A stretch of DNA of 54,946 nucleotides, filler included, from Sphacelaria rigidula (Eukaryota): assembly GCA_964200075.2 (NCBI GenBank). It is 2 parts of 2 records of this genome, joined end to end, with 100 filler letters (N's around TTAATTAATTAA, not from the genome) between each part and the next. Parts side by side here need not be neighbours in the genome. Positions count along the whole stretch, not along the records: positions 1 to 27,442 come from CAXNAA020000117.1; 1 more part is not named here. The stretch is one strand, 5' to 3'. The position numbers and the translations under genes were made by a program. How positions within the stretch are numbered: position 1 is the stretch's first letter; each line of letters starts with the position of its first letter. Of the stretch, positions 1 through 54,946 are shown one piece after another. The notes beneath the pieces were generated by a model that was not told where the DNA came from, ran no database searches, and saw only the letters and a list, made by a program, of their open reading frames with translations.

Positions 1-259
1 GTCTTCCGTGCAAGACAGATATGCCACTTCAGCCCCATATTTTGTATGAACCCCAAAATATAAAATCGGCTGTTAGGTGCTGCCAGTGACGACGAAGAAT
101 GAGCAGCGTCTTCACTTCTGCGTCAAACCAAAAAACATCGGCACCACGAGGCCTAGTCTTTTGTGTTGTTTGTCGGGTGTATTGTTTCATTTCACTCTTG
201 ACTTGCAGTCAGTGTTTTGTCTGCTCCGACTTTGCACAATGTGTATTGAGTCTATCATC

Positions 260-278
260 CGCTTTATTTTCGGAAGGC

Positions 279-310
<32 letters not shown>

Positions 311-620
311 TTTGTTGCTTTGGTGGCATAAACTTGCATAGAAAGTTAGTCATGGTGCTACAATCATTTGCTTGCGGATATGTATAGGACATTCTGCCGA
401 GGACGGAAATGGATGATTGGTAATTCTTGACACTAGCGAAAATGAATTGAATCGCTTTATTTTCAGAAAGGCACAGTTATCTGTTTGTTGCTTTGGTCGG
501 ACAGGGGACATGTAGGAATAAACTTGCATAAAAAGTTAGTATTTATTTGATATATATAGGACATTCTGCTGAGGACGGAAATGGATGATTGATAGTTCTT
601 GATACTAGAAAAAATGAATT
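260..620. repeat. Imperfect tandem duplication, period about 193 bp, with an (AT)n microsatellite at 279-304
   Basis: CGCTTTATTTTC at 260 and 453. Shared blocks ATAAACTTGCATA.AAAGTTAGT and TATAGGACATTCTGC.GAGGACGGAAATGGATGATTG. Confidence 0.85.
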
Positions 621-1468
621 TTTTGATGAGCATAAACGTATGCTACTTCTACAACAGGTTTGGCAATTTTTCATCGTTCTCAACAATGCGTAACTATACT
701 TAATGTCCACGGAAAAACTGGGACTGAAAGGTTTTTGTGGGAAATGATAACGTACCCAAAAATGAAAAACGGCGTTTTTCTTAGAAAGCGAACCGCGCCA
801 CTGCAACTCCCCAGAAAAAAATTCTCTCGATAGCGCTGTAGGTTTGTATCGCGGCTTTTGAATAAGCTGTTGCTCAAGCTACAGGTCCCCGCCATCGCCG
901 AGATGGCCAGCATCGCGACAAACAGCACCGCGACAAATGTTTCATCGCTCGGGGCCACGCAGATATAAAGGACATGGAAATATTTTGCTCTGCAATGAAC
1001 AACACCCGGAGACGTCGTCTCGATCGAAGACGTCGGGGCGGATGTATACAAACGGAGACGATGACGAAGCTGTATGTGTATCGACCCGACATTTCGGCTG
1101 GGAGTGATACGTCGGGGTACGGGGGAATGGCGAGCGATGATGCTGAGCGATTACGTGGCCGCCTCCGATGAGAAAAGATGGAGAAGGATTAATGCTTTCG
1201 TGTCGTAAAAGGTGAGGAACAAGAACAGTGCCGCGAAAACGGGACTGTAAACTATTTTAAGTACCTTGCTATTATATACTCTTCTCCCGAAAAACAGCGG
1301 CAGGATTTTTTTTGTGTGTCGGAAACAGAGTCTATCAACCCCTCCCCGCACACTGCGAGTCTTGACACGAGCGCGGGCGACAGGGGGCTGGGGGCGCCCT
1401 AAAACTTGGACCCGACGATCTGGGCCACAGCGAAGTGAGGGCTCACGCCTTGCATCGAGTAAAGAGGT

Positions 1469-1858
1469 ATGATTAGAGAAATGGCACACGGAGGACCCTC
1501 TGTAGATCTGATCTTCAGACACAGACTTGGCCTTCTGTCCGCATATCGACAAGAACGACTCCCCCACCCCTTCACCGACAGCAAATCTGTTGTTACGACT
1601 CCGAATGTGTGCATCGATCTTCGACAGCAACAACAATCAAGACAAAGCATGTCGCACTTCAATGGATTTGGATCGAGCGACACGGCAGAGTTGGGATCCG
1701 GAGCGGAAAATAATGCACCCCGCATTCGCCGCCGCCTCAGCCTCGGTCCGTCCATCACCGTCACCCGCTCGCGCGCCAAGAAGATCAGGCGCCTGAGCGA
1801 CTACCTGTCTCCGGGCCCCGCGAGCCCTAAGTCCAAGCTGGCTCTGCGTCGCATATAA
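1469..1858 (+). CDS. Hypothetical small basic protein, intronless, possibly viral
   Basis: 129-aa ORF with no recognisable motif. Confidence 0.25.
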   Translation: MIREMAHGGPSVDLIFRHRLGLLSAYRQERLPHPFTDSKSVVTTPNVCIDLRQQQQSRQSMSHFNGFGSSDTAELGSGAENNAPRIRRRLSLGPSITVTRSRAKKIRRLSDYLSPGPASPKSKLALRRI

Positions 1859-2244
1859 AACTACAACGCCTGATTCAGCTGGTGTTGTTGCGTTGGTGAT
1901 ATGCGCATTCAAATGTCGTGTGCATGCGTAAAATGTCTCGCCCGTTGTTGCGCCATAAACGAGTTTTCTGTTGATGCCAGCGCGTGCCGGGGTTTTCTGG
2001 AGTGACAGAGAGAGAGAGATCATCGGAGAATATATGTTTGTATTGAATATGTCGCAGTGTTTGATTGCGTCGATCCGCCGTGTGAAGAAGCGGAGGAGGA
2101 AGCTGTAGTATTACACAAGTCTCACTCTTCTTCCCGTTCCAGCCGCCCAACCGAGTCGACCGACAGAAGGCTGCATTTGCAGCCACCCGGCTTTGCACAT
2201 TGTTCCCGCATAGGTTTCCCACAAAAAATATGATTTAATTGGCA

Positions 2245-2429
2245 ACGTGGATGGTGTTTTATGTCAACCGGTTACGATCTCTCTACATTGTTCACCAATC
2301 TTGCTTATCCCTATAAGTTAGGGACTCAGCCAGATCGTCAACTATCTGTAGGCAATAAATTGCAGGAAAGAGGTTTCTGAGGCCTCTCGCCAGATCTCTA
2401 ATCGGGGTAACCATCCCGGGATACTCTGT
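2245..2429 (-). ncRNA. Putative Fanzor2 omegaRNA: scaffold about 2268-2429, guide from the flank about 2245-2267
   Basis: Lies between the TnpB stop and the right end. Hairpins at 2403-2418, 2369-2387, 2352-2363 and 2308-2324. Terminal stem 2332-2342 with 2271-2280. The 5' end is unknown. Confidence 0.7.
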
Positions 2430-4490
2430 TCATCCATAGTTCTTGATAAAAATACACCTGCTGCTGTGAATATCTCTGTCACAACTGTGCTTGCACTTTG
2501 GGTAGTTGAAAACCTCCTCCGAGGTCATCTTCCAATTGATAAACCCACACTTGTCACACAGCTTTGTTGTCAACTGTTCGGGTACAATTGCGACTCTTTT
2601 CCCGTGGTCATTCGCCGTGCTGATCAATCTCTGTCTGAACTGATAGTGTTTCAGACTAGCATGCAGAAGCTTCTGGTTCCTGTGCGACTTCGTCTTCATC
2701 ACTCCGTTTGACAGTCTGCCGACCATGATGACGTCAAAGGTTTTAACCAGATATAAGCAGACCTTGTTATGCATCTCATCGACCATGTTGGCGATCCTTT
2801 TGGATACCTTGCGCCACCCCTTGGTCAACTTGGACTTGGTCACTTTCAGTTTCCTGAGTCGCTCCCGTTTTTTTATACACCGTGAGAGTTTGCGTCCTGC
2901 TTCTTCTCCGATAAACCCGATGGCGCCATCGGGAGAATAAAACGATCCGAACTTCCGGGACCCCATATCCAAAGAAACAACCCGATGACCTTCAGCTTTC
3001 GGAGCGACAGCTGTTTGCCTGGTCACGGTCGCGTAATAAACCCCCCTGTCTTTGATGATCTCCGTTACAAGGCCGTCGGCCGGCCTCACTTCTTCTCCGA
3101 GAATGATATCGCCATCAAACTCCGTAAACGATAGCTGGAGACGAGAACCCTGTATACGAGAGTCTTTCTTCTGAAGACCGATCCTCTGTTCTTGAATAAA
3201 CTTGCTCCGGAAATGAAGAGAACCCTTTCCACGCGATTCCACACTTTTTTGTGATGTAGCGAACTGATCAACTGCTTTCTGTCTGACGTGCTCTGGTGTC
3301 CTCAAGGTTTTGTTCATCGTCGCACACATGGAACGTTTCCTGATCGCCTTGTCTCGAATTTCAGAAGTCGAAACACCCTCGATAAGCTTGCGAACACACT
3401 CGTTGTAGACCCTGCGGCTGTCGGACATGTACTTCACGAGAGTTTTTTTCTGTTCTTTCGTCGGATACAGCCGAATCTTCTTAGCACGAGTATAATGAGG
3501 CTCGATATCCGAAATTTTGTCTTGGATGACTTTCGTCAAGGCATCCTGCTCCGTGAGAAGCGCTTCCACACTGTCCTTGCTGGTCGGAGAGGGGTCGTCA
3601 AACTCGCGGATCGCTTGGCGGATCGAAATGTATTCGGCCATTTCAGTTTTCGAGAGGTTTTTGAGGAGCTTTTTTTTGTCGATGGAATTATGTGTGCGTG
3701 TTTTCTTGTCCATGGTTCTCTTCATCGTGTTATCATGTATGCTCTGAATCAGTTTGTCCATCCTTTGGTTTAGAAAGCCTAGCAAGTGGCGAATCAGGTG
3801 ATCCGAGCACGGCGAGATCTTGGCAATCCTTAGCTGAACCAGAACCAACTTGAGTTTCGCCGTGTTGAGAGCTCCCCGCTGTATCGCGTTTCCTTTTGCC
3901 GGTACTTCTTTTTCCATAGAGTCTCGAACTGAAAACGTGGATGACGGCCATGAGGTCCTCCATGAGCTCTGTCTCTGGTGAACCGTTTTCGTTTTGATTG
4001 AGAACCACGAGTTCTGTGTTGTTTTCGTCACAGACAAACTGGATAATTTCGAAAGCAAATCGGCACAGTCTGTCTTTGTAGGCAACCATGACGCGGTCGA
4101 CCTGTCCCTGCATGATGTGTCGAAGAAACTTTTTGAAGCCTTTCTTTTTGAAGTTGAGTCCGGATCCTGTGTCAGATAGTATCGATATCCCCGGGCAAGA
4201 ATCTCTGATGAACTGTTCTTGTCTCCCAAGATCCTCTTTCTGTTTAGCGGACGATACCCTTGCGTATCCGATGTCGGTCCGCGATGCCTTCCTTTTATCA
4301 TTCGCGAGACGTCTTGCACAAATTCGTGACTCCTCTGACCGGAGCGCTTGCGTTTGTTTGAAGGTTTCGATGTCGTAAAGACGTTGACCACCCGGGGTTC
4401 TAATCGTTGGTATGGCTTCAAGCTTATCCCATCGCCTGAGGGTGGCGTTGGAGACTCCAAGACATTCGATGGCAGTTGCGGTGTTGACAT
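2430..4490 (-). CDS. tnpB: Fanzor2 / TnpB RNA-guided nuclease. Likely start MEKEVP at 3917 (495 aa); the frame stays open to ATG 4490 (686 aa)
   Basis: OrfB HTH-like KKIRLYPTKEQ..SRRVYN; RuvC-I VSLDMG; RuvC-II VPEQLTTKLCDKCG; RuvC-III DRDIHSSRCI. The second Zn pair reads YPKC. Confidence 0.95.
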   Translation of the reverse strand: MSTPQLPSNVLESPTPPSGDGISLKPYQRLEPRVVNVFTTSKPSNKRKRSGQRSHEFVQDVSRMIKGRHRGPTSDTQGYRPLNRKRILGDKNSSSEILARGYRYYLTQDPDSTSKRKASKSFFDTSCRDRSTASWLPTKTDCADLLSKLSSLSVTKTTQNSWFSIKTKTVHQRQSSWRTSWPSSTFSVRDSMEKEVPAKGNAIQRGALNTAKLKLVLVQLRIAKISPCSDHLIRHLLGFLNQRMDKLIQSIHDNTMKRTMDKKTRTHNSIDKKKLLKNLSKTEMAEYISIRQAIREFDDPSPTSKDSVEALLTEQDALTKVIQDKISDIEPHYTRAKKIRLYPTKEQKKTLVKYMSDSRRVYNECVRKLIEGVSTSEIRDKAIRKRSMCATMNKTLRTPEHVRQKAVDQFATSQKSVESRGKGSLHFRSKFIQEQRIGLQKKDSRIQGSRLQLSFTEFDGDIILGEEVRPADGLVTEIIKDRGVYYATVTRQTAVAPKAEGHRVVSLDMGSRKFGSFYSPDGAIGFIGEEAGRKLSRCIKKRERLRKLKVTKSKLTKGWRKVSKRIANMVDEMHNKVCLYLVKTFDVIMVGRLSNGVMKTKSHRNQKLLHASLKHYQFRQRLISTANDHGKRVAIVPEQLTTKLCDKCGFINWKMTSEEVFNYPKCKHSCDRDIHSSRCIFIKNYG

Positions 4491-4497
4491 ATGTCAT
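3733..4497 (-). CDS. tnpA: IS607 serine recombinase TnpA
   Basis: MerR-like HTH LGVSNATLRRWD..RTPGGQRLY; catalytic GYARVSS; DTGSGLNF; YKDRLCRF; FSSRLYG. Start taken as ATG 4497. Confidence 0.97.
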   Translation of the reverse strand: MTYVNTATAIECLGVSNATLRRWDKLEAIPTIRTPGGQRLYDIETFKQTQALRSEESRICARRLANDKRKASRTDIGYARVSSAKQKEDLGRQEQFIRDSCPGISILSDTGSGLNFKKKGFKKFLRHIMQGQVDRVMVAYKDRLCRFAFEIIQFVCDENNTELVVLNQNENGSPETELMEDLMAVIHVFSSRLYGKRSTGKRKRDTAGSSQHGETQVGSGSAKDCQDLAVLGSPDSPLARLSKPKDGQTDSEHT

Positions 4498-4802
4498 GAC
4501 GTCCGTATATAGACATAAAACAAAATAAATCGTCGATTTCGTACGCACAACGAACATGTATAGAAAACTATGATTATTAGCGTCAACCTTTATTCACCTG
4601 CGAGACAGAGGGCCATGTCGTGTTGTGAGCGACGTTGTTGCTCCGGTATTTGCCTATCCTGAATGGCGTAATATCAACTGCTTGTTGGCCCGCCGGAAAG
4701 CTAGTACTGCTGCTGTAGAAGATCCGTCAAACGTTAATCATATGTTCACGCAAAACAGTTGTGCTGGATGCGCATGGTGTGCCGTTCACAACCCTCCTCG
4801 AC

Positions 4803-5345
4803 ATGAGCAACCTGCACTAATTCGCTTCGACGGGTACCGTGGAAAGTGTGATAGATCTACTTTCGAAGAAATCGACCGACATCGAAGAACGCCGACGCCA
4901 TGATGACAACGGGTGGACTCCTTTCATGGTCGCCGCCGAAAGGGGCTACTTACGCATAGTGAGAGTTCTTCTGCGACACGGGGCTCGTGTGTCCGCGAGT
5001 ACTGAGAATGGACACACCGCCTTGCACATTTCGATACAAAACAAACACCTGGCCGTATCAAAGACATTGATCAGGGCCGGCGCAGACCTTGAAGCCAATG
5101 CAACTTGCTGCACACGGGGCCCAGGAAAGATCGGAGGTTATACTCCTCTCCACCTGGCCGCGGACATAGGGTTCTGCGAAGGAATGATGGCCCTGATCGG
5201 CGCCGGTGCAAACATCGACAGCTACTTGAACAACGGGGCTACACCGCTGTACTTGTCGGCATGCTGCGGAAAGTTAGAAGCGCTCAGGGTTCTCATTCGC
5301 GCGGGAGCTGACCCACTACTTCCAATACGAAGTGCTTCGAGGTGA
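4803..5345 (+). pseudogene. Ankyrin-repeat protein, phaeovirus-like; premature stop and 3' truncation
   Basis: GWTPFMVAA, GHTALH, GYTPLHLAA and GATPLYLSA repeats. In-frame upstream MSNLH*FASTGTVESVIDLL has TAA at 4818-4820. Runs into the gag remnant near 5335. Confidence 0.88.
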
Positions 5346-6505
5346 GCCTCAGGTCGCCACTCAAGCGCGGAAGCCAGAATGAGGTTGAGGCTCTCGGCTG
5401 CGGCACCACGAACAAACAGGCCTAGGTTTTGGATGGCGCGGTAGTCTATCGTCTCTTGGGACACGTTGCATGATCCGATTGAACCAGACAGGATGGCAAT
5501 GCGCGCTCAGTACAAAGCCATTTTTTCCGGGATATCTTCCTGTGGCAGACCCTCTAGTTTCAGGTCAGCGGGTATGTCTGTCTGCTTGAGTTGGAACTTA
5601 GCGTTTTCGAGGCTTCGGCGTTCCACAGGCATAATCGTGTCTGTGCGGACAGGCGTAGTGCTTCGGTGTTCCACAGGCATGTTCATGTCTGTGCAGACAG
5701 GCGTTGTGCTTGGTGGTAGCGGCGAGTTTGACTCAGCAAGGCTCGAGTGTGTTTCGGTTGTGGTTCTGGCACTTCCGGGCGCCGGAGAAACAGTGCTGGT
5801 ATTGCTGCTGCTGGCCGGGGTAACTCGATTTTTTCCGGCAGCACCTACCAGGCCTTGACCTCGTTTTTCGGTAGCACCTACCAGGCCGGATCCTCGTGAT
5901 GAGGTCGGTTCGGCTGCTAAGTCTATCGCAAGGTTAGTTGGGTTCACCTGTTCCATTAGTCCGTGCTGGGAGGCGGGGTCTTCTACTCCAATGAGCTTGA
6001 AAACCCAAGCCGGCGGTTCGGTCCCATCCTTGTGCGCTTTTTCGAGGCTGCGCGCGATGAATTTCTGGAGATACTTGGGGGTTCCTCTCGTGGCTGGTGG
6101 GTTGGGGGTCGTCGTTTTGTAGTGAACGACCTCCTCTTCCTCCTCCTCCTCCTCCTCATCAGAGCCGCTGTCGTCGTCATCCGACGAGGCGGAGGAGCCA
6201 GAGCTAGAGCCAGAGCTATCCTCGTTTTCATCAGGATTAGCTTGGTTGGCTTGAGGTTGCGAGCTAGAAGAAGAAGCGGATCCTCCCTGGTTCGTGGCCA
6301 GGGTCGCGGGTAAGGTGCTCGTCGGGGTAGCTTTTCTCTTCCCTCCGTGTGTTACCTCCGTCCACACATCCGCAGCACCATCTTCGTGAGATGGGTTCCG
6401 CGGTGGATCCGGGTGTGCTGCCGGCTGCTGGGCGGCGGCTGGTTTACCAGCCGGCACCCGCTAGGCCGGAGTCCCCTGGGCTTTTTTCTTGCCGGGTTTG
6501 GGCAT
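5335..6505 (-). pseudogene. Gag-like low-complexity ORF with two in-frame stops
   Basis: MPKPGKKKAQGTPA*RVPAGKP...KMALY*ARIAIL...; ORFs 5507..6457 and 5222..5464 share one frame. Stops at 6461-6463 and 5507-5509. Confidence 0.55.
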
Positions 6506-6907
6506 CTTGGTATCTGCACGCCAAACACGGTTCTTCGTTGAAGCCAATGTAGATGGGTGCTCGTACGTGAGTCTGGCGTGAGGTCGGTGATGATAACGTA
6601 CACCACTGAGGACGGGGAGTGATAACGTTCACTCCCAAACGAGGTTATCTTCTTCCGTAGATGTGGCGAGGAATGCCAGGCTACGACCGTGTTCTCGGAC
6701 GTGACCAAGGGTAAGGTTGAGAGTGGGGCACGGCGCCTTTCGTGGGCTTCGCCTTCCACCCCAAGATCCATGTTCCGCAGCTCGTGGCGGCGGCGGACCT
6801 TGAGTAAAGAGCCAGATTATGGCGTCATGTCCATCATATGTCTGAGATCCTACTCTTGTGTATGTGTGTATATATTTGTATAATGATGCCACGGCTTGGC
6901 TTCCACA
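5335..6907 (-). mobile_element. 5' remnant of an LTR retrotransposon (LTR 6548-6907, PBS-like 6536-6547, gag-like ORF)
   Basis: Minus strand reads TGTGGA...TCTACA (360 bp), then TTGGCTTCAACG, then ATG 6505. No pol or second LTR seen. Confidence 0.6.
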
Positions 6908-7124
6908 TTTGCGGCATTTACTATGTCGTCAATCGAAAGTAGTGGAACGCTTTGATCCTGCCTTTTTTCAGGACCAACCTATGGGCACCTGGCGGGGCTT
7001 CAGATACGGGCAGTCTGGTTCAAGTTTTTAATTTAATGGAGGCGGGTCGCACGATGACCCACTGTTTCCATTATTGTAAAGTTAAGCAATTGGAAAGTTA
7101 AATGTTTCGAAAGCGTAGACAAAA

Positions 7125-8213
7125 ATGACTTACTCGACTCATCACGAAATTTACGATGCCTTTAAAAAACGCGACAAACAGTGGATGCAACGACGCCGTA
7201 AATTAGATACATCTTCCCTTTTCTATACTCTCACAAAGTGCTGTATTCAAGAGAGAGGTGTTCATCACATTTTGCGGATGGGTGATGAACAGTACTCTTC
7301 GCAGGCGCTTCACTCGACCAGGAAGAAACTTCCTCCGGGCGCTTTCAAAGAAGTAAATCGGTTCTTACATCGAGGACCACATGAACCACGAACTTTTGCC
7401 GTTGACGGCTCAAGAGTCCACGTCCACCCTTCCTTTATCAACGCTGGATACAAGACTAGGACGAAAGACAAGCCCGTACCGCGTCCTGCTAAACGACCGC
7501 TCGTCATGCTCTCTTCGATGGTAGATGTGAAAACCAAAGCGTGTGTAGACTTTGAGCTCACGAAGCACTTCAACGAGAGGAAGGCAGCCGTATCGATGCT
7601 CCGGAGTGTGCGAAAAGATGACACATTGCTGTTCGACCGAGGCTATTATTCCAAAAGCTTGCTACAGAGAGTTCACGACTCGCATGCGTTTGGGGTTTGG
7701 AGACTCAAGATTAATGCGTTCAAGGGAACCAGATCGTTTTTCAACTCGTGGAGAACAGAAGCGATGTGTCTCATTTCTGGGGTCAAGGCACGCTTTCTCA
7801 AATATTTCATCAACGGAAGGACCTACGTCTGTCTAACGAACAACCCGTCTTTGTCCCGGAGAGACGTCAAGGACATGTACGCCTCGAGGTGGAGGGTGGA
7901 GGAGAGCTTCAAGCGACTAAAATCCAACCTCAAGCTCGAAAAAGCCCACGCTAGAACTCTTGCTCTGTACATCCAGGAAATAGAGGCGCGGGTGTTACTC
8001 GACACTATCACACTGAGGTTACAGAGGAAAATAAATGAGCCATCCTACATTTATACACTTGACACGTATGTGACACACATTCTTCGGAACGTGAAAACGG
8101 TTTCAGGCCAAACGCAATTGGTCAATCAAAATCACTTGCATTCTAATGTAAACAGGAAACCGTGGGCAAGAAAAGCACGTCCCCTGTCCTCACAACTTCG
8201 AGGTCCACGGTAA
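7125..8213 (+). CDS. IS4-family DDE transposase
   Basis: FAVDGS (D), LLFDRGYYS (D) and YASRWRVEESFKRLK (the IS4 YREK signature). ORF intact. Confidence 0.96.
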   Translation: MTYSTHHEIYDAFKKRDKQWMQRRRKLDTSSLFYTLTKCCIQERGVHHILRMGDEQYSSQALHSTRKKLPPGAFKEVNRFLHRGPHEPRTFAVDGSRVHVHPSFINAGYKTRTKDKPVPRPAKRPLVMLSSMVDVKTKACVDFELTKHFNERKAAVSMLRSVRKDDTLLFDRGYYSKSLLQRVHDSHAFGVWRLKINAFKGTRSFFNSWRTEAMCLISGVKARFLKYFINGRTYVCLTNNPSLSRRDVKDMYASRWRVEESFKRLKSNLKLEKAHARTLALYIQEIEARVLLDTITLRLQRKINEPSYIYTLDTYVTHILRNVKTVSGQTQLVNQNHLHSNVNRKPWARKARPLSSQLRGPR

Positions 8214-8219
8214 AACAAT

Positions 8220-10916
8220 ATGGCATCAACAAAACACGCAAAGGACGACGACTCGAATCGCAAACGAAAACGGACGACCACCAAATCAACGGACAAAGCC
8301 ACTGAGGATGACGAAGAGGAATCTTCCAACATCCACATCAAACAAGAGCTCGACAAATGGGCCGACATAAGAGGGATCAAGAACAGAGGGACGCGAATCC
8401 GGTCCGTCACGTCTTCCATGGACGCTTGTGTTCGGGAAGATGTTCCGGGCAAGGGTGCCCTTCTCCATCAAATCGACAAGGCCGCCAGGTCTCTCGGTAT
8501 CCTTCGCCACCTCGTCTCTGTTTGCTTGAACGTACTCGCTGAAAAGGATCCCTCTAATCCACTCATTTTCAATAGGACATTCATACAGCAGCTTTTCACT
8601 CGCATGTCGGGAAATGAGCTGAACAGCCGTGCTACGAAACTGGAGCACCCCGACCTCAACAAGTATCTCGAGGAACACGAGATGGACGAAGACACGATCC
8701 GCGAGGTTGAAAAGTTCCCTCTTCGATGCCGAGACGCTATGTGTGGTGAGATGTTGAGCTCCATCAAGAAACACGTGTCCGGTAACTTCAGGGTTAGAGC
8801 TACCGAGCACATCGCATGCGAGCTGGAGAGAAGACTGTGGTCGTTCCGTGATGATCAACACTTCTGGACAAACCTCTCGGGGGCGGCCAATCGACTGTAC
8901 GAGAGTGCGGGACAGAAGACTCTGGAAAAAGCTTTGTCCATGATACACGCATTCACGGATAAGGAGAGAGGGAAAAGCAATGAACAACTTCGCCCCGACT
9001 GGAGACAGGTTTTGGAAGAACTTCTGCCGGAGTACAGGGCTCTCTTCGAAACCCTACGTTCGACAAGAACTCGTCCGAAACATCCTCCGAAGCATCCAAG
9101 GACGGAGGAGCAGATGACCGGGACGGAAGACTTTTTTTACAACATCAAGGCCAAGATGAACGACGTGTTGAAAATCGAAGCAATGTTCCGGGAGTCCGAC
9201 TTCAACCTGCGACAGAGAAGAGGCGAAATTTGGTCCGAGATCTCTGAGAGACAGTCGTCCATCAAGCCGTCCACGACCAAAGAGGGGTTTGTGAACCAGC
9301 AGCATCTTCTTCTGGCCGTACCAAGACCCTCTTGGTTCGACGACGGCACAAAGATGAGCAAGAAAGACGCGACAAATCTCCCGAGAGACGTTTCTAACGC
9401 CCGGAAAGAGATCTGGAAGGTCACGAGAGAACCGGGGACGGAAAACCCCCCCAAATCTTTCTCTCTTCTACCACACTTCTCTCTGACAAGAGCATTCGTC
9501 AAGTACGACGACTGCAGCATCGGTACGCTTGCAAAGTTCCTTCTCATCACAGGGAAAGGTCCCAACTTGAAGACGGAGGGGGTGGCCAATGCCGGATGAT
9601 CCAAGAGACTCTGGTGGTCAGGAATGTTCGATTTTCACACGGAGAGAGTCTCCAAGAGACGCCCGAAAACCCGGAAACGTCCCACGAGTGGAAGGCGCAA
9701 AGTTCTTCGCGCCAAGAACCGCTTCCGGAAAGGAATCAGTGTGTGCACGAAAGATCCTTGGTTTACCGACGATCTTCTGTACGTGGCCAAGAGAGACGAC
9801 CCCGCCTGCAGAACACCATGGCTCGTCAATTCCATTTCAACAGACGGTCTTCAGGTCAAAGTATGTCTAGCTACTGTTGCCAAGACCGATCCTCTGCCCC
9901 GGGGAATCAAAGAACTTGTGAAGAAGGGATATTCTAGTCTGCCCGACGTCGGTCTCAACTTCTCCAGGTTTTCAAAGGGTGCCTTCAACAAAGCCAGGAA
10001 ACTGAGCGGCAAGGAGAAGTCTGCGCTGTCTACCGAAAACAGCATCGAGGTCGTCGGTCTTGACCCTGGACAAGTGTCTATCTACGCGACAGTGAGGGCA
10101 AACGTAACATCCGCAGACGTAACATCTTCGGAGGGGTTCACCTCTTCTTCTTCCAGGGGTTCGAAAGCTTCGTTTTCCTCCCGGGAGTACCGCCACCAGT
10201 CTCTCTCTAGATTCGGTGCAAAGGCGGAGACTACACGGAGGCATCAGAATGTTGAATACGGACAAGACATTCAAGCCTTTGACCCCGTGTCGTTGAAACA
10301 ACCGGGTTATTCGTCGGCATATGCTGATGTAACCTATTCGACGCTCAGTGTGAGGATAGACGAACTTCTGTCAGAGGAGCGTAGACTAAAGAGGTTTGCG
10401 AGGCTTCGAGCGAGACAACGTGCCGTTGATGGAATGGCAAGGAATATCGCTTACGGTAATTCGTACAAAAACGAGGTCAGGAGGGCAGGGCGATCTTCCA
10501 ACGAGACAATGTCTCTCGAGGGAAGGAGAGAGTTGCTTCGGAATATCAGAGACAAGAGAAGAGTCGTTCTATTTGGGAATGGTCAGTTTGGTCATGGTGC
10601 GAGGGGACCGTGTCCAAGAAAGGCATTGATTAGAGCTTTGGGCGTACTCTGTCCGGTCTTGATTGTCGACGAGTTTCGCACGTCCAAGTGCTGCTGTGGT
10701 TGTGGCACACCACTCAAGCAAGTGGGTGGTTCTCGGGTGTTTCGCTGTGAACGCCAAACGGACGAGGGCCGAGCTTGCCCCGTGGGAAAGATCGATAGGG
10801 ATACGAATGGTTCGGTGAACATAGGAGCTTCTAGGGTTAGAGAGACCGTCGTATCTTTGTCGTTCGTCCAGCGGGGACTAGTGTGTTTAGACACACTTTC
10901 CGAATTTTCTACCTAG
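8220..10916 (+). pseudogene. Fanzor1 nuclease, 898 codons, with a single in-frame TGA at 9597-9599
   Basis: ORFs 8220..9599 and 9624..10916 are the same frame (ANAG*SKRLWWSGMFDF). Motifs ISTDG, VVGLDPG (D), VDEFRTSKCCCGC (E plus Zn) and IDRDTNGSVNI (D). Confidence 0.92.
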
Positions 10917-10960
10917 TCTTCTTTAAGTTGACGGTAATGACTGTTTCTGCTCAGAACAAA
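10831..10960 (+). ncRNA. Putative Fanzor1 omegaRNA overlapping the ORF 3' end and right TIR, with guide from the flank
   Basis: Stem CTAGG..TAGAGAG (10831-10844) with TTTTCTA.CCTAG (10905-10916). Hairpin AGTGTGT-TTAG-ACACACT at 10880-10897. ACCGTC (10845-10850) is complementary to GACGGT (10930-10935). Confidence 0.65.
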
Positions 10961-11422
10961 CTTTCGAGGGGAACGGCACACAGGGCAGGCTCCCGACTCT
11001 AACCACGATCACATTGAAGACAACAAATCGCCTGGCACACGTTGCAATTCGTGTGGTGGTCACGCGTCGTCTTCGCCCGGCACACACAACACGACCGATT
11101 CGAGTCTGATTAGAAAATTCGAAGCCATGTATGTGTGGTAGTCGCGCTCGCCTTCGAAGTTTATTGAAATGGTTGCATTTTTTCAGAACAGCAAACAATC
11201 AATGTCTCCTGGACATGTTATGATTTCTTCTCCTGACGCCTTGCTCCGCAAGCTATCGGAGGCACGCATCAGGCCTGCGATATCTGCTTTGCGACGGAAC
11301 AATGATGCTTTTTTGATGTTCATCTGGTGATCCATACTCAGGACGGCCAGACGCTCGTCCATATAGGCTTGTAGATATTCGGGTATGATTGCCTCTGTCA
11401 TTATGATGTCAGCGTCGTCCAA
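10948..11422 (-). pseudogene. RING-finger-like protein remnant, 3' end interrupted by the IS4 element
   Basis: Minus strand CCVC..HHTNCNVCQAICCLQCDR, then a frameshift, then ACPVCRSP (about 11092-10965). Several stops and shifts upstream. Confidence 0.6.
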
Positions 11423-12213
11423 CGAATGCTCTTTGGAGGTCCTGCATGATCAGCGGCGTGACCATGTTGAGATCACAGCTTTACCCCGCCACAACATTAT
11501 TTAGCACACCAAACATTGGTGGCTTGACCTGTTTTGAAATAGTTTATCTCAATTTTTCAGAAAAAAATAAAAATTATTATCAAGGAATTGAAAAATGAAA
11601 TGATATCAGTTTCGACATCCTCCGGGCAGGTTTGAACCCCTGTTTGCACGGGGGCGAATTTCAAGTCGAGGCCGAATTCCAAAAAACGTCGATACATACG
11701 AGTCTCGCAAAAAACGTCGTTTTTTTGTACTACATGATTGTCCCAGAACTGATCAGTAAATACCGACGATATAGGTGGGATGCGTGTAAAATAAATTGAA
11801 AAAAGCTCGTTGAGCGCAAAAACATATTTTACAAAAAAAACGAAGTCTTGTAAAAACAAACGATCACCCCTCTGAAATATGTGTTGTGTGGTAATCACCC
11901 ATGTGTATTTTGCATACATGAATCATGTACAATTCGTGAATGGGAACAAACAGGCACAAGCCACTCTATTGCGGTGACCCAACAATCTTGTAGATACGAT
12001 CCCGTTTCTTCGCCACTTGCCTTTTGCGAGAAACTAGTGACATTTTTGTGTGCGTTTGTAACAAGCTATTGAGTGTATTCACGACAGACGGTATTACATC
12101 TATGTCGTCCTCTTGAGTTCCGTAAGGCCTCCTCTAAGAGAAGTATGGTGTTCGCGTGTTGCGACCCTATTATTTCTTTTAGCGGTAGCTCAGATGTTCT
12201 GTCCTCGATACCA

Positions 12214-12714
12214 CTAAACCCCACGGCTTTGCAAATAATTTCTGTCGATATCCGTGACCATGTACTGTATGTATTCCTCGCCGTGAGCCCGCTTCCTTTT
12301 GTTTGGTCTGAATTCAGCTAGCTCTTTTTGCATCGTGTATACTCCCGCCTCTAGATACCCCAATTTCCGACGCGTCGTCTCACCGACAAGCTTGTTTTCG
12401 CATTTTTGAAACACATAGAGTGAGTCGCACGGACCTGTGAAATCTGTGTCCACACTCCATTTGGACGGGTGAAATGTTTTCTGTCTATGGCAACCGGTAC
12501 AAATAATTTGGAGGTTGTCTAGGTGCGTCGGCCCCGAATACCTGACCGGTTGTATGTGGTCAATGTCGAAGTCCATGCCGTTGATGGACACTTTCCTTCC
12601 GCATTTCCTGCATTTGTGTTAATCTTGGTCCAAAATCATTTGTTTATCGTTGATATTGGTGAAGGTCGTCCTCTTGATACGACGAAGTTCTTCCTCTGGG
12701 CCAATGTATACCAT
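12214..12714 (-). pseudogene. HNH endonuclease with premature stop
   Basis: ILDQD*HKCRKCG..FDIDHIQP..GPTHLDNLQIICTGCHRQKT. TAA at 12619-12621. Confidence 0.88.
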
Positions 12715-12817
12715 CTTCCACGATTGATCGTCGAAAACCCTGAATTACCTGAACACTATGCTGTTGGATTGTGTGAAGCAGTGGTATACAAGATGAAAAT
12801 ATTTTGATGTGTCAATT

Positions 12818-13066
12818 TCAAGCGCATGCTGTCAAACCAGTCTCTCTCTTTCTTGCCCTCTCCGCTTCATTGTTCGGTCTCGCTCTCGGTTGAACCAGTC
12901 TCATACACCGAGAGTGTAAAGCCATCACCGTACCGAGGTGGCTTTCTGTTTTTGCCATTTCTTTCGCACGGGCACACATTTCCTCAATCTCCTCCAGCAG
13001 TTTCGGGCGTTTCATTTCTTGCATCGCGGCGTGCATGTGTTGCTTGGTCTCGTATACCGCTGGCAT
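12818..13066 (-). CDS. Hypothetical 82-aa helical protein
   Basis: ATG-initiated charged ORF, co-oriented with the HNH gene, no motif. Confidence 0.35.
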   Translation of the reverse strand: MPAVYETKQHMHAAMQEMKRPKLLEEIEEMCARAKEMAKTESHLGTVMALHSRCMRLVQPRARPNNEAERARKRETGLTACA

Positions 13067-13199
13067 TGTGATTTTCGTCGTTTACCGTCTGGCAGTATTT
13101 TTTTTTGGTTGGCTGGGCGGCCAGGCCGAGTGTAGCTACGCGTGCCTGTGCCCGAACCCCACCATTTAAAACATTGATATTTTAAAAAACAAGAAAATC

Positions 13200-14057
13200 A
13201 TGCCGCTCCTCATCCTTGTCGCAAAATAAAAATACATGCGAGACGGTGACGCCGACCTGTTCCAAGGGTGACGGCCCGTTCACGTGTCTCAGTTGTGCCA
13301 AGCCGCTGGTCCTGAGGCAGGGTGAGAAGAAGCGGTGGCATTTCGCGCACCATTCCAAGGATATTAATGACGGGCGTTCTGCCGGTGGGGAGATCTACAT
13401 CCACTTGGCGGCCAAGTTGTTGTTGATTAGGTATATCTCTAGGTTCAAGTTCGCCGCAGAGTGCGGTCGCCTGCGTCACGATCACGAAAAGCAATACCAA
13501 GGATGCACGGCGGTGCAGGAGCATCGTTACGACGGCGTACACTCCGCGGACGTGGCGTGTTGCGTGACGGGAAGTTGGAGGCTATCGTTGGGGTCATGGC
13601 GACGCACAAGATTGAGGGAGAATCCTTGGCGTCCAGATTGGGGTGTGTGGGGGGAGACAATGTGTGGGAGGTGGAAGCAATGGGCGTTTTGAGACAGCAA
13701 AAGGGTCTGTCATTGACGACCGACACCATTCATGTTCCTAGTTTGCTCAAGTTAGAGGACTGTGCCGAATGTGCGCAGGAGAGTTGGGAGGCGCACGAAC
13801 GACGGGAAAAACAGATGGCGGTTGAAAAGCTAGAGTCCGAGGAACGCCGTCGGCGGTTCGAGGAGTCTAGGCGAAAGTCCGATCAAAAGAAGCAGGAAGA
13901 CGAGGAAAAAAGGCAACAGGCCGACACCACCGTGGTCATCATCGACGACAACACCCTCCGGCGCAAGGGCGTGCTGATGAAAAAGTTCTTTCTCAAGCCT
14001 GGCGACAGCATTGATCGTAGCTACGGGTGGATGAAGGCCCCTGAAGCATCCCCCTGA
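13200..14057 (+). pseudogene. CoiA-like Zn-ribbon + PD-(D/E)XK nuclease, frameshifted
   Basis: FTCLSCAKPLVLRQGEKKRWHFAH, GGEIYIHLAAK, QEHRYDGVHSADVA, then a shift to AIVGVMATH..NVWEV. Shifts near 13225 and 13558. Confidence 0.78.
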
Positions 14058-14244
14058 GCCGCTCCCCTTGCGCGCGCCCCCTTCCTTCCATCGGCCAAAT
14101 TACCCACTTCTTCGGCGAGCCGACGGTCTGCGCCAGGGGGACTGAGCGCAACGAAACCATTGCCCCCGAACCGCGCCCCTCTGGTACCGAGTAAGCAATT
14201 TTCCCGATGTGGAATTTTAAATATTAATTGGAACTTAAATAAGA

Positions 14245-14654
14245 ATGCTCTGCCACATCCCCACCGCCCAAACCCCATCGGGTGTGCTAGTGGTCCCCTC
14301 CTGCTCCAAGGCCGAGGCCCCGTTCACGTGCCTGGGGTGCGGCGGTGGCTTGGTGCTGCGGCAAGGCAAAGTCAACATCTAACATTTCGCGCACCGCCAT
14401 AGTTCTCTCGGGTGTTCCGGCGGGGGTGAATCGGCTCAGCACAAGGCGGCAAAGTTGCTGGTTGATAAGTACTGTTCGCGGCTGGTTTTCACGGGTAGAT
14501 GTATCACATCAATCCACGAAATCAGACTGCAGTACACCGACTTGAAGCAAAGCAGGAGTATCGCTACGACACCAATCAAAACTACTCGGCGGACGTAGCC
14601 ATCTTCCAAAATCTCAGCCTTGTTTCTATCGTGGAGGTTCGTGTCTCTCATGCC
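14245..14654 (+). pseudogene. Second CoiA-like paralog, truncated and absent from the ORF track
   Basis: PFTCLGCGGGLVLRQGKVNI*HFAH..GGGESAQHKAAK, then a shift to QEYRYDTNQNYSADVAIF..SIVEVRVSHA. TAA at 14380-14382. Confidence 0.8.
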
Positions 14655-14818
14655 GCTTCGCACTAGTTGTACGGCCCCGTGCCGGGCCTTCATTCAACAG
14701 CAGATGCCTCCCGCTTCGCACTAGTTTTGCGGCCCCATGTCGGGGCTTCATTCAAGAACAGATGCCGCTTCGCACTAGTTCTTACGGCCCCGCTTTAAGC
14801 CCCCGTGCCGGTCCTTCA
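14650..14818. repeat. Three tandem units of about 55 bp
   Basis: CCGCTTCGCACTAGTT..CGGCCCC..CTTCA occurs three times. Confidence 0.9.
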
Positions 14819-14875
14819 GAAAAAAAATGCAAAATTGTAGCCGCTTACGTGCACCACTCCATAATCATAATCATG

Positions 14876-14952
14876 TTCAGGTTCGATTTCAGGTTCGATC
14901 TCAGGTTCGATCTCAGGTTCGATTTCAAGCTCGATCTCAGGCTCGATCTCAG
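14876..14952. repeat. 12-bp minisatellite (YTCAGGTTCGAT), about 6.5 copies
   Basis: Read directly from the sequence. Confidence 0.92.
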
Positions 14953-15974
14953 ATACACTTAAATATTCATCACCTTCCCATCTATAACGCACGCACGCCA
15001 CATATTTCTTCATCGACAGACGCCCCTCCCCATTTGTTTTTTTTGGCCCGTGTCGGACCTTCATCACTACGCTGACCATCGACACCCATGCATGCAAATC
15101 AAATCTTCACATCCTTTCCCTCCCGCCTCCCTCCCTCCCCCCTCCCGGAAGGTGAAATATGTGCACGACGAGGACGACGAACTGGAGGAAGCTCAAACAA
15201 AAAAGGGGAAAGAAAAACAGGAGGGTCGGTGCAGCTGTGGAGGAGGGAAATAAAGCGGCGGTGGAGAAGAAGACGATGATGGAGGATGGCGACCAGGATG
15301 GGGACGGTCGCATGTACCACACAGCCTTTGGAGTGAGGTACAAATCCTTGGACGTCGCCGGTGGCGGCATGTGTGCGCTTCTCGCCCTGATCGCCCTCTA
15401 CATGATCTTCAATGGGGACTCGTACTCGTTGGTTTTCGCGGCCGTCTACGGTGAGATCAAGGACGAGATGAGGGGTTACGTGCAGTGTCTCCGCGGCATC
15501 ATCGTCCACATGTCCGAGGGACGTCTCCCTCATCTCGGAGACGGCGAGGAATCTGCAAAGTTTGAGGATGTGGTGGACAATCCGAACCACGATATCAAGA
15601 CGAAAGCCATGTGGAGGGTGGTGATGCTTGCAGCCCGAGGCTGCTTGGACGGCATCGCACTGAGTCTCCCTGCCGAGTATTTCGGATTGGACGGGTTCAA
15701 AATCGTTAGGGCGAACAGAGACGGACTGGTGGCGTCGTGCGACTTCAAGGGTAAAACCTTGGCGGAAGGGGTTGTCCACCTGGTTCTGTACGATGGGTTC
15801 GGGCACTTCTAGGCTCTTGTTCCGCTGGACACTCCGCCGCAAATGGTGACCGGTGGACATGTAACGCGTGTTTATCAGCAGGGAAAGGGTCGAGGTCTTT
15901 GGTGTCTGCAACGACTGAACACAGCTTATTTTTCTCCTTCATGCCCCCATGTTGGCCAGACCGACCGCGACGCG

Positions 15975-16220
15975 GGGGAGCCTGGTGTAAAACTAACCGG
16001 GATCGCCCCGAAGGTCGCGACTGGTGTCGAGGCCGGGGAGTCTGGTGTGAAGCAGACCGAGAGCGCCCCGGAGGTCGTGGCTGGTGTCGACGGTGTGGAG
16101 CAGACCGAAAGCGTCCCGGAGGTCACGGCTGGTGTCGGCGGTGTGGAGCAGGCCGAGAGCGCCCCGGAGGTCGCGGCTGCTGTCGACGCCGAGGAGCCTG
16201 CTGTGGAGCAGACCGATGGG
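15975..16220 (+). repeat. Coding tandem repeats (GVEQTESAPEVxAGVD), 45-54 bp
   Basis: Visible in the DNA and in ORF 15843..16298. Confidence 0.85.
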
Positions 16221-17084
16221 GACGGGTGGCACGTCGTGGGCGGGAACGGGTTCAAGGTCGGCGTACACAAAGACGAGGTACGTACTGTACTTCTTTGAGT
16301 GTATTTTCAAAAGTATCCGTGGTACGGCGTGGAAGGTAGCAAGACGTGTGCATTCATGTATCGTCAACTCACGCACCATCGGTTTTCTTGTCGTCTGCAA
16401 CAGGAATCGAACCTGCTTCGCTTCGCGAGCGGCAACCAGTTCATTGTACTACGCGACGAGACGGAGGAGGATGATGAGTCATAGAACGGGGAGGAGGCCA
16501 ATGAGGTGTGGGAGAGGGCGGAGACGGACGGGGTGGCGATGGATGCGGAAGACGGAGAAGAGGCCGATGAGACGTGCGGGAGGGTCGACACGGACGGATT
16601 GGCGGAGGATGCGCACCCGAAACCCCGCAACCGGGCTGGGCGCCGGGTGGCTGGTCGGCGCGCAGCTCCGCGCGGCTCAACCCGAGGGAGAGGTGGAAGC
16701 AAGTACCTGAAACGTTGTCCTGCCAGGAATGAACGGGCCCAACGCAAACGTGGGCGCGGACGCGGACGTCGACTCGAACCCCCATGTAGAGCGGGCTTTG
16801 TGCGAGGAGGAGGAGGGCGTTCTCGTCGTGCCCCCGAAAGCCGAAACCGAGACGAGGGGCCGTCTGGAGTTAACCAGCTGGTGAAAACTCCAGCGTACTG
16901 GGAGGGTCTGGTGGGGGGGTATATTGACTCTAGATAGAGGAGAGTGGCTCTGTGGACGCAGGGAGACCTAGACAGGGCAATTAGCGCAATGTGGGAGCGG
17001 CGGGGTCAGGAAGAAAGGCAGCGGTACGAGCCAGCAATAAAGCAAATGCTGGCAGCAGCGCAAAGAGCAGCGAATGGAGAGGCG

Positions 17085-17435
17085 GAACCGGTGGAAGAAC
17101 CGTCGGAAGCAATGGGTGTGTGTGGTGAGCAGCTTTCCCCGGAGGAGGAACCATCGGAAGCAATGGGTGTGGGTGGTGAGCAGCTTCCAACGGAGGCCCA
17201 AGCATCACCCATGGGCGTGGATGGTGGGCAACTCGCGGCGGAGGTGGATGGTGAGCAGCTCGCGGCGGACGTGGGAGGTGAGCAGCTCGCGGCGGACGTG
17301 GATGGTGGGTAGCTTGCACCGGACGTGGATGGTGGGCAGCTCGCGGTGGAGATGGATCGTGGGCAGCTCGCGGCGGAGGTGGAGGCCCAGGTGTTACCAA
17401 TGGAAGAAATGGACGTGGATGGTGAGCAGCTCGAG
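17085..17435 (+). repeat. Coding tandem repeats (EEPSEAMGV x2; 27-bp VDGGQLAAE x about 7)
   Basis: GTGGATGGTGRGCAGCTCGCGGCGGA units. Confidence 0.88.
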
Positions 17436-20400
17436 GAGGAGGAGGAGGCCAAGACACGAGAGGATTCCGATGACACCGAGAGTGAACAGGTGAGTAAACA
17501 CATTGGTTCGTTTTTTTTTACGCTCGGTGCAATGAACCTGGCGAAACGTGGCGAAATGAAGACACGAAGTATTACTTGTAGCCTTAACGCCACCGTTTGT
17601 GTTATTTCTCATAGGAGACCGAGGGGCGGACGCTGCGACGCAGGGGGGGGCTGTAAGATGTCGAAACAAGAGGCTCACTGGAGGGCTGGCGTTGCCGCTG
17701 GGACATGGACGAAAGAGCAGCTGGAGGACAAGTTGAAAAAAAGGCGGGAGAAGGAGGAGAGGCTTCAAAATGAACACGACGAGGCCGATGATGACGCGCC
17801 CTGTGCGGGGTGCAGCGTGTGTTTTGACCGAGATCAACTTACAGCACTCGGAAATGAGGTGAGCGGTTGGGGTATACTTCATTTAAAAAATTTCATGCCA
17901 CCACCCCATCCACGGATGCAGATGAGTTACATCACAACCTGTCCAACCTGTACACTGATGATCCACTTTCTATGCTTTGTTTGGTCTGTATTCTACTGCT
18001 TGTCTTTCACCGAAGCTACGCTGTGCCGGGTGTTTGGCCGATGAACCGGATGAGCACTCGGGGCTCGTGGGTGACGCGGACGCTGCAGAAGGAGAGGTAG
18101 AGAGCGACGTTAACGCGCGTGCCGGGACCACACCTGGTGTACCAGCATCGCCGCAGCAACGTCGTCGTCGGGTCCCCAGCCGAATCCCCAACCGAATCCC
18201 GAAAACTTCGAGCCAGAACGAGGCGCTGGTGTAGCCGAAGGATGAAGAGCAAGCTGAACGAGTTTTTGCCAACTACAATAGAGCAAAGGAAATGGAGCGC
18301 AAACTCACCGCCTCGAGGACCACAGTCAAAGAAGTTCGGAACCTGACCTACCTCGACATCACGACTGCATCAACGTGCGTCGCCAAGGGGTTCCCCGTCG
18401 ATGAAGATACTTGGCTTAAATGTGAGAAGGAAAACTATGGGCTCTACGGGATTAAAACTCGTAGAGAGGGGGTTTCGGGGACCAAGGTTACTTCTGCGAA
18501 CAGCAAAGGGGAGGTCGTGGAAGCAAAGATGGTGAAAGGATACAATACGTTCACCATCGAATGGTCAGATGCCAGGAAGAAAAACAGCGAGTACACTACT
18601 GGAGAAGTGCTTCGCGACCGCGACGATGGGCAGGGCGTGGTGTCACTTGACGAGGCCAAGCAGAGGATGATTTCGTTTCTTCTCGCAGCGCGGTGCATGG
18701 CCGACGTCCAGTTTCATGAATTTATCTCCAACAACGTGAAAGTTCACGATGCAAAAAGCACGCGTCCCCTGAGCGGGAACAAAGCTGATGACATCAAAGA
18801 TGGTAGGGGTCACGCCTGGAAGGAGACGAAGTCAGCTCGCGGGGTCGATATGCTCATGCCGAACGAGATTGATTTGTTAAGGTCGGTAGAGGATCCAGGC
18901 TTGTTGGGGGAGATGGAAGCTCCCGAGTCGTGCTTCAAAATGATGGGGTTGCACGACTACGTCAAGATCGGGCAATTGGGCCTCGTCAACAGCAACGAGG
19001 ATTTCAACTCCAAGCACCTGCCCTTCCTCAACCACTTTGTACGGGGAGCACAAGCATCATTTCGACTGGGTCGGCCTACCAACCTGGCGTCGTCGATGGT
19101 TTTTCTTTCCGTCCACGAGCTCCCTCATGGGATGACGACCACGTCGAATGCAGACGCCAATAAGGTGTGTTTCAACCCAGGAGAAAACATAAAAGATTAC
19201 AGCTTGGGCATGAGGGCGGTGTTGTCTAGGGCAAGAGTGAAAGACTACGGTGGAAGGAGTAAAGTATCGTCTACATGCCAGTGGTTGCAAAGATATCCAC
19301 TATATCGCATTTTGGATCTGTCGCGGGTTGACGGGGGCAGCGTCTGTCCATCAACGGAGCATTCTAATTCGGTTTCCCCTACGCTTCACCACAAAGACAC
19401 GTATTGTGTAGCATCAATGCTTAGCGGCCATCGGATTGCGGACATGGAGGTGTTCTCTTGTATCGAACAAAGATACCTTACTGTGTCGAGGGAAAAGAGG
19501 AACGCGAAGAGTGTGGTAGAGAACGACAACGAGAAGGTTGGGTCCGGGACCAAATGGTGTAAGGGCAGGACCCATTTGGTAGGTAGCCAGGAATGTATCG
19601 ACGGGTATCTTTTCTTGGAGGAACTAGTGTTCCAAAATGGTATAGAGCCGATCATGAACAAGTTGCCCGCTAAAGCTGTCGAGATGTGCAACGATGTGCT
19701 CGAGATGGACCCGATGGAAATTAGAAAGCATAAAAGCGAAGATAAGTTCTGCCCACCTGAGCACCGAGGTCAGATTGAGTCGGCGGTCGATAGCCTCATC
19801 TCAAAGAATTTGACCAGGTTAGATATTTCGTTGTTCAGTCGCGCTTTGTACCTAGCAGATGCTGTACTGACCGCGGCCCTTCGCTCACAAAATGGTCTGG
19901 GTCAGCTTACGAGAGACTTCCATCGAATGAGGCGAAACGACGTCCACGGTAACGAAGTAGCGGTTAGCCGATGTCTTCTGCCCCGATATTTCAAAAACAA
20001 AAAGGCGCTTGAGACTTCCCCTTACGGTATAGTGGTAAACCACACCAAACACGAGAAGTGTGTCGGACCGTACGCGGCAATGGTGGTGATATTGAGAAAG
20101 TTGATGAGACGTCTCCTTCAGGTTGAGGTGGAGAAGAAAAGCGTACAGATACAGGCTGTAGGGGGGGGGCACGGAGGGAGTTGCTGACGTGTACACGCTG
20201 ACTGACCTCTTGGGCCCTTTCGATGAGAATGGTAGGATGTACACGGAAGGTCAGCTACTGGAAATGTTCAAATGGATAGGGGTGCGAGCCATGGGGATTC
20301 CGAGATTCGGCACTCATATCATTCGCACAAACCACGCGACCGCGGTAGCAATGTATTGTGTACGGAATGGTTTACCCCAGGATCATCAAACAGTAAAGGA

Positions 20401-21325
20401 TTTGTTTGCCCTGGGCAGACACGGAGACGGGGTGAGGATTAAGTCGCATTCGCAGGTCAAGGCCAATACACCGGATGCAGGTAGCATCAAAACCATATTG
20501 ATGGTCACGGTTTCTTCTCTTGTATCCCTTGAAAAGGGTGTCGATGCAGTCATCATCTGTGAAGTAGATTGGATGACCTTGCTTTGGATGACATTGTGGA
20601 GATGGGTTGTCCGGGGGTCTTGGCGTTCGAGGATAAGTCTAATGATTCATTGTGCAAACAGCCGGGCATGGGTAGCGTGCTGAGTAAACGTCCGACCGCA
20701 ACGGTGGAGATGGATGATGACGAGAAGGCTCTCGTGAAAAAAGTACGGATGAAGCTCTTGGAAGATCAGTGGGAGAGTTTGTCGCGAGGAGTGTCCAATA
20801 AATGCGGTGATGGGGCTGTTGCGGGGAAGGGCACGGGTTTGAGCGATGTGGATGTGAGTGTGGGCTGTAGATCCGGGGAGAACAAGACGCAGTTTCGGTC
20901 AAGGCTGATGGGGAGGATGAATTCTTTGATTGTAAAATTGTCTCAAGAGACCAAAACTAAGAAAGTCAGAAGGGGCACCGCTGAGTACAACCTGAAGAAC
21001 AGTAGGTATGTCAAAGTTGCTTACGGGGAAGAGGCTCAGAAGTTCTTGTACTCGGAAAAGTACATAGAGCACCATGCCTTTTGCGATGCGTTCTTCGAGG
21101 AATTCAAACAGAACAAAGGGGGGAAGGTGAAGCCTGGGGCGAAGGCGGAAGCTTTCAGGAAGAATGCAGGCATTGTTTGGAAACATTACTGCTGGGAAAA
21201 CAGTAAGACGGAGGACGTAGTGTAGGCGATGGGGGAGGTGGGAGAAGTATTTCTGTGTTATTAATATAAGCCAAAGGACCCGGGAGCTATTCATGACAAC
21301 GCAACATGGCGACTGTCGCAACTAC

Positions 21326-21366
21326 AGCGCACCCATAAGCGCACCCGCAAGCGCACCCGCAAGCGC
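21326..21366. repeat. 12-bp tandem repeat AGCGCACCCGCA, about 3.4 copies
   Basis: Read directly from the sequence. Confidence 0.85.
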
Positions 21367-21513
21367 TATGAGTCTCGCGGGACCCGTGCGGCCTACATAT
21401 ACATACATACTTTGTCAAGTCCCTGGCGCATTTCCCTGGTGCACCCCTGGGAAATCTCTTTGAATGAGAATAGTGTGGTTGGTTCGTTCAACAAATTCAG
21501 TCTGTTTCGCAAC

Positions 21514-22299
21514 ATGGCTTCTCTCACATCCTCGCCCGAAAGCGCACAGACCTCTACAGTGCCGCGAGTGCCAAATTCAAACAAAGTTAACGAGAAGCAA
21601 GGCAGGGATGCACTTGCTCTCCGCGCCCGAGGCGAAATCAAGTGGGCAACCCCTGCAGGCTCGATTGACGTTTTCACGAAGGACGAAGTAATCGAGATTA
21701 AACACTACAAGAACTGGAAGAATGGTGTCGGACAGGTCAAGGCATACGGAGAGGACCACCCCTCACACAAGAAACGTCTCCATCTTTTCGCGCATGAGGG
21801 AGAGAAAGCTTCAAAGTACTTTGAGATGGCCACGAGACTATGTGCGGAGGACGGAATTCGCGTTACATTTGAAGAAGTGGTGGTTGGAAGAAACAACCTA
21901 GGGGTAGACGTGGTGGATGGTTTGGATGTGTTTAGGGTAAACATTGCCACATCCGCGTTTGCCGCTACCGGGGGCGCATTCTACGGTGATCCAGCGTACC
22001 CCATGAACGCAGATGACGTTGCGCTCGCAACAAAGTGGTGGAACGCAAAGATGGAGCGCGAATTGTCCGAGTTTGAAAGAATGAAGGTTAAGCGCGCTCC
22101 TGCTTTCGGGATTGGTGGCGGTGACTCGAAGTGGGTAACTGCGGTCGGAGCTACGGCTGCCCCCGCTGCGATCGGCGAGGCTGTGCGGGCCGGGAAGAGT
22201 GGCGCTTCGCCCGGTGCTGGAGCGGTGGTGGTTCCTGGAAAATGGGGCCCGTACTATAAGGTTGGAGAGTTCATTAACTATAATAGTTTCAATATGTAA
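21514..22299 (+). CDS. PD-(D/E)XK nuclease-domain protein of the type seen in giant-virus KilA-N-associated proteins
   Basis: TPAGSIDVFTKDEVIEIKHYKNWKNGVGQVKAYG..P..KKRLHLF. Intronless; ATG 21514 is in frame with ORF 21412..22299. Confidence 0.8.
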   Translation: MASLTSSPESAQTSTVPRVPNSNKVNEKQGRDALALRARGEIKWATPAGSIDVFTKDEVIEIKHYKNWKNGVGQVKAYGEDHPSHKKRLHLFAHEGEKASKYFEMATRLCAEDGIRVTFEEVVVGRNNLGVDVVDGLDVFRVNIATSAFAATGGAFYGDPAYPMNADDVALATKWWNAKMERELSEFERMKVKRAPAFGIGGGDSKWVTAVGATAAPAAIGEAVRAGKSGASPGAGAVVVPGKWGPYYKVGEFINYNSFNM

Positions 22300-22726
22300 C
22301 AATGGAACTGGAAATGCAGCTCCAACACGCACAAAGTGTGCCGCCGTAAAGTGGTGTGAAACTAATGAGGACACAGGCTTCTGTCAGGGACAGGGGTCAG
22401 TGCCGGGGCAGTTCTAACCCACTGCCAAGGGTTGCTAGGATTGTGGAATGTAGCGAGAAGAGAGGGATAAAGGGAGAGTGGCCCGAGGGGCGAGAGGAGG
22501 GTCGCAAGACCCACCGATTCCCCTCGGTGAATTGCCCTAATTCTCCGCAAGTCATCAGCTCTCGCGGCGCCTTTATTGGTCGACTCTTCCAATGGCCAAT
22601 TGCCTCGGAAGTGTCGTATCCTATCTATACGTGTTATGTGCACAGATGCAAAGGTTTCTATAATCCCGACAGGTGTCCTCCACACTAACCACATACTACT
22701 CTACGTATTAGACTCTTTCGGTGTCA

Positions 22727-22802
22727 AAAAAAAGTTCGTTTTAAGAAAAAAAGTTCGTTTTAAGAAAAAAAGTTCGTTTTAAGAAAAAAAGTCCGTTTTA
22801 AG
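22727..22802. repeat. 19-bp tandem repeat AAAAAAAGTTCGTTTTAAG, 4 copies
   Basis: Read directly from the sequence. Confidence 0.92.
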
Positions 22803-24930
22803 CTTTCAGTTTTAAGAACGTTTCCGAGGACCGAGGAACGGTCCCCACAGTCCCGTTAAAGCAGAAAATGTAGAGACCAAACTCGGCTTTTATTATTTTC
22901 TTTGCGGGCGCGCGAAGCGCGCACGCAAAAAAAAATCATATCGACACCCCCTCGCGTACGAGTCACGGCGCCCCTGTCTCTGGGGGGACAAATTCGAGTT
23001 TTCCGTGTTCGTTCGTTGAGCAACTCTTTCCCTTCCCATTTCCGCTACAGAGCACCAATCGCAAAACTCTAAAGTGCGCAGGAAAAGTAATATAAATGGC
23101 ACGTCAGCGCATTTGTTCTTTTTGAATTTGGTGCCGAGTCGGCAAAGTTATCACGGCATTTGTGGTCTTCCGAAGGGTTTGTTTTTCGAGTGCGCCACCT
23201 CCGGGCGTACGACTTAACGCACCAGCGTAACAGAGGTGAAGATTAGTGTCAGTAGAGTCGCCCGCACCCTTTACTTTCGCGAATGATGCCATACGCGTGG
23301 AGTAAGCGTGAGAATCATGCGACGGCTTTTACCAGAACTCCGCCATACATGTGAGATACCCAGCAGGGCAATGAGGGGTCTGCCTCCGCATTTTTGGCCC
23401 CCCCGGGCACATGTCACCGTGGCTGAGTAGCCCGACACAGCGATCTGCTCGCCCCGACAAGTACGCGGGCGTACAGATACATCACAGCAGGCCGGCCGCG
23501 GAACATTTCTGGGGGTGTTGAGGCAGTGCTGGGCTAGAGAGAGGGGGTCTCGATCAAGCAGATTGGTCTCTGTGCGGCGGATTTTCAGCTGATGAAACAC
23601 AGGCGAAAATTCATCAGTCCTTGTTGTGTGGTCACATCACGAAGGGCACACCATCTCAAAGTGCTTCAGTGCAGACCACGGCTCTACTCTCTACGGCTCC
23701 GAAGGGTTTGGTCCTACTCTTCTCATCATCATTTGCTCTTGCGTGACCGTTTCATGGCCTGTACTGGTCTGGGTGTTGAGAAATCGCAAGACACCACAAC
23801 TTCTAAACAGCTGTTTCTTGCCTGAAAAAGTTCGGCCAGGCGAAGCAGGCTGAAAACAAAAATCGGCCGAAGAATATACCTGCTGCTCGTGGTGAAAACC
23901 GGGGACGGTGTACGGTCAGCCCACCCTTTACCGATCCGCGGAGATGCAGATTAAAATAAAGGGTTACATTTTCTTTGCGCAAAGAAAGTACCTGCAGAGG
24001 GGGCTAGGGGTTTGGGGGCGTTATTGCTTGGCCTACTGCAGGTACTTTCTGTGGGCAAAGAAAATTTAACCCTGTATTTTAACAGCCAACCGGACTGTTA
24101 AAGTTGAAAATTTTCAGAAATAAGAGAAACTTTCAGCTTTAGGCGTCAGCGCAAGAAATCAACTCTATGACTGGCGACGACCCACCCCCCGCTCTCCTGA
24201 TTCTGGCCGAGGAGCGAGAGGTTTGCATGTGTGTGGGGTGCTGCTGGAGGGGAGAGGGCGTGCCTCTGTCGTGGCGATGGACACGATAGAAAAAAAAAGG
24301 CCGCGCACAGAGAGCATGCCGATCAGCACCGCAACACGAACTCTCTCTCGTCGTAGGGATACAGCCGGAGACGAAACCAAGCACAGGAGCCACGTATAGC
24401 TCTCACACGCTTTCTTTGCCGCGATGGTAGATGGCTGATTTAGTTGCTGGTCTTGTTGGAGGGAGGAGAGGGTGGTGCGCGTCTCTCTTCTGTTGTTGCG
24501 CAAAACAGAAAAATAGCAAGCTCTCGATCGATTGCACAACAGGGAAGAGGGAAGCACAAATGCATGTACATCATCCCTTTCGATGCACACGCTTAACCGT
24601 GCTGTCGACCTCACTCGCGTGCTATGTAGCGGTGCCACACAGGGGTGGTGCGAGCTCTGTGGCTGAGGAAAACCTCGAAACATGGTTCTCTATCCTCTGC
24701 GGAGACCTTCTGGGTCTTGAGTGAACACAAATATTGACGCAAATATACCTGCAAGAAGGCGTGCAGGAATTTTCTAGAAAAGTTCTTAAAACGAAAAGCT
24801 TAAAACGGACTCCTTATTTCCAGGTTTGCGACGACGAGTCCGAATTAGTTTATTGACGCAAATATACCTGCAAGAAGGCGTGCAGGAATTTTCTACAAAA
24901 GTTCTTAAAACGAAAAGCTTGAAACGGACT
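22790..24930. mobile_element. Putative non-autonomous TIR element, about 2 kb
   Basis: 22790-22819 matches the reverse complement of 24782-24811 at 28/30, with a second copy at 24901-24930. No transposase or TSD recognised. Confidence 0.5.
23951..24082. mobile_element. 132-bp foldback/MITE-like element
   Basis: 47-bp arms 23951-23997 and 24036-24082, about 43/47 complementary, with TTAA at both ends. Confidence 0.7.
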
Positions 24931-24971
24931 CCTTATTTCCAGGTTTGCGACGACGAGTCCGAATTAGTTTA
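24732..24971. repeat. Near-perfect 119-bp tandem duplication
   Basis: TATTGACGCAAATATACCTGC starts at 24732 and 24851. Confidence 0.95.
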
Positions 24972-25920
24972 ATGTTTTGCCATTTGCAACCGGAGAAGAA
25001 AGTCACTCAGGCGGAGCGCGAGGGGGTGATCGAGATGGCGAGAGCAGTCGGGGAAGCCTTCAAACGGGCAAAGATTAACAAGGCTAATGACAACAATAAG
25101 CTCTACGACTTCATGAGTGGGACGCGTAATTTTGGTTCAAAACTCCCCCTGGTACACAATCTGCCGAACAAAGTAAATTCTGAATTTCCTGAGTTCCTTC
25201 GGGGGTATCTCTACCGCATAATTTTTTTCCGGGGAGGTGTCCACTTTCGGCCCTCCCAACAACACCAAACACAAGGCAACAACAACAAAAGACTCTTCCT
25301 TGCATCCCTGGGGGGGAACAGCTACAGAGGAGCCCGAGATATGGTCTGCGTAGCAGCAGCAGAGGTGCGCGAAGGGGACACGTGTGTCAAGGCACACATG
25401 TCTCCGTTGGGTTTGGCTGGGAAGGTCAGCATTGACTTCGGGAAGATCCGACACAACAACGATCCTCGTGAAAATTGGACGCGTCGGACTGCAAGCGCAA
25501 GGGAGCAGTTGGGGGAAGCGACCAGCCACAGGAAAGCGAGGCAAAGGCAGCATCGGTAGAAGTGGCGCGTCGGCTAGATTCGAAGGCCAAGACACACGCG
25601 CACGTGACGCTGCAAGAGAGATCACAAAGATACAGCAAGCGCTGTTCGGAGATTGCCCAAAAGAGAGAAAATAAATGGAAACTTGGAAAATGGCGGAGAC
25701 AAGAGACACACGTGAACGGAGCGTGGAAGGAACACGGAAGAAGCAGCTACGAAGGATATCTATCAGGTAGAGGACGAGCAGCCAGTCAACATACACATGA
25801 AGGAAGGACGAGGCAGAGTTGGGGAACACCAAGAGAGGAAGAGGCGAAGAATTTGCGTCGGAAGCAAAAAATCGGAGATAGATCCAAGTGCTACTGCTGC
25901 TGTTCGTCGGAGTATCGACG

Positions 25921-26390
25921 GCGGCGTCTGAGAAAAGGCGAGATACACAGCGCCGGGCCTGGGTTTCTCAGTCGCGTATAGAAGCAGTGGACAGGAGGAT
26001 ACAGGGGGTTGGGAGAGGAGTTTCAAGCACCAGGAGACGAGAGGAACCGGCGGTGGGGCGGAGGTTGTCGGCGAAGTCGTCGGAGATCATCGTAGATCAA
26101 AGGATCTGCGATCTTCGTTCCAGCGTAGGCGGAGGAGTCAGTCTGAGAAGAGGCGAGATACGCAGCGTCAAGCCTGGGTTTCTCGGTCGCGTGCTGCAGC
26201 AGTGGACAGGAGGATACAGGAGGGTGGGAAAGGAGTTTTCAGGCACCAGGAGACGAGAGTAATCGAAGACTATATTATTGCTGCTGCTGCTGTTTGCGCG
26301 GGAGCATCGGTAAAGGCGTCCAAGACTGAACACGTACTGTAGCAGTGGTTAGGAGGATCCGGCAGGCTGTGAGAGGAGTTTCAGGCATCT
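25921..26390. repeat. Degenerate direct repeats, period about 215 bp
   Basis: GTCTGAGAA.AGGCGAGATAC..GCAGTGGACAGGAGGATACAGG..CACCAGGAGACGAGAG occurs twice, plus a partial third copy. Confidence 0.8.
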
Positions 26391-26724
26391 CCACCCGGGA
26401 GCATCGTCCATAGTGCAAAACAGATTGGGACGAGAGCAAGGACAAGTATCATTGCTGGAACCATACCAGATAGGTGGACGGCGGAGATAGAAGAAGATGG
26501 CAAAACAGCAAGGAAACGAGGCGCCGCTGGCGAAATTCGAGAAGGGGAGACAGCAATGGGGAAGGTGGCGGGGGCCGGAGCGAGGGGTGTCTGCGCTATC
26601 GCTGGAACACAAAATGTTAGGGGGACAGCCACTGCTATCAGATCAGTGGGTATTTCGGGGTAAGCACCTCCTCCGAATATGGCATTTCTTGACTGCTTTT
26701 GTGGTATGCGGAGAAAAGGACCCC

Positions 26725-27442
26725 GCCCTTGCAGGTACAAGTGGCGAGAAGGCAGGAACGGGGTGGCGCAATGGTGGCGGATTCGGGGTAGGAAACGGAC
26801 TTGAGAGGGGGATGCCACAGATTGAGCAAGACGGCGAGGTGTTCTCTCTTGGCATGACCGGTAGCAGGGTCGATCAGCAATGCCGCACTGACTTTTGGCC
26901 GCCGTAATATGCGCGCGACAGCTTTAACCTAACCACTTCGCTGAAAAGCGGGTTTTAGTTCGATTCGTGGTCGGGAGTGTCGAGGGGGGAGAGTTTGGCC
27001 CTTGCAGTTGAAGGTGGCAGGAAGGCAGGAACGGGGTGGTGCAGTGGCGGATTCGGGGTGGGAAACGGGCCGGAGAGCGGGACACCACAGATTGAGCAAG
27101 ACGGCGGGCTGTTCTGTCTTAGCATGACCGGTAGCAGGGTCGATCAGCAATGCCGCACTGACGTTTGGCCGCCGAAATATGAGTGCGACAGGTTAACCAC
27201 TTCGGTGGAAAGCGGGTTTTTGTTCGATTAGTTGTCGGGAGTGTCGAGGGGGGAGAGTTTGGCCCTTGCAGTCGAAGGTGGCAGGGAGGCAGGAACGGGG
27301 TGGTGCAGTGGCGGATTCGGGGTGGGAAACGGGCTGAAGAGGGGGTTGCCACAGATTGAGCAAGACGGCGGGCTGTTCTGTCTTAGCATGACCGGTAGCA
27401 GGGTCGATCAGCAATGCCGCACTGACTTTTGCGCGCCGAAAT
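26725..27442. repeat. Tandem repeat of about 264-273 bp, 3 copies, running into the gap
   Basis: GCATGACCGGTAGCAGGGTCGATCAGCAATGCCGCACTGAC occurs three times. Confidence 0.93.
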
Positions 27443-27542
27443 NNNNNNNNNNNNNNNNNNNNNNNNNNNNNNNNNNNNNNNNNNNNTTAATTAATTAANN
27501 NNNNNNNNNNNNNNNNNNNNNNNNNNNNNNNNNNNNNNNNNN
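27443..27542. other. Artificial scaffold linker (44 N + TTAATTAATTAA + 44 N)
   Basis: Exactly 100 nt, symmetric, with a stop in all six frames. Confidence 0.97.
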
Positions 27543-29204
27543 GAACCCCTCTAGCGATAAAAAATAAAGGCAAGCACCGCAGAAGGAAGGTAGGATACTA
27601 AAAAACAAAGAAAAAATAAAAGGCTCCCGTGTTGACCTTCCTCCTGTGTGACCTCGGCTGGTGCGCACACATATACTGAAATGTGTAGACCGGCGCCCTA
27701 AATAGATGGGAAGACAACACACATACACGCATACGTCCGGGAAAGGTGCACGTTGTAGTAGACAGAGTCATGTTCCGCAGTTTCAAAATGTCTCGTGCTC
27801 AGGGACAAGGTCACCGTGGGGAGAGGAGTAGTCACTGTCAGCATCAACAACTGGCTTCACGGACCACCCCCCACGGTTGAGAAAGCTGCATCACACACGA
27901 GATCCGTCATATAACATATTTCAAGCGATTGCTGCTGAAAATATGTCGGTATACGCTAGGGCACAGTCAAGTTGGTGCATGGTTCTCTAGATGCGAGCCC
28001 CACCGTGTGCGCATCGGTCTTGAAACACACATATAGAATGTGCCGCTTGTTGTCTTTGTTAGACACCGCGTGCCAACCGCAGCAGTGACGCCTTGGGTGG
28101 TACTACCTGCTTACTGCACAATGGCAGGGTGCAGATTGACAAAGCACACCGCAGAATGTCACATCCTCAGCCTATCCCTGTGCTGTATTGATCCCCCGCT
28201 GTCTTCTGCAGTTCGTCACAGCATGAAGACAGACGCTTGTATTGCGACTCAAGTGTAGTGCGTGCAGCTACCAATTACCGACTACAAGTGCGTGTATTGC
28301 GCAAATTGCAGCAGGAAATAAATTCCATACTATGCGCTGTACAATTTTTTGCATCGTATGCATACTGACTGGAGAAACCTTTTGCCCAGGGCGTGGTACA
28401 TTTCCACACGTAAAAGGTGGGGCAATCGCCAAAATATTCACTTACAAACTCCCCCCCTCAGTGCACTATAAGTTGATATCGCCTCGTACGAGTACACCAC
28501 CGCAACTACCTTGCCGGCTGCCAGGTCGTCAGAAACTTGGACACGCTAGCATCACTGCTATCTGTACGGGGACGTTGCCCCCTGCCGGGTACACCGGCAA
28601 GGGTCCGTGGCAGAACACAGTTACGGGCGGGACTGGAGGGCCTAACGACCAAAAATCAGCGGCAAACTAAAAAAAAACAGAAGCGCGGAGGAATAATGAA
28701 TACGTCAGTAGGTGGTCGCACCTGTGCCGAGGCCCTCTCGAGCAGAACGCACGCTTCATGACTTATAAACTTGGTTTACTATGGGACAGCTGTAGCACGG
28801 GAGATCGCACGGTTCTCGACACAGGAAGCAAGCCAGTCCACGGCACTTCACACAAGATCTGGGGAATCCCATTTTACATTTTTCTGGCGTTGAGTCAGAA
28901 GCGAGAATCCCCCCAGAGCGCAAAACACCTCATTTTTGTACATTTGGGTTTGTTGCGGCTTAGTATCACGCTCAAACGACAAAGTGAGATGGGTTGACCT
29001 AACTTTGGTGTTTGGAAAGCGCACGCAAGAAACCGCAGTCCAATCCTCTGCTTCGTAACCGACTTCTACGCGTTGCGCGATCGGCACTCTTGGGTTGAGG
29101 ATTAGTAGCGCTATCCGAGACCCAACATGGGAAATAAAAAAAAATCGGTGCGGGTGTTTTTTTTCTCGCCGCAAGCAAGTTCTGGCGACACGCAGTTTGG
29201 TGCG

Positions 29205-30230
29205 TGTCGCCAGGCGCTGCTGCTTAGTTCTGTGCGACTTTGCACTAGAGGCAATTTCGCCGTTCAACAGCGAGTATCCATTCAAATGTCGAATTTCAGA
29301 GGGGGAGTTCACATAAGGAAGACAAAGCTAGCGGCTGCTTCGTGTCAGGGCTCCAGTGCAGCAGCCGAGGCGTCTAGAGCGATTGTAGTAAGTGCACGGC
29401 CTTACATCTGCTGGCGACTGTCTGTGATCATGTATTTAGTATTTGTCTGTTCATATATACTAATATAAGAGTGGGATGCAAATTATGCGATGTTCGACAA
29501 GCTTTGTTTTAAGCTGCGTATTTTTTTCTTGCGGCGAGCAATGTGTGACGGTGTCATACTTTGTGACGTGCCACCATGTGCTGCTTCGTTCTGTACGGCT
29601 GTGCACAATAAGCAAAATAGCCTTTCAACAGCGAGTATCCTTTATGTATTGAGTTGCAGAGGGCGAGGTAACACACATGAACTTCGGCTGTTGTGTCTGA
29701 GGGTTCTAGCGGGGAAACCAGGGCGCCAAGAGCGATGTTTATTTTAGAGTCGTACGCACTGACCATGTATGAACAGGTCAGCAGAGCCACGATGTTTCAA
29801 CTGCCTGTACATACAAAAAAAAATGCAAACCATGCGATTTACACCAACTTAATCTTCGACCAAATGCTATTTTTTGGCACCAATCAGTGTCATGACTTTG
29901 GCTTTGGTGGCGGTCCGCCATGTGTTGCTCTATTCTGTGGGGATGTGCACAAAAGATAACCTCACGTATCATGAGCGAATGTCCTTTCATCCCTTGACTT
30001 GTAGAGGACGAGTTCACCGATGAAATACGGCTGGCTTGTGACAGACGTTTTCGAGACAGAACCCAAGGCGTCCACGAGTAGAGCGATTTTTATTTTCGAT
30101 GAAGCACTGGCCATGTATGACCGGGTCGGCACAGCAACGATGTTCCACGTGACCGTTTGTACGTACCACAAAGGACATGTAAGCAATGCGACTTTAGCCA
30201 ACTTGCTATTTAAACGGGACACTACACAGG
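29205..30230. repeat. Three degenerate tandem units of about 350 bp
   Basis: Recurring TTCAACAGCGAGTATCC, AGAGCGAT and GCACTG.CCATGTATGA blocks. Confidence 0.6.
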
Positions 30231-31299
30231 CGGGGAGGAGCGCAGTCGGTGACTTACCAATTCACCTCGCCCACTCCCATATCACCACCCATCTCGTCTC
30301 TGCTAGCCTCTCAACTTTTTTCGTCGCGTTTGTCCAACTTTTTCTCCCACGAGATTTTGAAATTAGGGGAAAATTGACGTTCGAGATGTTGATCTGGACA
30401 GAGTATACCAGAACATGTCGAAGCGACTGACAAGATAGGATTCCTCCCTCTCATGCCATGACCCTGACCCGATGAGTCCCATAAAAAGTTCACTCTCCAA
30501 TCCCGCAGTCACAGCTATGTATAGGACATGCAGCGCGCAGCCAATCCGCACAGGGTGACACTCTTGATCGTCAACATCAACATCTCTCTCAGTACTTTCC
30601 ACATGCGCGACGCTGCTGCTCATGGTATCCAAATTTCCGTACTCTCTCGTTTTGGCTCGATGTCAGGCACGCCTTTCAGTGCAGTCGCGTTGGTGTGTGG
30701 CGCCACAACTGCTGCTGTTCGTGTTCTTGTCTTGTTATCTTCGCAACGGTGGTAAACGTGGGGTGGCAGCTCGGGGGCGTACGCTTCCCGAGTAGTACAG
30801 CAGCTGAACACTAGTGCACCAAGAGTTTTCACCCACTGATCCGGAGCAATTTTTCCGCAGGAACGGCATCATGTCAACACCGACCACTCACAGGCTTCAA
30901 TAAATGTACTCTATTTTTAGTATATTCCATGTGAGCCAAGTCGTTGTTTTCAGGTGACGCGTGTATTTTTAATTGATATGATTCGCTCGATTACGGTCCA
31001 GCTCTTACGCATATTGCGTTCGTGATTCATTTTCTCGAAATGTAGTACCCAAAATCGGGCCCCAGTCCCACCCATAACAGTGGTCGCGTGACAGAAGCTC
31101 AAACCTGACCTGTCGAGCGACTTGGACCGGGAACTTTCAGCCCCCGATCCTTAGATATAAAACGGAGCCTAAACGATGCTCATTTCCTGGGTTTCTGCGG
31201 GCGTTCATCCCTAACTGGGTGAAGATTGATAATGAGGTCGACAAGATCTGTTGCAGCCTGCAGGTCCGACCGATACCACACCCAGTATAATCATCAGAC

Positions 31300-33430
31300 A
31301 GAAATAAGGTTACTACCTAGTCCTGTACTGTCACCCTTGATATCCACCGTTTCAATGCAGACCGAGCCCTCAACGCGTTACGCGGCTGTGGCTATGCCTG
31401 TGACATCTTGTTGTACCAATCTACACATCCTCCAAGTTTCGGCGCCATCTCAAGCGAGGTGCGGATTATCTTGACGCTTAATATTCTAAACACCGCCTCC
31501 ATATTATCGAAAAGGAATAGCACGGTTGGTTTTTTTCCACGATTTGTTCAAGTCTTGACTTCCTAATAAATTCATAATTCTCGAGCAGTAAACTAACGGC
31601 TACTAGCGAGTGCTACTCGCATGTGCACGAGGATTGCGCCGTGTTTTGTACTCGTACAGGGTGAGTTTGTCATCGGCAATAGCATCTCGTGACTCTCGGA
31701 CTTGGACAGATACCGATACTGGGTGTTGGTGCTTTGTTCTTTCGAGAGAGATCCATCGCCAACTTGGAGTGCTTGCGCTTCAGCCGGTGGAATTGAGTCG
31801 AAGTTCTTTGAGCACTGCTGTGAAGGCGCCTTCCCAATTTTTTCTGCACAGATGTATCCGTATTTTGGTGCGTAATCTCTATTGACTTCATTGATTCCAC
31901 CGCATGTTGCCTCCTTAAAGGGGTGCTAAATAAAGTGACCTTATCGCTGGCGAAACACTGCACGGATTGCGGATTCTCCGGACAGAAAGCCTTGGGTACT
32001 CAAGGAGTTAACCTCTTTCACGCTCATACGGATACCCAAGTGTGGAGTCATTTTTCAGGCAAGTGTACCGCATTCGATGCCGACTAACAGACGAACACAC
32101 ATCGGCGGTTGAAGCGAGGTTGAAGGGTTAGTATTGAGTACAGTAGTGTATATACAAAACGATACCGCAGTCGTGATCATTGGACACACACCAATCAATG
32201 TCGCTCAGGCTGCCTGACTCAAGGAACAGCCAGTCCACAGAACCCTACCATTCCATACCATCAGGATTACCTGCAGCGCTGGCGGTTGGGCAATACAGAA
32301 GTCGAAAACGACACCGGCTCTCCCTGACGGAGTTGCCACTTATTCCCCAAAGCGTGTTCCCGTAAAGCGGGGGACAAGAAAGCCAAGGCTCGAGATCCGG
32401 CCGCCAGCTCGCTGCGGTTGCCGCACCGAGTTCTTCCAAGTATCCTTGTCGCCGAAGAGGCCGCAAGAGTGTTCATTCGATGCCCATTCCGCGCCCTCCT
32501 CCTGCTTTTATCGTCCCCTTGATTTGCTCTGTTACCTCTGTTCTGTTCGATGACGGCGCCGATTTGAATGTTCGAGGATGGCGGAGCAGTGTGTTCTGTG
32601 GTGGTACTGTCACTTGCGGTGGCAACTTGGGCGAACTGAAAGCTGAGGTAGATAAGCGACAGAAGAAGGAAACTAAGGACAAAATATAGGGTAGGGTGCC
32701 TATCGCGACCCATGCAAGGAGGTACTGAACAGTACAGTACACAAAGATTACAGTACAAGCATATCACATAGCAGTAAGGGGTATGGTGGATTCTCTTTAG
32801 TCGATAGAGTGCTTAGATCGTAATTAGAGTTATTCAGACCCGTAGTCGAAAGTACTTCTGAAGTGAAAGATCTACAGATGCTACAGCAAAGAAGCACATC
32901 ATAGAAGAACTTAACGCCACGCTTTTGGGGGGGAGAGAAAGAACTTCAGTAACTGGGTGCCACTAAAATGATCTTCACTCTAATTTGTGTTGTTCATTTG
33001 ACCTCGATTGTTTATTGAATATTTCAAAATATCAATCAATCTAAAAAACAAACTTCTCTCGCGAAGCTTGACCAAAAAATGGCATTCGATTGCGGAAAAT
33101 TGGACAATGGCTGCTGATGTAGACGTCGTGATGCAATCACCTGACAGCCTAACATCGCGGCTGTCCAGTTTGTAGAAGGTAGGTGAGACGCGGTGGTGAA
33201 GGTGGTGCCCGCTTGCAGGGCTGGCTTTTGTTGTCCAGCTGTCATTGATTCGTGCAGGCTACGACTGGTTTGATTTGTAAGTATTGTCTGTTGTCCAGCT
33301 GCTGCTGACAGTATTATGCGTACCCAACTTCATCAGTTTCAGAGTCGCAGCTGTGTTCGTGAGCATTTTGCTATCCAGTCTGCTGCATGTTAAAAAGCCG
33401 GGCCACCACCGAGTCGAGAACACTGTGCCT
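31300..33430 (-). CDS. Possible spliced host gene of unknown function
   Basis: One clean exon at about 32271-32635 (polypyrimidine-CAG acceptor, AG/GTAATC donor). Other exons unresolved. Confidence 0.3.
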
Positions 33431-35807
33431 CCTGTTGGGTCGGCACTGTCGAGGTTATGGATTAAGAAGAATTCAAAGCGTGTTATTATGGAAGAAATGA
33501 CTCGCACGCCCGTTTCAGCATGGCGTTTCGACGGAGGTATACTAAACTGCAGTGGAGTTCAAACACGCGGTGCCACCACAAGCCGGTCTGAGCGAAGAAC
33601 GCAAGATTGAAGATTCCCTCGTCGCTGCTTATTTCGTGCTGTACACACAGTACGTACAGCACCTCCCCCCATGAACCTGACGATCGAAACCAGGCGAACA
33701 CAATACAGTACCATCTCTTAGAATCGTACAGGCACATGCTTCATGCTTTGAGAGATGAGCAATTTATTGTGTCAATTTATTGTTTATATGGTGGACCACA
33801 CAGATGGCTTCGATTTGATCAAGTTTTTATCACTGGCCCTTGTTGGAGTGTTTTAAGACTACTTCTTATCGCGACACAAATCTCAAGTCTGTACTCGTAT
33901 GCACATCGGTGGAGCTGAGGTTTGTGATTTGCTCTTATGGATCCCATTATGGCCCAGATCAGGGGAGGTCAGGTCGGGATTTTTCGATTTTTGCACGACT
34001 TTCTCAATCTGAGCTACGAGTGCGGTCTGGCGGAAAGTTGAGTTCCCCTTAATCTGTAGGAAGGTGAAGTCTGTACAGTGACGTATGACAATAGGGCAAG
34101 AGGCATTTGATCTTTTGAAACCGCAGCAGCAGACACAGTCTCGTGACAACGCAGACTGTGCCTACCCGCGCCAGAAGTTGGAGCAGCTTCGTAGCACAGA
34201 TCGAGCTCACGGTTCGACAAGCGGATGAAAAGTGTTGACGTGACCTGCGGCGAGGGTACTATACTGCACTACACTGGCGTATGTTTCACGTTAGCGAAAA
34301 GTGCTGCACTAACCTTCTGTCTGTTGTCGTTGTATTTGCAGGTTGATGTACGGTGCTGCACTCGAACTGCGCTCTTCTCGCACACTGGTCTCGCAATACT
34401 GACTGTGTCATCATGTATTTCCGTACATAATTGTGGACAGTTATGATGGGGTGTACTGCACTGCACCTCGCTAGGGTAACTTTGATACGACAGTACAGTG
34501 TACTTGAAGGATGACTCATTGCCTCCCTGTTGATCGGCTTCACTTTTGAGCGATACCAAACCCCTGCAGAGAATGCCCACCTGTGTACAGAACTATTTAG
34601 ATAAATCTGTGAAGCCATAATAGGGCCTCTGCAAATCTGACTTTCGCAAATCTGAGTCACCCTGATTTGCACAGATCGGGGGCTCTGCAGCTTGGGCATT
34701 TGTCCCCGTAAAAAGTAGTATATTTGGTCCCGATTCTCGATTTGTTATACGCCTCCTTGAACTTCTTCATTTGTCAAGACACTGGCGGCTGCTTGCGATA
34801 ATATGATAATTGTTCCGAAAAAGCCGTGAAATCAATTCGGTTGCCATCACAGGATCCAGTACGAGAGAGGCACGTATGGAATTTGTTGAATAAACCAGGG
34901 TGTAGGGGGCTGACGAAGTCACGGCACTGTAGAGCTTATGAAGAAGCTCATGAAAGGTACTACACAGTTGACGAACTAGTGTAATTTTGGAAGCTTATAT
35001 TTGAAAATATGACGGTCTACTGCACCACAAATACATTTAGCGTGGTAGAGACTACTACAGCAACCTATTATTAATAGAGACTCTTAACAGTTGTCGACAT
35101 CTTGTTCTTGAGCAGTGTACGAGCACACTAACCGCATCGTGCGTCTTCTCTCCTGTATGACACGTATCCAGGGTGACTGAACCGCAAGGGTACAGTTTTT
35201 TGTACTCAAAACGAAGCAGGCAATACAATTATTTTGCTGTAGGGCAGCAGCCTTGTTCGATGTAGCACACTGGTAATTCATGCTATACACTGGCGAAATA
35301 GTGAAGTAGCAGCAGGAAGAAGCGTGGATACCTTGGGTGATTAGTCGAAGGCCCGCCGTCCCCCACTTTGGAGTTCTGGCCTAGACGAAATGCACTAATA
35401 CTGGCACCCATGGTACGCTCAACTAAACTGATGTAGAGGTCCTCTGTTTCTTTGTCTGCTAGGTCGAGTTACCGATGTCACGTATTTTGGATACTGACCG
35501 ATACTACGAGACACGATAGATACCAGGCTGTCTCGACCCTGAAGGCAAAACTGAAAGAAGAATTGCAGTGCGATTGTTTAAACGATGTGTTACTTTATGT
35601 GTATGATATTTCATGTCATGAGTCCAAAGTTATGGGGTAAAGGCTTGGTGACGGATTCTTGTGCTGTTCCCTGGGACTGATCTGTAAACGCCGACCTCGT
35701 CCATTTCCTAGCATCCTGAACAAAAAGGCACATTCGCTTAGCTTCGTTCGCCTAAGCGGGGCATCTACGATACAGCACTAAATGGTCTTCTTTTCGTCTC
35801 CATGCAG

Positions 35808-38800
35808 GTGCCTACATAGAACAGTACAGATATGTGGTAGCCATGGACGGCCGCAAAAGCAACGCTGCATCCAATTACGCGACAGTGCCCCGGTCAAGAG
35901 CTAGTGAGTCGGGGAACGCCACGAACGAAATGATACCAGCCGTCACGGCGAAGTTGCCGACCCTACCTACAGTGCCCTCGTTTGTTGAGGTTGACAAAGT
36001 CAACAGGCAGCATGGTGGACTGCTTGGACTCTCACAAGCTAGCAACCTAGTGAAGGGCGGAAGCACTGACGATGTGAGTGTTGTCTTTGTTCAGCCGCAT
36101 GTCGGTACAGGCTTTTGCACATCGCTGCTCTGGGCGAGGACATGGTTGCTGTGGTACCTGTGAATACCGCCCTTTTGCTATCAAGTTCCCTATGTGTGAG
36201 GTGCTTGAGGCGTCGTACAGATGACCCCCCCTCCCTTGCCACCGCCCCTTTCTTTTGTCACATGCAGCAGGTCAAGGAGCTGCTGCTAGATTCGAGGAAT
36301 AAGTATCTTGAAGTTGCGCGTAGCCTACCCGACGGGCAAGCGGACAAGAGGGCAATACAAGAAGGGCTTCCGCACGCGTTTTCCATTTACATGCGCTCTG
36401 AGGAGGCGGCACCTCTAGCCCTCGAACTCATCAAGTAAGAAAACGCCCAACATAGGCGTGTATCTTGACACAAGGCACGGCATGGCTATGCTTGTACTGG
36501 CACACCCTGTGGAATGTCTGGACCTGGACTCCACGCAAAACTCCAGCTTCGCAGGATAAATGATACATACTGGTACAGTGGTAGTACCGGCGTGGGTATC
36601 AGAGAATCGGTCGACGCCTGTCCTAAAGTGCTCTTCTTACGCGCTCACGCTCACGTCGTCTGCACTGTTAATGAACTCATGGGCGCGACGTTGGAATCCA
36701 CACATGGTGGATCAGGTGGTTCTGCTCCGCACACATGATCTGCCTGGAGCAGCTCGCCTATCAATCGTCTTCCGCTGTTGCTGGCTGGAGGGGTGCCGCC
36801 AAGGGGAGCGGCGCTATAAACACCGAACCCGGAAATGCGACGAACAAAGTTTTGCGGATGCTGCTCTTGCTGACCGCCGGATTTCGCGCCTTTCTGGATA
36901 ACGCTAAGAGCAAGCTCTTCACAACCGAGTATGGCTATATGCATTAGAACTGCCATTCGTTCTCACCTCCGGATTATCGAGTTCGTCAATCATTGTTTCG
37001 AGATCTCTTGTGTCATGTATGATTCATCACGGTTTTGTGTCTTGTGCTATGTTTTGAAATAATGATACTGCGTTGCTCCTTTCTCTAGGCGATCAGAACC
37101 AAGAAACGCTTCCTGCCACACAGCACCGTATACGTGGTTTAGGCCACCACATGGGGGACTTGTCCCTTCTACGGAGACTTTCCGGTATTTGATACCGGGC
37201 TCGATATATTCTGCTGATACGCGAGTTTCACCTCACCTACCACCCCGCCCGACACCCGTATCGTTTGAACACATCGCAACCAGGAACCACCTGAAGCATT
37301 TGGAGCACGCCGTTGCACACGCCAGGGAAACGATTAAAGGCATCGTGGTCGAGTGCTCGGGCCCAAATCCTGCCGTGGGCAAAGCGGCGGCGAGACTTAA
37401 GGGCCTCGTCTCGACAGCCTGCTTCACTCGCTTACACAACGCTGCTTTCGACAATAAGCAGCCTGTGCGTATTGTAGCGGTAGCTCCCTCTGTTCCCGCG
37501 CTTCGTGTGCCGTGCCATTCGTACGGGTGTCTCTACCATACTGAAAGAGTGGTTCCTGCCGTCTCTGCAATCTTAATCCTTGACCCGTGCACGTGTGAGC
37601 ATGCATGGAACAATGACTCCGATTAATTGCGCTTGAAACGCGCAGTGTTTTCAGTCTTGGTGAATATTTCCCACCCGGACCCCACCCTTTAAACCCTCTC
37701 GCTCCTCCATCTTGGCCAGGCGGGCGCTTATACTCTCTTTTCCTGGGGCCACAAAGATGTGTCGAAGCTCTTGCAATGCTTGTCCAAAGAGGACAAAGGA
37801 CCAACGGCTGCGTACCTGCAGAAACCAGGGACTTGTCTCGAAGCCCTCGGAGTCCTGCTGAGGTTGGTACCATTTTCCAGACATGCAGGCGGAGAAGGGC
37901 CAGCATGGAAGCTCGCGCGAACGGGACGAGGACTATTTGCATTTGATATGGGTGAAGCGCTGCAGCTTATCGGAGAGTTTGCGCTCTTCTCGGTTTTTCC
38001 CATGTGCCGTAGGTCTTTGACCACTGTAACGGTTGTTCACCTTACGAAAGTACACTCAATACCCTCTCTTCGTGTGCTGTCATCAATGTACTGCATGCTA
38101 TGCCCTTCGAGATAGCGTGGCCATGGAGGCTCCGCAGGTCTTCCCGGCGATCGCGAGTTCTTTTGCCGAGGCTGTAAGGTGCATGAACGCCGCCTCTGAG
38201 GGGACATGGGGAGAGCGCCCTGCTCTGCAACATATTACCGTGCGGGTAAGTATGTACTTTTCCCAGGCCGTTGGTCACAGCTATGTCACAGCAGCGCTGG
38301 TGCAAAGATCATCGCTAGAAGTGGTGGAGTATTGAGATCATCACATGTTGGCGGTGAAAATCTGTTAGCTACAACCGCTCCGTGTTTGTAGTACTTTTGG
38401 CTTCGCATAGTAGGTTGTGATCGCGCCATGAGTAACGTCAAGCTACGAAGAGGAAGCACACCCACTGCTACTATGGACGCATCCTATCTTGACAAGTTCA
38501 CCCGGTAAAATCGACTTGTTCTCTAGGTCAACCGCCTCCACTGTACATGCTTCTCTGTATCCTAACATTTACTCCCTCAGCGGCCGCTTTGCTTAATCGT
38601 CATTACTCGAAACAGCACTCAGTTATCGCCTGCGCGGCCCACCTGGCGGACAGAATCGGGAAGACGCCGGATCGATTTCGAGCCGAAGCAGGGAGGCAAC
38701 TTTGGCTCGCCCTCAGTGACTGTTGCATCATGCAGACGGGACAGTATGTCTGTGATCAACCGCCCGCACAGGGGTCCGCCGGAGCGCGGGCGATCGCCGA

Positions 38801-41693
38801 GGCGCGGGCCTCAGGTGTGACAGCTATTTCAAAGCTGTATCCATCTAATTGCCTTGCGGTTCATGGTCGCGTAGAACAATCCAACATTGTGATCAAAGCG
38901 GGTTGACATTGACGTCGTGACGTTGAGGTCGTATACAATCATCTGTACCCAGTCCCGCCAATCCCCTCGAATCCCCCCCGCAGTATACAATCATTTGTAC
39001 CCAGTCCCGCCAATCCTTACGCTGACCTGGTGGTTTTTCTCCTCATTCTCTCAGGTATCAGGTCGGGCCCCGCTCGTGCGTCGGAGCTTAGTATTACTTT
39101 ACCCAGTCTGGGTGAAGGTGGAGGACATGGTGCGCTTCCAAACAAACAACGCGTGCGCAGCCCCGGGAACAATAACGAGGTTTCCAGGACAGGTAATATT
39201 TCAGTTGGAAACAAGAGGCCGCGCTCGCCACGCGACCATCATCCAGGCAATGACTCGACGGCAGCGCAGGACAGCAACGACCGGGATGGAAAGGATCCAA
39301 CGGATCCTGCACCTGCCAAGTCAGCACCGAGCAAAAGATCACGCTCGCCACGGTCACCGCGCGAACATCACACAGAACATGGCTCAACGGACGACAAAAG
39401 TACTTGCCCTCAGGGTGGTGGAAATTCAACGCCCTCAGTGCCTCCTGGCACGGTGCCGAGCATAAGACTGCACTCGCCGCGCTCACCACGCGAACGCCAT
39501 CCACACGATGATTCAGGGTCCACACCGGGCATCGGTAACAATGATGCGAACGGCCCGCCGCCTCTGGAGCCTGCGAAGACTACGCTCAACGAACGCCCTG
39601 AGTGGACAGAAGGGGGTCGCTACCAGGTGGTATTGGGGGAGTCGTTTGAACGGCCGGTCAGCCACAACAGGAATGGCGCGAGTGAGGGTAATTCGGAGGT
39701 CGGGCACTACGTACACTTGAAGTATGACTTCGTGCCCGGGCGAACGGACGTTGACGCTACTGCAATGCTCAGACAACGGCCATTGGGGGATACTGAGGCT
39801 GACAAAGGTGCTCGAGCTGGTGCGGGTAATGCAGGTGCCCAAGCTGGTGGAGGGAGGGGAGGGCAACGATGGGCAACAGAGATCGAGTATGGGAGTAAGC
39901 ATACCGGAAGTCCACGCCCTGTTCGGTTCGGTGGGCACGCCGATAGGTGATGGATAGCATATGACTTTCGTACGCCCAACAGTGATGTGTTTGTGTCGAG
40001 GCCATAGCTACTTTGTTTCGTCGTTGTCACTCGGCCGTCACTGGGTTTCTCTGAATGATCTTCCGTGCGCACGTCTTGCGAAGGCGGAGTTACAAATAGC
40101 ACTTTCGCTGGCTATGGACTTCGTACACTCAAGTCGTTAGCTCCCGCGGATGGCATTGCTAGATTCATACGCTTACGGAGCTTGATATATCGATGACTGC
40201 ATTCCGATGATGACCGCTTTTGTTCATTGTCTGCTCCCTCGCATTAACTCCATCCCTAAACCGTGTTCGCTCGGTGCTATTCTTCGTCACAGGGCTCCAG
40301 ATCTAGAGTGCGTGCTTGTGTTCGACGGTAATATGTTCGTGATGGACCGGGTGTCTGTCATAGGGGTGAGAGGACAGCATGTTGACAACGGAAAGAACAA
40401 ACGACGTCCTCGTGGATGTTGGAGAAAACCCATGCGTTCGCAATACCCGTATATGATCATGGTCACCGGTTTTACGGACGTTGAATCGTCTCATCAGGAG
40501 TGCACGAGCTAGAACGGCGAGCACATGTGAACTAAACTACTCATTGTGTAACGCTATTGTTTGTAAGCGCTTGTCAATTGCTTCCCCTGCCCGAACCAGA
40601 AGACTGCAGAAAAGAAAGGTCACGACGCCGTTGCATGACGACTAGCATGCTGATACTATTCATATTAGCACTCGCCGAAGTTGAATACGATACACATCTG
40701 GACGAGCCATCCTCTATTCGAAAATATTTATTGATTGTACTTGCAACCGAAATGACTAAACTTTGGAATCATATGGTGGTGGATGTCGGGTCGGGCACGT
40801 CGCTAAGTGTAGACAAACTAGTTGGAGCTATGAGTGTTCAAGTACCGAGTCGGCTTGGGTAGTGCAACACCATTTCCCGGCTTATTTGGAGCCGTGCTGG
40901 GTGTCATGGTCTCTAACGTTGCCATAATGTACATCTATCTCCTTTCTTCATGCATGCCCAGAATATGAAACACGTGCAAGACGTTTCAGCATCACCTGGT
41001 ACTGGTAGCATCTCCTTAGAAGGTGCAGTGAAAAATAAGCCGAAGAAGAAGGAACATATAGGAGAGAAAGCGGAGAAGAGGAGATCAAAGGACAAAACGA
41101 ACGTATCCAAGGGGAGTGGTGCCAGGGGCAGCAGCAGCAACAACTCCAAAAAGGATGGTGGAAAACCCAACGAACGAAGTAAAAACGCCAAGAAGTCGTC
41201 ACAGGTGAGCAGCAGCAGACGACCTGGGTCTTGACTTTCACGGAAGATGAACCAGGAAAAGACACGCGTCGAGGGTTAGACAAGAAGTGAGCAAATAGAG
41301 AATCCATCTGCACAGACTTGACGCATGAAGTGGTGTATTAGAAAAGATTGTAGCGTGGAATCCCGAAATTCTCACGTATGTGTTTATTCTGCCTCTGCTC
41401 GTTGTATTTCGGCCCCTGTATCTGCTCATTCGCGGTTGTGGGTTGTGCCGCAGACTGCTGAGAATGGGAGCGCAACAACACATCTACCGCCCACAGAAGG
41501 AAGCAACCCAACGATGAAAATTGCGGTGGCACCAGCAAACATGCTGTCGAAGTCCATCGCCAACACCACGACCAGCAACGCCGGCGACAAGTTGCAATTG
41601 CAAGCGACTGAATCGGTATCAGACAAGCAGAAAAGGCTGGACGACGAAAAAAGGAGCGCGCCCGAGAAACAGCGGGCACAAACCCCGCGTTAA
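35808..41693 (+). CDS. Multi-exon host gene containing an EAF (ELL-associated factor)-like domain; ends approximate
   Basis: Candidate exons 36271-36434, 36716-36928, 37284-37464, 37720-38012, 38116-38245, 38581-38814, 39055-39946 and 40293 onward; phase-compatible except across 38245/38581. Motifs YQVVLGESF..HLKYDFVPGRTD..RFGG..ECVLVFDGNMFVMDRV. Confidence 0.7.
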
Positions 41694-44600
41694 TTATGCT
41701 GTGCTGTAGTTGCACCACCATCAGCCCCAACCAGTAGCAAAGGCGACAAAGATTATAGCGGCGACTGCGCACAGACAAGGTGGAAGGCAGCAGCGGAGGA
41801 TCAAAAATGGTTCAGAGCCATTGTCAGTCTACTCCACCGTCTCATGGGTCAGCGATAAACGACATCTAAGCCAGGTTCCTTTCGTGAGGAACGGAGCGTC
41901 AAGTTTCTATCCGGCATGTTTCGATTGCCGTCCCCTGCGCGAAGCGGCAAACTTCGTCAAGACTTATCTTGTCAACTAGTACCGTCAGATCATAGACACG
42001 TCATACGCAACATGGCACACATAGTTCCTGTGCAAGGTACTGGGGTGTGTGTGCATGCAGTGGAACATGGGATATCTCGTAATATCAGCACCCTCAGCTT
42101 GGTGCTCTTACGCCTTGCTACACGGATCCCCAGAGGTTCGCCTTCGCGCAAATGTTGCACACATCAACCACTCAATGGCTGGGACAGAAATCTACCCGTA
42201 CCCGCCTACCTTGCGTCTCTGTGCTCAACAAGCGTCCGAGAAAACTCTGCCAATTTCCACGTGGGGTGTTGTTGGTGATGGTTCACCACGAACGAGAGCA
42301 TCACCTCTTTTTACACCCCCAGCGTTTACCAAAGCTGTTCAAGGCATGGATACTCTATACCGGTCAGTGCGAGACAGATGATCACAAGGTTTTCGTGAGA
42401 TTGAGAGTGTAGTTTCTGATCGAATGAACGTTTATTAGGAACGCGTTTTTGTGTGTTTCCATCAATGAATGAAACACTGACGAATGGTATAGGGAACGGT
42501 ACGGTTTGTTGAACTTACACCAAAAATAAGGGGAATGAGCATATCAACCAACGAAACATTCCTGTCATTATTGCGTCGCTATACAAGTACGTGATGGCTT
42601 ATTACCTGTTGTACATAATGCTGTGTATTCTAAAAAGTTCTCCCGTTGACACGTTGTATGCAAGTCAAGGGTTTGGACTCTTGCGATCCGAAATATTCGT
42701 GTATCGGCTTTGGATAATACATCCAACGACTAATTCTTGGAGTGAACTCTCCGACCGCCAGGTTTGCAGATCCATCAGAGGTTACCACTTGGTAGGATGG
42801 AAATTGACTCACTTGGTTTTGGTGTGGACACCAAAATCCGGATCTTCAATGATGGCTGTGCTGCTAACCCGGCGCAGAATGCGTTGTTGCCTAGGAAACA
42901 TTTTGTACCCCCCTTGCCCGCAGGTTCTCGGTATGCCTTCGTTGGGGGTAGTGTTAGAGTTATTTGAAATAATATATTTCAGAGAAATTTCTTCATTCTA
43001 CCGAGCGGTGAGCTAATCGCTGCAAATCGGGGCACGCACTTTTCAAGATGATGCCGATTTCACAAACGGCTGAAATGCTCACGCTCTATCAGAAGCTAGG
43101 ATCTCAATATCACTAAAACCTTGTTTAGTGCTCCCTCCCGAAAGGGTATGCGTCGAAATCTTTCAACGGTATCGCCAATGATTGTTTACCGTATTGTCTC
43201 ACCAATTAGAAGTGAAGAGAAGGGGTTGAGTTTTCTTTCGTGAGGCAATCAAGCCTCAAGCTGCCATACTTGATAAAAATGGCGCTATAACCACCAGTGG
43301 TCGAATGAGAGGCGAAGCAACGAGCATAGCAGCGACCTAAACGGTTGCTTTGCATCAGCCAGAGAGGTCTCGGACTGGTGGTGTAACACGTCACCCATGC
43401 GATGGAACGTGGGCGAAACAATAGTCACATAAGCACCATGTCCGTCTGCTGACGTAGCGTGCTGTACTTTGGGTGAACTTCTGCGTCGTATCACGGGTCT
43501 GCAATCCTTTCGTGCAACTTGATGCAATCGTTGTCGTTGTTGCATGTAAATGTCCTCATTCATGCGCTCTACCTTTCATCAATTTTCGCCCATTACATTT
43601 TATGATGAAACATGGAGTAAAGGGGATGAAAAATGTGGAAATAATGAAAAAATAGAACCCGTTAATAGGGGCCCTACGCAGTTCAAAACAACGGATCCTG
43701 AAAAATGAGGTTGAACTTTCAAATGGAACTGAAGTCACCTTCCAAAATGTCACCTATTACTTGGAACAGTGTTTCAAAAGTATCCAAATGAGGAGTTTAT
43801 TTGTCTGTTGAAACTTACTTCCCCGCGCTTGTCGCCTTGTCGCGCATTGTTGCTCCGGTGTATTTATCTCCTTTAGCACATTTGAAACGACTCTCATCAG
43901 GCGAGGAGAGCCGCTGTGCATTGGATACCATCATCTTGGAGGACAATGATACCGCGTTTTTTTTTACTCCTGGGGAGATTCGCGAGGGGCAAGGGTTTTC
44001 CCACCTACTATGAAATTTCCCATTTTTACACCTGTTATATGTTTCCAGCAACGGGAACTCTTGTTCGAAACACCGACGACGGTACATTACTTCTCATGAA
44101 ATTATTCTCTCTTTCATCATTCCGAGGATTTTTGAACAAAACTCCGGAACGATTTTTGATGAAACTCATAGGAAGCAGACGAAAGCATCCTCCTCTCACG
44201 TGGTGGGAGCCGTTTCGAATGTGCGAAGACGATACATATGGCTTTAGACACCGGAGCAACAGTGCACGACAAGGCAAGCTAGGGGAAGTTTCAACAGACA
44301 AAAAAAACTCTCGGTTGTTTTTGCAAAATTGTCTCAGGTAAAATGTGCCATTGTGGAAGACGACTCCAACCGCATTTCAAAGTTCAACCTCATTTTTCAG
44401 GATCAGGTCCTGAAATCTGTTGTTGTGCTAGACTTTTTTTTTTGTCCGGATAGACTCGCTACCACCTCATCATCCGGACGAATCGCGCTTCACCCAGTCA
44501 TACACTTCCTCAACGGTGTAGCAGTACTCGTGCCACGTAAGTTGCATGCACACTGCAGTAATATTCGTCCGTTTCAACCTTGCCAAATAGAATACAACAG

Positions 44601-46018
44601 CAGGTCGACGCGGGCGAGAAGAAACGTACGCCATATTTTTTTCGTGTACATACGGCGAAAATGCCGCATATGTTTTACAGCAGCGGCAGCCTGCGGAGAA
44701 AAAATTTGCGTCTAACATTTTTTCGTTGCGGTAAGCCGCAACAGACACGTCCGCGGGAGTTGTACTATTCCGGATTCCCCATCAAATTGTTGCGGGGCCA
44801 CTGCAGCGCAACTTGACACAACTCTCTGAATCGCCGGTTCAGGATATGGCATAGTTATTTTTAATAGCAGGCTTTCAGTGAACGGTTTCGCTTCTCGTAC
44901 AGGATGCGGAGAGTCAGGCTGACATGCAACGGGTGCGTGAGTTCACAACCACAAACAACCCGATTCACGCCTCAAGTACATATACTTTTGTTTCTGCAAT
45001 GAAATCCTAGTCACCGAGCAACGTCCCTTCCATAACTAGGGGACTGCTATGAAACACGTGCCAGTTCCAACTCAGTCGTGATTTCGTGAGATCGAGAGTA
45101 GAAGATACGATTTGAGGTGAAATGCGCTTAATTAGTGAATGAACCGTTTCAGTTCCGAAATGACCCTCCACGGCGCCCGATATTCGTCTTGTAGTAGCTT
45201 GCCACTGAGGCTCTTGATATCCCTGAGTAGGATATCGACGTGTAGCCGTAAGCACACGGTAGTGATGGGAGCAAAGAAAAGCACATACGGAATGAAAAAT
45301 TGGCTAAGTTAAAGCGAATAATCAAAGCCCCTCTCAATCCGCGCTCTACTCTCAATCTCACGAAAACGTTGTTAGTCGTGAGCAACAATATAACGACTAC
45401 TCTCCTCCTTTTATTATTTGCTACGAATACTATTTGGCTTAATGCTGCCACCACACCATCACATGGCAGAGTGCCGGTTGCACGAATCTCACACTGGGGC
45501 ACGAATATATGTATGCCCATGTCTATGCTATGCCTTGAAGTGTGAGTGCTCTAGTGAGTGCGCAAATCGATCTCCGTAGGCCTCTTCTACGCCATATCTG
45601 CCCAGAACCACACACACAACTCCAAGAGGAAAATCATCTCTGCTTGCTTTCGCAAACATGAACAAGGGGCCAGCAGCGTAGTACTTTCCACCAAAGGATA
45701 ACGGGAAAGATTCAGAATGATCACCAGCTCTCAGCCAGCTGTTTGCCACCAAAGCCGGCCACTCTATGTGTTTATATATGCTACATGAAAATTCTATCTC
45801 TGATAAGCAGGCAGACTCGGGGAGCACCTATGCACCCGCTAGTGCTCACGCATATTGCTGCCTACCTGCGCGTACTTTCTTGTCCATACAAAAGTTACAT
45901 TTTCAACCTGAAGGCTTGGCCATTTGCCAATGGAGATCGCGTAACGTTGTCATGTTTCGATCTTCCCGATACTGCCTACAGCTCTAGCGGAGTTGACATT
46001 GCCGCCCCTTGAACTATC

Positions 46019-49000
46019 ATGTCCGACGGAGAAGGTAAGTGAGAAAGCGCACGCAACGAAGATGTGAAGTCGTGGCTGGATGTGTTCATCATTACTCCCA
46101 ATAAACACCATGTACAACTCCACCCGCATGCCACAGTACAGTACAGCGATAGTAGGGTGTGCACGGCGATACGGGAAAACGCGAGGGCAACCGGGCGGTA
46201 CTGTAGTGTACGACGACGATGCTTTGCTGCTTGCTGGCCGCGTGGACAAGGTGAGTTACCTCTGCTATTTTTGCTGCGACGTAGTGGAGTATTTCCCACG
46301 AGGTGAGTGAGCTGTCTGCACTTTCTCTGTTCAGTCTGTTTACGGTTTCTTCTGTTGCTAACAGTGAACCGTGTAGGTAGCACATGCGGCCCCGCTATTG
46401 TGCCGGCGGGTAGTGAAAGCCGCTTGCGGCCAAACTCTTGAACCTTGCAACCACTTGTCCCTTTGCGAAGCAATATACGAAGTGGTAGTTTTTGTGTTCA
46501 CAATGAGTGCGAGGTCGAGTGAAATGAGGTTTTCTCCCTCTGGGGGCTATAGCTCATTTCTGGGGATAGGCCCTTCTGTACCGGCACTTATGATTTGCCA
46601 GGGTGTCGTGACCATTGCAGGCGATTTTCACACCCCTTGTACAACTCCTCAAAAGGGAAATTGAGGCCCTTGCTGCGCATGTTTTGTGGCTTCTGGCTTC
46701 TACAGAGAGTAGCCACCCCTGGCATACTTCGCAAACGTCGCAAGCCGGCAGTACTGTACCATATCAAGTTGCAACCGAAAGGCTTTCGCCTGATACCATT
46801 GCCGACACTTTACATGAAATAATGCAGACATACATGACGAAACTGCTCTTGACAATTCTAGCGAAAGCATCGTTAGACTTCCCGCCCGCTTGCCCCTCTC
46901 ACAGCATAAGGGGTGGGTACAAGGGTGGTGAAATGAATGAGGGTTCCAAGGATCGGACGAATGAAACATTCGCCTGGAAATTACTTGATTTTAGTGTAAT
47001 TGATTCGTACGTTACCAATCAATCCTTAGGCTTTGCTTTCAGTGTTGCAACCCAGGAACGCGCAGCGCAGGCATGTGGAATGGTGCAAAATATGCGTCAA
47101 AACCTTCTTGACAAGCGGTCAACTTTTTTCTCTTGTCGAGCAATCAGGTCTGAACAATCGTGGATTTGGTGATTCGAACCGGCGATGATTCGTTCGTACC
47201 GTGGGGGGTTCGAATTACAGTTTCCTGTGGAGCGGGATGATGAAATCATGGTTGAACTTGTGGGAGAAGCTGGCATGCGTGTGTGTAAAAATTTGCATTG
47301 CACTATTTGCCGTTTACCCTGTTCAATGAAAACTGGCTTTTCAAGGGAAAACGGGACGGGGCGGGGATTCCCGTCTCGCATTGCCCCGTTGTCCCGGAGT
47401 TTGTGTGCTCTACCAACCCCAAAATATGTACGCTGAGGCCATAATTTTGTGCAAGCGATGCCTTGCGCATGATCAAACAAGGAACATAGCAGACTGGATT
47501 CTTTTTTGCAAGTTACATGGCTCAAACTGTGGATAGATCCGAATTTACCACGATGTCTCTTCAATTTCCCGTGAGATTGGACAAGATTTCCAGGCCCGAT
47601 AAGGATGTCCTGTGGCGACGAAACCGGACGTTCCGTAAAATATGACGGGAAACGGCCTCTAGCTTTCCGTGAAGACGGGGCGAGAACGGCAAAAACGAGG
47701 ACGGGGTTGGGACGGGACGGAGACTGTCCCCTTCCCCGATATGAAACGACGGAACGGCACGAACAGTCCTGTCGTTTTCCCGTAGATTGCCTTGCTATTC
47801 CAGGCTTGCTGCAGCAGTCGTATGGCACAATGGTACAGAAGAGGAACCAGGCCACCGTAGGAAGATAGAAACTGTCGAAAGCAACCGGTACATCACTTTG
47901 TCGTAGTATAAACACTGTAACCGCGGCATCAGTCTCCATCTCCCGTGCAGGGCACAGATTCAACAGATAATCAAGCAGCGGGCACTGTTGCACTTACAAG
48001 GTATTTTCGTATGACTTTCTACGGGAAAACGGCAATGTCTTTCTCTACGCACAAATTCCACGTTTTTTTTTCACCTACGGAATGATGAGACACACCCACC
48101 CCCACCGTGCCACCGGTGGGTGGACGTGAGGTCAAGCTTTCCCCCCCGAGCGAGGAAGACGATGTCCGTGGTTACCTCGGGTGCTCCTCTGCGGCACCTC
48201 CTTCTTGCTCTGCATTGTTCTCCTTTCTTTATGCCTGTATCTCAGTATTGCTAATCTGTCGTTACGTGGTTCTCCCTGTCGTTCTCCACATGCGTGGGAT
48301 AGATTTCGAGTACGAATACGAGGACGGAGAGGAGTATGACTATGGCAGCGACAACGACGCGGAGGCGGAAGATGACCTCATTGAGATAGAGAACGCATTT
48401 TACGAGGGAGACGGTGAGAGATGGTAGCTCGGAAGCTGGGACAAAAGAAAAAATCACTAGTCTCCGTGCTGAAAATTCGGGCGTTGGAACAGAACGAATG
48501 TAACGATAAAGCGGTCGACACCAAACTGCGTTACATAGCAAAAAACTTCATGTGGAATTGTATAGTGTCCGGTGCACCCAAGCGTGTGGAGCTGCTTTCC
48601 TATTCTTCCCATGTTCATCCTCCTGGTGTAGTCAAAATTGGGATACATGTGCAGACGGTAGTGGTAGATATGCTGTGGTGAGATGAAGGTATGTGGTGTT
48701 CACCCTACGGCTTGTTTTTATGATGTGCTACACGCACGGATCGTGCTGATCTTCTCCTGGTGTTGTTCTCCCAAAATCCAGATGCCCGGCAGGATAACCC
48801 TCAGAAGGCGCTGGAGCTGTTTCAGAAAGTCGTCACTTTGGAAGCGGAGAAGGGCAGCGAGATCAAGTGGTAAACGCGACGGTGATATGATGTGTGCGGT
48901 GGCGTACAGCTACTCGGCAAGGCTTCAGCCGGATTGACACGGGAATACCTCACCGAATTCTGCTCTTTTTTTTTGCTGATGGGAGCCCCCCCGGTGCCTC

Positions 49001-52000
49001 GTAACCCGCAAACATTTTGTAAGCCGCAGATATTTTGTAACCCACAGACATTTGGCTGTCAGCCATCGGTCTTTCAGAGAGCGTAGAGCAAACTTTTATG
49101 TTACCCGTAGAGCTCCCGTCGTTCGCCAGTTGCCCCTCGAGAGTTGACTGACGAGCTGATTTATCTCACATTCGCTGATTGTCGTCGAATTCAGCTGTTG
49201 AGAAAAGCTGAAAAATCTGCAACCGGGATCGAAGGGGTGGCTTTCGCCACGAGACCGCAACTCTCCGTTCTGTCATTCTAGTTCTACTCACCGCCACGGG
49301 ACACTTCACGACATGCACTTGGCAATCGTTTGATTTTCGTTGCTTTCGTGTCTCTCTCTCTCAGCGTTACTTCGACCCACGCTTGGTGCGTTCTGCATAA
49401 AATTTGAACAGGCGATTCAAGGCGTTAGAGCACCTTGTCAAGCTCTACTTTCGGCTGAAGGAATTCGACCACATGCTCCAGGTGTGCTTTCAAAGCGTGT
49501 AATATGTTGTGATTATTGTTTTCTCTGCACTCTCTTTGTGCAGCTTTCCCGCGTGTCTCCGATCCCTTCGACTATATCCGGATGGTTTCTAAGCTCACCA
49601 AGAGTTCCAAATTGCTTTAGAATAATGTGGAAACACTTCTGGGTGTACCGCTTCACCGGATTTGTCACATGTCAAGCTGTTCGCTGCCGAGCGCTAGGCC
49701 ACAGCGCAGAGGTGATGATTTTGCGGGGGCCACTGTGTTATGGAGAATTTTCTACTGATTGTTTGACGCCTGTACTGCCCTTCGGTACATCAACCCCTTC
49801 TGCCACTTACTGTTCATCATTTTCGCTGCCATATTGCTGAAATCGGTTGGGCGGGCAAATTACCGCCAAACTGTTTGGTTGTCAGCGCTACAAGGAGCTG
49901 CTAACGCATGTGAGCGCCGTGACAAGAAACGAGAGCTCGGATAGCGTGAACGGTATCTTGGATACCGTGTCTGTCTCGGAAGACTTGCGCATGGTGAGTG
50001 GATGCATGCGTGTATGAAAAACAGCTTTCGGGTGGCAGTTTTCTATCGGCGGACGATAGCCATAGCGCATCTTGACTTTGGAAAGGCATACTCTATGCCA
50101 TTGGTGGTCTGCCTCGAGCAATCGGAGTGCTGGCGTGAAATGAGTTTTGTTTATTGCGCTCCTACTTCGATACAGACACCTACCTCCCTGTTTCCGACCC
50201 CAGTGACCCATCACCGTCTCGTATAATAGATAGAACAGATTAAGATTTTACTCTTCATCGTGTAAGTTGAGAATTTTACGACTTTCGGAGGGTGAATGTG
50301 TTTGTAAGATACGTTGGTGTACGTTACTTACTGGTGTCCAGCACTCGGGAGCTCACCGTTCGCTGTATGCGAGAAGTGAAAAAATGAAAGATCGACATAT
50401 CATTGGGTCAACACCTTATTGCAGAACGTGCAGCGCATGGGGAAGTGTGCGGACGACCCATTCGGGGTACTGTATCTCCGTGTGTTTTTTATTGGCAAGC
50501 AGTCACAGCAAAGTGCAGCGCATGTGACTTCCGAAGGCCTATCTTGTTTCAACATTTTGACGGGGGGGGGGTCAGTACCGCGAGCACAGCGCATTGCGAC
50601 TGACAGGCCCTTTTCAGTATAGCTTCCTTTGCTAGAAGGTTGTCGTTACAGGAGAGAATATCAAAAGGGTGAGGGATCCATCTCCTCTGGATGTACGATC
50701 AGCAGTGGTGTTCTCGCGAAGAGAATATCTGAAATAGAGAGTGTATACCTGCCATAGCGTGAAAAGGGTCCGACCCATCCAACAGCAGGGTCACTCGGAG
50801 CAAGACCCAGCGACAGGAATCGTTCACAAGATGTGCATGTCGCTGCATAGACCCTCATTTTTCCCCCCCATGTCTGTATTATTCATATATATATATATAT
50901 ATTATCCACTCTTTTTTTTTTTTTATTTTTTTTCAAATGTAAGTGATGAACGTATGGGACTTGTACTCAACTGAGAAAGATCATATGTTGACCAAAAATT
51001 ACGTCAAGCTGGCTAAGGTATGAATGAACGCTTGGCACTCTAGCATATAGCAGGCGGCCTAGAAGCAACCCATTAGGCCGTGCGATTTTGTGATAATTTC
51101 GCCCTTCAGATGTTAGTAGCGATACCCCTGGAGTGTCCAGGAGGATATCAGTGCATGCGCGTAAATCGCGAGGAAGTACGTGTTCCCTTGGACATCGGAG
51201 CTTGGTCGCGTGTACACAATGTACGCAAATCCCCTGAACGACATCCAACGACGTCGCAGTCGGTTTCCGTACAGAAAATAAATGGTCCCCCATTCGGTGG
51301 GATAGCGATAGTGCGTCTCGCCCCCGCCCCATTCCCGCCCTCCCGAGGACGCGCGATCAATCGTGGTCCGACCGCTAGCGCGTGTAGGTATTTCCCACTC
51401 GGGCCCTAAACCCTTTTGGAACAGTTGATGGAGAAGGGAAGATTTACAATCGACGTTTTTTTGGGCAAGATATGGTTGTTTTTCTGCGTTGATGGTGATA
51501 ATGATGATGAAGCCCACCAAAACGGTGCACTGCTATGAGTTCAAGCACACTCATGTGACGGAATCGTGCACCGAACCTGGAGTTTCGTTTTCCCGGTGGC
51601 GAAAAGCTCGCATATGGGAGTTTGTAAATCGTCACTTTTCTATCAACGGTTCCAAATGGGTTACACGCGTTTATGTAGATTTTTAATGCGGATGCACATG
51701 TTGTAGGATGTTGATGTCGAGAGGGAGATAGCCGTGAGCATCATCAAACTATGTGACTGCACGAGACCGACCCACCCGCACTCGCGATCCCTCGCATTTT
51801 TTCGTTCTCACCGCTGGACCTTGGTCAGGTTTACTTGCAGATCCCGGACTACGCAAAGGTTCAGACGACGATAGACGCCCTCCATGACTCGTGCAGGCTG
51901 GCAGACGGGCGAGATGATCCGAGCAAAGGCAACCAGCTGTTGGAGGTGTACGGTATCACGATTCAGCTCTCCACAGCTACCAACAACAGCACCCTTATGA

Positions 52001-54329
52001 AAGAGGTACACGTAATATTTTGATGGTCCATGCATGGTACTAGACCGTTTTTACATTTTTCTCCCTTCCCTGTTCTGGAAGCGTCGAAGCACCCGAAATC
52101 CAACAGAATGGGTAATTTATATTTTTTTCGTAGGAGAAATTGGCACACGCCTTCGATGTCCACCCAGTTGATGAGGATAGCTTCGGTATTCGCCCGATGC
52201 TGCATCCAGCGTATTGGAGGGAATTATCGGCAAAGGTTTGTTCGTCTGAGTGCGTGCGCTCGTTCATGTGTCCCTCATGTTTGCTCCACACTCCACTCAT
52301 CGCTCCAAATCTCATCCTTCGGCTGTTGCTTCGCTTGTTTTGTCCGATGTATCCACACTCTAGGTGTATCCCAAGATTACAGATCTCAACGCTTCCGTGG
52401 AGGACCCGCGTATCATGGGTGTTATTCGAGAACAGGGGGGCAAGGTGAAGCAGGCACAACCATACTGCAGTAGTGTTGACGCACAGTGCCATGCTTACCG
52501 AATCGGCCCTGCGGGCAAAGAGGTAACGCCGTTCAAGACGAGCTTTGAGGTTTTCTCGAGGGAAGGGCAGGAGGGGACAAGTTATTCGTGGGCGCACCGT
52601 AACACCGCTGTTGTTTGTGTGGTGCGGTAAGTTTGCGTGTCTCGGTGGATGCACAATTGCACCGACAAGTGTTATGGTGTATAGTTCATACACAGCTTCA
52701 AGCAAGAAAGTAATCTCGTTCGCTAGTTTTCAGTCGCCACAAAAGGCACTCCTTTTTCAGCTTTTGTTTTACAACACCCCCGATGCTCTCGCGCTGAGTT
52801 TGGCTCCCTTCGTTTCCCCAACTTCGCACGGCACCCGACCCGACCTGCCGTTCCTTATCCTCACTGAACGTGCTCCCTAAATATCACGATATGCAGATGT
52901 ATATGTCTATGGGGAACTGGGGACAGGCATACAATGAGTTCTACGAAGGTTTTCGCAACTACCAGGAGGCGGGAAACCCAAACGCCAAGGTGCGATATTC
53001 TCATGTTATACGTTGAAAATCTTCCGAGGTGTGCAGGTTAGGTTTTCCCCTCACATACTTTGTTGGGCGTTTTTTTTGGCTTGTTTTTGCTGTCGGCGCA
53101 CGTGTTGTAAGTTCACGCGTCTCCCGGGCGGAAGGAACCTTACTTGCCCATGTGCTGTGGTAATAATGGTCCGGGAAAGGAGCGCCTAGGCACTCATGTA
53201 TTTGCTTGCTACAGCCATCTCTGGGCACTTTTCGCCCGTGGGTGTTATGCGGAGACGACTTCTATATCTGGGTTGCGACGGGGAAGGAGATGATCGGCGT
53301 GTTCCCAGGGGCGGTTCAATTTCCAACGTCCATGTATTTACGTACAGTGCGGTGTTGCACAAGACTTGTGCTGGGCAGTGTGTGCATGTGTATGTGTGTT
53401 CCCGCCCGTTCCTGTTCCACTGCTTTACTCTTTTTCCTTTTGAATTTGTTCTTGTTTTTGTTCCGTTTCACTTCTCTCTTCAGTTTGCGGTACCTTTATA
53501 TGTTAGTTTTTTCTATCTTATCCATTCCTCGAGCTTCCTCCAGCTAGTGTTTTCCCTTTTCCTTTCCTGGAACGCAGGGATCAGTTAGTGTGCAGTTACC
53601 GATCAAATAGTCAATCACTGCGCCCCCAGCATCATGGGCACGAGGTCGTTTCGGCACCCCCAGGGCTTTTTCCCCATTATACCGAACATGGAATCGGTTT
53701 CTTATGTGACTTTGGCGTGACATCAGGCGCACCGCTGACATGTACGTACGTGAAAATATCAGGATATGGCAGTTTGTACTGACTGGCGACTGCGAGAGAG
53801 ATGAGAAGAGGGGGGGGGAGGGGGTACTCATTATTTTGCATGCCGTAGTCATCTGACCATTGACCTCGCACCCGTACAAAGTCGGGGCACGCGGGGTTTT
53901 CGCCGGACCATGCTCGCAATCAATCACCAAGCGCGAAGCGCCTTGTGATGTATTCGGTGAGTTGCATGAAGGGTGAGCTACATCCTGCTAAGATTGTTCA
54001 GCCCGAAGCTCACTGGTTATCTTGCATCAGGATGGCAGCCTCCACTGAGTTCCTTCACCTTCTGGTATCGCCACTTTCAGAGACAGCCACGGGTTACACA
54101 CTACCTCATGGGTGTCTCACCATGGGGGGAGGGGGGGAGAGAGGTAGAGACAATTGGAGGCCTTGATCGTTTGTGTGAACACTAGCGTTACTCCCGCCCC
54201 GCTCACCATGTGACACTGTTGTGTACTATCGCTGTCGCTGGTCTTGAAGGTTTGCTTGAAGTATGTCGTGCTGGCGAACATGCTGGACCTTTCGGACATC
54301 AACCCATTTGCGGCCAGGGAAGCAAAAGT
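46019..54329 (+). CDS. CSN2: COP9 signalosome subunit 2, 5' part; continues beyond the window
   Basis: Exons 46019-46034, 48303-48413, 48782-48869, 49412-49481, 49886-49993, about 50944-51017, 51829-52005, 52364-52444, 52897-52989 and 54250-54329. Motifs IENAFY, WRFKAL, AVTRN, DDPSKGNQLLEVY, PRIMGVIREQGGKM and CLKYVVLANML..INPF..EAK. Confidence 0.95.
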
Positions 54330-54940
54330 GTGAGTGAAAATATGCACATGCACGCTTTGTTTTAGGCTCTTGAAATTAACCCTTGGCGATCGGACTCACA
54401 AGGTCAAGCTCCTTGGTGTGCGTGTGGCGCGTGTGCACTCCATAATGCTCGCACGTGCTGCGTACATGCAGAGGCAAAAACGACAAGTGTCGGGATGTTG
54501 AGAACTAATCTTGAATATATATATTATCCCCCGACTACTGACATTTCCATGTGGCCCGTTTCGCCGAAGTTGACGAGAGAAACAGAAGGGAAACACGGAA
54601 TACCAAAAGCCAACATCACAAGAGTGCCCTTACTGGCTCTTTTTTTTTTTTCAGTAAAACGTGTGTGGAGCTACTGCTAGGTCTCTTCGAGGGAACACTT
54701 GCGCAGTCTGCGCGGGTTTATCCGTTACCTGTGTTTGGTCATTCTTTCCGTGTACGACTTGCCCCCCACCCACCCCCCAACCCCCTTGACACCCATGAGG
54801 CAGTGTATGAGCCATGGCTGTCTCTGGAAGTAATAACACCAGAAAATAAAGCAACTTATTCGAGGCTGTCATCCAAAAACAAGATAATCAGTAGGCTTTG
54901 GGCCGAACAATCTTGGCAGGATGCAGCTCACCCTTCATGC
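53964..54940. repeat. Inverted pair of a roughly 153-bp intronic repeat (53964-54116 and 54788-54940)
   Basis: GCATGAAGGGTGAGCT.CATCCTGC.AAGATTGTTC...CCTCATGGGTGTC and its reverse complement. Confidence 0.88.
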
Positions 54941-54946
54941 GGCTCG

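Follow-up and report, generated by a model that had tools for sequence, protein, structure and literature searches.

The right end of an IS4-type transposon carrying a Fanzor1 gene in Sphacelaria rigidula (10880-10939) encodes, as we read it with moderate confidence, the scaffold of a Fanzor1 guide (omega) RNA, composed of a first stem-loop (SL1), a conserved block and a second stem-loop (SL2). All positions refer to the window, the whole stretch of 54,946 nucleotides that was analyzed. The 130 bases under study would represent the 3′ end of a phaeovirus-borne transposon of the ESvi-1B kind, made up of the 18 frameshifted last codons of a decayed Fanzor1 gene followed by a 60-base non-coding right end. 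In the proposed organization, the scaffold would start with SL1, a 7-bp hairpin overlapping the stop codon, continue with the conserved single-stranded block CGAAUUUUCUACCUA and finish with the guide-proximal SL2, of which the right TIR would provide the 3′ arm. The guide would be derived from the duplicated target and its flank, from 10940 onward, and match the empty site, where the target would be preceded by CC(C) as a candidate TAM. We infer that this end is transcribed and bound by Fanzor, and that it works with such a guide and TAM. In this reading the right end has no long-range pseudoknot.

An IS4-Fanzor1 Transposon With a Mosaic Composition

The element spans 7069-10939 (3,871 bp) and is bordered by an 8-bp target-site duplication, ACTGTTTC, read directly at 7061-7068 on the left and at 10940-10947 on the right. 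It encodes a DDE transposase followed by a Fanzor1 that is broken, and the combination of a DDE_Tnp_1 transposase, TIRs and a target-site duplication places it in the IS4 family. Its closer relatives are ESvi-1B and ESv-2, members of one family that is known from Ectocarpus and the phaeovirus infecting it. Fanzor1 has been known in IS4-type transposons of brown-algal giant viruses since 2013, when ESvi-1A/ESvi-1B and ESv-2 (ISvEsV1_1 of EsV-1) were described (Bao and Jurka, 2013). According to the available parts of the published work, elements of this family make an 8-bp duplication (PMC3627910; PMC13236599) and an IS4-Fanzor transposon occupies polymorphic sites in Ectocarpus endogenous giant viruses (Nat Microbiol 2026, PMC13236599).

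The left TIR, CATTATTGTAAAGTTAA (7069-7085, plus strand), is identical to that of ESv-2 at 15 of 17 positions. The right TIR, TTAAGTTGACGGTAATG (10923-10939, plus strand; reverse complement CATTACCGTCAACTTAA), is identical in the metagenomic copy L048, at the right end of ESvi-1A and in ESvi-1B. Both element ends are confirmed by other copies, which start and end at 7069 and 10939/40 and have different flanks: the match to other copies in runs X4 and X10 begins at 7069, and on the right other copies diverge after 10940. Direct reading of the two TIRs confirms the count of four differences in 17 positions given by the sequence-only reading, the mismatches lying at 10934, 10933, 10930 and 10927, three of them inside the TIR hexamer GACGGT. 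The window holds a single copy of the element, and for the contigs of four runs no joint across the element, i.e., no empty site, is listed.

The transposase, an IS4-family DDE enzyme of 362 aa (7125-8213, plus strand; Pfam DDE_Tnp_1, E 2.5e-19), shares 81% identity with that of the EsV-1 element ESv-2. It is followed by the Fanzor1 gene (8220-10881, plus strand), which is broken in two places. An in-frame TGA lies at 9597-9599, and 17 bases of L048 are missing after 10825, which shifts the frame of the last 18 codons until it stops at TAG 10879-10881. The reading frame is thus not intact, and the same sequence is present in runs X4 and X5. Since Fanzor is broken in the window copy, an RNA produced here would need the protein of another copy. 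The predicted product is 70% identical to the ESvi-1 protein of Ectocarpus (D8LP59), whose C-terminus is the tail encoded by ESvi-1B. In an alignment of nine sequences the catalytic residues D147, E350 and D393 and the four zinc-finger cysteines are kept; the invariant positions are D147, E350, T353, S354, C357, C360, C375, C385, R392 and D393. The Fanzor1 motif of D ... [TS][TS]-x-x-C4 zinc finger ... RD with the RuvC D/E/D triad (Bao and Jurka, 2013) is present, and the Pfam Cas12f1-like_TNB score of 24.7 bits is slightly below the cut-off of 26.3.

ESvi-1A/B and ESv-2 share with the window copy the order of IS4 DDE transposase and Fanzor1, TIRs of about 18 bp and the 8-bp duplication, and likewise reside on phaeovirus-like DNA. 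Compared to them, the window copy is a mosaic that joins an ESv-2-like left end to an ESvi-1-like right part; it has a Fanzor with two breaks and an SL2 whose inner arm differs from that of the Ectocarpus copies. The metagenome search returned one copy of the window family (L048) and two right ends of the ESv-2 type (L067, L069), besides many distant relatives whose ends are different. In the viral collection, the single-protein Fanzor search gave no relatives, the alignment search gave only distant Fanzors and EsV-1, and in the pattern scan only the two EsV-1 copies among 56 matches were relevant; a scan for the invariant block together with the TIR gave no match in the viral collection or in prokaryote genomes.

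Candidate Guide RNA Scaffold at the Right End

The sequence-only reading had proposed that the right TIR serves both as transposase site and as RNA scaffold. By analogy, the right end would indeed be the expected place for an omega RNA ending at the transposon boundary and reading on into the flank, and such a dual role of the TIR has already been described, in the available text of these papers, for other Fanzor1 elements (Saito 2023, PMC10432273; Yoon 2023, 10.1101/2023.08.09.552727). The anatomy, homology and conservation of the window right end, as well as the paired changes in SL1, are observed in the copies themselves.

SL1, likely the first stem-loop of the scaffold, is a perfect 7-bp hairpin with a 4-nt loop at 10880-10897 (plus strand), formed by AGTGTGT (10880-10886), TTAG and ACACACT (10891-10897) exactly as first reported. 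A first stem-loop of 7 bp is also found in three solved Fanzor1 RNAs, the smallest of which counts 75 nt (PMC11423790, in the part available). SL1 is kept in all five right-end copies compared, namely the window, L048, the right ends of ESvi-1A and ESvi-1B and the copy at the left end of ESvi-1A. The Ectocarpus copies (supplement of PMC3627910) were compared by eye. In this comparison the five inner pairs of SL1 are invariant, the outer pairs change in step (G-C to G-U; A-U to G-U or C-G), relatives extend the stem by new A-U/U-A pairs, and the spacing from ACACA to CGAA is constant at five bases.

The invariant block, CGAATTTTCTACCTA (10901-10915, plus strand), would act as linker and as the 5′ base of SL2. 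It is identical in the window, L048 and three Ectocarpus right-end copies, while ESv-2 has CCGGATTTTC. SL2 (10910-10936, plus strand) is predicted in both the minimum free energy and the centroid structure of 10880-10939 and has the right TIR as its 3′ arm, with pairs UACC 10910-13/GGUA 10933-36, GUC 10916-18/GAC 10930-32 and CU 10921-22/AG 10926-27. In the window lineage this stem is weak, with nine pairs interrupted twice; the inner stem of the Ectocarpus copies is, by eye, a hairpin of 6-7 bp (CAACUU-CUU-AAGUUG) in a different register. UACC is invariant in five of five copies and GGUA in four of five, yet the two never vary together. SL2 is therefore a conserved pairing potential and not a proven case of covariation.

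Conservation is strongest where the scaffold is proposed. L048 is an independent copy with other flanking sequence. Of the 682 coding bases aligned between it and the window, 118 are different (17.3%), versus 2 of 114 over 10826-10939 (Fisher p 7.7e-7) and none of 61 from the stop codon to the element end (Fisher p 2.8e-5), so that the non-coding stretch between stop and right repeat is more conserved than the ORF, as would be expected of an omega RNA locus. The near-identity over the last 114 bases could nevertheless result from recent recombination of modules rather than from selection. About 15 of 51 bases differ by eye between the coding tails of the window and ESvi-1B. Folding energies point to the same segment: 10880-10939 is the sole region standing out from its shuffles (z -2.07; 6 of 200 shuffles equally good), versus z -0.71 for 10800-10960 and z +0.54 for 10826-10939, which folds no better than shuffles. 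Right ends of the ESv-2 family have no comparable hairpin, and their folding energies are likewise no better than those of shuffled sequences (z +0.23 to +1.45). Across eight Fanzor lineages, hairpins near the stop codon show a modest enrichment (Stouffer z -2.19, with P 0.62 and 0.88 in two of the lineages). Rfam gave no match up to E = 1 within 10500-11100, and none of the 23 runs listed as containing the stretch is on record as RNA.

A Conserved Motif Next to the Left End

At Fanzor1 loci the guide corresponds to 14-15 nt beyond the right repeat (Saito 2023, PMC10432273, in the part available). By analogy only, the guide of the window copy is predicted at 10940-10959 (plus strand), comprising the right copy of the duplication (10940-10947) and the adjoining flank. 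Outside the left end, a CCCA motif at 7058-7061 (plus strand) is a candidate TAM or target motif, in which CC occupies -10/-9 and the duplicated target begins with the A. CCCA occupies -11 to -8 in all five left flanks read directly (window, L001, L002, L003 and L067) and GCCA is found in the consensus sequences of two loose ends of other copies (X4, X10), resulting in CC-A at -10 to -8 in seven of seven left flanks. The first base of the right flank is A in six of six cases read directly and is implied in four further records matching to 10940/10941; a mirror of the CC-A motif does not occur in the right flanks. An orthologous site as the cause of the similarity between the left flanks of the window copy and L001 was rejected, because there is no wider flank homology.

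We tentatively suggest, as a possibility rather than an expectation, that CC-A is the Fanzor TAM, that the duplication supplies the first eight guide bases, and that RNA-guided cutting of empty, TAM-bearing alleles keeps and spreads the DDE cut-and-paste transposon among co-replicating giant-virus genomes. In the empty site, the TAM would then immediately precede, on the 5′ side, the stretch to be duplicated, and the insertions adjoining CC would be the lasting ones. Both the transposase and SL2 would exert selection on the right TIR, leaving the left TIR free to drift or to be swapped.

Alternative Explanations for the Right End

A rather unlikely alternative to the guide RNA scaffold is that the 60 bases are only DNA, a long structured end for transposase binding composed of the TIR and a subterminal palindrome, in which the hairpin belongs to the DNA or is incidental and does not give rise to a guide RNA. 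In ESvi-1A the complete block with its hairpin serves as a 59-bp TIR at each end, the Ectocarpus right ends have a palindrome (CAACTT-CTT-AAGTTG) on the TIR core, and left ends contain a direct subterminal repeat of this core, all of which agree with a purely transposase-related function. However, a double-stranded binding site has no need of the co-changing outer pairs of SL1, and the position of the 7-bp hairpin directly at the stop codon resembles SL1 of the solved Fanzor1 RNAs (PMC11423790, as far as its available text goes). The asymmetric CC-A motif is unexpected for a two-fold symmetric transpososome. In addition, the left end of autonomous elements lacks the conserved right-end block, and transposition thus does not need the block at both ends.

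We regard it as improbable that the hairpin at the stop codon marks the mRNA 3′ end of the Fanzor gene or terminates its transcription, the remainder being just TIR. The hairpin begins one base into the stop codon, and several related lineages have hairpins near the stop, but a T-run after the hairpin is absent and a scan for terminators did not report it. Moreover, the copy at the left end of ESvi-1A retains the hairpin with no ORF upstream, and the invariant 15-base block is left unexplained.

The third model is that of the sequence-only reading, in which the guide RNA would begin within the coding sequence, an outer stem would enclose the hairpin, and a pseudoknot between ACCGUC and GACGGU would force the TIR asymmetry. 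The pairings it described do exist. The outer stem of 10831-10844 with 10905-10916 consists of 5 + 6 pairs flanking a 2-base bulge (-9.6 kcal/mol in RNAduplex), and ACCGTC (10845-10850) is exactly complementary to GACGGT (10930-10935). These features are real, but none is clearly above chance within the window sequence alone: in 5000 dinucleotide-preserving shuffles of 10800-10922, a perfect complement to any of the TIR hexamers arose in 24% and one to GACGGT itself in 4.6%, a perfect 7-bp hairpin occurred in 5.5% of shuffled 161-nt regions, and a duplex between upstream segment and linker of at least the observed stability was found in 40% of 2000 shuffles. The verdict consequently rests on the related copies.

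The copies speak against both the outer stem and the pseudoknot. Both pairings recur in L048, 10826-10878 is unusually conserved between L048 and the window (2 of 53 differ), and 8-9 of the 11 outer-stem pairs survive in the Ectocarpus copies. However, two of the 11 are lost in ESvi-1B and three in ESvi-1A, with no compensated change, the invariance of the 3′ arm has other causes, and the ensemble frequency of the outer-stem fold is 0.005. The enclosing stem is thus not supported as an RNA element. Both ESvi-1A and ESvi-1B have ACCATC as the upstream hexamer together with an unchanged GACGGT in the TIR, so that the central pair becomes an uncompensated A-C mismatch and only 3 + 2 pairs remain. 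The pairing on which the pseudoknot depends is thereby broken in two Ectocarpus copies, and the model fails the check proposed by the sequence-only reading itself, which asked for a pairing conserved in other copies. The change is a synonymous one (CCG to CCA) and affects the third position of a codon in the conserved Arg-Pro-Ser tail. Three letters at 10846 are missing from a diverged right-end copy in runs X4 and X5, and the ESv-2 right ends contain, by eye, no complement to their own TIR hexamer. Judged from the sequence, the stem arm and the hexamer (10831-10850, plus strand) appear to be simply the Fanzor codons for Leu-Gly-Leu-Glu-Arg-Pro-Ser, with no sign of an RNA pairing element.

Known RNAs offer precedents in both directions, each in the available part of its source. 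The GtFz1 RNA covers 17 codons of its own ORF (Saito 2023, PMC10432273) and a guide-adjacent pseudoknot occurs in TnpB and Fanzor2 RNAs (10.1101/2023.08.09.552727), whereas the solved SpuFz1 guide RNA has none (PMC10432273). The model borrows from ISDra2 TnpB and Fanzor2 omega RNAs the logic of guide-adjacent bases pairing with an upstream segment, but in TnpB these bases pair with an apical loop and not with a strand beside a stem (10.1101/2023.08.09.552727), and the window pairing is neither conserved nor above the level of shuffles. With these results the pseudoknot model is highly improbable.

Relation to Other Fanzor1 Systems

The guide RNA scaffold favored here has counterparts, in the available text on them, in the Fanzor1 omega RNAs of SpuFz1, GtFz1 and PpFz1 (PMC10432273, PMC11423790), which have an SL1 of 7 bp and take their guide from the flank as proposed for the window copy; the small RNAs have one further stem-loop before the guide. 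A conserved motif outside the left repeat of Spu-1 acts in the TAM (CA), and the candidate motif of the window is placed likewise. There is no sequence similarity between these RNAs and the window right end, and the candidate TAM of the window, a prediction from sequence only, is separated from the element by the 8-bp duplication that would be the start of the guide. The reRNA of the insect-virus Fanzor1 of SfAV comes from an element that also has TIRs and a duplication; there, in the portion of the report available, TIR and duplication form the conserved guide-proximal stem-loop (Yoon 2023, 10.1101/2023.08.09.552727), similar to what is predicted here. The SfAV duplication, however, is a fixed TTAN that is part of a scaffold of about 120 nt, whereas the duplication of the window family is variable except for its first base and the candidate scaffold counts about 60 nt.

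The general principle of a TIR as part of an RNA scaffold is thus already in print. For the IS4-Fanzor1 elements of brown-algal viruses, the available parts of the literature examined describe no guide RNA or target motif. The present locus and its relatives offer a concrete candidate scaffold of about 60 bases (SL1, the invariant block and the TIR-containing stem), a candidate TAM (CC) and clear evidence against the proposed pseudoknot. Should CC prove to be the TAM, the family would be a compact example in which an RNA-guided nuclease works together with a DDE transposase that makes duplications.

Origin of the TIR Asymmetry

The TIR asymmetry that the pseudoknot was meant to explain is itself not family-wide. 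The left TIR of ESvi-1B shares the CGTCAACTTAAG core with its own right TIR, with three mismatches in 18 (positions 3, 5 and 6), and three of the four positions that are asymmetric in the window copy show near symmetry in its TIRs; ESvi-1A has right-type ends on both sides. The difference between left and right TIR in the window copy would largely reflect the history of its modules: the left end, which is closest to ESv-2, travels with the transposase, and the right end, which is identical to that of ESvi-1, travels with Fanzor. It is plausible that SL2 additionally constrains the right TIR at the RNA level. In the predicted structure, all four asymmetric TIR bases (10927, 10930, 10933 and 10934) are G paired to C, and simple arithmetic gives a chance of about 0.05 that four of four asymmetric bases fall among the nine paired TIR positions.

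Transposon structure and related copies

A transposon spans positions 7069-10939 of the window, and the features at issue sit at its right end. It has a left terminal inverted repeat (TIR) at 7069-7085 (CATTATTGTAAAGTTAA), a right TIR at 10923-10939 (CATTACCGTCAACTTAA on the other strand) and an exact 8-bp target duplication, ACTGTTTC, at 7061-7068 and 10940-10947. The element encodes an IS4-family DDE transposase (7125-8213; Pfam DDE_Tnp_1, E 2.5e-19) and Fanzor1, whose gene falls into two pieces of one frame (8220-9599 and 9624-10916), split by an in-frame TGA at 9597-9599. According to the alignment, the C-terminal piece retains its RuvC residues D/E/D, the TS and RD motifs and the four cysteines of the zinc finger. 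Its identity to the Ectocarpus siliculosus protein D8LP59 is 70%, and the Fanzor1 protein search returned 12 proteins at E <= 0.001 among 7,999 scored candidates. In seven of eight relatives the tail after NIG of the RuvC-III motif reads G..QLLG..RP..L.R, and the window tail lies in the +1 frame (ELLGLERPSYLCRSSSGD), ending at the stop TAG at 10879-10881. Compared with L048, an independent copy, the window is without 17 bases after 10825; an assembly error is ruled out as the cause, since contigs of two runs share the gap.

Several related copies were available for comparison. L048 is a 1,201-bp marine metagenome contig with the same right end and a different flank. The transposase search picked out four loci, all on a single viral contig of 335,593 bp that matches EsV-1; two of these loci are full elements whose Fanzor is only ~25% identical to that of the window; these two are ESv-2 (ISvEsV1_1) as described by Bao and Jurka (2013; PMC3627910), and two metagenome copies, L067 and L069, carry further ESv-2-type right ends. 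The DNA of the Ectocarpus elements ESvi-1A and ESvi-1B, taken from the supplement of the same paper and compared by eye only, added three more window-type right ends: the right ends of both elements and the left end of ESvi-1A, where a right end is repeated in inverted orientation (59-bp TIR). Elements of this kind are already known: a 2026 paper (PMC13236599) reports an IS4 transposon that carries a Fanzor gene, has an 8-nt duplication and occupies seven polymorphic sites among the endogenous viruses of Ectocarpus. The window element is most likely a new member of this IS4-Fanzor1 family.

Pairing at the right end

The sequence-only reading had proposed a Fanzor1 omegaRNA in which an outer stem (10831-10844 with 10905-10916) encloses a 7-bp hairpin (10880-10897) and a hexamer, ACCGTC (10845-10850), pairing as a pseudoknot with GACGGT in the right TIR (10930-10935). 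The hairpin, the stem (5 + 6 pairs), the complementary hexamers and the four TIR mismatches (10927, 10930, 10933 and 10934) are all present in the window. Judged by the window sequence alone, these features are unremarkable against chance. When the upstream 123 bases are shuffled 5000 times with dinucleotides preserved, an exact complement to some TIR hexamer arises in 24% of cases and to this particular hexamer in 4.6%. A perfect 7-bp hairpin arises in 5.5% of shuffled 161-base regions, and an upstream/linker duplex of at least the observed stability in 40% of 2000 shuffles. Neither 10800-10960 (z -0.71) nor 10826-10939 (z +0.54) folds better than its shuffles; only the last 60 bases (10880-10939), containing two hairpins, do so (z -2.07, 6/200 shuffles as good).

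The pairing itself is not kept in related copies. L048 equals the window across this region and is therefore uninformative, and in the right ends of ESvi-1A and ESvi-1B the upstream hexamer is ACCATC (CCG to CCA, both proline) with the TIR hexamer still GACGGT, turning the fourth of six pairs into an uncompensated A-C. The enclosing stem breaks as well, at two (ESvi-1B) or three (ESvi-1A) of 11 pairs; in ESvi-1B these are C10831 with 10916 (C there) and 10840 with 10909, and two further pairs become G-U. Because the Fanzor tail is in the +1 frame, the 5' arm and ACCGTC are codons (CTA GGG TTA GAG AGA CCG TCG), and the changes of this arm in the Ectocarpus copies are all ordinary codon changes; the 3' arm varies only at 10916, where the change breaks a pair. 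A diverged right-end copy in sequencing runs X4 and X5 lacks 14 letters in the interval 10833-10868, including three at 10846, and in ESv-2 right ends inspection by eye revealed nothing complementary to their own TIR hexamer. The solved SpuFz1 RNA has no TnpB-type pseudoknot (Saito 2023, PMC10432273). Across the sequences compared, the pseudoknot interpretation is not supported.

A predicted guide-RNA scaffold

Most likely, the right-end region is a guide-RNA scaffold of the ordinary Fanzor1 kind, as predicted from three elements. The first is the hairpin (SL1, 10880-10897), which starts one base inside the true Fanzor stop codon and is kept in all five window-type right ends. Its inner five pairs and loop region are fixed (TGTGT-TTAG-ACACA; TCAG in one copy), and its outer positions vary by lineage yet stay paired: G-C and A-U in the window; an extra G with G-U, G-U, A-U and U-A in ESvi-1B; and one A-G mismatch, then C-G, A-U, U-A and U-A in the left-end copy of ESvi-1A. 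The window hairpin resembles SL1 of GtFz1, SpuFz1 and PpFz1, which likewise has seven base pairs and binds the RuvC/TNB surface, the scaffold beyond it being variable and the smallest RNA 75 nt (Xu 2024, PMC11423790). After a spacer from ACACA to CGAA, constant at five bases and variable in letters, comes the second element, a block at 10901-10915 (CGAATTTTCTACCTA) that is identical in 5/5 window-type right ends; ESv-2 has an echo of it in CCGGATTTTC, and relatives farther away in (A)TTTTCT. The third is a predicted local stem-loop (SL2, 10910-10936) with the right TIR as its 3' arm, in which all four right-specific TIR bases, each a G, would pair with C. The Ectocarpus copies share the basal UACC/GGUA and have a stronger hairpin, CAACUU-CUU-AAGUUG, as inner stem.

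Alternatively, the right end may act at the DNA level only, without an RNA role; the 59-bp TIR of ESvi-1A has the look expected of such an end. SL2 is weak in the window lineage and the Fanzor of the window copy is broken, both of which count against the guide-RNA reading. The window and L048 differ at 118 of 682 aligned coding bases (17.3%), at 2/114 over 10826-10939 (Fisher p 7.7e-7 versus the coding part) and at 0/61 from the stop codon to the element end (p 2.8e-5), a near-identity that may reflect recent exchange of the module rather than selection. Against ESvi-1B, by eye, ~15/51 bases differ in the coding tail and ~10/61 in the non-coding end. ESv-2 right ends show no comparable fold (z +0.23 to +1.45 versus shuffles). 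The predicted scaffold matches the arrangement reported for other Fanzor1 elements, where the RNA extends across the right repeat and the flank provides its guide of 14-15 nt (Saito 2023, PMC10432273), and where TIR and target-site duplication lie within a conserved stem-loop that adjoins the guide (Yoon 2023 preprint, 10.1101/2023.08.09.552727). A role of the TIR as part of the RNA scaffold is already in print for Fanzor1; in the text accessible to us on this IS4-Fanzor family, we found no description of a guide RNA or target motif.

ESvi-1A is without a transposase, and its left end inverts the whole right-end block of hairpin, invariant block and TIR; guide RNAs could read outward from both ends. 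Several distant Fanzor1 lineages (L049, L050, L051, L054 and L062) also have a hairpin close to the stop codon or at it, with a (CG)AA..TTTTCT motif after it, although their transposon ends are unrelated. Across eight lineages the hairpin is only modestly enriched (Stouffer z -2.19), and the combination may be common to guide RNAs across the clade.

Asymmetry of the terminal repeats

The window, L048, ESvi-1B and the right end of ESvi-1A share one right TIR letter for letter, and the ESvi-1A left-end copy has one change. The window left TIR is identical to that of ESv-2 at 15/17 positions and to that of ESvi-1B at only 12/17. The left TIR of ESvi-1B holds the right-type core CGTCAACTTAAG and has 3/18 mismatches to its own right TIR (positions 3, 5 and 6). 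Among these copies, asymmetry is not a fixed family property, and the proposal that the pseudoknot explains it is not supported by the nearly symmetric ends of ESvi-1B or the broken hexamer pairing in relatives. The window transposase is 81% identical to that of ESv-2, whereas its Fanzor is of the ESvi-1 type, in line with the report that these elements are common in the transposase part and different elsewhere (PMC3627910). The simplest reading is a mosaic, in which the left end would be inherited with the transposase module and the right end with the Fanzor module. That the predicted SL2 places an added constraint on the right TIR is plausible only, because there is conservation without covariation.

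Flanking sequences and a candidate target motif

CCCA occurs at -11 to -8 in all five readable left flanks (window, L001, L002, L003 and L067), and GCCA in two loose-end consensus sequences of other copies (runs X4 and X10). The first right-flank base is A in 6/6 flanks read directly, four further records match the window through 10940 or 10941, and right flanks contain no mirror motif after the duplication. By our own arithmetic, the chance of meeting CCA at a single offset in six more independent flanks is ~1e-11, uncorrected for the offsets searched. At an empty site, CC would lie immediately 5' of the stretch that the predicted guide matches, where a target motif (TAM) belongs, and we regard it as a candidate TAM and a lead; the conserved CA outside the left repeat of Spu-1 elements (Saito 2023, PMC10432273) is likened to this CC-A. 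Among the copies compared, the duplication is intact only in that of the window, and the flanks fit equally an 8-bp duplication that always starts with A and a 7-bp one plus a terminal A.

L001 and L002 (EsV-1) and L067 are without a target-site duplication, yet each flank obeys the CC-A / A rule; flank exchange via recombination between copies would fit, but not a simple reciprocal one between L001 and L002. A contig of run X10 ('organism B', record 6) matches the right flank 10940-11300, beginning exactly at 10940, and continues for ~160 letters that resemble neither the element nor the left flank; the site may have another occupant there, or a rearrangement may have taken place.

Probable viral surroundings

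ORFs in the left flank of the transposon resemble EsV-1 proteins. Translated similarity of 4911-5321 to EsV-1 DNA (L003 21-410; ~52% over 60-63 aa pieces) suggests that the window is phaeovirus-derived DNA. Positions ~13208-13300 share 79% DNA identity with an IS4 transposase fragment of the EsV-1 locus L004 and are probably the remnant of another IS4-type element. Ten of 11 other large ORFs tested in the window gave no Pfam family. A second TnpB/Fanzor-like ORF of 686 aa (2430-4490, minus strand) has the Pfam domains Cas12f1-like_TNB (7.3e-12), HTH_OrfB_IS605 and OrfB_IS605 and is 23% identical to the giant-virus contig L010. In L069, a window-type Fanzor C-terminus fragment (3526-3621, minus strand; 81% DNA identity to window 10700-10795) adjoins the ESv-2-type element and is preceded by tandem copies of a ~60-base unit (3630-3854).

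What the first reader, a model, noticed from the sequence alone, without database searches (positions are those of the whole stretch)
15152..21225. Hidden giant intron-containing tyrosine-recombinase gene fused to an OTU-like protease: candidate new Crypton-like element
Seen: about ten ORF-track fragments join into one gene of roughly 1,900 codons after removing GT-AG introns (16278-16403, 17490-17614, 17859-18015), reading through TAGs (15810, 16482, 16935, 17310, 18232) and deleting one G from runs at 17643-17650 and 20161-20169; one more shift near 20490-20570 is unresolved. Splicing joins CAGCSVC with LRCAGC into a Zn finger. The C-terminal part has YR catalytic residues in order: R (ALRSQN, 19882), K (YFKN, 19993), HxxR (20315-20326) and H (20420). 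Nine residues later, where Tyr is expected, the codon is CAT (20447), one transition from TAT. The N-terminus has OTU-like Cys (15372) and His (15804) motifs. Known: Cryptons are intron-containing YR transposons, OTU domains occur in other transposon classes such as Helitrons, and phaeoviral integrases lack introns. Inference: a decayed copy of a YR element with a deubiquitinase domain, an architecture I do not recognise as described.
Basis: partly seen in the sequence, partly recalled or inferred. Interest (0 to 1): 0.82.

Follow-up and report, generated by a model that had tools for sequence, protein, structure and literature searches.

The report
Decayed virus-type tyrosine recombinase gene
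This is a broken copy of a large brown-alga gene whose product has the fold of a tyrosine recombinase and belongs to a family shared with brown-alga giant viruses, so it is a relic of virus-type integration machinery rather than a new kind of transposon.

Summary
A database gene model from Ectocarpus sp. 12 confirms the three introns. Intact homologues carry Tyr where this copy has His at 20447. An independent read assembly reproduces 10722-22756 without one difference, so the stops and frame shifts are real.

The family is not Crypton-like by any test I could run. It includes Feldmannia virus FsV-158 gp150. Its next structural neighbour is FirrV-1-B4, the phaeoviral EsV-1-213-type integrase. 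The next gene downstream and a TnpB-like ORF also have FsV-158 homologues. The locus is single-copy at high identity, and no element ends or empty site were found.

The OTU call rests on motifs and a language-model lead only; the fold model failed. Intact homologues have GGG, not GDG.

Verdict: a pseudogene of a virus-type YR family with an alga-specific OTU-like extension. New variant of a known kind; moderate interest.

The parts
15276..15845 (+). Exon 1: N-terminal Cys/His domain (OTU-like lead). Cys codon at 15372, His codon at 15804, in-frame TAG at 15810.
   Evidence: Four homologous ORFs (P0158-P0161, 57-71% identity) keep SLDVAGGGMC. Three of the four keep GHFKAL; P0159 has lost it through a frame change. 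Homologues read K where the window has TAG. Atlas features: 28 of 30 named hits fall in the OTU set, score 0.90. No Pfam hit.
15846..15959 (+).
   Evidence: GTGACC...pyrimidine tract...CAG. The ORFs P0158, P0160 and P0161 diverge and stop shortly after the equivalent point. Inferred; no cDNA or gene model covers it.
15960..16277 (+). Exon 2: acidic 48/60-nt coding repeats.
   Evidence: Tandem repeats at 15968-16188. Aligns to the start of P0006.
16278..16403 (+). Intron (126 nt, GTACGT..CAG).
   Evidence: Skipped exactly by gene model P0006. Splice dinucleotides checked.
16404..17489 (+). Exon 3: acidic and basic low-complexity region with 27- and 51-nt repeats. In-frame TAG at 16482, 16935 and 17310.
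   Evidence: Alignment to P0006 puts E, Y and a repeat-unit Q opposite the three TAGs. Repeats.
17490..17614 (+). Intron (125 nt, GTGAGT..TAG).
   Evidence: P0006 joins ...SEEEA to GGRTLRRRGG across it. Splice sites checked.
17615..17858 (+). Exon 4: basic stretch and first CxxC of the zinc ribbon. Frame change inside the G8 run at 17643-17650.
   Evidence: P0006 RRRGGRKMSKQEAHW aligns across the run only if the frame changes there.
17859..18015 (+). Intron (157 nt, GTGAGC..AAG).
   Evidence: P0006 reads ASLGNE|LRCAGCLEE across it.
18016..19480 (+). Exon 5, first part: second CxxC, in-frame TAG at 18232, and the conserved central region of unknown function (about 450 aa).
   Evidence: 73% identity to P0006 and 52% to P0002. 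The central region is shared with FsV-158 gp150. Only weak sub-threshold DUF1918 hits.
19481..20540 (+). Exon 5, tyrosine-recombinase-fold region. R at 19882, K at 19993, H..R at 20315-20326, R/H at 20417-20422, His at 20447 in place of the nucleophile Tyr. Frame change in the G9 run at 20161-20169.
20541..21225 (+). Exon 5, C-terminal tail (about 220 aa, conserved in close homologues). Third frame change at about 20550-20565. Stop TAG at 21223.
   Evidence: The tblastn pieces of P0002 and P0003 change frame between 20539 and 20581. Sequence read.
21511..22299 (+). Neighbouring intact ORF of phaeoviral type. The motif D..E.K..Y suggests a PD-(D/E)xK nuclease; that label is recalled, not tested.
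   Evidence: 50% identity over 96 aa to an FsV-158 ORF, E 6.4e-20. The FsV ORF was read. No Pfam or PHROG hit.
2430..4493 (-). TnpB/Fanzor-like ORF upstream (context, not part of the gene).
   Evidence: Pfam OrfB_IS605, HTH_OrfB_IS605 and Cas12f1-like_TNB. 34% identity to FsV-158 1233-2417, E 2.7e-28.

Best explanation
The + strand of 15276-21225 holds a pseudogene of about 1,800 codons. It belongs to a large, unnamed family of tyrosine-recombinase-fold proteins shared by brown algae and phaeoviruses. The type member is FsV-158 gp150, which its record calls 'unknown'.

This family is a distant sister of the EsV-1-213 / FirrV-1-B4 phaeoviral integrases. Intact members keep the R, K, R and Tyr set. 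By analogy with Xer, Cre and lambda Int, they would cut and rejoin DNA through a 3'-phosphotyrosine link (inferred, not shown).

The algal subfamility to which this copy belongs has spliceosomal introns and an added N-terminal part: a Cys/His domain (probably a giant-virus-type OTU peptidase), acidic repeats and a CxxC..CxxC zinc ribbon.

This copy is dead. It has five in-frame TAGs, three frame changes, and His in place of the nucleophile Tyr.

It sits beside at least two other genes with FsV-158 homologues. It is therefore most likely a relic within a patch of phaeovirus-derived DNA, not a free-standing transposon. That last step is inference.
For: Gene structure and decay. Sequence confirmed by an independent contig with 0 differences over 12,035 nt.

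Family size and membership:
- 221 clusters at 50% identity with E <= 0.001.
- One member is FsV-158 YP_002154772. Profile A2 hits it at E 4.1e-115.

Fold:
- AF2 model pLDDT 92.4, pTM 0.88.
- Foldseek against PDB: the first 19 listed rows (to rank 27) are all tyrosine recombinases, best E 8.4e-4.

Catalytic columns in the 54-row alignment: R 30 of 33, K 33 of 36, second R 45 of 49, Tyr 38 of 44.

Link to phaeoviral integrases:
- BFVD rank 1 is FsV gp150 (E 6.1e-16, TMq 0.73). Rank 2 is FirrV-1-B4 (E 4.5e-6, TMq 0.50). All other rows have E >= 1e-2.
- hhalign of A2 against the FsV-158 674-aa ORF gives 93% probability, E 3.3e-7. That ORF itself has a weak PF00589 match.
- PMC2373305 (passages read) calls EsV-1-213 and FirrV-1-B4 large integrases with a C-terminal YR domain and reports algal homologues.

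Viral neighbourhood.

N-terminal domain: conserved Cys and His motifs and the OTU lead.
Against: - No member of the family reaches any Pfam integrase model: 0 of 54 at E <= 10.
- Profiles A1 and A2 find no recombinase among PDB sequences.
- hhalign against lambda Int and N15 TelN alone is negative.
- The His of HxxR is kept in only 19 of 48 members (Asn in 22). The His nine residues before Tyr is kept in 25 of 46. The active site is therefore atypical, and no activity has been shown.
- The fold was modelled on a homologue (P0002, 52% identical to the window), not on the window's broken copy.
- The viral-patch reading rests on three genes only. Two other ORFs tested had no FsV-158 match. No giant-virus core gene turned up among the 17 window ORFs scanned.
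- FsV-158 has no match to the N-terminal domain or to Pfam OTU.
- The N-terminal fold model is useless (pLDDT 34.4).
Confidence: 0.62

Rival explanations
1. One reading: a decayed copy of an autonomous, intron-bearing YR DNA transposon (Crypton-like). It would move by excision and reintegration catalysed by its own recombinase, with the OTU-like domain as an accessory.
For: - The family is large and diverse: 221 clusters.
- Several paralogues occur in Ectocarpus species at 52-79% identity.
- At least two copies are broken: the window, and P0159 with a frame change.
- The genes carry host-type introns.
- Cryptons are low-copy and lack terminal inverted repeats (recalled knowledge), so the absence of repeats is not decisive.
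Against: - No ends, target-site repeats or empty site were found.
- The whole 12-kb block assembles as one contig at flank depth: 25.8 against 26.9 and 31.7.
- The nearest relatives by sequence and structure are viral proteins.
- The curated Ectocarpus transposon catalogue lists no Crypton. The word occurs 0 times in the main text of PMC12477816. Its supplements were not seen.
- No Crypton or DIRS sequences were available for a tree.
Confidence: 0.2
2. A host gene family captured long ago from a phaeovirus and put to cellular use, for example as a DNA-binding or chromatin protein. This locus would be one dead paralogue, and mobility would play no part.
For: - Introns and alga-specific N-terminal additions.
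- The locus is single-copy.
- A relative about 90% alike, together with matching flanks at 12.9-14.1 kb and 21.4-22.8 kb, lies in a metagenome run (X6).
- PMC11890097 (passages read) reports algal EsV-1-213-like genes outside viral inserts that lack the catalytic site.
- Precedents for tamed YR folds (Ndc10, QRICH1) appear.
Against: The catalytic R, K, R and Tyr are kept in most members of the algal-type clade too, which argues for enzymatic use rather than mere binding. The locus is flanked by virus-type and transposase genes. No expression data: no RNA holder was listed.
Confidence: 0.15
3. The recombinase likeness is a chance arrangement of helices and motifs, and the protein has another function.
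For: No Pfam or PDB sequence hit. Helical models can reach middling Z by chance (note).
Against: - The motifs fall on the expected elements of the model: K between strands 2 and 3, Tyr on the late helix.
- An independent profile link leads to an ORF that has a PF00589 match.
Confidence: 0.03

Closest known systems
FsV-158 gp150 (YP_002154772 / B5LWN9), called 'unknown' or 'uncharacterized protein' in its records
   Same: Same family. Profile E 4.1e-115. It is the best structural match in BFVD (E 6.1e-16, TMq 0.73). It shares the central region and the YR-fold region, and about 24% identity with the window's close homologues.
   Different: - It sits in the other main clade of the family tree, with 100/100 support.
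- No introns are evident.
- No match to the OTU-like domain anywhere in FsV-158.
- The virus gene is intact and keeps Tyr.
EsV-1-213 / FirrV-1-B4 phaeoviral integrases and their algal 'EsV-1-213-like' homologues (Delaroque and Boland 2008, PMC2373305; PMC11890097; PMC13236599)
   Same: Large proteins of about 690-790 aa with a C-terminal tyrosine-recombinase domain. They occur both in phaeoviruses and as extra copies in brown-alga DNA. FirrV-1-B4 is the second-best structural match (E 4.5e-6, 363 columns). The probable FsV-158 counterpart (674-aa ORF) aligns at 93% hhalign probability.
   Different: - Sequence likeness is remote: 10% identity in the structural alignment, and BLASTP finds only a 41-residue stretch around HxxR.
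- FsV-158 carries both types as separate genes.
- No OTU-like domain or introns are reported for the viral integrases in the passages I read.
- Which of the published 'EsV-1-213-like' algal genes, if any, belong to the gp150 type could not be checked.
Xer-type and phage tyrosine recombinases (XerH 5jjv, XerA 5hxy, Cre, lambda Int)
   Different: - No detectable sequence similarity.
- The protein is three to five times longer, with a 450-aa central region of unknown function.
- The HxxR His and the His/Trp before Tyr are poorly kept. An Arg ten residues before Tyr is conserved instead, in 41 of 47 members.
Crypton DNA transposons
   Same: Eukaryotic, intron-bearing genes for a tyrosine recombinase without reverse transcriptase. 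Copies are often few and decayed (recalled knowledge).
   Different: - No termini, target repeats or empty sites were found.
- The nearest kin are viral.
- No tree could be built with Crypton sequences.

Membership tests
Tyrosine recombinase / topoisomerase IB superfamily (fold level) | Catalytic-domain fold | tested here: met
Tyrosine recombinase / topoisomerase IB superfamily (fold level) | Conserved R, K, R and nucleophile Tyr in order | tested here: met
   Family columns: R 30/33, K 33/36, R 45/49, Y 38/44. The window copy itself has His (CAT at 20447) at the Tyr column, so this copy fails although the family passes.
Tyrosine recombinase / topoisomerase IB superfamily (fold level) | Match to Pfam Phage_integrase (PF00589) or a related model | tested here: not met
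   0 of 54 members at E <= 10. None for the window ORFs.
Tyrosine recombinase / topoisomerase IB superfamily (fold level) | DNA cleavage through a 3'-phosphotyrosine link | not testable with these tools
   Needs biochemistry on an intact natural member.
Phaeoviral large integrase family (EsV-1-213 / FirrV-1-B4 type) | Significant similarity to EsV-1-213 or FirrV-1-B4 | tested here: inconclusive
   By structure: FirrV-1-B4 at E 4.5e-6, TMq 0.50. By profile: 93% to the FsV-158 674-aa ORF. Plain sequence similarity is confined to about 40 residues. Best read as a sister family.
Phaeoviral large integrase family (EsV-1-213 / FirrV-1-B4 type) | Presence in phaeovirus genomes | tested here: met
   FsV-158 gp150 is a member. 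Only this one virus record could be searched.
Crypton | Recombinase groups with Crypton clades in a tree | not tested
Crypton | Dispersed copies with shared ends and short target-site repeats, plus empty sites | tested here: not met
   No flanking direct or inverted repeats around 15-22 kb. One contig spans 10722-22756 at flank depth. No reliable joint skips the gene; the only one, X6 8420>22041, has a side of 21 letters. No whole genome was at hand, so diverged copies and their ends were not compared.
Crypton | No reverse transcriptase; introns in the gene | tested here: met
   No RT domain in any ORF of the gene. Three introns confirmed.
OTU cysteine peptidase (PF02338) | Match to the Pfam OTU model | tested here: not met
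   No hit at E <= 1 for the window ORF, nor at E <= 10 for P0158-P0161.
OTU cysteine peptidase (PF02338) | Papain-like fold with Cys at a helix start and His after a late strand | tested here: inconclusive
   The model has pLDDT 34.4 and was not searched. Its secondary-structure order fits (Cys58 at the start of helix 57-70, GHF after strand 203-208) but carries no weight. Atlas features: 28 of 30 named hits fall in the OTU set at 0.90, with 161-163 shared features. The PDB profile's only hit is 6k6l 'pseudo deubiquitinase' at E 1.3, not significant.
OTU cysteine peptidase (PF02338) | Asp three residues before the catalytic Cys (GDGxC). This motif is recalled and is not universal among OTUs. 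| tested here: not met
   All 5 sequences read GGGMC.

The most novel reading that the evidence does not exclude
The algal-type clade may be a still-undescribed class of eukaryotic mobile DNA. It would be a giant-virus integrase lineage that escaped into brown-alga genomes, gained introns and an OTU-type peptidase, and now moves on its own as a YR element. It would resemble Cryptons but have an independent, viral origin. The window copy would be one dead insertion.
Probability: 0.2. Interest if true: 0.8.

Novelty: new variant of a known kind. Interest (0 to 1): 0.45.

Why it matters
Phaeoviruses are the best-studied giant viruses that integrate into a multicellular host. Their integrase has only recently been tied to integration and excision (PMC13236599, passages read).

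This work shows a second recombinase-fold family that no database names. It is present in FsV-158 next to the right end of the record, and it has expanded in brown-alga genomes with introns and an added peptidase-like domain.

That raises three testable questions. Do phaeoviruses use two recombinases? Have brown algae tamed or been colonised by a virus-derived recombinase? What does a deubiquitinase-like domain do on such an enzyme?

For annotation, the family's members, now 'unnamed' or 'unknown', can be labelled as tyrosine-recombinase-fold proteins.

Tried and rejected
- Pfam on all window ORFs of the gene and on 32 homologues: no relevant hit. PHROGs: nothing.
- PDB sequence searches with the 650-aa ORF, A1 and A2: no recombinase.
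- hhalign of A2 against lambda Int and N15 TelN alone: negative. Single-sequence templates, so this is weak evidence.
- tblastn against the phage collection: no match.
- Search for longer fused forms, 1,963-5,000 aa: none scored. Weak evidence.
- IMG/VR scans with A1, P0138 and A5 found only FsV-158. A4 was too diverse to search with.
- Both metagenome scans (A1, A3) found nothing.
- Is FsV gp150 the viral protelomerase? No. PF16684 matches a different FsV gene at about 54 kb.
- FsV-158 has no match to the N-terminal domain, to Pfam OTU, or to window ORFs 13186-13692 and 5507-6460.
- The N-terminal fold model failed (pLDDT 34.4), so no fold search was made with it.
- Sequencing runs: no RNA holder listed, so nothing can be said on expression.
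- Run X5 (share 0.42) looked like a possible empty site. It is only thinly covered, and its pieces match with 0 differences.
- The idea that TAG is read as sense was dropped. The gene's own terminal stop is TAG, and homologues carry ordinary sense codons at the five places.

Full report
**1. What is in the sequence**

The + strand between 15.2 and 21.2 kb holds a chain of open frames that together read as one gene. Every coordinate in the finding is correct.
- TAG stands at 15810, 16482, 16935, 17310 and 18232.
- The G8 run is at 17643-17650 and the G9 run at 20161-20169.
- The Cys codon is at 15372 and the His codon at 15804.
- R is at 19882, K at 19993, H..R at 20315-20326, H at 20420 and CAT at 20447.

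The three introns start GT and end AG. An NCBI gene model from Ectocarpus sp. 12 (P0006, 73% identical in the shared exon) skips them exactly. In that alignment the in-frame TAGs stand opposite ordinary sense codons (E, Y, Q, V). The TAG at 15810 stands opposite K in four other homologues.

The reading frame changes inside both G runs.

I add one probable intron, 15846-15959 (114 nt, in frame). Three homologous first-exon ORFs run to a stop just after that point. Without it the reading has about 1,808 codons.

**2. The breaks are real**

A Logan contig from a run of another study covers 10722-22756 with no difference and no gap (run X2). A protein from a further assembly (P0001) ends in the same shifted frame. 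So the locus is a pseudogene, not an assembly artefact. All five internal stops are TAG.

**3. The family**

The 650-aa ORF finds brown-alga proteins of 900-1,120 aa at 52-58% identity. A profile of five of them finds 221 clusters at 50% identity. None has a relevant Pfam domain.

The close homologues read ...ARHG......FYT... where the window reads ...GRHG......SHS...

Across 54 aligned members the conservation is:
- first Arg: 30 of 33
- Lys: 33 of 36
- second Arg: 45 of 49
- Tyr: 38 of 44
- His of HxxR: only 19 of 48 (Asn in 22)
- His nine residues before Tyr: 25 of 46
- Arg ten residues before Tyr: 41 of 47

**4. The fold**

The part of P0002 equivalent to about 19.5-20.5 kb (residues 518-878) was modelled with the 54-row alignment. 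The model has pLDDT 92.4 and pTM 0.88.
- Foldseek against the PDB lists tyrosine recombinases in its first 19 rows, down to rank 27. They include the S. aureus integrase, XerA, XerH, Cre/Tre and the Tn1549 integrase; the best E is 8.4e-4.
- In the model the Lys lies between the second and third strands and the Tyr on a late helix, as in known recombinases.

The recombinase call is therefore sound at fold level. Sequence methods alone do not see it.

**5. Whose recombinase**

One family member is FsV-158 gp150 from Feldmannia species virus, which its record calls 'unknown'. Its gene lies about 1.1-3.7 kb from the right end of the virus record. The open frame and the homology reach about 130 residues upstream of the annotated start.

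In a tree of the catalytic region the family splits with 100/100 support. One clade of 9 rows holds the virus protein. The other, of 25 rows, holds the window's relatives. Only two rows carry a known origin, so 'viral-type' and 'algal-type' are working labels.

FsV-158 has two more genes of this superfamily:
- a protelomerase at about 54 kb (PF16684, E 5.5e-19);
- a 674-aa ORF at about 14-16 kb with a weak Phage_integrase match (E 0.002).

The family profile aligns to that second ORF at 93% hhalign probability (E 3.3e-7, 196 columns).

Among predicted viral structures, the model's best match is gp150 (E 6.1e-16, TMq 0.73). The second is FirrV-1-B4 (E 4.5e-6, TMq 0.50, 363 columns). Ordinary phage integrases and nudivirus VLF-1 follow at E 1e-2 or worse.

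FirrV-1-B4 and EsV-1-213 are the 'large putative integrases' of phaeoviruses. Delaroque and Boland (2008) described algal homologues of them (PMC2373305, passages read). Later work reports more EsV-1-213-like genes outside viral inserts (PMC11890097, passages read) and ties the viral enzyme to integration at CC sites (PMC13236599, passages read).

I read the window's family as a sister of that integrase family. I infer, from length, position and the Pfam match, that the 674-aa FsV ORF is the B4/213 counterpart. I could not check this against the EsV-1-213 sequence.

**6. The N-terminal domain**

Four homologous ORFs (57-71% identical) and the window share SLDVAGGGMC, and three of the four share GHFKAL. 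The predicted GDG is not there.

A second paralogous gene model (P0008) runs from the His box through acidic and zinc-ribbon parts into the family core. So the fusion is not peculiar to this locus.

Pfam and the PDB give nothing significant; the only PDB hit is 6k6l 'pseudo deubiquitinase' at E 1.3. The fold model failed (pLDDT 34.4).

A protein-language-model comparison puts 28 of 30 named neighbours in the OTU set, mostly from giant viruses, at score 0.90. That is a lead, not proof. I call the domain OTU-like, unverified.

**7. Context and copy number**

The intact ORF at 21511-22299, just downstream, is 50% identical to part of an FsV-158 gene (E 6.4e-20). The TnpB-like ORF at 2430-4493 matches the FsV-158 element at 1.2-2.9 kb (E 2.7e-28). 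A DDE transposase and a second TnpB-like ORF lie between them. Two other ORFs had no FsV-158 match, and no giant-virus core gene was seen.

No direct or inverted repeats bracket the gene. The block 10722-22756 is one contig at the depth of its flanks: 25.8 against 26.9 and 31.7. True repeats nearby reach about 1,000. A metagenome run holds a relative about 90% alike, including both flanks. No empty site was seen.

**8. Verdict**

The gene is a dead member of a phaeovirus-type tyrosine-recombinase-fold family, carrying an alga-specific extension with an OTU-like domain. It most likely lies in a patch of virus-derived DNA.

The Crypton reading is not excluded, because Cryptons are few in copy and lack terminal repeats (recalled knowledge). 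But it has no positive support here.

What seems new is the recognition of the gp150-type clade as recombinase-fold, its spread in algal genomes, and the OTU-like fusion. I found none of these in the papers that my searches returned. Supplements were closed.

Noticed in passing
L003:1381-3876 (-), i.e. FsV-158 gp150: The annotated virus protein has 620 aa, but the open frame has 831 codons. Homology to relative P0099 begins at residue 82 of that frame, about 130 residues before the annotated start. The upstream part is an acidic repeat like the one in the window's gene. The virus gene is probably annotated too short.
   Followed up: partly
window 15810, 16482, 16935, 17310, 18232: All five internal stops of the pseudogene are TAG. 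Four lie opposite K, E, Y or Q codons in homologues, one substitution away. The fifth lies opposite Val, two substitutions away. This may only reflect the GC-rich, GAG/CAG/AAG-rich codon use, but the uniformity is striking.
   Followed up: partly
window 2430-4493 (-), 7119-8213 (+), 8214-10916 (+): Two TnpB/Fanzor-like ORFs (OrfB_IS605, Cas12f1-like TNB) flank an IS4-type DDE transposase ORF. The first is 34% identical to the TnpB-like gene at the left end of FsV-158.
   Followed up: partly
window 13186-14057 (+) and 14290-14400 (+): Two copies of a Cys-rich motif (PFTCLxCxxxLVLRQG...HFAH) lie in overlapping frames. They look like a frame-shifted nuclease-type gene (CoiA-like by recall). No Pfam, PHROG or FsV-158 match.
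   Followed up: partly
window 22790-24930: 35-nt inverted repeats about 2 kb apart (22790-22824 against 24777-24811 and 24897-24930), with a 19-nt tandem array beside them. They look like the ends of a small non-autonomous transposon. The bin 24764-25427 has about 1,000-fold contig depth in two runs, so it is a high-copy repeat.
   Followed up: no
FsV-158 record (G001): about 14-16 kb, about 54 kb, about 151-153.5 kb: The virus carries three separate genes of the tyrosine-recombinase superfamily: a 674-aa integrase-like ORF, a protelomerase, and gp150.
   Followed up: partly
P0014, P0077, P0061: Other family members carry different N-terminal additions: an EsV-1-7 cysteine-rich motif in P0014 and P0077, and a PHD finger with C-terminal TPR repeats in P0061. 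P0061 may be a chimeric gene call. The N-terminal module of this family seems exchangeable.
   Followed up: no
window 27443-27542: Two runs of 44 N separated by 12 bases: masked or unresolved sequence inside a high-copy region.
   Followed up: no
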